Origin: a virus
Reading direction: 5' to 3' (one strand)
Length of the DNA stretch: 64,000 bases
IMG/VR virus record: IMGVR_UViG_3300049846_000568
Span: 64,001 to 128,000 of that record
Shown here: piece by piece, positions 1-64,000 of the stretch
Numbering within the stretch: the stretch's first letter is position 1
How the letters are laid out: every line of letters starts with the position of its first letter
Position numbers and translations under genes: made by a program
The notes under the pieces: model-generated
The model's database searches: none
Seen by the model: only the letters and a program-made list of their open reading frames with translations
Told to the model about the DNA's origin: nothing

Positions 1-666
1 CTTGCGGATAAGGGAGTAGTCGAACTCGTAAGTGGGACGACCGGCAAAGAAGTAGCTCTCCAATAGAAGGGCCAGAGACTGACACCATCCCTCGCGAGAA
101 TCGTCAATTGTGAATACCTCAACCTCATCTGTTGGCTGATGAAGCTGCAACTTACCGGAGCCCTTAGTGTCGAAACCAACGCCAACACCAAGCATCGACA
201 TCTCCATGAGGCGCACAAATGGAAGGGTGGCCTCGTTGATGCTGCGTGACGACAGGTGCTCGGTAGAAATAAACGCGCAGTTCTGTAGGGCAGCTGAGTT
301 CTTCTGCCCATTAACGAACTCGGTGCCCATCATCCATAGGCCACGACCAGGTGGTGTCCACTTACCAACGAACAGGCGCTCATAAGCGTCCTTTGCTGTT
401 GCCTGCGCCTTGTTCTCGTTCCATGGCAGGCGATTACTCTTACACCAATCCTTCTGGATGGAGAACATGCCCTCAATAACGCGGCGGCATGTCTCCCACC
501 AACGCTCTTTACTGCCGTCCTCCTTGCGTCTGCTGTACTTGGTGAGGAATGTTAGCTCCCCTAGATAGTTGCCCCCTCCAATCGGAAATCCCCAAGGCAC
601 TTGCCTTGTCTTGTATGTGTCGATGAAGTCTTCTGGCAGATTAAAGGATAGATAATTCTCTGGCAT
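1..666 (-). CDS. nrdJ: Class II (adenosylcobalamin-dependent, monomeric RTPR-type) ribonucleotide reductase, 5' part; runs off the window edge
   Basis: Missing from the ORF track because it has no stop in the window. Manual translation from ATG at 666: MPENYLSFNLPEDFIDTYK...TFLTKYSRRKEDGSKERWWETCRRVIEG...KWTPPGRGLWMMG...AALQNCAF...LMEMSMLGVGVGFD...DSREGW. RBS AGGAG upstream. Confidence 0.9.
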   Translation of the reverse strand, partial: MPENYLSFNLPEDFIDTYKTRQVPWGFPIGGGNYLGELTFLTKYSRRKEDGSKERWWETCRRVIEGMFSIQKDWCKSNRLPWNENKAQATAKDAYERLFVGKWTPPGRGLWMMGTEFVNGQKNSAALQNCAFISTEHLSSRSINEATLPFVRLMEMSMLGVGVGFDTKGSGKLQLHQPTDEVEVFTIDDSREGWCQSLALLLESYFFAGRPTYEFDYSLIRK

Positions 667-679
667 TGTGTGGTTTCTC

Positions 680-1339
680 CTACACCTTTCTAATTTGCTT
701 CACAAGTTTAGGATTGGTCTTCTTAAGTTCTTGTCGCTTGATCTTCACTACTTGATCTACGGAGTAGATGTCAAAGATCAATCGCTCGAAAAAGTAGTTC
801 GACCTCCAGTTTAGCACTTTCTTGCCTACAGAGGACTCGTGCTTCTGGAAGATAGAACAAATAACGGCGCCACCATAGGTGTATACAAGGCGCTTAAACG
901 ACTGCTCGATTCGCTGCTTGTTTTCCTCCGTTATATCGCCACTGCGCTCTGCTTCACTGAAGAGCCAATTGAATGCCTGTCTAGTAATAGGGGAATAATC
1001 GATTGGGTCTATGATACCCAGGCTTTGACATTGATTTCTCCACTTAGCGATCTGCAGGTCTCGCTCCATTGTTTCATCGAGTAGCGCTTCCCAATCTCGC
1101 TCACCATACTGTCGAAACGACTTACACCAGAAAAGCAAATTCTCTGGTGGATCCGGTACCTTATACCGATCGTATAGTGGTAGTAGTGTAGCGCATGCGA
1201 CCGACCTACGAAGGTCTTCCTTGGCTTGTTCTGGTGAAGCGTTCTTTGCTAGCTGCTTGTACCTCTCAGTAATGTGTCTCTCCCAGTCGGATTCACCGAC
1301 ATATAAACTCAGATATCTTGCTGCGTCTTTCGTCTTCAT
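680..1339 (-). CDS. Hypothetical protein (219 aa), probably co-transcribed with nrdJ
   Basis: Long ORF; its TAG stop overlaps the nrdJ RBS (TAGGAG). No motif recognised. Confidence 0.75.
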   Translation of the reverse strand: MKTKDAARYLSLYVGESDWERHITERYKQLAKNASPEQAKEDLRRSVACATLLPLYDRYKVPDPPENLLFWCKSFRQYGERDWEALLDETMERDLQIAKWRNQCQSLGIIDPIDYSPITRQAFNWLFSEAERSGDITEENKQRIEQSFKRLVYTYGGAVICSIFQKHESSVGKKVLNWRSNYFFERLIFDIYSVDQVVKIKRQELKKTNPKLVKQIRKV

Positions 1340-1373
1340 CTCTAAACCTATATATCCGATGCCCAGAGAGTAA

Positions 1374-1408
1374 GATGCGGCCCTACCCGCATGAGATAGA
1401 GCCGCATC
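1374..1408 (-). terminator. 15-bp hairpin; terminator or attenuator candidate
   Basis: Minus strand GATGCGGCTCTATCT-CATGC-GGGTAGGGCCGCATC pairs fully using 3 G-U pairs. The tail (TTACTCTCT) is weak. Confidence 0.5.
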
Positions 1409-1450
1409 GAACCATTCGTTTTTTAAGCCTCCGAGCCGTGTGTGTCGTAC

Positions 1451-1479
1451 ACTATAGCACGACGCGGAGTATGTGTCTA
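1451..1479 (-). promoter_or_regulatory. Sigma70/SigA-type promoter upstream of the 219-aa gene and nrdJ
   Basis: Minus strand TAGACA-17 nt-TATAGT, with an extended -10 TG. Confidence 0.65.
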
Positions 1480-1494
1480 ATCGTATTGGAAGTT

Positions 1495-1800
1495 TTACAG
1501 CCTAAAACCTACGTTATCGGTCTTGTCTGCAACCTTATCGGCTGCGCCTGTGGGCTTCCATAGGCCAGTGTATAGGCCGATTGATACGATGAAGTTCTGT
1601 ACACCCAAGTACAAAGTCTGAACGTCGAAAACGCCCAGCTGGTTAACTGCCTGTGTTACCATTGCTGTGGCACCAGCTAGCACTGCTAGCAGGATACCCT
1701 TCTTTGAAGAATCGGTCTCCTTACGCGTCACCAATGCTACCAAAAATGGTAGAACTGTTGCCACCAGAAGATTAAGTAGTCCCATGTCTATCTGCATCAT
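1495..1800 (-). CDS. Small membrane protein, holin-like
   Basis: 101 aa with 2-3 hydrophobic helices; LPFLVALVT and GLWKPTG resemble actinophage holins. RBS AGGAG. Confidence 0.6.
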   Translation of the reverse strand: MMQIDMGLLNLLVATVLPFLVALVTRKETDSSKKGILLAVLAGATAMVTQAVNQLGVFDVQTLYLGVQNFIVSIGLYTGLWKPTGAADKVADKTDNVGFRL

Positions 1801-2083
1801 TAACTCCTGTTATTTTCTGTACCGCTACCGCCCCTGCAGCAATGATGTTGAAGGGGTCCAACCAAGGAAGGAAATTGCCTGCAAAGAGGTGCTTCGTAGT
1901 GAAGCCCCACGCCGCAATCACGGTCCATCTATGAACCGGGTGGCGTAGGGCCTCTCTCCAAACCTCTGTCATCGGTTTGTTACCCTTCAAAAGAAGAGCT
2001 ATGTCAACTACAAACACATAACCTGCTAAGCCCGCCCAGGCAATAACTGCTGGCTCAATTCTCCGGGGCGAATCCTTAGCCAC
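1772..2083 (-). CDS. Small membrane protein
   Basis: 103 aa with hydrophobic segments (AWAGLAGYVFVVDIALL; WTVIAAWGFTTKHL). Adjacent to the holin-like gene. Confidence 0.6.
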   Translation of the reverse strand: MAKDSPRRIEPAVIAWAGLAGYVFVVDIALLLKGNKPMTEVWREALRHPVHRWTVIAAWGFTTKHLFAGNFLPWLDPFNIIAAGAVAVQKITGVNDADRHGTT

Positions 2084-2091
2084 CGTATTTC

Positions 2092-2709
2092 CTATACGTC
2101 GAGTGCCTTAGCGGATGTTACGCCACGCCACTCGTTGACCCTGTTCTTGCCATACTCGTGATCGAAGTCGGTTGGGTATGCCTGTGTTGTCTCGCCCAGG
2201 CTTACAGTTGTGACACCCTTGTATACATATGGATCGAAGTAGCCAAAGGAGGCGGCTGTACCAGTCGCATCAATTGCGCGAATTGCGTGACCTGGATCGT
2301 CCAATCTACGCTGACGATCTGTATCGTCGTATGGGTCGATGAGCGAGTAATCCGTCGCACGAGGCTCGTGGCCGTAGCTCGATCCAAATACTAGGTTGTT
2401 GCCCGCTGCCTTGTTTTCTAGTGGGCGATAACGCATGCCGTCGATACGGACGCCACTACCGGCGTCGCGCAGGCTACGAATCCTGCTCTCGCTATCGTCG
2501 CCATTGTAATAACGTGTCAGATTAAGGCCATGTGGATGATAGCCGTCGCCTGGTGTGTGTGGGGTGGCCGGAATACCGTCGAGCACATGACTTGGGTTCA
2601 TGAGTGACCAGTTAGAGTACTCTTCAACCTCGTTAGTGTATGTGTTGATGTTCTGATCGGCGTCGCGGCCCTTCAGAACTGGTCTCTTGCCACTGTAGAA
2701 TAGTGCCAT
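2092..2709 (-). CDS. Hypothetical, probably virion-associated protein
   Basis: ATG at 2709 (MALFYSGKRPVLKG) has a GGGGAG RBS, preferred over the track start at 2727. Preceded by a TTACTA motif and a structured leader. Confidence 0.7.
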   Translation of the reverse strand: MALFYSGKRPVLKGRDADQNINTYTNEVEEYSNWSLMNPSHVLDGIPATPHTPGDGYHPHGLNLTRYYNGDDSESRIRSLRDAGSGVRIDGMRYRPLENKAAGNNLVFGSSYGHEPRATDYSLIDPYDDTDRQRRLDDPGHAIRAIDATGTAASFGYFDPYVYKGVTTVSLGETTQAYPTDFDHEYGKNRVNEWRGVTSAKALDV

Positions 2710-2737
2710 GAATGATCTCCCCTTCAATAAATGAGGT

Positions 2738-2792
2738 GAGGGTACAACGTAACTAGGTCCTAAGGTGGGCCTTTCGGCCCTTCTGTACCCTC
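2738..2792 (-). promoter_or_regulatory. Structured 5' leader RNA element
   Basis: 9-bp outer stem GAGGGTACA/TGTACCCTC enclosing a GGGCC-GAAA-GGCCC tetraloop hairpin. Confidence 0.5.
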
Positions 2793-2800
2793 TGTATAAC

Positions 2801-2806
2801 TAGTAA
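2801..2806 (-). promoter_or_regulatory. TTACTA putative late-promoter core (copy 1)
   Basis: Same hexamer occurs in three intergenic gaps upstream of structural genes. Confidence 0.45.
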
Positions 2807-2825
2807 CGAGCGATTACGGCTATAG

Positions 2826-4082
2826 CTAGTTGGTGTACTCGATATTTAGGCCAGATAGAACTGGCGTTGCTCCACCATCGCTCTTAGATAGAGTGACTTC
2901 AATCCAAACCTTCTTTGAGTTCGGAACTGCAGTAGTTGTATAAATGCCGATATCTTCCGCCACTTCCCATATAACCCTATATGAGAAGACATCTGGAAGC
3001 TCACCCTCTAGAATGTTCCAAATCTCAGGGGTAACATTGGTTACGCTAGAGATTGTCTGTCCATCAGGGGCGTCGAAACGAATGATCGTCCTACCAGTAT
3101 CAGCAAACTTATCGTACCGAGCATCCAGCTTAGATAGGCCATACGAATAAACATACTTGTTATCTTCCAACATATATGTCTGCTGACGAAGCTTGATCTT
3201 GATACCCGTAATAGCTGTTGGATTAAAGTAGAAGATCTTAGGCCCGGAGTTGTTGATCTCATCACCGGTCCAACCACCAGGTGGAACCCACCCAATCGCC
3301 CTTGTATTACCGTCATACATGGCGTCGTTGTTTAGTGGAATATACGAATCGGTTGTGTTAAGTGCCACATCAAAGTTTGTGGTGTACTCTACATCAACAA
3401 TGTCGCAGCCCATGGTTGGGAATGGGTGTAGAATGATGCAGTTTGTATTGTCGTTAACGGTCATATCGGTTGGGAATCGCACATGCAAAATCACTTCAGC
3501 GCCGTTAACGTTAGGCGCATCGACCACCACGTTACGCTCCCATACGGTGCCAACCTGCTGCAGCACAGCATTGTAAACATCTGAGGTGTTCAGTCTTGCC
3601 GCAACCGAATCAGCGGTATTAGATACACCCTGGGCGAGAGCTTCGAATGTTGACGGGATTACATACGTTCCGTCAGCATTTTGCATCTTCAGCTTAGAGA
3701 ACGATGAAGAGGCGTTCTTAGGAAGCGTAATGATGCTGTACTGCCCATCCCAGCTGCACTCTGCGTCAGTTGATACCGCAAAATCTGTCGTTGAAAAACG
3801 ATCTACATCAATCTGATCTGGATCGCCAAACGTTAGAATTGTGTCGCCAGCTTCAAGAGCGGCGATGCGGCTCGTGAGATCGTCTAGGACCTTGGCAATA
3901 GACAACTCTTCCTTGAAAATGCGCTGACGAAGCAGGCGAAGCTCCTCATCTGTAATACCCAACCTGTTGACAAGGGTCATTAGATCCTTATAGAGGTTCT
4001 CGATACGCTCGTTGTACTTGTCACTTGTTGTAGGGCCGCGCCACTGTGCGTACTCCTGCTTTGAATACAAAGCCTCACTCAT
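2826..4082 (-). CDS. Virion structural protein (baseplate/fibre-associated), 418 aa
   Basis: N-terminal coiled coil (RGPTTSDKYNERIENLYKDL), beta-rich body, and a C-terminal TPxL strand shared with neighbouring genes. Confidence 0.65.
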   Translation of the reverse strand: MSEALYSKQEYAQWRGPTTSDKYNERIENLYKDLMTLVNRLGITDEELRLLRQRIFKEELSIAKVLDDLTSRIAALEAGDTILTFGDPDQIDVDRFSTTDFAVSTDAECSWDGQYSIITLPKNASSSFSKLKMQNADGTYVIPSTFEALAQGVSNTADSVAARLNTSDVYNAVLQQVGTVWERNVVVDAPNVNGAEVILHVRFPTDMTVNDNTNCIILHPFPTMGCDIVDVEYTTNFDVALNTTDSYIPLNNDAMYDGNTRAIGWVPPGGWTGDEINNSGPKIFYFNPTAITGIKIKLRQQTYMLEDNKYVYSYGLSKLDARYDKFADTGRTIIRFDAPDGQTISSVTNVTPEIWNILEGELPDVFSYRVIWEVAEDIGIYTTTAVPNSKKVWIEVTLSKSDGGATPVLSGLNIEYTN

Positions 4083-4092
4083 ATTACATCCT

Positions 4093-4425
4093 TTAGATAG
4101 CTAGGTCCTCAAGTCTCTTAACTCTGATTCGCATACGCTCAACCTGAGCGGCGATCTCGTCAAGGCCAAGGAGTACAAGATCTTGATCACCAGCGTCGGT
4201 CTCATACTGAACACCATCCACCGCTCCACCATTAACAATGGTATCAGATACCTCGTCTAAAAGCTCGTCCATATTGTCTAGCTTGTAATCGCTGTTCTTG
4301 ATATCGAAATAGTACTGACCTATTTCCTGGTTGATCTTTAGACTTTCGCGCACACCCTTGTAACGATGACGCCACCTAACAAAGTTTGGTTGATAGATCT
4401 TAGTTGTATCAGTGTACAGAATCAT
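4093..4425 (-). CDS. Small coiled-coil virion protein
   Basis: TAATG overlap with the upstream gene puts the start at 4425. YKGVRESLKINQEIGQYYFDI resembles the N-terminus of the 418-aa neighbour. Confidence 0.6.
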   Translation of the reverse strand: MILYTDTTKIYQPNFVRWRHRYKGVRESLKINQEIGQYYFDIKNSDYKLDNMDELLDEVSDTIVNGGAVDGVQYETDAGDQDLVLLGLDEIAAQVERMRIRVKRLEDLAI

Positions 4426-7400
4426 TACACAATCCACCAGTTAGTACCGTCAGACACAAACGAGAACGCTGCGTATGGTGTTGACCAGGTCTTCTGCGAA
4501 GGGGTGGCGGCGTTGTCGATATTGCCACTATAGCAGTCAACAATAACAGAATTGGCGTCTGCGGTGATCTTCTTAACCGTGTACATCCTACCCTCATATA
4601 GTGAAGGGTCTGGAAGAATAATGCTCTTACCCGTAGATGTCGTATCGACTAGAATGATAGACTCAGAGATATCTACAACATACTCAGAAGGTGTTGCGGC
4701 GTCTGCGGTTACAGTTGTGATGGGGTTGCGAAGAGCCCTGGTAGAGATATCGACACCAGTTCCCCATCCATCCCCATCCTTATTGTATGGACCGAAAAGC
4801 GTGACCGTGCTTGGATCCAAACCGTTGTCGACATAATAGTTTCCGTACTCACTGTCAAGTTGGAATGCCCCATCCCTGAAATCGGCCCAACGCGCGCCGT
4901 TGTAGTCGTCGTTGATCTGAGTATGTAGAGCAATGCCGTGTGAATTGCCGGTTAGATATGTGGCGTCGGTCGCCGTCGTCATTAGACTGCCGTTCAAATA
5001 GAAGCTGAAACTTGGACCGTCCATTGAAACAGACACTACCGTACCCACAGCGTTGGTACCCAGGAAAGTCTTTAAGGTTGTAAAGGTTCCGTTCACACAC
5101 TTAGAAAAAGCCCAAGCACCATAACTGACGGAAGCAAGAAGTGCATAGAAGTTGTCTGGGTCTTGATACCTCAAAACAAGACCCTGCCAATTCTCGGCTA
5201 CGCCACTACCATCGTCGCCAAACTTTGTACCAACCGCAACATCTGGGGAACCTAGGTTACGGACAACAAGATTCTGCTTACAGTTATACGTAGCAATATT
5301 GGGCGAAATTGTGGTACCGTACTTGAAATTATCGAGTCTCGTTGTTGTGGTGATGGTCTGGTTTGGGCCACCAATACCTATATACTTTGCATTGGCGTTG
5401 GTGTGCTGCAGTACAGCATCCACAATGGTGTATGTATAGGTAGCACGGAGGCCATATGCCACAATCTTTGTGCCGTCATGCACTTGATAGAAGCGCATAA
5501 CATCGTCGTCCCCGACTTCAACACGAATGCCGTAACCAGCACCAGTAAGTACGTCTGTCTCAGCGGCTGCGCTTACTCGGGTAATTACGCCACCAACACA
5601 CTTGTATACAGCATAGCCGCCAAAGGTTGTATTTGGAACCACCATAAGCCAGTTGTTTGCGTCTTGGCAGCGAACAATAATGCCAAGATCGGCGGCGAGA
5701 GACGAAGTGTGGGCGGCGAACAATATCTGAGCGCAGTGAGTTGTGGAGTTAGCATCACGAATAAGCATGTTCTTGTTGCTAGCGCCATTTGCTGTTAGGT
5801 AAAGCTGCTCGCCGTTAATACCCCAAGTACCAGACGTCTGTGTCCAACCGTTATCTACTACACTGGTCGAATCATCGCGATCAAACTCATCAACAAAGTC
5901 TGGGTTTGTAAACTTCGTGCTTACAAGATATGCCTGACCATAATCGTCAATACCCCAACCACCGGTTACTGGTGTCCATCCAGTACCGCCAATATCTGTG
6001 GCGTCGGCGGCTCTTTCAAAATCGTCTGTGATAATTAGAGGATCGCCAGCGCCAGAGTCCCATACGGGCAGGTCAACCTTTGGGGTAACCTCGTCTGACC
6101 AAAAGCCAAGCAGGTTGCGACTTGAGACACCCTCATTGAGGGCGGCTACAATTTCCTCTAACGTTGTCTCAGCAATAACCTTTGCGCCCTCTGCGTTAGG
6201 GTGCAAACCATCCTTAGAGAACCACTTAGCGTTGCTGTTTACTGTCCAAGTAGCCGTAGTACCGCCAAGAGGCGTATCGTTGTCAACCAAACGTACTGTT
6301 GGATCATTAAACCAGTCAACAACAGTCTGAATCCAATCGTTAATGATGTCGTGTACGTCGGGATCTTGTAGGGCGGCCCAGACCCATGAACCGTTTGGTG
6401 GCTGAATCATATTGGAGACCAAAACAAGCGGTGGTTCGTCCGCTTCAATCTGCCAATAATCAAACTTCAGCGTTGCATCACCCTGTGGTACGGTGCCAAC
6501 AACGGCTCCAGTATAGCGAATTTCAATCTCGTGCTGCTCGACCAAGCTTGTTGTCGTTAAGGATGAATCCCTGCCGCTTGTCCCACTCGTGGTTGGAACG
6601 GTAGGAATCCACATACGGTAAATCATTCCCGTTTTCTGATGATAGGTCTGACCAGAACTGGTTGAATAGTTTGTGCCAAACGCTGTACCGTATGCCGCGC
6701 CGCGGCCATTGTTCAGCGTGCCGTGATAAACGCCGTCAAGGTAGATATCGGCGGTGGCGCCTTCGTACCCACCAATGAAACCAAGATCTACCCATACACC
6801 ATCCTGGTAGCGACCCATATCGCTTGGGGTGGTAATGGTTACCTTTGCACCTGGAGAGTTGGTGTAATGGAACCCCGTACCCGAACCCCAGGGATCGCCG
6901 CCAATACTTTCATATGTCCTAGCGGTCCAGCTTCCGGTGTACGCTATCGTTGTTGTGTCTGTGTTCTCGTAGACAGAAGCCGCCCTATACCTAGCAATGA
7001 CGGTCTTATAGGCCTCTTTAAAGGTCCATTCATCCCAGTTATCCGTGCGATAAAACACTGTTGCGTCATTTGTGCCCCACATGGTGAAGACAATGCCCGC
7101 GTCCGCCACACGTGGAGCATCTACAATACCGGGGTTAACGTTCTGAAGAACTGTTTGATAAGTACATGTGCCGTCGTGCCAACGAATCACACCACCAGAA
7201 ATAGCAATATTCTGCACCTGTGTGGGAAGAAGGCCTAGCATAGCCTTGATACGCGCACCGGTGCACTGATTGGCTGCTACACCGATACCGTTTGGGTCCA
7301 TATAAGAATGGCCCGCAATTTTAAGAGATGATACCTGTGGAGGAGTTGGCCCCTGGCTTGTAATCTGCTCGAAGTTTGCGCTATTGAATGAGGTACCGCT

Positions 7401-7700
7401 CGTATGAGCGGTTGTTACCTGATAGGTGTAGCCACGATACCTAACGAGATCGTTTAGGGCATACTCGGTCCCTGCGGCCCAAGTACCAACGGGATTCAGG
7501 TGGGTTTTTGCCGCTTCCGCATCGAGGCGCGACGAGACACTAGCGTGACCACCACTGGGTGTCGCGCCCAGTTCAAGCTCAATCGCCTCAATTGCATCGT
7601 TTGCGTCGGCGTGGATCTGCGCATGGCTGGGGCTATCTTGTGTCTGTGAACTTAGCGGATTGTAGAGTGTATCAAAATCCTCGGGGTAATTAGTGGCCAC
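4425..7700 (-). CDS. Tail fibre/spike-like protein with carbohydrate-binding module, SGNH esterase and lectin-like domains (1091 aa)
   Basis: CBM5/12-like WAAGTEYALNDLVRYRGYTYQ; SGNH blocks GHSY, GTND, DGLHP; ConA/LamG-like domains; fibre-type C-terminus FVSDGTNWWIV. Confidence 0.75.
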   Translation of the reverse strand: MATNYPEDFDTLYNPLSSQTQDSPSHAQIHADANDAIEAIELELGATPSGGHASVSSRLDAEAAKTHLNPVGTWAAGTEYALNDLVRYRGYTYQVTTAHTSGTSFNSANFEQITSQGPTPPQVSSLKIAGHSYMDPNGIGVAANQCTGARIKAMLGLLPTQVQNIAISGGVIRWHDGTCTYQTVLQNVNPGIVDAPRVADAGIVFTMWGTNDATVFYRTDNWDEWTFKEAYKTVIARYRAASVYENTDTTTIAYTGSWTARTYESIGGDPWGSGTGFHYTNSPGAKVTITTPSDMGRYQDGVWVDLGFIGGYEGATADIYLDGVYHGTLNNGRGAAYGTAFGTNYSTSSGQTYHQKTGMIYRMWIPTVPTTSGTSGRDSSLTTTSLVEQHEIEIRYTGAVVGTVPQGDATLKFDYWQIEADEPPLVLVSNMIQPPNGSWVWAALQDPDVHDIINDWIQTVVDWFNDPTVRLVDNDTPLGGTTATWTVNSNAKWFSKDGLHPNAEGAKVIAETTLEEIVAALNEGVSSRNLLGFWSDEVTPKVDLPVWDSGAGDPLIITDDFERAADATDIGGTGWTPVTGGWGIDDYGQAYLVSTKFTNPDFVDEFDRDDSTSVVDNGWTQTSGTWGINGEQLYLTANGASNKNMLIRDANSTTHCAQILFAAHTSSLAADLGIIVRCQDANNWLMVVPNTTFGGYAVYKCVGGVITRVSAAAETDVLTGAGYGIRVEVGDDDVMRFYQVHDGTKIVAYGLRATYTYTIVDAVLQHTNANAKYIGIGGPNQTITTTTRLDNFKYGTTISPNIATYNCKQNLVVRNLGSPDVAVGTKFGDDGSGVAENWQGLVLRYQDPDNFYALLASVSYGAWAFSKCVNGTFTTLKTFLGTNAVGTVVSVSMDGPSFSFYLNGSLMTTATDATYLTGNSHGIALHTQINDDYNGARWADFRDGAFQLDSEYGNYYVDNGLDPSTVTLFGPYNKDGDGWGTGVDISTRALRNPITTVTADAATPSEYVVDISESIILVDTTSTGKSIILPDPSLYEGRMYTVKKITADANSVIVDCYSGNIDNAATPSQKTWSTPYAAFSFVSDGTNWWIV

Positions 7701-7715
7701 TACGGTCTTCTCCAG

Positions 7716-9998
7716 CTATTGGGCGTACAGGAATCTCACTCTATAGAGATCAAGAGAGGGGGTGACGTGGGGATTCTCGACGGATCTCTGAAGGTCTGCT
7801 TTCACCCTAATCGCTGAAGGGCCAGCGTTCGTGGACTTAGCGTACTTGAACCTAAAGTTATCCGTGGGCTGTCTCCTTGAGATGATCTCCTTCTTGTTCT
7901 CCCCTACTTCTCGTATAGTAAACGAGAAAGGCGTGTTTACTTCATTGTATTGCATATGGAAAAAGTCGACATAAGTCCAGGTAGCGAGCTTAACTGTGCC
8001 GAAATCGTCAAGATTGCTATCTTCCATTAACAGTAGTTTGCCGTCGTAAACCTGAGGTACATCATCTGTGGCTTCAGGAATAGTGACCAGCAGTACAATA
8101 TGGTTCAATCCCTCTACAAACTTCCACGGAATAGCAAGAAAGTCAGTCCCAACATCTAGTACACCGATCTCACGACCATTGAGATAAACCTTAACGTCCC
8201 AATCTTTTGCGTTGGCGTCTGCTTTGCGGAAGTTTCGAATGAATAACTCAGTGGCTGCGCCCGTCTCTAGGTATGTCTCTACATAAACATAGCGATCGCT
8301 CTCACCAATAACGCTACCATCAAGGATGCCCTTGCCTTCATCTATACGCATGTAGATTTCGGATGCTGTTGAGGCACCACTGATGTAGTCGGTCCAAAAA
8401 GTTAGATCATTGTCTGCAGTAGAGGAGGATGCGACGTGGAGAATGCGCGCTGTATTCACACCCTCCTCTAGGACTGCGGATGAAGGAATGATATCATCGC
8501 TGAATTCGGCTAGACGCCAAATATCCGTACCCTGAATGATATTCGGGTTTGGATTTAACTGCGATGGCTCTGTCCCCTCAGCATTCTGGGGAAGGATGAG
8601 CTGAAGTTCCCCATTCTGAGGACTGGATGTGATGCTAACTACTGATGTTCTGGCGCCACCAAAGCGCACAATGGAATCTGGAGACCTATCCACCTTTTCG
8701 ATGGGCTTAATCTTCTTCCATTCAAAGTCGCCAATACCGGGATCGGCGCTGTCTATATCTGCCGCCACCCAATACGTAATTGACGTATCGGTGGGCACTG
8801 TTGCGTTCGCTAACAAACTAACCGCGTCGATGACGTGTTCTCCGTCAACCTCCGTCGGCAGGGAGAGAGCCTTTGAAACGAGGATAGCCTCTTGATCATA
8901 CACGTGCTGAGTAAAGACGATGTCTTTGGCGCCAAAGATGTAACGATAAACCGTTGTACCGGAAGCGGTACGAATTGAATAGTCGGGCGTATTCTTGCGC
9001 AGGAAGAACGATACATGTGTTGATTTTCTGAGATTGTCCGCAAAGACCATCTTGCTGGCGGAAGTGACGATCTTATTGTCAAAGTCGTCACCCTTAAAGC
9101 CCATAGCCGCTAAAGAGGCGTCGTTGAATTCGGGAGGGATCGAAATGGTTCTCTGACTAATGGTACGACCCTCAGGCTCCCCAGCAGATAAGTCCTTTGT
9201 AGTCGATAACCTTGTATCGTATGTTCGAACCATCGTTTGCACAGGTTCAACGCCCCAGGGATCAAACTCGATTCTAGAGATATAGGCGGGTGTGTCCTGC
9301 GTACCAACTGGCACGGTAAAGACCACAATAACTTCCGCCTGGGTGTTAGACTCTACTTCTACCCCCCATATAGTGTTGTCCAAGCCGTCGAGAGCATTCT
9401 CGAATGGGGAAAGAACCTTGTACTGGGCCCTGCTGCCATTTATGGATGCCGTCAAATTGATGTTATTGCCGATCTGGTTAATTGGGACCGGTCTCGTAAG
9501 GTGGCTATTAGCCGGGATTGTCACCTTTCCAGCAGCGGTATCTACAAGAGCTGTAGTCAGGGACAAGTCTATATTCTCTAGGTTGTCAAAAGTATCCGAC
9601 AACGCCATAAAGTAGCCATCAGCATTGAAGAGTGTGAATAGGTAGTCGTCAATCTGAGACATAAGCGCCCGTCTACGAAGGCGCAATCTCTCTAAGCTAC
9701 TCTGCAAAACCGATGTGGTCATCATGATATCGCGAATCTGCTCAAGGGCGGCTTCATACGCTACAGATAGATTGTGCTGCATGCCGAATAGTGCGGCGTT
9801 CATGTAGTCTACATTTGATCTCTGTCCGTCTGACGCAAAACCTTGAAGCGGCTTAAGTGGTGTGCCCGGGGGATACTTGGAAAAGTATCTGGATACCTCA
9901 GTCAAAATATCCGACAATCGCGGTTTCTCACCAGAGGCATAGAATGACCTGGTAACTTCCTCAAACAGTCTGCGACGCTGAATACCTGAAATGCTCAT
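7716..9998 (-). CDS. Virion structural (baseplate-associated) protein, 760 aa
   Basis: Tail-module position, N-terminal coiled coil, C-terminal IRVKADLQR...TPSLDLYRV. Confidence 0.65.
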   Translation of the reverse strand: MSISGIQRRRLFEEVTRSFYASGEKPRLSDILTEVSRYFSKYPPGTPLKPLQGFASDGQRSNVDYMNAALFGMQHNLSVAYEAALEQIRDIMMTTSVLQSSLERLRLRRRALMSQIDDYLFTLFNADGYFMALSDTFDNLENIDLSLTTALVDTAAGKVTIPANSHLTRPVPINQIGNNINLTASINGSRAQYKVLSPFENALDGLDNTIWGVEVESNTQAEVIVVFTVPVGTQDTPAYISRIEFDPWGVEPVQTMVRTYDTRLSTTKDLSAGEPEGRTISQRTISIPPEFNDASLAAMGFKGDDFDNKIVTSASKMVFADNLRKSTHVSFFLRKNTPDYSIRTASGTTVYRYIFGAKDIVFTQHVYDQEAILVSKALSLPTEVDGEHVIDAVSLLANATVPTDTSITYWVAADIDSADPGIGDFEWKKIKPIEKVDRSPDSIVRFGGARTSVVSITSSPQNGELQLILPQNAEGTEPSQLNPNPNIIQGTDIWRLAEFSDDIIPSSAVLEEGVNTARILHVASSSTADNDLTFWTDYISGASTASEIYMRIDEGKGILDGSVIGESDRYVYVETYLETGAATELFIRNFRKADANAKDWDVKVYLNGREIGVLDVGTDFLAIPWKFVEGLNHIVLLVTIPEATDDVPQVYDGKLLLMEDSNLDDFGTVKLATWTYVDFFHMQYNEVNTPFSFTIREVGENKKEIISRRQPTDNFRFKYAKSTNAGPSAIRVKADLQRSVENPHVTPSLDLYRVRFLYAQ

Positions 9999-12052
9999 TA
10001 GCGCTTTCTCACTTTAAGTTTGTACCACTTAACAACTGGGGTGGACGAGGCGTTGAGGTCCGAACCTGTAGATGCCGTGTTTGCGTCGGTCGTTGTGGAT
10101 GCTGGACGAGACAGCTCAATCTTGAGCCTCACCGAATTTACGGTGCTATTAACGTTGTAGTACCCGACCCCAGTTTCGTGAAACTCCTCTGGCAGAGGAT
10201 CGTTGAAAGCAACGATCTCTGGAATTCCCAAGAAGTCATCCTGGATTCTGGAGATTGGGAACCAGTTAATCCCATCGTCTGGGGAAACAAAGAATTTGAC
10301 CCAGAGCTGCCCATCAGACGTTGGGAACGAGGATGGAATGTCGATGTCTGCTTCAAGAGAAACGCGATCAACAATGCCATTAATCTTGAACGGTTTTGAG
10401 ACAATAACACCAACTGGCTTATATAGTACCTCGTCAATGGTCACATCGCGCACTCCAATAGCCCATCTTTTACCCTGGAATGCTTCAACCTTCTTAACAA
10501 GATCGCCGTTTGAAGAGTATCGCGGGTCATTGTATTGAGCGGGATTGACCACGGTCGGGATTGGGCCCTCTTTACGCTCGCCGCCAACCTCTATCTCCGT
10601 AATGCCGCCACCACCACTGCCACCACCAAGGCCAATTTCGACATTGACATTGTCGCCGCGGAACTTTCTTTGAATCCTCTTCTTCGTTTCCCAGTAAACG
10701 TGCCCGACAACACAATCTACTGGGTACTTCTGACGAATCTGGAATCGAATATACTTCACGGTACGTTCGGAGAATACCCACACCCCACTACCAACCACAG
10801 AATTGTCTGCGATACGTGCGGTTTCTAGGTTCTTCTCATTTGCGATCCACATATTCGTAGGGTTCAACTGTATCCAAGTGCTACCGTCTTCTGACGTTTC
10901 TACCTTTTCAACGAGAATTGGATAATTCTTGTTGTCGGTAAGAGCATATGGTACTAGCGTAATGGTGTTGATCTTTCGCAGCTCTTGAAGTTCAACCTGA
11001 AAATCAAGCTTCAAAACACCGGCGTCATTGCCAGGAATGTAGCGATAATTCCCGCCGAAAAGCGTAAGGAGGGCTTTAGGCCCTGGATTCGAAGCGATAT
11101 CAACCGGTTGACCACCAAACTCCTTGAAAACAGGTTTCTTGCCGCCGGGAGCCCCGAGTTTAACGCTCTGCTCGAGACTAAAGCCTGGTCCAGTCGCCCA
11201 GTCAACCTGGACCTCCTTAGATGGATCGGCGGGGTCTGGCTTCCTGTAGGTGAAGTTAAAGCCTTCAGCTTTAATGCGATCTTCTGGATCCACCATATAG
11301 TATTCGTACTCGATCCAAGTAGTCGGATCTTGATCAATAGTCGAATCTAGTCTCGCATGACGATCATCCTGACCAAGGAATGTGAGATCCTGCTGCGCTT
11401 CTTTGTCGTCATAATATGCGGCGGCGGAGTTAAAGCTGCGAGGATCAATTTCCTGATTGTTACCAAGAAAACCGTTTGACGAATCAAGAATAGTCACCTT
11501 AGCTTTACTCAGAATCTTCTCTGCGTCGCTGGTCGCCTTGCTTAAGGTTAAAAAGCCGGGATACTGAATAATTGCCTTTGTATCCACCGGCGTCTTTGCA
11601 TTGTCAACTTGGTCTTCGTTTAGGAAATAGTCACCAAATATGATGACATCATTATCCTGCGCGCTAGAGTAAAGCTGTAGGGTCTTTAGTTTGTTTGACG
11701 CCTGGGCATTTTGTCGCTGCGCCTTTAAGATCTCAGTGTTCACATAGTTGAACAAGAAAATAGCGCCGGCTCTAGCATAGTCTGTCTGCTCGGTCAGAAT
11801 GTTGATGTCATCCTGCATCTGCTTGAACATGCGATTCATCTTCTCTGCCAGTACAGGTTCACCCTCTACAAATGGGTCAAACTCAAATAGCGGCTGTCCA
11901 AGTCCGTTCAAGAATGTGGTAAGAGCAGACTTGAGTTCGCGTGCGACATCGTCTGGAGACTTGAATTCCTTACTAAGATACTTGTTCTGTAGATCGCGAA
12001 TAAGGGATACGGCCTGGGACTGAATTAGTGTTGTTGGAGCTAACTGCGTCAT
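9998..12052 (-). CDS. Virion structural (baseplate-associated) protein, 684 aa
   Basis: Same architecture as neighbours; S-x-D-G-x-x-W turns; C-terminal VRLKIELSR...TPVVKWYKL. Confidence 0.65.
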   Translation of the reverse strand: MTQLAPTTLIQSQAVSLIRDLQNKYLSKEFKSPDDVARELKSALTTFLNGLGQPLFEFDPFVEGEPVLAEKMNRMFKQMQDDINILTEQTDYARAGAIFLFNYVNTEILKAQRQNAQASNKLKTLQLYSSAQDNDVIIFGDYFLNEDQVDNAKTPVDTKAIIQYPGFLTLSKATSDAEKILSKAKVTILDSSNGFLGNNQEIDPRSFNSAAAYYDDKEAQQDLTFLGQDDRHARLDSTIDQDPTTWIEYEYYMVDPEDRIKAEGFNFTYRKPDPADPSKEVQVDWATGPGFSLEQSVKLGAPGGKKPVFKEFGGQPVDIASNPGPKALLTLFGGNYRYIPGNDAGVLKLDFQVELQELRKINTITLVPYALTDNKNYPILVEKVETSEDGSTWIQLNPTNMWIANEKNLETARIADNSVVGSGVWVFSERTVKYIRFQIRQKYPVDCVVGHVYWETKKRIQRKFRGDNVNVEIGLGGGSGGGGITEIEVGGERKEGPIPTVVNPAQYNDPRYSSNGDLVKKVEAFQGKRWAIGVRDVTIDEVLYKPVGVIVSKPFKINGIVDRVSLEADIDIPSSFPTSDGQLWVKFFVSPDDGINWFPISRIQDDFLGIPEIVAFNDPLPEEFHETGVGYYNVNSTVNSVRLKIELSRPASTTTDANTASTGSDLNASSTPVVKWYKLKVRKR

Positions 12053-14568
12053 TATAGATTCCTCTTTGCGTCAGCCTTCTTTGTCTTGGCCTTAATCTGG
12101 TAATAGTCAACACGGGGGGTAGCGTATTCCGTGCTATTACATCTTAGCACGACTCTGACACGCACGTCGCTAGGCTGGAACTGATAGAACACTCTAAATG
12201 GGCTTGAAACGATTTTGTTGAACATCAGATTCTTGCCAGAATGGATAAACTGGTAGTTTGCGTTACCGGAATCCAGAACCGCTTGTGTACCGTCCTTATA
12301 GTTTGTCAAGTTGTATGCTACAGTGCCATCCTCAAACCTGACAACGATTGGGCTATAGCCGCTTAATCCTGTGGTGGAGCTGTATGTAGCCGCATCCACT
12401 TGCGTGTAATCGATGTATGGGCTGTGCTTAAGCGCCACAATAAGTTGGTTACCAGAATCTTCATAGCCTTCTCCAGCACCGTCTGCGTCAAATGAGGAGA
12501 CGAGTGGTGGAGCTTTCGATGGATCAAGTGGAGTAAACTCTAAAGTGGTAAAGTCACGTGAAGGTGTGTAGTCAACGGTGATAATGTCTGATGAACCATA
12601 ATCGTGCACCGGGATCATTAGAGCGTCGAAAGAAAGACCCTTTTGCGAATCCTTACGCCTCGCTATCTTGTTGATCTCGTACTCCTTCTTATGGTAGCCG
12701 TTGATATACACCTTGATTGGGGCGTCAATCTTAGCTGTAAACCGCAGCTTGCATAAGCCGTCAGTGTCCGGAAATAGGCGCTCGCCTACAATCTCTGTCG
12801 TATCAATCGGTAAGATGGGCATCCAGTCATCTTCACGAATGGGCTTCGATACATTGCTCACAGAATATTCAATCGACGTAATACGATCTGTATCCTTATC
12901 CGTGTCTGTGAGTTTGACGTTTGTGTAGTCAGACTTGATGCGCACCGCACCAATATCGCCGGGGGCCTCAAAACGCTTAGAAACAAAGACCGCCCTATCC
13001 CTCATTTGGGAAATGCCAACGAAGACATTCCTAATACCCAGTTTATATACGTACGGCATGGATGAGGAGCCCTCACCAACAGCCTGAGTGGCTTCTGTTG
13101 TCGGCGCCATAATTGGGTCAGTATGATCGCGAGACGTCCTAATGTTGGCCGTTGACCCAGCACCTGCGGCCTTAACCATCTGCTGTGTGTTGAGAATGTT
13201 TGCCCAAATCACCTCTGAATTAGAGATATCTTTAAGCACGTCGTTCATTAGGGTTGTAGCCCAGTCTACGTTCTTCCATGCCTTAACGTTGTCCTGATAA
13301 GACGAACGATCGAGCGCCGATTGCCTGAACGAGAAAGAACCCCAATTCTTCCTGTAATCTGAACGAGGAAGACTTGTTGCGAAGGGAGAATTCTTGCGAC
13401 CAAGCTTATTCTTGTCCTCAAGATACATAAGCATGCGTTGATCCCACCAACCCCTAGAGGACTTTGATCCAGTCAATGGCTTGATTTGCGAAGCTCGTGC
13501 CTTATCGTCCGGAACGGTGTTCTTGCTGATCAGCTCATCAAAGATGATCTTATTCTGCGCCTCTGCTGCGTATGCGCGATCCAATACGCGCCTATATGTG
13601 GGCTGGCGAACATAAAGCCGGAATCGCGATACAACCGAAGTCTTGAAGTTTACGTTTGTGGGTCCGGTGATATTGGTTGGCTGATCCCATACTTTCTCAT
13701 ACGTTGAGTCGTCACTATCCTTGTATGTGCGAACCTCACTTAGCATCAAACCCCAGTCGGAGAATGGCACTACGGTAATGGTGTCAATTGGAATCGGAGA
13801 TGCGAGCGTGAATTCAAGTATAAACTGAGCCCCGTTGATATCTCCGGTAGAGTTCTCTTCGTACCCCTCCATTTGACCGCGAATAAGGGCTTGGCTCTTT
13901 ACTGATACCTTCCAACCGTTGTCTACGCGTGGTTGCACAATGTTTTTTAGTGACGCAAAGTCCGCCGACGATAGCATTGAAGTGATGTTTGACTTAAGTA
14001 GAGTCACATTGGCGATTGGTAAATGCCTGTAATTAGAACTCGACATATCGAGTACGCCCGTATTTACATCAATATTGGCGAAATCATCAACCTCGAATAC
14101 CTTACCGTTCCTGTCGGGAATGCGGTTCATCTCAATTTCACGGCCGCGCTCATCGCTGAATGGTTCCAAGAATGCGTAGTCGTATGCGCCATTATCAGAG
14201 ATCAGAAACGCATAGTTCTGTACAGCCTTCTCAAGGGCGGCAAGTTCATCCTCAAGTGCCTTAATGTCTGCGGACAACACATCCACATAGTTGTCTAATA
14301 GAAGCGAGATTGCGTTGGAGCGACCAAAGATATCGCTTACGAGCAGGTCCATCTCCCTGAATCTTTCGGTTATAGATGAACCAGATACGATGTCAGTACT
14401 CTTTACTGGGGCGAGTTGCAGTTTTCCAAGTGCAATGTTCTTGTCCAGCTTCTCCTTAATGGCAGCAAACTGTTCCTTCTCAATTTTGGCATTGGACAAC
14501 ATGAATGTAGCCTTGCGGGCCCCTTCTGGGGATAGGCTTCTCACAAAGTCGTCAAGGAAATACCTCAA
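12052..14568 (-). CDS. Virion structural (baseplate-associated) protein, 838 aa
   Basis: N-terminal coiled coil; C-terminal VRVRVVLR...TPRVDYYQI. TTG start directly after the upstream stop. Confidence 0.65.
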   Translation of the reverse strand: MRYFLDDFVRSLSPEGARKATFMLSNAKIEKEQFAAIKEKLDKNIALGKLQLAPVKSTDIVSGSSITERFREMDLLVSDIFGRSNAISLLLDNYVDVLSADIKALEDELAALEKAVQNYAFLISDNGAYDYAFLEPFSDERGREIEMNRIPDRNGKVFEVDDFANIDVNTGVLDMSSSNYRHLPIANVTLLKSNITSMLSSADFASLKNIVQPRVDNGWKVSVKSQALIRGQMEGYEENSTGDINGAQFILEFTLASPIPIDTITVVPFSDWGLMLSEVRTYKDSDDSTYEKVWDQPTNITGPTNVNFKTSVVSRFRLYVRQPTYRRVLDRAYAAEAQNKIIFDELISKNTVPDDKARASQIKPLTGSKSSRGWWDQRMLMYLEDKNKLGRKNSPFATSLPRSDYRKNWGSFSFRQSALDRSSYQDNVKAWKNVDWATTLMNDVLKDISNSEVIWANILNTQQMVKAAGAGSTANIRTSRDHTDPIMAPTTEATQAVGEGSSSMPYVYKLGIRNVFVGISQMRDRAVFVSKRFEAPGDIGAVRIKSDYTNVKLTDTDKDTDRITSIEYSVSNVSKPIREDDWMPILPIDTTEIVGERLFPDTDGLCKLRFTAKIDAPIKVYINGYHKKEYEINKIARRKDSQKGLSFDALMIPVHDYGSSDIITVDYTPSRDFTTLEFTPLDPSKAPPLVSSFDADGAGEGYEDSGNQLIVALKHSPYIDYTQVDAATYSSTTGLSGYSPIVVRFEDGTVAYNLTNYKDGTQAVLDSGNANYQFIHSGKNLMFNKIVSSPFRVFYQFQPSDVRVRVVLRCNSTEYATPRVDYYQIKAKTKKADAKRNL

Positions 14569-17500
14569 TTACCACTCCTTGCCTTCAAGGTCTTCAATCC
14601 TGAACTGAACACCGACAGTAATGTTGCGTCGAATGGTGTCAATGACATCCTGCTTGTTGGGGAACTGATCCTTGAGTTCCGCGGGTAGGCGGATAAGGAT
14701 GAAGCCGCCCTTCTGGTATGTCATACCAGTTGCATTAGTAACGTCCCAATAGGCGTTACTTTCCGAAATCAACTGCTCTATCTCCTGCAGTGTTGCGGTG
14801 TCCTTTGCGCCACCACCCCTACGCCTCGTGTCGAGCATGACGAGATCGTTGATGTCTAAAGTAGAGGTGATATAAACCACAGCAAGTTGAACTGCTAGCG
14901 GATTGTAATCTGGGTCCAGCCTATTGAAGATAGATGGGTCAAGGGTCCAGCTAAGTGTTGTAGTACGAACCGAATCCGAGATAATCCTGTTTTCTTCATC
15001 CTTAACGAACTGTGGCAATGCGTAGACATAGATGGGCTTACCTACTAGGTCCCTATTGTGTCCCGGATACGGGTTTAGATTAAGCTGATTGCCGTCTGCG
15101 TATGTCAAGTAGTAGTTAAGTCTCGCGGTTGTGTAATCGACCTTAACGAGTGCAGGGTCGGTTGAATCTAGTGGGCTCACCAGTTCGATCTCACCAGTAG
15201 AGATGTTATAGTCTGCAATATCTTCCCAAGTCAAGGCTGTCCAGCTATCGTTGATGGATGCTCTCGTTGAGACCGTGAAGACGGGGCGTCGCGGATCCGC
15301 TGCCGTCCCATAAGAAGACACCACCGTAGGGACGGTCACCATATGTATTGGGGCTTGACGAACCTGAATCTTTGTGTCCGTTACGATAACGGGGGATTCA
15401 TCTTTTACGTCGATAAATGGGCGACCATAGATAATTGACCAAGATCCAGACTTAGCCTCCGGTACAGCATAGAATGCCTTCACGATGGTTCCGGCGTAGC
15501 CCTCAAGCCACGCATTTGTTGTTGGCAAATCATTAACGGCAGGGACTGCTATTGGCCGAATGAACGATCCAGTCTTAACTGGAAGACCCCACATATCGTG
15601 TGGCCCAAGATTGGCCGAAAGTGGCTCCACCTTGATTTGGGACCCTGGACTTGTGCAGATGCCGTAGACAGGCATTGCCAACCTATAGGGGAGCAGCGGG
15701 CCGCCATCTGCTGGAAGGTCCGCTTTCTTGTCCACCTCGTAGTCTGTAATAGCTGCAACAAAAACGTTTTCTGGACCCCTTGAGATCCATTCTAGGTAAG
15801 TCATCTCTGGTTTACCTTCTTGACTCAGGATGAACTCCTGATTCTTGATATCATAGAACCCAACCATAACCTCTGGATCCACATCAAGAGCAGAAAGAGA
15901 AATGGTTGCGTAATGACGCTGCGCCTCTCGTGGACCTACGGCGGTAGGCATCTCTGGGAATCCAAATGGTTTTCCACTGGCATTGCAGAACAACTTCAAA
16001 CCATCTACCTTGGTAATCCAACCACTTTCTTTGACGGGGTTAATACGCCCATGCTCGTCCTTGGAGTAGTACGTGTAACCCGCTACTCGATATACGTCGG
16101 CTGTTGGTGTAGTTGATACTGCTGGGTTTGACGTTGTCCTACCAATATACGGACCCGACTTATAGTTGGTGCCGCTTTGATTGTGTACACGTAGATTACG
16201 CAGCGTCAAAATACCGCTATGACTAATCGAGGCGACGATGTCGCTTGGTAAGTTTGTGGTAACGTTAGACCAATTGACGTTACTTAGTGTTCCGTTGCCC
16301 GTGTAGTTTGGCGTCAACGCAATAACCACGTCCCTACCGGTTGTTACTACGGCTGAACCACTGCGCTCTAAAGCGATGTTAGTCTGTGAATAGTATGACT
16401 GGTCTGTGTGGATTTGAATATCAGATACACCAAACTGCAGAATACGGCCAATACCAGTTGGAGTATCCTGCCCAAGACGAACCATTACAGTATCACCGTA
16501 AACGGGATTGAATGGCACGAAATAGGGCTCCCCATGCGCCACCCTTGCGTTAACCGGTACATTGACGTAGCCTGTTGGGAAATTCGCCAACCCACTACCC
16601 ACAAAACCGTTATAGCCCGGGAGGTTAGATGCCGTATGCACGCTGAGGGCTTCGAAAAGCATGCTCCCACCAAGAGACCCTTGAGCGCCTTCGACATGAG
16701 GGATGAGGGTTACGCCCCAGATTTTGGCGCTTCTGTTAAGAGATATCTGAATGATGTCCCAAATGTAGTTTGGCGTATTTGCGCCACCATAGTTGGATCG
16801 CTTCGACCAGGTGAATGTTGAGTTTCCGTCAGAAATACCGGAACGGCTCATCTGAAACAGGGGACTCTGGAAGAAAGTTGTATTTGGACTGGCAAGCGCG
16901 TTGTCTGGGATAGCGTCTGGGTAAACCCAATCTTCAATATAGGACCCGAACGCTCCATAATAGTCACTCTGTAGACGTAGGATCTGACTACCCATCATCG
17001 AGAGCATCTCGGCGTCTAGCGCGCCGTCTTGTTCAAGTGCGCCAAACGTAGACTGAAATCTAAGAACCGCATCGTGCGTTACGTTGCCCCAGTAACCATC
17101 TGTTGGCACATATGGGCCCGACATATAACCCCAGAAGATAAAGTAGTTAAGAGCGGTCTGCATCCAATAGACCACCTTACCCCAATCTCCTCGATTTAGC
17201 CTGAAGAAGGCTGCGTAGCTAGGGTAGTTATGGTTTGAGTGTGCGTTGTAGTAGTTCGCTGCAGCGAATGTATCAATTCCGTATGGATGCCTTACGCCAA
17301 AGTCGAATGGCATGTAGCTTGTAAAGGTTGTGCCAGAACCACTGCTAGCCCAAGTTTCGGTACGCCTATCTACAATATTGATTGTTTCGACGGCCGTTCC
17401 AGTGGCGGTCCATGTAACCGTTTTGGTGTCTAAGTCCTGTGCGGTGTCAGCATACTTTACGTCAACGCGCATACCATATGGTTTGGGTGGGTATGTTCTT

Positions 17501-19857
17501 GATATATACTGTCCGTTTACGTAGTTACCCGGAGTCAGGCGCTCCCTAACAACATGTGGACCAATCTCTCTCGGCACTGTAAACTTGGGCGTATATTCCT
17601 CGGTCCAAACATACGGTGGCTCATTCTCGTCAAGCTCGGCCGAATCTACATGCTCTACGCTAGAGTTTGTAACCTCAATAGAGTAGACGCGGCTTGAGTT
17701 CACGACCTTACGCAAATCCTCTTCACTCATACTCTCTTCAATAAGCTGCTTAACAGTCTTGGCTACGGTCTTACCGTTGTCTCCGGGTACCTCTAGCCTA
17801 CGCTGCCATACAACTGTTGGATCTGATCGGCTCTTAATACGCTCAACAAACTGATTACGTTCAATCTCACTCTGAGAGAGGATATCGTTAGCGCCATCTG
17901 CGGTGTTGTTGTTGATAACCCAGGATGGACGCCATGGAGATGAGAACGACCAACTACTGCTTAGCGTAAACTCATCACTATCATCAAGGGCACGGCCCTT
18001 CATAGCGTATAGGCAGATGTTGTACAGGAGCTTGTATGCGCCCTCTTGCGCCCAGGCACTCGCCATTTCAGCATAATCCTCTGGGGTACCGGCGTCGTAC
18101 GCTGTATCACCAAGGTTTAAACTAACGAGCTGCCCAGTAGTTGGATGTGCCAAATAGTTTGTGGCGATATCGACGGTGTCAATAATGACCGAACCACCGG
18201 AACTGAATTCCCGACGAATCATTACAGGCTTGTATGTGGTGTCTGCGGAGCTTCTAGCCTTCAGAATTGTCTCGTAGTATGTTGGATTGCTGTAGATGTA
18301 GTGAGATGCCCTATCTCCATTGCTGGACCAAACGGCCATCACATTAACTAGCGCCGGATGAAGAGAATTGTACTCGTCACCAGAGCCATCATTGAAGTCC
18401 CAACCGCCAAGCTGTGTGTCGGCATCGAAAAAGATGTCTGTCGTATTCGAAACAGTAAGTGTGCCAAGAGCCGCATAGTCGTCATTTGCCCCAGGGTAAT
18501 TGACAATAGATCCGTCATATGGGTCTACGAAGCTTGTAAAAGTGCAGCCCAAACCCTGTGGAAGTGAACGTGTTCCGCACTCGATAATGAGAGTGCCGCC
18601 AAGCTGACGCGTAAAGTAATCAATCTTATTTAGGTAGGGTGTGAAATCAAACTCATATGTCTCAGGATGCCAGACAAGGATGTCGAACTCCTGCAGTTGC
18701 GACATGGTGATTGTGTCGAAGTTGACATTCCAATATGTTGCGCTTGTCTTTTCGATTGCACCAGATGGGTTTGCTTTGTTGAGCTTCTCTGTAACTGGAT
18801 TGATGAACTGTAAATTGCCGGCGTTGTAATCACTGACACTCATGTTGTAGAAGACGTACGGAGCAATGGCTCTAGTTCCAGCGGTCCAATTTGGGTTTGT
18901 CCAGTTTGTGCTAACGGTACCGCAGCGAATAACCTGCTTTGATCTTGTAGGGTCGATTCTAACCTTCTCGGTAAAATCGCACGTTACGCGCCACCTAAAG
19001 AGCTGGAACAATCTAGGATCGTTAACCGCTTTCTTGGGCACATATACCTTGTAGCCATCGGCGGCGGCCGTCTTGATGCCAAGGAGTTGCTCTTTTTGAT
19101 TGGTCGGCTTTGTACTGTAAATTCGCTTGAATCTATTGGCCGGGTCGAAGACATCGCTCTCTTCTGGCACATACTGGTAGTAGTGTAGCGGATTTAGTAC
19201 TTCTCTATGATTGATGTTCTGGTTCTTAAACTGCCCATTTGTATCAATCTCTACCTTATTGTACTGAAGGTATAAATTCTCAGCCGTATCCGTATCAACG
19301 TAGGCGTAGACCCTGTAGGCGGTCTGGGCTTCTTCTGCCTCTTCAACCGCTCTCGCCACAGCGATTCTATACTTTGGCTTACCAGTCTCGTCTGTGTATT
19401 CCTTGCCGTTGTTGTCAACAACCTTTACGTTAGGAATGGTGAGAGGGTGGACCGTATCAAAAGACGAGTAACCCTTAATGTCTATGTGGAAGTACCGGCT
19501 TACGTGCACGTAGGGAAGGATTGACTCAGCCGTGTATTCGTTACCGGGACGAAGTTCAAAATCCTCATTGATACTGAACACATCAGCGACGGATGGATAT
19601 TCGTCAAAGATGGCCTGATTACCAAACTCATCCTGCAGAATACCGAGTTCGTCTGCGTACATGAGCTTACATGCGCCAAGCGTACCAGTTGTGTTTTCGG
19701 GCGTAATATTCGATGTATCGATGATGATCAGATTGTTCTCCGGGTTAAGAGCGGGGGCCTTAACCCAAGACAGATTTACATCACCATCAGGAACACGGAC
19801 ACCCCTACGAATGGCCTTTTCGTTACCCGCAGTAGATTGGTTGCGAAATCTGTCCAT
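14569..19857 (-). CDS. Large baseplate/tail protein with an internal peptidoglycan-binding domain (1762 aa)
   Basis: PG_binding_1-like LNRGDWGKVVYWMQTALN...DGYWGNVTHDAVLRFQ...DGALD at about 16995-17200; C-terminal LDTRRRGGG. Confidence 0.7.
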   Translation of the reverse strand: MDRFRNQSTAGNEKAIRRGVRVPDGDVNLSWVKAPALNPENNLIIIDTSNITPENTTGTLGACKLMYADELGILQDEFGNQAIFDEYPSVADVFSINEDFELRPGNEYTAESILPYVHVSRYFHIDIKGYSSFDTVHPLTIPNVKVVDNNGKEYTDETGKPKYRIAVARAVEEAEEAQTAYRVYAYVDTDTAENLYLQYNKVEIDTNGQFKNQNINHREVLNPLHYYQYVPEESDVFDPANRFKRIYSTKPTNQKEQLLGIKTAAADGYKVYVPKKAVNDPRLFQLFRWRVTCDFTEKVRIDPTRSKQVIRCGTVSTNWTNPNWTAGTRAIAPYVFYNMSVSDYNAGNLQFINPVTEKLNKANPSGAIEKTSATYWNVNFDTITMSQLQEFDILVWHPETYEFDFTPYLNKIDYFTRQLGGTLIIECGTRSLPQGLGCTFTSFVDPYDGSIVNYPGANDDYAALGTLTVSNTTDIFFDADTQLGGWDFNDGSGDEYNSLHPALVNVMAVWSSNGDRASHYIYSNPTYYETILKARSSADTTYKPVMIRREFSSGGSVIIDTVDIATNYLAHPTTGQLVSLNLGDTAYDAGTPEDYAEMASAWAQEGAYKLLYNICLYAMKGRALDDSDEFTLSSSWSFSSPWRPSWVINNNTADGANDILSQSEIERNQFVERIKSRSDPTVVWQRRLEVPGDNGKTVAKTVKQLIEESMSEEDLRKVVNSSRVYSIEVTNSSVEHVDSAELDENEPPYVWTEEYTPKFTVPREIGPHVVRERLTPGNYVNGQYISRTYPPKPYGMRVDVKYADTAQDLDTKTVTWTATGTAVETINIVDRRTETWASSGSGTTFTSYMPFDFGVRHPYGIDTFAAANYYNAHSNHNYPSYAAFFRLNRGDWGKVVYWMQTALNYFIFWGYMSGPYVPTDGYWGNVTHDAVLRFQSTFGALEQDGALDAEMLSMMGSQILRLQSDYYGAFGSYIEDWVYPDAIPDNALASPNTTFFQSPLFQMSRSGISDGNSTFTWSKRSNYGGANTPNYIWDIIQISLNRSAKIWGVTLIPHVEGAQGSLGGSMLFEALSVHTASNLPGYNGFVGSGLANFPTGYVNVPVNARVAHGEPYFVPFNPVYGDTVMVRLGQDTPTGIGRILQFGVSDIQIHTDQSYYSQTNIALERSGSAVVTTGRDVVIALTPNYTGNGTLSNVNWSNVTTNLPSDIVASISHSGILTLRNLRVHNQSGTNYKSGPYIGRTTSNPAVSTTPTADVYRVAGYTYYSKDEHGRINPVKESGWITKVDGLKLFCNASGKPFGFPEMPTAVGPREAQRHYATISLSALDVDPEVMVGFYDIKNQEFILSQEGKPEMTYLEWISRGPENVFVAAITDYEVDKKADLPADGGPLLPYRLAMPVYGICTSPGSQIKVEPLSANLGPHDMWGLPVKTGSFIRPIAVPAVNDLPTTNAWLEGYAGTIVKAFYAVPEAKSGSWSIIYGRPFIDVKDESPVIVTDTKIQVRQAPIHMVTVPTVVSSYGTAADPRRPVFTVSTRASINDSWTALTWEDIADYNISTGEIELVSPLDSTDPALVKVDYTTARLNYYLTYADGNQLNLNPYPGHNRDLVGKPIYVYALPQFVKDEENRIISDSVRTTTLSWTLDPSIFNRLDPDYNPLAVQLAVVYITSTLDINDLVMLDTRRRGGGAKDTATLQEIEQLISESNAYWDVTNATGMTYQKGGFILIRLPAELKDQFPNKQDVIDTIRRNITVGVQFRIEDLEGKEW

Positions 19858-19860
19858 GTA

Positions 19861-22800
19861 CTAAAACTCCCTATAATCGGGGCGTGCTTCTGTTAGGTCG
19901 TTCACTGATGTGGGCGTTCTCAATGGTCCCAGTGCGCCGAGCTGATACTGGCGATATCTATCGACCGCATACCAATCAGATGGGTTAACTTCCCATGTTA
20001 CTGGTGTCGCTGGCGCGAGTGGTGTAGCCTCATCGTAGAAGGTTGGCCAAGCGTAGGTACCGTTGGGGGCCAAATCTGGAATGGTCTCTGTTCTCTCACT
20101 GAACTGAACGGCGTTGCGGGGTAGACCATTAAGGTTTTCGACTCCATGAATCGAATCGATATACTCAACCCAGAACACAACATCGCCAGTCAAGCTCCAG
20201 TCTGGTGTTGCCGGGTCATTCCAGCCACCCGGAGTGGCGCCATACCCATCAATACTGCCATAAGCCCTGACATTGTCTATAGTAATCCCATCATCGGTTA
20301 TAGCAAACCCGTGATCAGAAGCCGATACATTTCCTGCTTGCACCGTCCAAGAATCCACCAATACACCATTGATATACCACTCTATTGACGTGCCCTCAAA
20401 CACTGCCCTAACAGTATCCCCGTCCGCATATGGGACTCCTGTATCGTTAAATACAACCGGACCGCCACCGTCTACCTCGAATACTTGCCAGTTGGCACCG
20501 TATCCACTAGCTACACCAATACCGAGATACTGATTGGAATTCAGGTAACGGACATACATGAGATCGCCGCTACCGCCTACAGTACCGCCAGAGAATGTCC
20601 AAGTTGATTCTACCGAACCATCAGCCTCACAGGTGGCAAATGCCTGACCTCCACCCGATGCTGGGAAGGTCTCCACCTTGTTGTTGTACACCCTAAAAAT
20701 TGAGGGACCAAAACCACTCCACGGTCCACCAAGCTCGGCGTTGTGGTTCTGGAGATCTTTATTGTTGATGTCGGTGAAAGTATCAATCAAAACGGGAGAA
20801 TGATACGACATGTTTGGTGATGCTGTCTCACTCTCTAGGGCCACCATCCAATAACCTGGAGACCATGGCGTAGCGGCCATAAATGGTCCTACGTTGAAGA
20901 CACCGTTTTCATCGGCCACAACTCGACCAGCCTCATTGTCCCAACCGGGAGACGCCGCGGCAGTTTCGTACTGGGTCGTCCAAACATCCTTCATATAGCG
21001 GCCCTTACGCCAATAAACTACGGCATAAGGTACTGGTGTATGTGAATCATCTTCAACTCGACCATATAGCTCAACACTAGAATTGCCGTCAGCGGGAATC
21101 TGCTGAACATTTGGCACTGCTGCAAGTGTATAGGTTGGCGTCGCCTTTGGAGTAATGTGGTAGTTCACAGTTGCCGACGCATCACCCGATACTGTCACCA
21201 TACCGGAGAGGTCCGTGTTTGTGCTGGCCGATAGAAGCTTAACCACAGCAAAACCGTCATCATTTGTTGTTACGGTTGTATAATCAAGCGTACCAAATGT
21301 GGTGCCGAGATTGAATGTGGCGTTGGGCTTTGGATTGCCATGAATATCTAACGACAGAAGCGTAACTATCAAGTAGTCTTGACCATCAGCGATAATGCTT
21401 GATGGGCTAATCCTTACCTCAACCTTATCCAAATCATACTCATTGTGGGAGATATAGATAAAGCCCTCATCAAGTACTGTATAGAAGGTGCTCAACGGAA
21501 GCTGGACCGGTGTAGCTGGATCGAACTTTGAGATCTCGTAGTTAATCGAAACCTCAGCGGGCAGTTCCTGATCAAACACCAATCGAGTCTTATTTTGGTT
21601 ATCTACATCCACATATTCGTGATCTGCGTAGAACGAGCGACTGACCTTGTAAGTCAACTCATATTCATGATCAACGTTTGTATTGTCTGATGTAGTAATT
21701 GCGTTAGTTTCCGTAAAGGTGGCTGCTGCTACTGTTTCGCCAGTATTAAGGTTGGTTACTGATATGTCGTAAATATCTTCATAAGCAGCATATAGGACCG
21801 TTGAACCTGTACCATAGACCGTTTGAGTGGTGTATTGGGTAAATCCTGGTGTCGCCTCGTCCCAAAAGGCGACCTGCCTATACTCCCTAGGTGTCAGCTC
21901 GTTTGTCTTAACGATGATTGGGGCACCCTGGCGAGCAACCCTTGAAAGGATCTTCGCGTCTGATGTAATTGTCGCTGTCTCTTCGGATGGCGTAGCATAG
22001 AAGTAGTATTCGTCGTTACGATCGTAGAACCACCCAGAATGAACCTGCGGATACCACTGCTCTGGGATATTTGGGTTCAATCTTGCGCGAACCACAAATG
22101 GTCCATACGAATATACGCCCCCATCTAGTGTTTCATCTACGGCGTTAGCGGGGTACGTAACTGCGGTGCCGTCATCGAATGATGGTTGCACTGTGTTAGA
22201 GTCGAGCCATACAATTACCCGACCATTGTCAATTGACTCCACGCCAATCCAAGTTACAACGTAATCTTCCGTATTTGGAATGCCGAAGTCATCCCTACTA
22301 ACCGTCATCGTCTCTAGATTATAGTTTGAGTTCCCTGGTTGTGGAGCAATTCCATTACGCCATGGGCCATTCTCGTCAACGACACCACTAAAGGTGTTTA
22401 GGCAGTCATACTCAAATAGCTCCCAGTACGGGCAGTTGGCTACGGGGTAAAGAGCACCAACTGGTGTGGCGTTTTCGTCAACAGCCTCAAACACAAACTC
22501 TGCAGTATCTGCCGTAAATGTCTTTTGTCCGTTAGTCCAAGTCGAAGACCCATTACAACGAACATACTCTGCGGGGATGAACAGGCCTGAACCGTCTACA
22601 TCTGTTGTGTAGCCACCATAGCTATTGTTATCGTCTGCGTCTGTTGTAACAATCTGAACCTTATAGGTACGGAGTCCGGTCTCGTATGGGTGCCAAATTA
22701 TTGCTGGTACAGGAATGGTAAAGCTTTGTAGTCCTTGGTCCGGAAGTGCCCCATTGATAGATACGGTATAGCGGTGCTTATCTGAGACCCACGTATCAGT

Positions 22801-24897
22801 GGAAGAAGCCGTTTCCTTGCTCTCCATTGAAATCGACACCGGGTGGAATGCAGAGATAAGGGGGGTAGAACCACCATCAATCGTAATTGGTGTGGCGCCG
22901 TCTGCGTATTCTAGCAGGGATGTTGTATCGCCACTAAACCAAGCGGTGTAGGTATCGCTCGATGGCATATACGCATAGTATGGCGAGCCGCCGTTGTAGT
23001 GCCAGTTGCCATTATAGATCTTGCAGCTTGTGATGTCCGCCCAAGTAAAACTATAGCTTGAGCTTACCGTATGTTCGCCACCGGTAGAGTCAACCCAAAT
23101 CATCCCAGGGACACTCTGTCCGTCCTGAGTCATGAAGAAGTGCTCAACTACGCTATTTGTAGTAGGTGTTGCGGACTGCTCACCGTTATTTGTTGTGAGC
23201 GAGAAAATGTGACGAAGAGTTCCCTTGCCAGTAACAGCAAGCTCGATGGTAAAGTATGCGGTTGTATCCGGGTTCTCGTACTTAGTGTAAGGTACTTCAC
23301 CCCAAATATTAACGTCAAAGGTGATCTTACGAAACTCGTCGCGTGTCTGCTTCCTGCGACCACGCAGCTTTACGTGTCCCGTAAACTCTCTAGCACCTGT
23401 TACCTCATCTGGGCGATAGACATATAGATCGTTACCGTCACCAATACCAGACTGCGTATCATCATCATCAAGTGGAGTAGCATCATATCTGCGCGCTAGT
23501 TCGGAATAACCTTCGCCTTCCTGTCCACCAGCATCCCATGTAATGTTGCCCCAAACAAAGTTGCCCCACGTACTTGGATACTCTTTGGCCAAGGATTGAA
23601 TTAAGTTGATGAACTTCTGTGTCGGCACGCCGTCAAGGCCAACAAAGTCTGTATGATTCTCCAGGTCATCAATCTCATACACCTCAGGAGTTGCCCCTGG
23701 GAAGTAAGAATCCGGTGTGGAGTCTACAGGATCCTGGAAGTACTGCCACAAACTAAGCTCTCGCCTAAGGGCCAACTTGAACGCCTCTACACCAACACCT
23801 GGCTTGTTGATAAACACATCAAGAATACGACCCTTGAAGTATTCGTTTGTCTCAAGATGGAGTCTACTAAGGTCTACCTTTAGGCCAAACTCGTCAAACC
23901 AGTTCCAGATATGGTGTGGCGATGCAGTATAGGCACTGTAGTTGATGAGGATTTCATCATAGTTCTTGTTGAGGAAGATGACGTCCTCAACATCGTCATG
24001 CCAAAAACCATATTCGTCATCTGTAAGATCGTAGAAGTCTTCCAAATTAGAACAACGAGACAGTTCAACACCATCACCACTAATCTGGTAAACGGCATTT
24101 GGCACGTCTGCAATGATGTAGATCCAAGCCTTCTGGTTTACGTCTGCCGTGTTGATAAACTGCTGAGCGTAGACGTAAGCTATATCATCTCGAAGGTCAT
24201 CTAACCACTCGCCAGCAACTGCACTAAGCAGCATGCCGGATAGCGAGGTTGGGGTGGCCAGTTCAGGTGTTGCGGGATCTTCGTTCTCAATCTCGCGAAC
24301 GGCCATCCACTCAGGAAACTTGTTCTGAATATCACGAACAGACTTGTAGGAAGGCTTGCCCTGAAGCGGTTCGCCAATCCTGACCCTAATGATAAGTTCG
24401 ACATCCGCTGACGAAAAGTCCTGATCACTACTAAGGCGAAGAACTACCCTACCATAACGATATGAGGATACCTCACCAATGTAATCAAGGTTTGTAACGC
24501 CAGCCTTAAATGCCCACTCATCGGGAAACTGCGCCGTAGCATCATCTATCGTATACAGGTCAAGAGCGCAGTTAACATCCGCTACACCGTTCAGTGTGGA
24601 AAAAGTAATGTCATAGTCTACAACATCAATACGACCAGATTGGTCAATAAACCTGTCATTGTCGATGATACCAATCTCTGTCTCTGTGGCGGAGAGCTGG
24701 TCATAGCCGACATATGTGTTATTACCTAAGCTGTCAAGACCGTAATTAGACTTAATTGTAGAGTAGTTGCGGTAAGATGGCGTCGCCATCTCGGATGCGG
24801 CACTCTGGTTATCGTAGAAATCGATGATACCAGAAGTCCAAGTGTTATCACTTTTTGTAAAGTCTTCTGTAACAAGTCTTAGGTAATAGGTCTTCAA
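19861..24897 (-). CDS. Large baseplate protein with Ig-like and lectin-like domains, Ala-Thr-Pro rich (1678 aa)
   Basis: Wedge-like FDEFGLKVDLSRLHLETNEYFKGRILDV; invasin/Big_1-like IIADGQD and IPADGNS modules; 17 ATP tripeptides. Confidence 0.7.
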   Translation of the reverse strand: MKTYYLRLVTEDFTKSDNTWTSGIIDFYDNQSAASEMATPSYRNYSTIKSNYGLDSLGNNTYVGYDQLSATETEIGIIDNDRFIDQSGRIDVVDYDITFSTLNGVADVNCALDLYTIDDATAQFPDEWAFKAGVTNLDYIGEVSSYRYGRVVLRLSSDQDFSSADVELIIRVRIGEPLQGKPSYKSVRDIQNKFPEWMAVREIENEDPATPELATPTSLSGMLLSAVAGEWLDDLRDDIAYVYAQQFINTADVNQKAWIYIIADVPNAVYQISGDGVELSRCSNLEDFYDLTDDEYGFWHDDVEDVIFLNKNYDEILINYSAYTASPHHIWNWFDEFGLKVDLSRLHLETNEYFKGRILDVFINKPGVGVEAFKLALRRELSLWQYFQDPVDSTPDSYFPGATPEVYEIDDLENHTDFVGLDGVPTQKFINLIQSLAKEYPSTWGNFVWGNITWDAGGQEGEGYSELARRYDATPLDDDDTQSGIGDGNDLYVYRPDEVTGAREFTGHVKLRGRRKQTRDEFRKITFDVNIWGEVPYTKYENPDTTAYFTIELAVTGKGTLRHIFSLTTNNGEQSATPTTNSVVEHFFMTQDGQSVPGMIWVDSTGGEHTVSSSYSFTWADITSCKIYNGNWHYNGGSPYYAYMPSSDTYTAWFSGDTTSLLEYADGATPITIDGGSTPLISAFHPVSISMESKETASSTDTWVSDKHRYTVSINGALPDQGLQSFTIPVPAIIWHPYETGLRTYKVQIVTTDADDNNSYGGYTTDVDGSGLFIPAEYVRCNGSSTWTNGQKTFTADTAEFVFEAVDENATPVGALYPVANCPYWELFEYDCLNTFSGVVDENGPWRNGIAPQPGNSNYNLETMTVSRDDFGIPNTEDYVVTWIGVESIDNGRVIVWLDSNTVQPSFDDGTAVTYPANAVDETLDGGVYSYGPFVVRARLNPNIPEQWYPQVHSGWFYDRNDEYYFYATPSEETATITSDAKILSRVARQGAPIIVKTNELTPREYRQVAFWDEATPGFTQYTTQTVYGTGSTVLYAAYEDIYDISVTNLNTGETVAAATFTETNAITTSDNTNVDHEYELTYKVSRSFYADHEYVDVDNQNKTRLVFDQELPAEVSINYEISKFDPATPVQLPLSTFYTVLDEGFIYISHNEYDLDKVEVRISPSSIIADGQDYLIVTLLSLDIHGNPKPNATFNLGTTFGTLDYTTVTTNDDGFAVVKLLSASTNTDLSGMVTVSGDASATVNYHITPKATPTYTLAAVPNVQQIPADGNSSVELYGRVEDDSHTPVPYAVVYWRKGRYMKDVWTTQYETAAASPGWDNEAGRVVADENGVFNVGPFMAATPWSPGYWMVALESETASPNMSYHSPVLIDTFTDINNKDLQNHNAELGGPWSGFGPSIFRVYNNKVETFPASGGGQAFATCEADGSVESTWTFSGGTVGGSGDLMYVRYLNSNQYLGIGVASGYGANWQVFEVDGGGPVVFNDTGVPYADGDTVRAVFEGTSIEWYINGVLVDSWTVQAGNVSASDHGFAITDDGITIDNVRAYGSIDGYGATPGGWNDPATPDWSLTGDVVFWVEYIDSIHGVENLNGLPRNAVQFSERTETIPDLAPNGTYAWPTFYDEATPLAPATPVTWEVNPSDWYAVDRYRQYQLGALGPLRTPTSVNDLTEARPDYREF

Positions 24898-24907
24898 CTT
24901 CTACCCT

Positions 24908-26095
24908 TTAGTTGTCTAAGTAGATCGTGTGCTCCGAAGTTACTCCGTGAACTGGATGGACGAACTGCAAGTGCTGAGATGGTCTGCCCATAACGGCAAG
25001 GGTCTCTTGCGCATAAGTGTTGTAACTTTCGGGCGACCCACTGATCCTGAGGATTGAGCTACCAAGAGTCATCTTGCAGTTCTGGTGATAATGCCCCATG
25101 AATACGTCACCGAAAGGTTCGGGCACTGCGCCATCCTTCCAACCCATTACCTTCTTGTAGTAGGTGTGGCTAGACGTAGGAGGAGGTAGCTGGTCTCCGT
25201 GTATTAGTAACGTGCCATACTCGCCAATGGTATCAACAGCGTAGAAATTGCTTTCGCCATGACCATCTGGGATATCAAAGGTTACTCTTGGCTCATTTGC
25301 AAACATGTGCTCCACAATCTTGTAGAGCAGTCTGTCCATATTTGTCTCAGAGTTGTACTCTCTCCTACTGCGGCCACCAATTGATCCATGGTTGCCAATT
25401 ACGCCAACAAAGTGAACGTGCTCAAACTCCTGTAGAAGTCTGAGAATCATGTCTCGGATAATCTCCGGACCATTTACACCCACCTGCTTATACAGGCTTG
25501 AATCGATTAGGTGTGACTGACCAGAGAAGATATCCTCACCCTCAACAATGTCACCAATAAACCAAAGGTGGATATCTCTTACGGGATGATCTGCCCTCTG
25601 AACATTTGTTACCTCAATAATTCTCTCTGTATACTTAGCAATTCTCTCGCGGCATACTTCTGAGTTGTAGGTAGGGGTAACCTTGCCTAGCTGCCAGTCA
25701 GCGCAAACGGCTACTGCTGTTTCCTCGTCTCCACCAGAATAGCGAATCTTTGGCGGATCAACCTGAGGCGGGCGGATCTTCTCTACAGCCTCCTTCATAG
25801 CATCGTACACGGCGTCAACAGCGTGATGCTTGATGATCTTGTGCTTGTCTGCCAATCGGGCGAGACGAACTACCTCTTTACGAAGGAAGATGACTTCCTC
25901 TTCAAGATCTAGGTCGTCTAGACTATATGCTGGGGCCACGCTTTTAGCGACAGCTTCAGCAACATCTTGAGTCCAAGCTCTACGCTTCGCTTCATTCTCC
26001 GCGTTTCGCTTACATCTAGGACCGCAATACTTTTGATTGTGTACTACCGGCTCAAAAGTGTTGCTGCAATCTGGTCCAGCGCATTCTCTATCCAT
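24908..26095 (-). CDS. Calcineurin-like metallophosphoesterase with N-terminal Cys4 zinc finger
   Basis: Motifs DWQ, GDIVEG, GNHG, HGD, GHYH; N-terminal CAGPDC...YCGPRC. Confidence 0.8.
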   Translation of the reverse strand: MDRECAGPDCSNTFEPVVHNQKYCGPRCKRNAENEAKRRAWTQDVAEAVAKSVAPAYSLDDLDLEEEVIFLRKEVVRLARLADKHKIIKHHAVDAVYDAMKEAVEKIRPPQVDPPKIRYSGGDEETAVAVCADWQLGKVTPTYNSEVCRERIAKYTERIIEVTNVQRADHPVRDIHLWFIGDIVEGEDIFSGQSHLIDSSLYKQVGVNGPEIIRDMILRLLQEFEHVHFVGVIGNHGSIGGRSRREYNSETNMDRLLYKIVEHMFANEPRVTFDIPDGHGESNFYAVDTIGEYGTLLIHGDQLPPPTSSHTYYKKVMGWKDGAVPEPFGDVFMGHYHQNCKMTLGSSILRISGSPESYNTYAQETLAVMGRPSQHLQFVHPVHGVTSEHTIYLDN

Positions 26096-26107
26096 AAACC
26101 TTCTTCT

Positions 26108-27247
26108 TTATGAGGCTATCTGTATTGTGATGCTACCAGGGATTACCTGCTCGTCGTCTTTGACTACGTAGTTCCTACGAATTGTCTCAACGCCGCGCGG
26201 TGCGAATCTATTGATACGCACGTCCTGGATAGCGGATGATGTGTCCATGATCGCCTGGATGAGTCTATTATACACCAAAGTATCGCCCGGAAGAAGCGAA
26301 TTGATGTAACGCATCACTGAAACTCTGACCATGTCTGCTAGGTTGTCTTCAACAACCGAAGATCCTAGCACAATCGATACTGAGATATCAACCAGGATCG
26401 TGCTCGGTTCCTTAACAATCATTCGTACGCCAACTGGCCGTACTTGGTCCATCGCAACTTTAGCCGAGGCGTAGACACCCACCGATGAGGTCGGGTTCTC
26501 CGCGATTACAAGAGCTTCAAAGGTTCCCATACCATAAGGAGCCTGGCGAATCTTCACATCGCGTACACCATTGACATTTAGGGCGGCGAACCTAACTGCA
26601 TCTGAAGTTCCGGAACTTGCTACACGGATAGCCTTAACTAGTCGTACTCGGAAGTTTTGATCGCTCTCATATCCAGGCTGTGGAGCAATAGCCTTAGGGT
26701 TTGTACAGTTTACCGTAGTACCTGGAGGAGAGGTAAAGTTATGGGTAGTCAGCGTATTAGCGGCGGCGCTGAACATCCCGTCGCTGAAACTTGGACGAAT
26801 CGAAGCAAAGACCTTTGTACGGCCCGCCTGAATGATCGCCTCGGCCGTTGTATCGAACGCGAGCTGCCTACCAATGAACGAATCTATTCCCGTATATACC
26901 CGAGTTCCTGAAGGAATGACAATATCGGAACCATAAGGCGTATCAATGTAGAAATAAAACGCTCCAAGCTGCGCATTAACGGCAGCCATATCCGATAAAG
27001 TACGGCGTCTAATGCCATAGAGTTCCCCCAAAAGATCTAATGATCTACCTGTAGCGGTAGAAATAACAGACTGAGCAAGGTTGTACTCTAAGGCATCATA
27101 CATGTCGCCCAACTGCTCACTAATGGCCTCGGTAAATGCCCGTGCTACAGAACCTGGACTAGTAGAAGTGATGGGAGTATCCTTCTCAAGCCGCCAAAGG
27201 GCCTCTCTCAAGATCTCTGCTCGTCTCTTTCTAGCATAAATTGCCAT
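26108..27247 (-). CDS. Baseplate J-like wedge protein
   Basis: PGSVARAF, ATGRSLDLLGELYGIRR, GYESDQNFRVR, GTSDAV are typical Baseplate_J features. Confidence 0.85.
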   Translation of the reverse strand: MAIYARKRRAEILREALWRLEKDTPITSTSPGSVARAFTEAISEQLGDMYDALEYNLAQSVISTATGRSLDLLGELYGIRRRTLSDMAAVNAQLGAFYFYIDTPYGSDIVIPSGTRVYTGIDSFIGRQLAFDTTAEAIIQAGRTKVFASIRPSFSDGMFSAAANTLTTHNFTSPPGTTVNCTNPKAIAPQPGYESDQNFRVRLVKAIRVASSGTSDAVRFAALNVNGVRDVKIRQAPYGMGTFEALVIAENPTSSVGVYASAKVAMDQVRPVGVRMIVKEPSTILVDISVSIVLGSSVVEDNLADMVRVSVMRYINSLLPGDTLVYNRLIQAIMDTSSAIQDVRINRFAPRGVETIRRNYVVKDDEQVIPGSITIQIAS

Positions 27248-27627
27248 TACTGAACCCCTAAGTCTTGCTCTACGGATAGGATCAGCTGACTGCGTGATCC
27301 ACTTTCAATGAAGATATCAAATCTAATCGTTTGTGGACCGGTCGGCACTGCGTTGATCCTGATCGGCTTACCAATAAATCGTCCCTCCCTATTGAGAGCC
27401 TCCTCTATCAATGCCGCCCCATACTGTCCTGTAGCCTCTGTTTGGGGCATGCCGAAGAGCTGCGAAAGCTCCGTACCCAGTGTGGGATATAGTACAAAGT
27501 CAGCGGGCTCTGTCTTCACGCGTATATAAGCCTGCTGTGCGTCGTCTCGCCACGGTGATTCCGTTATCGCAATATCGCCAGAAGGGCTCACCTTAATGTC
27601 CCCATCTTCAGAGAAATACCAATCCAT
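27247..27627 (-). CDS. gp25/W-like baseplate wedge (sheath initiator)
   Basis: SPSGDIA...RVKTEPADFVLYPTLGTELSQLFG; directly upstream of baseplate J. Confidence 0.75.
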   Translation of the reverse strand: MDWYFSEDGDIKVSPSGDIAITESPWRDDAQQAYIRVKTEPADFVLYPTLGTELSQLFGMPQTEATGQYGAALIEEALNREGRFIGKPIRINAVPTGPQTIRFDIFIESGSRSQLILSVEQDLGVQ

Positions 27628-27986
27628 TATACCTCTTCCTCCAGGAAGTCATCAAAGCCTCTAAAGATGCCAACGCCCTCTTCGGGGTCGTATTCGTAGA
27701 AAGCAGGCTCAGTAAACTTAGTAGCACGATCGTTGAAGGTTCGCTTGTTCCAAACCAGTCCACCATGATCCTTGGTTAGGAACTTGATCTTATCAGCAAC
27801 AAATGTGATGCTGCGGTTTTGTGGGTGCAGGATGATAGCCAAACCCTCACCAGCTACAATCTCAACGTCACCAGAGTCCGTCAACCTAACAAAAGCGTTT
27901 GTGAACTGATGCGTAATGCCCACCTCCGTGGGACTATACCGCTCATGCTCTGCGATCTTGAATGTAGGTCTTTCAATCCTGTCCAT
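27627..27986 (-). CDS. Baseplate spike-associated protein
   Basis: Beta-rich (FVRLTDSGDVEIVAGEG); lies between the spike-like and wedge genes. Confidence 0.55.
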   Translation of the reverse strand: MDRIERPTFKIAEHERYSPTEVGITHQFTNAFVRLTDSGDVEIVAGEGLAIILHPQNRSITFVADKIKFLTKDHGGLVWNKRTFNDRATKFTEPAFYEYDPEEGVGIFRGFDDFLEEEV

Positions 27987-27994
27987 TACACATC

Positions 27995-28366
27995 CTACAT
28001 ATTGAGGTAAAACTGGGATACGCCGCTTCTTGCATCTGTGTGACGATAGTAGTCTCTCTTCTGGTACAGATGATTAAAGAAGTGCGTGATGACGGGTCGC
28101 GACTCATTCCTTGAGCTTAGAAAAGTGACAAAACAGGGTCTGCCTGGCTCCGGTGCCGCCATTTGTAGCCCCATATATGTCGGGCAGGGGACCTTATCTA
28201 GAATCTGTTGAATACCATCAGAATCTGGGGCAGACAAGATAACAGTGGCGGTATTGTTATTGGGATCATAGGAACTAATGATACCATAACGCGGAACCGG
28301 CGACCCCATATGCCGCTGGGCGGCCTTGTCGTCAATATACTTGTCGAACTTAGGATAGTTTGCCAT
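27995..28366 (-). CDS. Baseplate spike/gpV-like OB-fold protein
   Basis: GIISSYDPNNNTATV...VPCP...PEPGRPCFVTF...PVI follows the gpV/gp45 N-terminal pattern. Confidence 0.65.
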   Translation of the reverse strand: MANYPKFDKYIDDKAAQRHMGSPVPRYGIISSYDPNNNTATVILSAPDSDGIQQILDKVPCPTYMGLQMAAPEPGRPCFVTFLSSRNESRPVITHFFNHLYQKRDYYRHTDARSGVSQFYLNM

Positions 28367-28377
28367 CTATATAGTAC

Positions 28378-29241
28378 CTACTTAATCTGTATATGCACGT
28401 GGTTAGGATTGTCTGGAAAGTCGTAGACATTCTTACCGTTTGCTGGCGGTAGTGGAGTGCTTCTGGTTCCTCGCCCAAAGCCAATACTCCAGGATGTGTC
28501 CATCATATCAATAACGGCAGAAACTAGTTTGTTTGCTAGTTCGTCACTGCCATTCGTCTGCTTATGGTCAATGTAATCGATGTCGATACAGAATCCCGCG
28601 CCATGAGATGTTGGACTCTCTGGACGGATAAAGGAACTGATCTGAATTGGGAACTGATCTGCTGCACCAACAACTAATCCGAGAAGGCGAACATCTACTT
28701 CGGTCTTACCCATACTGAGGGGGACTGAACCACCATTAGCGAGTGTTTCGAATTGGCCACGTGGATTACCTGGGTCAAACGTAATGTTGGGATGGGTGAT
28801 AATCTTCTGAGCAAGGTCCTGAACCTTACCAGAAACGAACTTTCCTGTTCCACCTACATACGTTCCGGTAGGTTGGGTAGACGAAGCCGAAGTATATGCT
28901 GTTGATGCGATATTCCCAGCCTTGGATGGATCAGGGTCGGCATAAACGACATCATATGGATTAAGCTTGTCGTCTCGCCTCGTGAACAAGGTTTCCTGCC
29001 CCATTGCCCCGAGCTCCTTGCTGAGCTCCTGATTAAATGCGTCATATGTGGCACCGGTGGGCTTATATAGGGCGACACCCTGGAGAGCATCGGAGATGCT
29101 ATATGTAGTCATGGCTAGAATAGGCTCACTGCTCTGTGATTGTGTGGTCTTCAGTGGAGTTCTACCTCCCTGATTTTCTACCTGCGCTTTTGCAAAAGTC
29201 TTTGCGTCTTTGAAGTCGCCCAAAGAATAATTGAAACCCAT
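28378..29241 (-). CDS. Virion-associated Zn peptidase (M15/LAS-like) with shared N-terminal domain
   Basis: SSFIR...SHGAGFCIDID (H-x6-D) and C-terminal NHVHI (HxH). N-terminal ~105 aa paralogous to the next gene. Confidence 0.7.
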   Translation of the reverse strand: MGFNYSLGDFKDAKTFAKAQVENQGGRTPLKTTQSQSSEPILAMTTYSISDALQGVALYKPTGATYDAFNQELSKELGAMGQETLFTRRDDKLNPYDVVYADPDPSKAGNIASTAYTSASSTQPTGTYVGGTGKFVSGKVQDLAQKIITHPNITFDPGNPRGQFETLANGGSVPLSMGKTEVDVRLLGLVVGAADQFPIQISSFIRPESPTSHGAGFCIDIDYIDHKQTNGSDELANKLVSAVIDMMDTSWSIGFGRGTRSTPLPPANGKNVYDFPDNPNHVHIQIK

Positions 29242-30143
29242 TATGAAGTACCCCCTCTAACTTTGTTCACCGCATCTATTGCAGCGGGTAGGTATTTCCG
29301 TACGTCCAAATCTGGTCTGCTACCGTCCGCAGAAGTGCCATCGGGATTGGTTGCCCAAGGTCTTAAGTTTGTGCCGCCTTTAGACAAGAAATACATAGCT
29401 TTGGCGTTAGTCCAAGGATCGGTAAGGTCCCTAGCACGCCATTCTGTCAGATACTGCGGTAGCATGGCGCCATCAATGACATTGAACTGCCAAAGACCCC
29501 AAGAATTATCCCCTGTTGAGGCATTACCATTATGCGCTTGAGAGTTACCTGAGGACTCACGCTGAGAAATCGCAACAAACAAGGCAGCTCTGTTCGGATC
29601 AGTAATGCCAACGGACAAAACCAGATCAGCTCTCTGCTCCATTGTTAGTTGACCGGCTGGCCAGGACTTGCCAGGTGGCGGAGTAAAGACCTCTGTGCCG
29701 GGACCGGGATTCGGGTTAATGCTAGTACCGGCGCCACCCCCCTCAACTGATGGAGCTGCAGGACCACTTGATCCGGGTGGCATTGAGGAGCTTCCATCCT
29801 GTAGGGTGATGCTGCCAAGCGTAGATGGATCTGGATCTCTCACGAAAACATCATAAGGAGTAAGCTTGTTGTCTCTAAGTTCCCACCGAGCCTCAAGCCC
29901 CATATCACCAAGTTCCTTACTTAACTCCTGATTAAACGCGTCATAGGTTACGGCGGGATGCTTGTAAAGAGCCATGCCCTGCATGGCATCAGAGATGCCA
30001 TAGGTGGTCATAGCCAAGACTGGCTCATCACTCTTAGATTGGGTGGTGTGGAGACCTTTCATGACCCCCTGTTGTTCGACCTGGGCCTTAACAAAGGTTT
30101 TGCTGTCTTTTATGTCTCCAAACTTGAAATTTACGTCGCCCAT
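29241..30143 (-). CDS. Virion-associated lytic transglycosylase (SLT/Rpf-like) with shared N-terminal domain
   Basis: AISQRESSGN...SWGLWQFN...LTDPWTNAKAM...PW; Pro/Gly linker after the shared domain. Confidence 0.8.
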   Translation of the reverse strand: MGDVNFKFGDIKDSKTFVKAQVEQQGVMKGLHTTQSKSDEPVLAMTTYGISDAMQGMALYKHPAVTYDAFNQELSKELGDMGLEARWELRDNKLTPYDVFVRDPDPSTLGSITLQDGSSSMPPGSSGPAAPSVEGGGAGTSINPNPGPGTEVFTPPPGKSWPAGQLTMEQRADLVLSVGITDPNRAALFVAISQRESSGNSQAHNGNASTGDNSWGLWQFNVIDGAMLPQYLTEWRARDLTDPWTNAKAMYFLSKGGTNLRPWATNPDGTSADGSRPDLDVRKYLPAAIDAVNKVRGGTS

Positions 30144-33100
30144 TATTTCGGTCCAAGGATTGCGCCTCTATCGAGATCGTTTAGAGTTAACTTTGTGGTG
30201 TCGACATCTGCGTAGCCGGCCATAATCATCTGCCAGTTAGCGGTGTATGGCAGGCCGTTGTCGAGATATCCATCCCAAGCTGCAGCCGGAACTGGAGATG
30301 GCTTCCAGCCACCATTACCGTCTGGTATACGCCCCGCCTGAGCCATCAGAACTTCTTCCCTTGATACGTCGGGGGCATCGGGGGCGTTGTGGAATACCAC
30401 GGCCAGCTCACGACCCCAGTGCTCTTGCGGCCTCGACTTCAGTTGGCGCACCACCACAACAGTACCCACCGGTATGATAGACTCCAGGTATTCTTTGGCT
30501 CTAAGGCCAATGTCGTCTTCTGGGACATATTCTGGGTTCTGGTGATTCGCAAGCTCGGGGGCTCGAACACCAGAAAGACGGAAGCTCAATTCGACATTTG
30601 CCCCATTGGCGGCTAGATCGCCACCAACAACAATGCCGTTAAGGGTATCGCCGTCTTCTACCTTTGTTACACGCATAAGAGAAACAATATACTGCTCATC
30701 AAGCATTGGGCCGTCAGGGGATAGACCTGCGATATCTAGGATATGACCCTGAGTTTGTGCAACCCACCAACTCGTCTGCTTATATGCTAGAGCAGTATCT
30801 ACCTCATTCCAGCCTAGATTGCTTAGCAGTTCATTAACCGTAATGCGGCCGTCAGTATCGACGCGAATACCTAAGATGTTGGGGAGCAGCTCTATTGTAT
30901 GGAAGCGACCAACCGCAACACCTTGAGCATATGATAGTCCGGCGTCCATGGGCTGACCATCCTTTGTAAGGTACTGGATATAGCAGCCGTGTTGATCTAG
31001 GAGGTTGTCCTTTACCCAGCTCCAAATATCCCAACCAAGATCCTTGAGAAGTCCAATACCAGGAATATTGCCAGCCTGTAAAGCTAGAAGATCCGTATTG
31101 TTCGGATTACCACCCTGAGGCCCGAGGGGCAATCCACCCTTCTGCTGATCCGCTGCTTCGCCCTGGCTCTTAACTTCTTCAAGAAGCTTCATACGATCTG
31201 CTTCTGTCTGATATAGACCTGTCGCCTTTGCCGCAACGAAATCCTTAACAATTGCATTTGCGCCACCATCATACACGGTGTGCCCAATCATTGGGACCGA
31301 GAGCATTTGTGCAAGGTCTGCTGTTGTGATCCAATCACGAGTTCTAAGGATGCTTGTATCGTCTGCAAAAACGCCCATGTGGTGCCGTGTATCGTCGCGA
31401 ATGTTCTTCGCACCAAACAATGCCGTAATCCACTTCGTAAACGTCCATCGAGCTGGGTCGTTGATTGTAACAAGCGCATTTGGTGTGATGGCGGTTATGA
31501 ATCCCTCTTCCGGAGTGAAGTGGTGTGTAACAGCCTCAACCTCAACAAGACCATACATGCGCTCGTAAACGTCTGCGATATAAACCAAGTCGTGAGCCCT
31601 AATGTCTGGATCTCCCAGCACGAAGATCTCACCCTGGTAGATATCTTTCAGGCTCTCCTTCAAATGCCACAACGCAATACGCTTAGACAGTAGCTCATCT
31701 GAAGATCCTTGAGCTGCCTTACTATAGCCTCTCAGCGTTTCGATTGGATTCATTAGTGGGTGAAGGAACGAAAAGAAGCCCTCACCATTTGCGTTATCCC
31801 AATAGATACCAGTCTCAACGGCCTTCTCGTTCTGAAGGTTAGACTGAATACCCTTGTCAAAGTACACGGTTACTGGATACTTACCATCAGAACTTGCCGT
31901 AACGACTGTAGATACACCATTTAGATTTTCCTGAATACCGTTGCCAAGGATGTGTTGGAATGAATCGATATAATGCAGCCTCTGGAACGGTTCGCGAATC
32001 TCGATAACTGGTTCACCATACTCACGGGTGAATGGATTGTCCACCATCTTCAGTAGGTCGGGCCTGCCATCGGGTAGGTAAGAGCCCTCGGCGTAGTAGA
32101 TGGAGTCGTTTAGCACTCGATTAAGGACTCGAGCCTGACGCTGCATGTTGCCGACCATATCAAGGCCATAGCCCAGCTGCTGGATCTGGCCGCGGAAGAG
32201 AGCAATGAGACCCTGCAGTGAGTTAGCGGAGACCGAAAGCAGTCTGCCAATTGTATTGTTGTATGAGTTAGAGAGGTCTTCAAGCCGTCGAGCTAATGGG
32301 TTCTGAGACTTCTTGCCTGGATCTGAGTAATCTTGCAACCACTTTAGTAACTCCGTTGCACTATCTGATAGTTCGCCATTTGGCCCCCTATCCCACTTCT
32401 TTGTCCAATCGGTAATTGGACCCTTAACCTCCGTATTTGATAGTGGGTCTGAGCCGTGGAATGCATCGCGAGCTGTAATCCTCAGGAATTCCTTCCAAGC
32501 CAGACGCACACGGCTATTCCCAAAATCGCACAATTCATTGGCATTTACGGCGTCGGTAAGTTCTTCTATCTTGCCCGGAGGAATAATGAACGCTACTGGA
32601 CCAAGAACGGCTGTCGCTCCCGCCTTTGCTAGTCCCTGACCAAACCAGTTACCGGTGATAAACTCGACACCAGTAGCCAGCATTGAATCCGTTGGCAGGA
32701 TAGAGGTGTTGAAATCCGTCGTGACCACAAGCCAAGCCCTAGCATACGGGTGCTGCCACAGGAACTTCTTGAACGTACCAACAAGAAGAGTTGGTAGATA
32801 GTCATACTTATCATCAGCGCGATCGGGATCATATTCGTCAATGGATCCGTCAGCCCAAATGCTAACCCTGGCCCCAGGCGGGTTCTTTGATGCCGCCTGC
32901 CAATAGGCTTCCTCTTCGAGGGTATAACGTCCAGCATTATCTACGAGTGGGTCGTACTTGTCGTCGCCTTCTGCTGGAGCGAATTCTTTCTTTGTCTCTG
33001 GGTCAGCATCGAAAAGGTAATCTCTACGAGTCTTCCAGGGACTTTCCTTAATCTCCGCTATCACCCCATACTTGTCCCCTTTACTGCCAATACCCCAGCT

Positions 33101-36100
33101 CTGCCGGAACTGATCCCAAATCATCTCAGCCAATTGAACAACATCGCCAGGCTTAACATCATCTTTGGCGGTAGGGTCATTTGGATCCTGCTTCTGGTCT
33201 AGCTGACCAAGATCGGTAAACGCACTACCGAAATCAAGTTCGGTTGACCCCAAAAGGGCCTCTTTGCCTAGAACACCTTTCTTGACCAGTGTGTGAATTC
33301 GCTGGGCGTACTCCCGATCATAAAGCAGTCTGGCGTAATGACCTACTGGGTCAATATCCGCTGCTCGCTTTACGGACTCAATTGGATCCTTCTTTTCGTC
33401 TTCATAGTGTTCTACAACACTCCAAACATTGATGTTTGAACTTAAATAGCCTCTCGTATAAGAACTAAACGCCTTAGGGTCGGCGCCGGGAGCAAGTACG
33501 TTTGCGTATGCTTTCGTTGCCGTTGAAAGTATGACGTTGGCGGTATTGACCTCTCCACCTGAACCACTCTTACTATCCGGGTTTTCAGATGCTGACGCCG
33601 TACCCGAAGTTCCGCTGGACGAGCTACCGTCAGTTGGTCCGAGCTTTGTGTTTTGGGGAACAAAACCAAAAAAGCAGACAGAATCATCGGTGCCAGTGCC
33701 AACACCATCAAGGCCAAGGGCATACCAGCAATCTGGGGACATACCGGCCACAATCTTTAAATCGCCACCAGGGCCATAATCACCTATGGCAGCGATAACT
33801 ATCTTGCCGGTTTTCCTACTCTTAATGGCTACACGCTTACCCCTATAATCTTCCTGATTGTGGCCCGGTATCTTTGGGTTGCCCTGTTCAGTCGACTCAA
33901 CGTATGGCCAGCGCATGTTGAAATACCACTGCTCTTCTTCTGGTCCAAAACCGGGCTGATTGAAGTACATAAAAGCACCGTTCTGACCAGGAAGGTTAGG
34001 GTCCTGCGCATCTGGATCGAAACCTGGATCGCCGCCACGAAGACCGCCCACCCTATCCATATACCGCGGATGCTTATGCTTATCTGGAAGGTTCGAACTC
34101 TGTAGGTGCTTACTAACATCGGCCTGAAGATCTGGGTCTGTCGGTAGATGCATTTCCATGACTGTCGGGCCCTGGCGGAATGGGAGCTTTACCTTAGAAT
34201 TTGATTCTTCTGTTATTGGCTTTCCGCTACCGTCAAGGAATTGTGGTAGCCCCTCTACATCGGCGCCAGTGTACGGCATTCCAACATTAGTCTTAGCCGG
34301 GTTCACCGCAGTAACCTCATTTAGAGACTGGAAAAGCTTCTGCTGGGCCTCAAAGTCCGCCAATGGGTTGGCCATGTTGCGCATTTTCTCTAGGAGCCTA
34401 CGCTGCTCTTCGTCTGGAGCGATTGGCTTTACGCTCTTATCGTCCTTCGCAATACCGGTTGTTACCGGAATGACACCAGAAGTATATAGCCAATGTGGCT
34501 TACCGTAGAAGACTGTAGATCGATCCTCAAATGGTCGAACCGCAACAACATAGTTTGGTAGTAGTGCTGCACAAACCTGGAATAGATCCCATACTGACTT
34601 CATGTATGTCTGGGCGCGGAACGACACCTCATCAAAACCCTTAAGGTCATCGTCGTGGTGGTTTGTAATACCAAGAGCGTTGAGTAGTGGGTTATCATCA
34701 AGATCTCCATCCATTACCTTGTTGAAGAGATCCCAACCAGACTTAGCTAACCCATAAGTACCAAACGTTACACCGTTGACATTCGCTTCAACAAACCCCC
34801 CTAAACTTGGTCCAGAGTCTTGTGTCTGGTCTTCTTTCTTCTGCTCGTCTTTCTGGGTGTCTTGCGTCCCAGTTTGGCCCCTCTTAGCTCGCTCGATATC
34901 TGCTTTACGCTTGACTTCTGGAGACTTAAAGATGGGTGCCTGTCCACCATCTGCACCCGCGGCCTCAGCGATCATGATACCGGCTTCTGGGAAATCACCA
35001 CCAAGATACTGCGCAATACCGGTACCGTTACCAGGATAAATGTTACGCTTGAAGATCTCGTAGTCCCTATGCCTAAACGAGTTTGCCCAAAGCTGTGTCA
35101 TAATGGCAGCTACGCCAGTTCTTGTACTAGAGTCATTACCGACAAGGTTATCCCACCCACCAGACTTAGACGCTCCAGGGGCAAATGGGTCGTCACTGCC
35201 CGTATCTGGCTTTGCTGCCTTAATGGCCTCTGTTACATAGAGAACCCTCTCACCCTCACCACTAGTCATCTCCTCGTAAAGAATCTGACCGAAGTGGCGA
35301 ATACCAAACTTATTCTCGGAGAAGATCTTGCCATTGTGAGCATTGGCGAAAGTCTCTCGGAACGTGCTTGACCCCATACTAAGGAGGCGAACCATAAGAT
35401 CTCGTGGCTCAGACAACCAAAGACCGGTGTTTATACCGCCGTCAATACCTCCAGAGTCACCGTCCTTATCGGTGGTGTTAATGTATGGAGACAACTCGAT
35501 ACCATCGCCCTGAGCAACAACCTCAACAATGTCACCCTGCGTTACCTGTGTAATCGTTCCGTTGAAGATCGTCTGTAGCGAATTTGGGTTGGCGCTGTAC
35601 CCAGCGCGAAGATGAACACGAACACCTGGCTTTAGACGAATGCCGGCCAGATCTCTAATGTAATTGTTTTGGGTACCAGATAGTATATTGTCGGCGCCTT
35701 GGTCAAGTTTTGTTATGATCTGCTTATCAAGTTGTTGATCAATGGTGTTCGGATCATTTAGGATTTCTGCCAATGAAGGATTATTAGGATTAAGATCAAG
35801 AGATGTGCCATCTTCATTAACTCTGACCATTCGACTAGAAGGAGTATCAAGCTTTGAGTACATGTTGGACAAACGAAGCGTCATGACGTCGCCAAGGACG
35901 TCCTCAGACGAATGTACGGAGAAGTCGATAACCGACTGTAGCCCATAGAAGTTGTCGAACAACTTGGTACCAGCAAAGTTGCCGCCCTCATCGATTAGCC
36001 ATAGCATGTACGTTGGGAAGGCGCGGACCATACGACCAGAACGACTACGATACTGAACGTCTTCGATCATCTGCTGCACCTGGTACATTGGGTCGTTGCG

Positions 36101-46200: not shown

Positions 46201-49200
46201 ATTCATATGGGGCCGTTCCGAAGTGACGCTTAAGAAATGGCATTACCTTGCCAAATCGACCCTGCCAACCCGAACCGGACATCGCCTCATACTTACCAGT
46301 AGCAACATCCCCAATGAGGTCGTGGCTAAGTGCTCCACCCACATTAACAAAGTGTTGCATGGCAGCTTGAGTATTCTGAAGTGTACTGAACTTCGGGTTA
46401 TAGCCGATGAAGTTCGAGTAATCTAACTGAGTACCAAGAAGAGCTGCACGAGCCTCAATATACTGAACTCGCGAGATCATACCGCGACGTTTCATAGATT
46501 CTAGCTGCTGGCTCATATCGCCAATAGCGCGCTCGAATCCGCCTCTTTCATTATTGCCCAGAATACCCTTCATCGTGATTAGGTACTTCTGGAAGTCAGC
46601 GCGGAACTGATCCTCTCGTGTACTAATTGTTCCAGAAATACCAGGAACTGAAGTATCCCAGTAAGTCGAGCCCGGTTCGTTCTTAATGTGTCGATATACT
46701 AGGAGCTTCTGTGCGCGTCGTACAGATGTCTGCACCTCGCTAGACATAATAGAGGCGTCATCGAGGTGCTGCTCTGCTGTCAGCCTGGCAAACTCAATAA
46801 GCTGCGCTTGTGACTTGATATCGGCCAGATTATGAACTCCGGGAGCAATAATGCCGCCAGGAACACCTTTCCTTAAGTTGACGTTGAAGACTCCGCCATC
46901 TCCATCTTTTGTTCTGAATGGGGCTTCATTCTCCAGCTTACGTGGAATACCTCTAGCTCGAAATAGATCTGGGAACCTGTCAAATGCATTTGCCACTGCC
47001 TGCTGGTCAAACGCGACACGGCCAGCACTTCCCGTGGGCTGAGCAAGATCGTAGACAACACCCCTCTTAACGTCTAAGCGTAGACGCTTTCCCTTAGCCT
47101 CAATGGTCTCCCCAGAAAGGAGCCTGGAGAAGACGATTGGGTTATTGATATCCGTGTGACGATTACGGAAACGACCAAACCAACCAAAGACAGAGTCTGG
47201 CTGGTGATCAGAAATGTTAAACGCAGACTTAAACCTCTCCCATCTTGTAGGCTGACGAGGGTTTCCATTTGCGTCTACTAATGGCGCAGAAATACGACCT
47301 AGATCACCCGCGGCAATCTTGACCTGATGAGCTTCAATTGTGTTGGCTACAGTAGAGATTGGACGGTACTTACCAGGAAGCACATGTTCCCTAAGCAGGC
47401 CATCCTGACCCCACTTGAATGATGCTACGTTGCCCTTACTGCCACGAGCGGTGGCGCGAGTCCACATCAAGAAGTCTGGGTTGTCTGCGCCCTGCAAGAA
47501 TGGCTGGTTGACGTTACCCGAGACGTACTGAATCATCGAGCGTTCACGCATATTGCGGAAGCCAGAATAACCAAGTGTCTTCAGTGGCATGAGGTGGATA
47601 AGGGGGATCTGGAACTCGTCTGCCAGCTTATCGTTGAACTTGCGGATTCCCCTTCGAACAGAGTTGAAATCTAGCAGCTCACCATTGACGCTCTGATAGA
47701 GGCCGCCAACATTGTAGCGACCCATCGAGGATACGGGGTCTCGTGCGCCCATCGTCTTGATAAGGCCACGAATCTCGTTTTCTCTCTTATCGGTTGTACG
47801 GAAATAGCCTTTATCTAGGGCCTCCTCCACGCCAACTGCCCTGTAACCAAGGAAGTTGTAACCGCCCTTATTCCAGGGTTTGCTAATTGCCTTCTTGGTA
47901 ACAAGCTGGGCACGGAGTGCACCGAAGTTCCTGGGGTCTAGACCTATGCGCTTTAGGTGATCTTCCACCATAGCGTCGGAAACAACATCGCCAACATCAT
48001 TACGCATGCGCAGACCGGTAAGCTCTGCGGTCTTACGTGTTAGGAATTTCTGACGCTCTGTAGAGAGGCCACCACTAAACATCTGATAGGGGAGTTTGCC
48101 CTTGCCGAGAATTGATTCACCCATACGGGGAACCGTCTCGTTATAGAATAGGTTCCACTCACCAACGATTCTGTCGTCAATACCTTTTCTTAAAGCGCGA
48201 TCTTTGAAGAGGTGATCCACCCTTTCAATCGCATCCGGCATGTGCTTGATGAAGTTTTGGGGATCTTTAAGCTTGAGTTGGCCAGCGAGATATGCATAGA
48301 TCTCCTGGTCACTATTCATCTGTAGTGACTTACCACCCACCTTAAATCGGCTTGTGATGTGTGTGCCGGTTATTGGAGCGTTAACTCCTACTACCTGATG
48401 GAATCTAGCGATAGCTTCTTCGTCTAGGCCAGCTTTACTTAGCTCCTGCCTCAACCTAGCGTTGTAGATGTCGTGAACTCTGTTTTGGTAGAATTCACCA
48501 TTCTTCCAGGCAGGGTTTACCCTGCCATTTCGTAGAACTGGCTGACCGCCACTTAACCTGTCTAGCGAGCCAAGCAGTTCTTCAATTGGTGAGCCCCCGC
48601 CATACAGCGCTTCGTTAAGCGCTTTCTTTTCATCGGGGCTGGCATCACGGATGAATGCAGACCTACCCTTTGCGAGCATTGAGGAAAGAGCTTTTTGCTG
48701 AGCCTCAATACTTGTGCTCGCCTCCCTCGCGGCCTGTATACCAGAATACATACCCTTGAAGGGACCGGGCAGGGCGTCAAATGGTGATGTCGGCATCTTC
48801 GTCAGAGCACCGCCTAGGTTAAAGAAGATGCGAGCCTTCTCACCCCAAATCCGCGCCTTACTCATACCCTTGAACTGGGCCTTATCGATGGCCTCTCTTG
48901 TACCGTGTCGATACCAGTTTAGGAAGTCTACAACGCCGACCTGATTATCGTTGGCCACCTTAACGGCGGTGGCAAAAGCGCCAGTAGAACGACGCGAGAA
49001 GTTAATAGCACTGTTAGCCACTGTACCAAGATCGTGACCAACTTCCTGCAGCAGGTCGCGTACGCCGGTCACCTGCTGATAGGCTATTCGTTGCGACTTA
49101 GTCAACCTAGCAAGGTCGTCGCCATAGCTCAAGACTTGACGAAGACCCTGCGATGCCGCAGCCTGGCCCACGTCAAACGGGCTAAACATGAAGGCTGCGT

Positions 49201-49918
49201 TCTTGACGCTCTGGGTTACGAAGTCGGAAACAACGTCAACGGGGTTAAACCAATTAACCTTTTGGTCTTCTGATGGCTGACCGTTGAACAGTCGATCTGT
49301 GACGCCGCGCTGTGCTACATATGCCGCTGGTAGCTCGTAGGGGAGGCGGCGAGCTGACATGACAGCCTTCTGTCGCAGCTCATCTTTTAGGGTCCAGTCC
49401 GCAACACTGTCAATACCCTTTTTACCGTACCGGGCGGCTGCCTTCTTTTCTTCGTAGGTCTGATACCAGCCCTTAACGGTGATGAGTTCATCGTTTGGTG
49501 CACGACCATCTGAAAGGACCTGCTTACCATAACGAATATTGCCCTGTGGGTCTTCCCAGAAGAGCTTGCCGGCATTCTCGGGGGAATATGCTTCTGCGTT
49601 TCGTACGACACCCTGGAAGTCGTCAAGCAGATCGCGTAGCTGTCTCGCGTCCTTGATAAGGGCTGGAGCTACACCCTCCTCTTGCATCTTGACGAAGAGT
49701 TTAACGCCACCCTTACGTACTGTCTGGCTTGCTACCGCAGTAGCTGCAAGGGTTGCGCCCGTAACAGCAAAAAAGCGTAGAACAGGATGGTCCTTAAGTG
49801 CGTTGGAGATAACACCACCACTTGGGTTAGCTCCTTGCTGGACATCCTTGTCTACGCCTAGATTGCGACTGTTGACCCCAAAGCCTAAGTTATATGCTGG
49901 ACCCTTATCTTGGATCAT
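43289..49918 (-). CDS. Tape-measure-like protein (2209 aa)
   Basis: Follows the tube and chaperone genes; long, A/G/R-rich, helical, with hydrophobic Gly/Ala segments. Confidence 0.7.
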   Translation of the reverse strand: MIQDKGPAYNLGFGVNSRNLGVDKDVQQGANPSGGVISNALKDHPVLRFFAVTGATLAATAVASQTVRKGGVKLFVKMQEEGVAPALIKDARQLRDLLDDFQGVVRNAEAYSPENAGKLFWEDPQGNIRYGKQVLSDGRAPNDELITVKGWYQTYEEKKAAARYGKKGIDSVADWTLKDELRQKAVMSARRLPYELPAAYVAQRGVTDRLFNGQPSEDQKVNWFNPVDVVSDFVTQSVKNAAFMFSPFDVGQAAASQGLRQVLSYGDDLARLTKSQRIAYQQVTGVRDLLQEVGHDLGTVANSAINFSRRSTGAFATAVKVANDNQVGVVDFLNWYRHGTREAIDKAQFKGMSKARIWGEKARIFFNLGGALTKMPTSPFDALPGPFKGMYSGIQAAREASTSIEAQQKALSSMLAKGRSAFIRDASPDEKKALNEALYGGGSPIEELLGSLDRLSGGQPVLRNGRVNPAWKNGEFYQNRVHDIYNARLRQELSKAGLDEEAIARFHQVVGVNAPITGTHITSRFKVGGKSLQMNSDQEIYAYLAGQLKLKDPQNFIKHMPDAIERVDHLFKDRALRKGIDDRIVGEWNLFYNETVPRMGESILGKGKLPYQMFSGGLSTERQKFLTRKTAELTGLRMRNDVGDVVSDAMVEDHLKRIGLDPRNFGALRAQLVTKKAISKPWNKGGYNFLGYRAVGVEEALDKGYFRTTDKRENEIRGLIKTMGARDPVSSMGRYNVGGLYQSVNGELLDFNSVRRGIRKFNDKLADEFQIPLIHLMPLKTLGYSGFRNMRERSMIQYVSGNVNQPFLQGADNPDFLMWTRATARGSKGNVASFKWGQDGLLREHVLPGKYRPISTVANTIEAHQVKIAAGDLGRISAPLVDANGNPRQPTRWERFKSAFNISDHQPDSVFGWFGRFRNRHTDINNPIVFSRLLSGETIEAKGKRLRLDVKRGVVYDLAQPTGSAGRVAFDQQAVANAFDRFPDLFRARGIPRKLENEAPFRTKDGDGGVFNVNLRKGVPGGIIAPGVHNLADIKSQAQLIEFARLTAEQHLDDASIMSSEVQTSVRRAQKLLVYRHIKNEPGSTYWDTSVPGISGTISTREDQFRADFQKYLITMKGILGNNERGGFERAIGDMSQQLESMKRRGMISRVQYIEARAALLGTQLDYSNFIGYNPKFSTLQNTQAAMQHFVNVGGALSHDLIGDVATGKYEAMSGSGWQGRFGKVMPFLKRHFGTAPYEYHGQEYDPFSGNIALVPTFATAYARNPKGAVASVLGMNTWSNRQAFSGSSILSGHLVDRLNKGFGFVGMSLDPTKYKSPMDMYARGLVGQRILPLVAAGTTAVALDRTVGGFANPKDAEGNRVYSPYFLGGLATGVAYGQAALAGVMPGGQTFEQKRDEIFKGEVPIRSGRWWPLGNTPWKGGRIEYFRPSWYRRLKSGYAYTDQAYGSPLERLAFGYDFSPLRPLDPYRFEREHYADRPYPASGEYFTGPWGPLRSALNATVGRVLKPQIKMHKQELEGGLSQYLPTGEQGAYFAPPGSPGAMSVIGGAAGGMTTVGATSGKSGIFLPASGSVSAAGAGMAISRANAGMSAAGRTPMATGRNISFGSISSTNAGYSAAAYSGAYGPVQAPGAMSPRVIGGAPPTSTRNLGYQSRQLGYELQEMAGIYGFAFGAVRESLGFGNQDLTTARPVLDSAGRAYGSTRGFWSLGLGGLGDVPSPLEGNFANIEFSEIIRRFIPRERSGTEFINPIRNQMGQQYPWLPNSNSGYYLDFSTGDPYTKISEGEMRLPGTGYERLHQLHSDRYGKYGIADIHKILGDVAPWSQEYRRIDRVVGNLEGSAAEQVQLTRDQVAAKAQEHEFTPYQHKYTIPTNTVQAIERGWEAFQHFDTPFNTKFMPNRTAVEDWERFNVYGATFPQWQNPIRDFFEPMLYKSTQRDPFQAALVLGGTGTLFGKTAQGKVIGAVAGAGLGFASSMIGKIQEAVTGRRYMPEFRRKEVALEEYTDILSYVKNTHLANMASTMGDMQAASEYKRRASSTLYGVDVYNAPVDQIAQAIPKRKREHFMAMAQAPEQERDRILSTAGRLERRALEAVWGRQVEARPDLDEYFEHHELPGPGSSLWHPNTNMDQVKVKMGQSMGLDMSQMGYYPQQVREANLVNPAYPSFNAVSRGGDVKSRLRDLMHGNGIHGDVQMIRTPYPGTRLEVNAGVY

Positions 49919-49936
49919 TCAGTCTCCTACTTACCC

Positions 49937-50590
49937 CTACAGACCTCCAAGTGCCTGATGGAGTTTAGCGGCAATTGGATCGTCAACTCTTGCTGCGCCG
50001 AACGAGCTAGATGCATCGGGATCTGCCTGCTTGCGCCTCATCTTCTCGAACTCCGCTTCCTGGATCTGCCTATCCTTTTCTGACATCTCTTCTGGATCGA
50101 TGATCTCAAGCTGAAGTTCGATGTTTGGATCATAGATACTCTTCTTGATCTGGATAATCTGTTCTGCGATGGCGACCTTCTCTGCGAGTTGCGAGAAAGT
50201 CATATCATCCAAATCCTGTACCGTAAGACAAAGTTCTGCGTGGCATGCGAGAACTACAGACTTCATAACATTGACCACGTCTTGTGCGTGATCCCTCTTT
50301 TCTTCAAAAATTGCTTTAGCCTTCTTTGGATTAGTAAAGGAGGAAACATCCAAAATCTCGTTGGCTAGAGCCGTAATTGTACCGGGACGCAGCTTGGGAT
50401 TGTCGGGCCACACAACGGCGCAGCTAACAGCATATTCCTCAGCCTCTGCTGAAGACATGCCAGACACTAAGAGTTTGTTGTATTCGCCCAGTGTTAGTGG
50501 GCGAAACACATACTCCTGCGTGCCAAAGGAGGCGGAATAGATTTCTCCATATGCCTCCTTTAACCGGGAGACAATCTCCTTAGTAGGCAT
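49937..50590 (-). CDS. Tail assembly chaperone-like protein 2
   Basis: LKEAYGEIY...YVFRPLTLGEY; directly upstream of the tape measure. Confidence 0.65.
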   Translation of the reverse strand: MPTKEIVSRLKEAYGEIYSASFGTQEYVFRPLTLGEYNKLLVSGMSSAEAEEYAVSCAVVWPDNPKLRPGTITALANEILDVSSFTNPKKAKAIFEEKRDHAQDVVNVMKSVVLACHAELCLTVQDLDDMTFSQLAEKVAIAEQIIQIKKSIYDPNIELQLEIIDPEEMSEKDRQIQEAEFEKMRRKQADPDASSSFGAARVDDPIAAKLHQALGGL

Positions 50591-51082
50591 TTACAGCTGT
50601 CGTACTTCCAGAGCCGTGAAACCGGAGGCCTCCATCACCTGCTGAGCGATTAGTGAGGGGGTACCAGCTAGGCCTGACTTCTTCTCCTTGCGATCATACT
50701 TGGGGAAGAGCATGCACAGCTCTGCAATTGCTTCCTCGTTGTACAGATTCGCACGGGCTGGACTTAGCTGACCGGAATCTACAAGATCCTCCATACGCTC
50801 AATGTGAGCGTTGTACTCGGGTCGAGTAAGCGGTCGCCAAATCACGTGCTTGTCAACAGTAATAGAGGTTACGTAGATATCGCCGTACTCTTCTTTCCAG
50901 TCGGTTACGTCGCCAGCGGTTGGCCCGCCAGGCCAAAGCTCCTCGTCTGGGTCAAGAGATTCAACGGAAACGATATCTTCCTCGTCCTCTAGTTCATCTT
51001 CTACTGGAACCTCGGGCTCCTCGTCCTTAACTGGCTCCTCTTCTTCGGGAACCTCGTCAAGCTTAATCTTCACATTAGCCAT
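50591..51082 (-). CDS. Tail assembly chaperone-like protein 1
   Basis: WKEEYGDIY...VIWRPLTRPEY...QVMEASGF; acidic N-terminus; paralog of the next gene. Confidence 0.65.
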   Translation of the reverse strand: MANVKIKLDEVPEEEEPVKDEEPEVPVEDELEDEEDIVSVESLDPDEELWPGGPTAGDVTDWKEEYGDIYVTSITVDKHVIWRPLTRPEYNAHIERMEDLVDSGQLSPARANLYNEEAIAELCMLFPKYDRKEKKSGLAGTPSLIAQQVMEASGFTALEVRQL

Positions 51083-51092
51083 TACTTACCAC

Positions 51093-51962
51093 CTATCTTG
51101 GAATCATAATATCGCGAGCGATAAAACTATATACCTCTGAACATACAGTGCCATCTGGAGAATACTCTGCCTGTAGGCCTGTCAACTCCACATTGGAGAG
51201 AATGATTTGTGTCGATGAGTTATTCACACCACTATGAACAAGGCGCTCATTAACGTTCGTGAATGCCGCCGTATCTGTCTGATATCGCTGATAAACCTCG
51301 TTAAAGCGGTTTGACGGATCTGGCTTCAAGCTCATCGGCTGAATGCCGTACTCGATCAACAAGTTAAAGGGGGGATGGATGCTCCAAATTCGCTTCTGCT
51401 GCTCCTGGTCTTTCTGCTCAATGTGTCTGTCCCAGTATAGCGCAACATTCTGCTCATCGGTATCTAGACCACGAATTGGATGTAGTCCAGTTCTACTCTC
51501 CTTACGTGCAGTAGCGGCTTCAGCAATCATGTCTGTCAGTCTATTGGGGTATGTTGTAACAAGGCGGAAAACACCAGTGACAATACGCGTTCCCCTCATC
51601 ATGGCGTCGTAGGTGTAGCTCCAGAAGCCGTACACCGGTGTCTTCTCCTGTTGTACCGAGAAAGACAGCTCAACAAATGGGGACTGATCTGGATCACTAA
51701 CCGAAATGTTTTTTGCGCCCTCGATCATAATGCGAACATCTTGACCGGTAAAGTAGTAATCGAAGTAGGTTAGTGGATGTCGCTCGCCAGAATAGTTGCC
51801 CCAAATGAAGTCCTGTTCTGGGTCAAGATCCTGGAAGATGTTAACTTCTTGACGCTTCTTACGCGCCGCCTCAATAGCTAGCTGAAACTGACGATCAAGA
51901 ACACTCTTTGTAGGACTCGCTGTCCACTTATCTAGTTCTCTTCTGTCGTCTGCGATACCCAT
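51093..51962 (-). CDS. Tail tube-like paralog 3 (tube initiator/hub-proximal)
   Basis: YFTGQDVRI...QEKTPVYGFWSYTYDAMMRGTRIVTG...EVYSFIARD. Confidence 0.65.
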   Translation of the reverse strand: MGIADDRRELDKWTASPTKSVLDRQFQLAIEAARKKRQEVNIFQDLDPEQDFIWGNYSGERHPLTYFDYYFTGQDVRIMIEGAKNISVSDPDQSPFVELSFSVQQEKTPVYGFWSYTYDAMMRGTRIVTGVFRLVTTYPNRLTDMIAEAATARKESRTGLHPIRGLDTDEQNVALYWDRHIEQKDQEQQKRIWSIHPPFNLLIEYGIQPMSLKPDPSNRFNEVYQRYQTDTAAFTNVNERLVHSGVNNSSTQIILSNVELTGLQAEYSPDGTVCSEVYSFIARDIMIPR

Positions 51963-51963
51963 A

Positions 51964-52713
51964 TTAACCTCTGAATGAGATTGTATTTGTTGTTGGCTTA
52001 AGCGTTAAGTAGGTTGGCTGATTACGCCACTCCTCAAAATCCTGAGGCGTATAATTGATAAGCGGCTGAATACCCCTAGCCATATAGGTGTATGTTTGCT
52101 CTGTGATTAAGTCATCAACAGACATTGTACCACCTTCGTCAACAATTGTTACGCCGAAGATTTTGAGCTTAGAAACAAGACCAAGTTCATTAGAGAAAGT
52201 CAAGATAATGTCAAATGGAGGCAGCATATCTGCAAGAGGAAAGAGATTGTGCTTCATCATTTCCTTGAATTGCTGCAGGCGATAGAATGTGTATTCGTCA
52301 AACTGAGTGAAGATAAGACTTCCGGCGATTGTGCGCGGCCCCCTGACAAACCCTGCGGGGTTAACATTACCCAAGACTCGTACTGGACTGTTCTCCCTGT
52401 GGATTGAGTAGGAGATTGTCTGCAGCTCGCCAAGCGTGAGATCTGTCTTCTCGTTCGGAACCAGAATAGTTGCTACGATATCTGTACCAGCATAGGAGTT
52501 GTACAGAACTGGGAAGCTCTCTCTAGGGCCGACTCTCTCGTTGGCCATTAAGACTTGGTTGACAGCGGAAAGATTTGAATACTTGCGATATCCAGCGTAA
52601 GTATTCTGCGTTACGTCGTTTTCAATGTCGGCTATACGCAGATCGCGCCAAATCTTGGGATCGTAGGGTATCGCGATTTCCTGATTCAGATCTTCACGAC
52701 CTATTTCTGGCAT
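51964..52713 (-). CDS. Tail tube-like paralog 2
   Basis: SYAGTDIVA...LQTISYSIHRENSPVRVLG...RGPRTIAGSLIFTQFD...LPPFDI...TYMAR. Confidence 0.7.
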   Translation of the reverse strand: MPEIGREDLNQEIAIPYDPKIWRDLRIADIENDVTQNTYAGYRKYSNLSAVNQVLMANERVGPRESFPVLYNSYAGTDIVATILVPNEKTDLTLGELQTISYSIHRENSPVRVLGNVNPAGFVRGPRTIAGSLIFTQFDEYTFYRLQQFKEMMKHNLFPLADMLPPFDIILTFSNELGLVSKLKIFGVTIVDEGGTMSVDDLITEQTYTYMARGIQPLINYTPQDFEEWRNQPTYLTLKPTTNTISFRG

Positions 52714-52745
52714 CGTGCTCCTCGATTTATTGATTGTAGTTGATA

Positions 52746-52751
52746 TAGTAA
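52746..52751 (-). promoter_or_regulatory. TTACTA putative late-promoter core (copy 2)
   Basis: Lies just after the terminator, 33 nt upstream of the next ATG. Confidence 0.45.
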
Positions 52752-52760
52752 CAGGAGAAC

Positions 52761-52792
52761 CAACAAACCCCCCGACAAGCGGGGGGCTGTTG
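52761..52792 (-). terminator. Intrinsic terminator after the sheath-tube pair
   Basis: CAACAGCCCCCCG-CTTGT-CGGGGGGTTTGTTG: GC-rich stem followed by a U-rich tail. Confidence 0.75.
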
Positions 52793-52819
52793 AATAAGTT
52801 AAGTTGTAACTAGCTAAGA

Positions 52820-53500
52820 TTACGGGATGACGATCCTAGGTAGATCTGGATCAGCGTCCGAGAAGCCCGAGAAAGAGGCATCGCCGATACCACCATCGCG
52901 TGGCTGCTTAGTTGCGAACATTGGGCCTACGTCACGAGCCACGTATGTCATGGTCTCTTCGATTACGACGTCATCCATGGATGCGCCGGAGCCCTCGTTT
53001 AGAAGCTCTACGCCGTAGATGCTACGCATAGCTGCCTGGCCGTACTCGTTAGCAAACGTGATGGTCACATCAAATGGTGGAATCTGGTCTGCGTAGTATG
53101 GGAAGGCCTTTGCGATGTCACGTGTCTGGTACTGTACCGGGGTAATACCGCGGTGAGTTACGTTGCCATTAGTGTCGAAACCAGGCATAACGTTAGACGA
53201 ACGAGTGAAGTACTTCACGGAATCGTCGTTCACGTGCTTCAACAGCATCTCATATAGGGCTGGACGGTCGAATGTGGTGAAGATCATAGATCCTGCGATA
53301 CCACGCTTACCACGAGAGAACGAACGGGGGTTCGGGGAACCCATCGTGTAAATGGGGGCCTTCTCACGTGTGATCGACCAGGTAATACCTGATAGTGTAC
53401 CAACTGTAACGCCACCAAACACGCAGACAATATCTGCACCGGAGAATGTGGTGTAGGTGTCTGTATATCTGCTTAGCGGCTGTGTCTGTGTTGCCGGCAT
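52820..53500 (-). CDS. Major tail tube protein
   Basis: TFSGADI...ITWSITREKAPIYTMG...RGKRGIAGSMIF...IPPFDV...TYVAR. Follows the sheath gene; strong RBS GAGGAGG; terminator downstream. Confidence 0.8.
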   Translation of the reverse strand: MPATQTQPLSRYTDTYTTFSGADIVCVFGGVTVGTLSGITWSITREKAPIYTMGSPNPRSFSRGKRGIAGSMIFTTFDRPALYEMLLKHVNDDSVKYFTRSSNVMPGFDTNGNVTHRGITPVQYQTRDIAKAFPYYADQIPPFDVTITFANEYGQAAMRSIYGVELLNEGSGASMDDVVIEETMTYVARDVGPMFATKQPRDGGIGDASFSGFSDADPDLPRIVIP

Positions 53501-53548
53501 TGCTCTCCTCCTCGCGCTTTATTGGCGCATCATTGGGTTAAGGTTAAA

Positions 53549-54835
53549 TTAAAGGTTAATGCTTACCTGAACTTCGATGTTGCGAAGTTCGAATGCTGGG
53601 GTTAGGATCAGGTCGACCACAGCCTTAGCGTCCCGTGGGAAGTAGGTGACTGTGAAGTCGCTGGAGATCAGGGCCCCTAGCTTCTGCATGCCCATCAGGC
53701 CATTTGTAATACCTGTCTCTAGAGCATTGCGGATCTCAATTGTTGCTGCCTCACCGATGAAGTTCTGGGCAACATTGCGAACAACCTGTACTGCGTCGTT
53801 CACGATACGGACTGTGGTAAGTCTACGATACTGTGAAGTATCCTTGGCGAAGGTTAGGGCATCTACCCAAACAGCCTCGCGCTGGAAGTTCAGCGCTACA
53901 GGCACAACACCCTCATCGATCAGGTTCTGCTGCTGCGTCTTTGTTGGGACATAACGCAGAGCTGCGACGTTGAAGATACGCTTCATTGTGGGTGCTGACC
54001 ACGAATCTAGCTGTGTGATATAGCCTGCGTACAAAGCTGCACCGTTTGACCAACCCCAGCTGTAGGTATCCTCGTAGCCTAGTGGCTTGACCTCTACACC
54101 AACGATTGAGATATATGGACCAACTGCGCCCATGCTGTCGTCATTACGATCTGCTAGGTTTGTGATTGCGCCGCCAATGTGAGACGAAACTGCAGATGGC
54201 GTCATACCACCGGAGGTGTCAGCCTGCCCAGTCCATGGCTTGATGCCCATCACGGCAAAGCATGGGTGGGAGTTCTGAGTAATCGTCTTGCATTCTGTCG
54301 CTACCTTGAAAGCCCAGTTACGAGCTACGATCGCACTATTGTCTGCGTAGAAGCCAAACTCTGTTGTGCCAGGGGTGGCTGGTGTAGAGTGGTCATCCCA
54401 GTCATCTGAGCTTGAGCCACGACCCCATGGAACAACGATATCTGCCTGGGCTGCCTCTACAGCAGACCATGCATCGGCCCATAGGTCTGTACCACCACGG
54501 CCAGTATATGCGGCCGAGCTAATTGTGCCCATAGTGTGATCAAAAACTGTGTCAGATGGCAGGGCAACAGCACTAATGCGTGTTGCGCCACCCGCTACAG
54601 CCTCTAGATATCCACGAACGATGTCAGACTCTTCACCAAATACTGTTCCAAGTTCCTGCTCACTTGACACATTGTAGATGTCAAGGTCGTAAATCGCACG
54701 GCCAGAACTATTTTCTGTGCCATCGGCGGTTGTGCGACGCCCGAGAATCAGAACCCTTGGCCCCTGTGGGACATCTGTTCTGGATACCGTATAGAAACGG
54801 TCCTTAATTACAGTACTAACGCCTGGGAGTGCCAA
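53549..54835 (-). CDS. Tail sheath protein
   Basis: MALPGV N-terminus; sheath C-terminal YRRLTTVRIV...FIGE...LTPAFELRNIEVQV. GGAGG RBS with TTG start. Confidence 0.85.
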   Translation of the reverse strand: MALPGVSTVIKDRFYTVSRTDVPQGPRVLILGRRTTADGTENSSGRAIYDLDIYNVSSEQELGTVFGEESDIVRGYLEAVAGGATRISAVALPSDTVFDHTMGTISSAAYTGRGGTDLWADAWSAVEAAQADIVVPWGRGSSSDDWDDHSTPATPGTTEFGFYADNSAIVARNWAFKVATECKTITQNSHPCFAVMGIKPWTGQADTSGGMTPSAVSSHIGGAITNLADRNDDSMGAVGPYISIVGVEVKPLGYEDTYSWGWSNGAALYAGYITQLDSWSAPTMKRIFNVAALRYVPTKTQQQNLIDEGVVPVALNFQREAVWVDALTFAKDTSQYRRLTTVRIVNDAVQVVRNVAQNFIGEAATIEIRNALETGITNGLMGMQKLGALISSDFTVTYFPRDAKAVVDLILTPAFELRNIEVQVSINL

Positions 54836-54879
54836 TTTGATTCCTCCATAGTTACTTGCAGAGATGCGATCTAGCTATT

Positions 54880-54885
54880 TAGTAA
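54880..54885 (-). promoter_or_regulatory. TTACTA putative late-promoter core (copy 3)
   Basis: TTACTAAATA in the gap upstream of the sheath gene. Confidence 0.45.
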
Positions 54886-54954
54886 TCGAAAGCTCTGGTC
54901 AATTGTAGTTTCAGGTCATATAATTCTTGATGGAGGGCAGATTCTTTACCATGT

Positions 54955-55842
54955 TTAGGTGTTTGGCGTGGCGTATTCGTCCTGAATGTCAACCTCAACA
55001 TGGCCTAACCAAACGGCGAGCCTTCCAACTCCGTCAGCTGTGATGCTAATAGCATCTCCTGCGGCACTTTGCAAGTAAAGCTTGTTTCCGTCGATGGCCG
55101 TAATCGTGTAGCGCCAACCATGGTGTAGGCCCTCTGGTAGTGGGTTGTCTAAATCTTCATGCACGACGACCTCTGCACCAACTGTCAGAGCGTGTGTCTG
55201 CACTACGATATAGTCGGTGCCAGATGTGGCGGTGAAGACATCTCTAATAGATTCTAGGAACGTGCGGGCTCTAACCAAGATGGTATCAAATCTATCAACC
55301 GGAATCTGTCGAACCCTCTCAAGATGGATTCGGTAAACTACGGCTCTCTTGCATATATCTTCTGCGTCACGATTCTCGTCGCTATCAGATAGACGTCTTC
55401 CATACCAGATATTCGAAATGCCCAACTTCTGTAGGACAGGTGTGATTTCCTCCATGAAGTCTTCGAAAAGCTCCATGATAGCTTCGGCTAGATCTGGTTC
55501 GTTCTCTGTAATGACCGTGAACGAAATAATGTGGTTGAATACCTGACCAACAACTCTATAAATCTGACCAGTCGTCTGATCCTTTACGAATTCACGATGT
55601 CTGCGCTTATCGTCACTGTTTGCCGTCGTCTTGTTTTCAATGCCGTAAACGATACATGGATACTTGGCGAAATTCTTGCCCTGAGTTGGCAGAAGTGGAA
55701 TGTCTGGCTGCCCCTCATTCCATAGTTCTTGGATGAGGGCGATCATCTCACGAAATGTTAGATTGCCACTTGCCCTAAGATGCTCCCAGTTGCGCAGAGG
55801 TGCTGCAATCTCGTTCTTGGGCTGCGTGTAATACTCTGGCAT
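54955..55842 (-). CDS. Tail completion/terminator-like protein with C-terminal beta extension
   Basis: Between neck and sheath genes; YPCIVY...GQVFNHIISFTV...AEAIMELFEDFM. Confidence 0.55.
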   Translation of the reverse strand: MPEYYTQPKNEIAAPLRNWEHLRASGNLTFREMIALIQELWNEGQPDIPLLPTQGKNFAKYPCIVYGIENKTTANSDDKRRHREFVKDQTTGQIYRVVGQVFNHIISFTVITENEPDLAEAIMELFEDFMEEITPVLQKLGISNIWYGRRLSDSDENRDAEDICKRAVVYRIHLERVRQIPVDRFDTILVRARTFLESIRDVFTATSGTDYIVVQTHALTVGAEVVVHEDLDNPLPEGLHHGWRYTITAIDGNKLYLQSAAGDAISITADGVGRLAVWLGHVEVDIQDEYATPNT

Positions 55843-55843
55843 G

Positions 55844-64000: not shown

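What the first reader, a model, noticed from the sequence alone, without database searches (positions are those of the whole stretch)
19861..24897. Ala-Thr-Pro tripeptide occurs 17 times in one baseplate protein: possible modification sequon
Seen: 17 ATP (plus 3 ASP and 2 STP) dispersed over 1678 aa in unrelated contexts, with varied codons (GCG ACG CCA, GCA ACA CCT, GCC ACC CCA), so this is not a DNA repeat. My rough composition-based expectation is about 1. ATP also occurs in the 1091-aa fibre (3x), the sheath, the tail-completion C-terminus, head closure and the 2092-2709 protein. I found none in the 2979-, 2209-, 1762- or 1273-aa proteins. Established: actinobacterial O-mannosylation favours Thr/Ser in Ala/Pro contexts, and some mycobacteriophages glycosylate their virions with phage-encoded glycosyltransferases. 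Inference: ATP is a selected signal in surface loops, for O-glycosylation, proline-directed phosphorylation or docking of a decoration protein.
Basis: partly seen in the sequence, partly recalled or inferred. Interest (0 to 1): 0.82.

Follow-up and report, generated by a model that had tools for sequence, protein, structure and literature searches.

The report
Ala-Thr-Pro tag on phage baseplate protein
One large outer tail protein of an uncultured phage carries 17 scattered copies of the three-residue tag Ala-Thr-Pro (chance gives about 0.6); the tag is kept in about 200 relatives but has vanished as a block in a few, so some other factor probably reads it, most likely a phage sugar-adding enzyme, though no chemistry has been shown.

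Summary
The 1678-aa protein (window 19861-24897, minus strand) has 17 ATP against 0.58 expected (Poisson p about 1e-19). The highest count in 20,000 shuffles was 5. The motif is in frame only and uses varied codons.

ATP is the commonest tripeptide in nearly all of about 210 full-length orthologues (6-21 copies each, 25-87% identity, GC 33-51%). Some sites are ancient. Lineage-specific sites arise 4-5 times more often than for permuted tripeptides.

Seven orthologues have 0-1 ATP. They fall in at least three separate lineages nested among ATP-rich ones. At the old sites they mostly keep Pro but lose Thr. This all-or-none pattern points to a trans-acting reader, not a structural motif.

The best candidate reader is a pair of adjacent GT2 glycosyltransferase genes, 3.8-5.8 kb before the window start. 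One resembles the flagellin O-GlcNAc transferase domain of GmaR. The pair is present in 29 of 30 ATP-rich records and 7 of 7 complete genomes. It is missing from its syntenic slot in the only ATP-less lineage I could read.

The in-window GT/methyltransferase cassette is not conserved and is not the partner.

This scan had already found the same motif on other genomes and reached the same reading. No glycan has been demonstrated.

The parts
19861..24897 (-). Gene for the 1678-aa outer baseplate/tail-fibre-position protein that carries 17 ATP, 2 STP and 3 ASP. It lies directly downstream of the Baseplate_J-like gene (26108-27247) and a conserved 395-aa gene (24908-26095). It contains one Big_1/Invasin_D3 Ig-like domain at residues 1159-1247.
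   Evidence: The nine bases encoding each ATP, as residue:window range, are 38:24778-24786; 209:24265-24273; 214:24250-24258; 402:23686-23694; 473:23473-23481; 576:23164-23172; 668:22888-22896; 810:22462-22470; 968:21988-21996; 1015:21847-21855; 1128:21508-21516; 1252:21136-21144; 1342:20866-20874; 1554:20230-20238; 1563:20203-20211; 1624:20020-20028; 1630:20002-20010.
23686..23694 (-). The most conserved site (ATP at residues 402-404, context YFPG-ATP-EVYEID). It is ATP in 124 of 127 ATP-rich orthologues. The six ATP-less orthologues in that alignment read ATP, AYP, AYP, ALP, AHP and SDP.
21508..21516 (-). Conserved site ATP at residues 1128-1130 (FDP-ATP-VQLPL). It sits at the end of a beta domain, just before the low-confidence linker that leads into the Big_1 domain. 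It is ATP in 70 of 86 orthologues and AKP in ATP-less P0060.
20242..20811 (-). Insertion of about 190 aa (residues about 1363-1552). It is missing from most orthologues, including the 87%-identical P0001, and is modelled at low confidence. Its sequence looks like a LamG/ConA-type jelly roll. It has no ATP inside it; ATP at 1554 and 1563 flank its C-terminal side.
   Evidence: Some orthologues carry PF13385. The domain assignment here is by eye only.
4425..7700 (-). Second-tier carrier: a 1091-aa fibre-like protein (CBM_5_12 plus a GDSL-like esterase region) with 3 ATP against 0.47 expected.
53549..54835 (-). Second-tier carrier: a 428-aa tail protein with one STP and one ATP in a loop. That loop holds ATP or STP in 5 of 6 compared genomes.
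59526..60771 (-). In-window 'GT' (60052-60771) plus methyltransferase (59526-60080) cassette. I considered it as the modifying enzyme and rejected it as the universal partner.
   Evidence: The 239-aa protein has no Pfam GT match. It has no homologue in 7 of 7 complete ATP-rich relatives or in the five fetched genomes.

Best explanation
[Ala/Ser]-Thr-Pro is a short acceptor signal (sequon) for O-glycosylation of the Thr. The modification is made in the cytoplasm, before or during tail assembly, by phage-encoded soluble GT-A glycosyltransferases.

The main substrate is this outer baseplate/tail-fibre-position protein, with about 17 sites per chain. All but one of the 17 Thr lie in predicted coil: loops, a helix start or domain linkers. 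A few head, neck and tail proteins carry one to three sites.

The most likely enzymes are two adjacent core GT2 genes at genome 58233-58931 and 59342-60178, which is 3.8-5.8 kb before the window start. One resembles the GT domain of GmaR. One enzyme may initiate and the other extend the glycan. A GT-A gene in the head module and an accessory GT17/GT2/RmlD-like/methyltransferase cluster may elaborate the glycan further.

Shown: the enrichment, the selection on the motif, its block loss, the core status of the GT pair and the absence of the pair in one ATP-less lineage. Inferred: that the GTs act on this protein, that Thr is the acceptor, and the benefit. The likely benefit is a glycan coat on the most exposed tail protein, giving stability, shielding or adsorption; I did not test this.
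For: (1) Enrichment is at the peptide level: 17 against 0.58 expected, and in frame only.

(2) It is family-wide. ATP is the top tripeptide in 83 of the first 86 homologues. 138 of 146 full-length database orthologues have 6-21 copies, and all 65 IMG/VR orthologues have 7-19. This protein is the top ATP-enriched ORF in each of 6 genomes.

(3) Selection acts on the motif itself. ATP occupies 188 alignment columns, 94 of them singletons, against 16-24 singletons for the permutations APT, TAP and PTA. The flanks are weak (-2 D/E, -1 and +1 small). The usual substitutes are STP and then ASP, which keep a hydroxyl residue.

(4) Loss is all-or-none. Seven orthologues have 0-1 ATP, and the nearest relatives of each are ATP-rich. 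The P0112 and P0098/P0101 placements have support 1.0.

(5) Thr is the dispensable, function-specific residue. At 11 conserved sites the ATP-less proteins keep Pro in 66%, Ala in 42% and Thr in 22% of cells, against 84%, 72% and 76% in ATP-rich proteins. P0060 reads DTP/AEP/VEP/AKP/ANP.

(6) In the AlphaFold models 16 of 17 Thr are in coil, several in low-confidence loops or at domain boundaries.

(7) Both GT2 genes are found in 29 of 30 ATP-rich records and 7 of 7 complete genomes at 42-63% identity. The one record without them ends before the slot.

(8) In the ATP-less P0060 lineage, 19 core genes were compared across the syntenic span from DnaB to the tape-measure-like gene. Only the two GT2 genes are functionally missing.

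(9) The best solved-structure match of the 232-aa GT is the GmaR GT domain (E 1.7e-5, with the DxD region aligned). GmaR transfers GlcNAc to flagellin in the cytoplasm (PMC9638930).

(10) No ThyA-type hydroxymethylase occurs in 5 complete relatives, which argues against the GTs modifying hydroxymethylated DNA bases.
Against: There is no chemical evidence of any modification and no cultured member.

The link between GT loss and motif loss rests on one lineage. The GTs could also lie elsewhere on that incomplete genome. The other ATP-less contigs end before the slot.

The GT pair sits among nucleotide-metabolism genes, and a Dam DNA methyltransferase occupies the slot in the ATP-less lineage. 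A role in DNA or cell-envelope modification is therefore not excluded.

The GT pair is a core gene pair of the whole ATP-rich group, so co-presence alone carries little information.

The GmaR match is weak, and the phage enzyme lacks GmaR's TPR and antirepressor parts.

The only GenBank phage with a homologue of the 232-aa GT (31% identity) shows no ATP enrichment.

Coil location is also what any Pro-containing motif would show (83% of the other Pro are in coil). Solvent exposure could not be computed.
Confidence: 0.55

Rival explanations
1. ATP is a short linear docking motif. It is read by a partner protein, such as a decoration or fibre protein, an assembly chaperone or a host factor, and is not covalently modified. 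The GT co-loss would then be coincidental.
For: The all-or-none loss, the de novo gains and the loop location fit any trans-acting reader. The GT link has n = 1.
Against: Within the 19-gene syntenic span, no candidate partner gene other than the GTs is lost in the ATP-less lineage. Seventeen dispersed, structurally unrelated sites per chain are many for a docking motif. The tolerated substitutions (T to S at the centre, A to S before it) keep a hydroxyl acceptor, which is more typical of an enzyme acceptor site.
Confidence: 0.15
2. The Thr carries a different post-translational modification, made by a host or phage enzyme. Candidates are proline-directed phosphorylation, or hydroxylation or another modification of the Pro.
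For: S/T-P is the classic minimal site of proline-directed kinases (established knowledge). The block-loss pattern fits any enzyme.
Against: This record has no Pkinase match, and 5 complete relatives give only one sub-threshold match. This record has no match to PF13640, a 2OG-Fe(II) oxygenase family that includes prolyl hydroxylases. Proline-directed kinases are not known as a general bacterial system (my own knowledge). A host enzyme would not explain the concurrent loss of phage genes.
Confidence: 0.1
3. ATP is an intrinsic structural element, such as a loop, strand cap or linker motif of this fold, kept by ordinary structural constraint and with no reader.
For: Several sites are ancient and positionally conserved: residue 402 in 82 of 86 orthologues and residue 1128 in 70 of 86. 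Many lie just before a strand or helix. Pro is largely retained even in ATP-less proteins.
Against: Collinear orthologues at 33-49% identity over nearly their whole length do without the motif. The loss is concerted and repeated. Thr drops from 76% to 22% retention once the motif is abandoned, about what I would expect for an unconstrained residue at this divergence (my estimate, not computed). New sites arise in non-homologous positions 4-5 times more often than control tripeptides. The sites lie in different structural settings: helix start, hairpin, linker and disordered loop.
Confidence: 0.1
4. The motif is a glycosylation sequon, but the enzyme is the core GT-A gene in the head module (genome 134045-134806) or a host enzyme, not the GT2 pair. 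The pair would serve another purpose, such as DNA or envelope modification.
For: The 253-aa head-module gene is present in 5 of 5 complete relatives. It looks like PF13704-type GT-A enzymes, including GLT25-like and 640-670-aa Bacillota GT2 proteins. It lies between the portal and protease/scaffold genes and so is probably co-expressed with virion genes. The GT2 pair lies among nucleotide-metabolism genes.
Against: Its status in ATP-less lineages is unknown because I could not reach it. It has no match among solved structures and only a sub-threshold Pfam match.
Confidence: 0.1

Closest known systems
Virion O-glycosylation of mycobacteriophages by phage-encoded glycosyltransferases (Freeman et al. 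2023, Cell Host Microbe 31:1216; cited from PMC12582341 and PMC10568470, the paper itself was not held)
   Same: Phage-encoded soluble GTs are proposed to attach glycans to structural virion proteins inside the host cell. The GT genes are embedded in or near the structural and replication modules.
   Different: As I recall that work (not checked here), capsid and tail-tube subunits are modified near their C-termini and no tripeptide sequon is defined. Here the main carrier is one giant baseplate/fibre-position protein with about 17 dispersed [A/S]-T-P sites. The phages are uncultured 145-230-kb myophage-like genomes with 33-51% GC. Nothing has been shown chemically.
GmaR, the Listeria monocytogenes flagellin O-GlcNAc transferase (PMC9638930; PDB 22ao)
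   Same: It is the best solved-structure match of the 232-aa core GT, with the GT-A fold and the DxD region aligned. It is a cytoplasmic enzyme that O-glycosylates Ser/Thr on a structural filament protein before assembly.
   Different: The match is only E 1.7e-5. The phage protein is 232 aa and lacks GmaR's TPR, linker and antirepressor domains. I do not know GmaR's sequon and did not compare it.
Sequon-directed general protein glycosylation in bacteria, such as Bacteroidetes O-glycosylation at D-(S/T)-(A/I/L/V/M/T) and Campylobacter N-glycosylation at D/E-X-N-X-S/T (my own knowledge)
   Same: A three- to five-residue motif marks acceptor sites on many unrelated loops, and the motif is meaningful only when the enzyme is present.
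   Different: Those systems act in the periplasm with lipid-linked glycans and membrane oligosaccharyltransferases. Here the motif is [A/S]-T-P, the substrates are cytoplasmic virion proteins, and the candidate enzymes are small soluble GT2 proteins.
Thr-Pro preference of eukaryotic mucin-type O-glycosylation (the XTPXP motif of GalNAc-transferases; my own knowledge)
   Same: Thr followed by Pro, in exposed loops, with a small residue before it.
   Different: The enzymes are unrelated (GT27, in the Golgi). No Pro enrichment is seen two residues after the motif's Pro.
Bacillus jumbo phage 0305phi8-36 group and Moorella phage MTATph1 virion structural proteins (phrog_21059)
   Same: These are the only cultured-phage relatives of the protein itself, at 23-31% identity over residues about 185-550.
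   Different: They share only one N-terminal region. The distant partial homologues with 0-1 ATP (for example P0167-P0201) lack the motif.

Membership tests
Phage virion glycosylation by phage-encoded GTs (mycobacteriophage type) | The phage genome encodes glycosyltransferases | tested here: met
   Pfam finds GT17, GT2 (two proteins) and Glyco_tranf_2_4. A head-module GT-A-like gene is supported by Atlas features and structure.
Phage virion glycosylation by phage-encoded GTs (mycobacteriophage type) | Glycans are covalently attached to virion proteins | not testable with these tools
   This needs glycoproteomics or glycan staining of virions or of co-expressed protein.
Phage virion glycosylation by phage-encoded GTs (mycobacteriophage type) | Acceptor sites lie in C-terminal regions of the capsid and tail-tube subunits | tested here: not met
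   The major capsid protein (genome 130420-131472) has no ATP or STP. The sites are dispersed along a baseplate/fibre-position protein. The definition of this feature is from my memory of the paper.
Sequon-directed protein glycosylation | A short motif is strongly over-represented in the substrates relative to composition | tested here: met
   17 against 0.58 expected. ATP is the top tripeptide in 83 of the first 86 homologues, and 138 of 146 full-length orthologues carry 6-21 copies.
Sequon-directed protein glycosylation | The motif is maintained only where the enzyme is present | tested here: inconclusive
   The GT pair is in 29 of 30 ATP-rich records and absent from its slot in one ATP-less lineage. 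The other ATP-less lineages could not be read.
Sequon-directed protein glycosylation | The central residue is a hydroxyl (or amide) acceptor and is the residue under motif-specific selection | tested here: met
   The substitutes in ATP-rich proteins are STP and ASP. In ATP-less proteins Thr retention falls to 22% while Pro stays at 66%.
GmaR-type protein O-GlcNAc transferase | A GT-A (GT2) catalytic domain with a DxD motif | tested here: met
   PF13704 E 1.6e-8. The alignment to GmaR chain 22ao_A shows 'AIDCDE' against 'AIDADE'.
GmaR-type protein O-GlcNAc transferase | TPR and antirepressor domains C-terminal to the GT domain | tested here: not met
   The phage protein is 232 aa, a GT domain only. 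I therefore do not file it as a GmaR orthologue.
   PF02366 has no match in 5 complete relatives. Virion proteins are assembled in the cytoplasm (established knowledge).
Big_1 / invasin-type Ig-like domain proteins | A match to Pfam PF02369/PF09134 above the gathering score | tested here: met
   Residues 1159-1247 score 36.4 and 35.0 bits, against cut-offs of 34.9 and 33. This is one domain only; the rest of the protein has no Pfam family.

The most novel reading that the evidence does not exclude
A large group of uncultured aquatic and soil jumbo phages runs its own cytoplasmic, sequon-directed O-glycosylation system. Small soluble GT2 enzymes would recognise the three-residue tag [Ala/Ser]-Thr-Pro in exposed loops and coat the outermost baseplate/fibre protein, and a few head and tail proteins, with a phage-made and sometimes methylated or deoxy-sugar glycan. 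That would be the first defined O-glycosylation sequon for phage virions, and a minimal portable tag-plus-enzyme pair.
Probability: 0.5. Interest if true: 0.85.

Novelty: new variant of a known kind. Interest (0 to 1): 0.7.

Why it matters
Glycosylation of phage virions by phage-encoded enzymes has so far been shown only for a few mycobacteriophages, without a defined acceptor motif.

If [A/S]-T-P is a true sequon, modified virion proteins could be predicted from sequence alone across hundreds of uncultured phage genomes. It would also identify the tail's outermost protein as a glycoprotein, which bears on adsorption, stability and recognition by host defences or grazers. Finally, it would give a three-residue tag with small soluble transferases for making O-glycoproteins in the bacterial cytoplasm.

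The natural ATP-less lineages offer ready-made controls.

Tried and rejected
- **DNA-level motif:** rejected. The pattern GC.AC.CC is in frame only (17/1/1 by frame) and is not enriched on the other strand.
- **Hidden repeat domain:** rejected. Only ATP is enriched, whereas the truly repetitive fibres of this genome show many co-enriched tripeptides. The flanks carry little information.
- **In-window GT/MT cassette as the enzyme:** rejected as the universal partner. The GT17, the 293-aa GT2 and the RmlD-like gene of the accessory cluster are also not universal.
- **Fold search of the 1000-residue model against the PDB:** no meaningful match.
- **ATP-less relatives in IMG/VR:** I queried P0060, P0098 and P0113 and found none. 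Logan and ENA contigs cannot be searched whole.
- **Walking along contigs:** this reached the GT slot only in the P0060 lineage. The contigs of P0098, P0101, P0112, P0113, P0116 and P0202, and of the ATP-rich sister P0055, end too early.
- **A cultured phage with the 232-aa GT:** the only GenBank phage record with a match is the uncultured GX15bay genome from mangrove soil (31% identity, many GTs). It has no ATP enrichment (9 against 5 expected), so it is uninformative.
- **Rival enzyme searches:** the searches for kinase, a 2OG-Fe(II) oxygenase family that includes prolyl hydroxylases (PF13640, this record only), PMT and ThyA-type hydroxymethylase were negative or sub-threshold.
- **Solvent accessibility:** not computed, because model coordinates are not returned.
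Full report
**1. The observation**

The window is part of a 145,808-bp virus record (window = record 64001-128000; CheckV completeness 69%). It has 49.7% GC, and nearly all genes in the window lie on the minus strand.

The ORF at 19861-24897 (-) encodes 1678 aa. Composition predicts 0.58 ATP, giving Poisson p = 1.6e-19. In 20,000 shuffles the maximum was 5.

ATP accounts for 17 of 24 A.P, 17 of 23 .TP and 17 of 24 AT. tripeptides. The permutations APT, TAP, PTA and TPA do not occur in this protein; PAT occurs 4 times, in part by overlap with ATP as PATP.

The codons vary. The nucleotide pattern GC.AC.CC occurs 17/1/1 times in the three frames of the gene, so the signal is in the peptide.

In the whole genome only one other tripeptide-in-protein case is as extreme, and that one belongs to a truly repetitive fibre in which many tripeptides are co-enriched. 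Here ATP stands alone. The 2979-, 2209-, 1762- and 1273-aa proteins have none.

**2. What the protein is**

The gene follows a Baseplate_J-like gene (26108-27247) and a conserved 395-aa gene. It precedes a 1762-aa protein with a peptidoglycan-binding domain and further fibre-like proteins. That is the position of a tail fibre or peripheral baseplate protein.

Only one Ig-like Big_1/Invasin_D3 domain (residues 1159-1247) and a PHROG 'virion structural protein' region (residues 226-385) are recognised. Cultured relatives (Bacillus 0305phi8-36-like jumbo phages, Moorella MTATph1) share only about residues 185-550 at 23-31% identity.

AlphaFold models built with a 46-sequence alignment (residues 1-1000, pLDDT 81; residues 961-1678, pLDDT 71) show a chain of mostly beta domains with one helical region. 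A fold search gave nothing useful.

**3. The motif is a family trait under selection of its own**

- The first search gave 86 homologues at 31-87% identity. ATP is the commonest tripeptide in 83 of them.
- Adding the exhaustive profile-free search, 138 of 146 full-length orthologues have 6-21 ATP (median 13).
- All 65 complete IMG/VR orthologues have 7-19, across 33-51% GC.
- In each of six genomes compared, this orthologue is by far the most ATP-enriched ORF.

Some sites are ancient: residue 402 is ATP in 82 of 86 orthologues, 1128 in 70, 214 in 60 and 473 in 53. But ATP occupies 188 alignment columns, 94 of them in a single sequence. The composition-matched permutations APT, TAP and PTA give 16-24 singletons, so new sites are fixed 4-5 times more often than neutral expectation.

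The flanks are nearly uninformative: D/E at -2, a small residue at -1 and a small residue just after the Pro. Where an ATP-rich protein lacks ATP at a conserved site, the usual replacement is STP and then ASP. The effective motif is therefore [A/S]-[T>S]-P. STP rivals ATP in the low-GC clades.

**4. Block loss**

Seven full-length, collinear orthologues have 0-1 ATP: P0060, P0098, P0101, P0202, P0112, P0113 and P0116. One has 4, and none has 2, 3 or 5.

They are not one clade. The nearest relatives of each are ATP-rich:
- P0060 is nearest to P0057, P0051 and P0055 (14-19 ATP, 47-52% identity).
- The P0098/P0101/P0202 clade is nearest to P0046 (12 ATP).
- P0112 sits inside a clade with 11-12 ATP, with support 1.0.

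This means at least three independent losses, and probably five.

At the 11 most conserved sites the ATP-less proteins keep Pro in 66% of cells, Ala in 42% and Thr in 22%. ATP-rich proteins keep 84%, 72% and 76%. For example, P0060 reads DTP, AEP, VEP, AKP and ANP. At the best-conserved site the ATP-less proteins read AYP, AYP, ALP, AHP and SDP.

So the fold does not need the Thr. Its conservation elsewhere must serve something that is either present or absent as a whole. That is the signature of a trans-acting reader with Thr at its centre.

**5. Where the sites sit**

By DSSP on the models, 16 of 17 motif Thr are in coil. Other Thr are in coil in 81 of 142 cases (Fisher p = 0.003), but other Pro reach 83%. 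Coil location is therefore consistent with exposure but not diagnostic.

The settings differ: helix starts (209, 214), hairpin loops (1342), domain boundaries on both sides of the Big_1 domain (1128, 1252), and low-confidence loops (473, 668, 810, 1554, 1563). I could not compute solvent exposure.

**6. Candidate reader**

Earlier notes of this scan pointed to several GT genes, and I tested them.

- *In-window cassette.* The 'GT' at 60052-60771 has no Pfam GT match. It is absent from all five fetched relatives and from 7 of 7 complete ATP-rich genomes. It is not the partner.
- *Accessory cluster.* The GT17, one GT2 and the RmlD-like gene are not universal.
- *Core GT-A genes.* Three are core. 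The first two are an adjacent pair at genome 58233-58931 (232 aa, PF13704) and 59342-60178 (278 aa, PF00535, E 2e-14). The pair is found in 29 of 30 ATP-rich records and 7 of 7 complete ones at 42-63% identity; the one miss is a contig that ends before the slot. The third is a 253-aa gene between portal and protease/scaffold, present in 5 of 5 complete relatives and GT-A-like by Atlas features and structure.

The 232-aa protein's best solved-structure match is the GT domain of GmaR, with the DxD region aligned. GmaR is the cytoplasmic enzyme that puts GlcNAc on Listeria flagellin.

**7. Natural experiment**

For the ATP-less P0060 lineage I walked along Logan contigs from the tape-measure-like gene to DnaB. 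Of 19 genes in that span that are shared by all five ATP-rich genomes, 16 are present. ThyX is replaced by a divergent Thy1-family gene. Only the two GT2 genes are gone. Their slot holds small ORFs and a Dam-type methyltransferase.

This matches the prediction, but it is a single lineage on an incomplete genome. The other ATP-less contigs end before the slot.

The neighbourhood (RNR, ThyX, dCMP deaminase, DnaB) and the Dam replacement raise the possibility that the pair modifies DNA. Against that, five complete relatives have no ThyA-type hydroxymethylase. In this genome an RmlD-like gene, methyltransferases and further GTs are inserted next to the pair, which looks like glycan building rather than base modification.

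**8. Other substrates**

Outside this protein the genome is not globally enriched (15 ATP against about 10.7 expected). A few sites in other virion proteins are nevertheless conserved across the six genomes:
- GATPT in the 255-aa head-module protein, in 6 of 6.
- Two sites in the 262-aa protein next to the capsid gene.
- One ATP/STP loop in the 428-aa tail protein.

One relative has a second giant protein with 11 ATP.

**9. Verdict**

The motif is a recognition signal for a trans-acting factor (my estimate about 0.85). The most likely factor is a phage GT that O-glycosylates the Thr (about 0.55 for the GT2 pair specifically, with the head-module GT as a variant). Docking, another modification and a purely structural role remain at about 0.1-0.15 each.

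Compared with known mycobacteriophage virion glycosylation, this would be a new variant: a defined tripeptide sequon, a baseplate/fibre main target and a different phage group.

Other agents of this scan reached the same reading on related genomes, including the co-loss of two GT genes in one lineage. I reproduced those points independently here, but they rest on the same public data and are not independent evidence.

Noticed in passing
L020-L029, L043, L046-L052 and about 25 other IMG/VR loci, around locus position 10001-10700: In 37 low-GC relatives the first 56-180 codons of the orthologue are in a different reading frame or ORF from the rest of the gene. All three stop codons follow in the original frame, so this is not a recoded stop. 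The gene is either split in two or needs a frameshift.
   Followed up: partly
window 20242-20811 (-), residues about 1363-1552: An insertion of about 190 aa that looks like a LamG/ConA-type jelly roll. It is absent from the 87%-identical homologue P0001 and from most orthologues, which suggests a recently acquired binding module.
   Followed up: no
L143:12859-19239 (ATP-less P0060 lineage): The slot that holds the two GT2 genes in ATP-rich phages contains a Dam-type DNA methyltransferase here. The region is also peppered with homing-endonuclease-like genes (Endonuclease_7, HNH_3, LAGLIDADG, HNH).
   Followed up: partly
window 24908-26095 (-): This 395-aa protein between Baseplate_J and the ATP-rich protein matches phrog_284, annotated 'exonuclease' (E 1e-43). 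It sits inside the baseplate module and is 57-71% identical in four of the compared relatives (28% over a short stretch in G001, no match in G002). It is probably a baseplate protein and the PHROG label is misleading.
   Followed up: no
G002 (IMGVR_UViG_3300013121_000027), a 1618-aa ORF related to genome 143755-144477 of this record: A second giant protein in a 231-kb relative carries 11 ATP and 2 STP (p about 1e-9). Its short homologue here (240 aa, weak fn3 match) has none.
   Followed up: no
window 14569-19857 (-) and 4425-7700 (-): The 1762-aa neighbour has a PG_binding_1 domain (residues 896-955). The 1091-aa fibre-like protein has a CBM_5_12 module and a GDSL-type esterase region. This fits a tail that binds and cuts cell-wall polymers.
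   Followed up: no
L148 (MK557849.1, Caudovirales GX15bay) 7105-18249: This 52-kb mangrove-soil phage genome has eight annotated glycosyl-, rhamnosyl- or galactosyltransferase genes and a methyltransferase just upstream of the terminase. No tripeptide is enriched in its virion proteins.
   Followed up: partly
G002:C1:17656-18027 (+): A sub-threshold Pkinase-like match (E 1.8e-6, 24 bits) in one of five complete relatives only.
   Followed up: no
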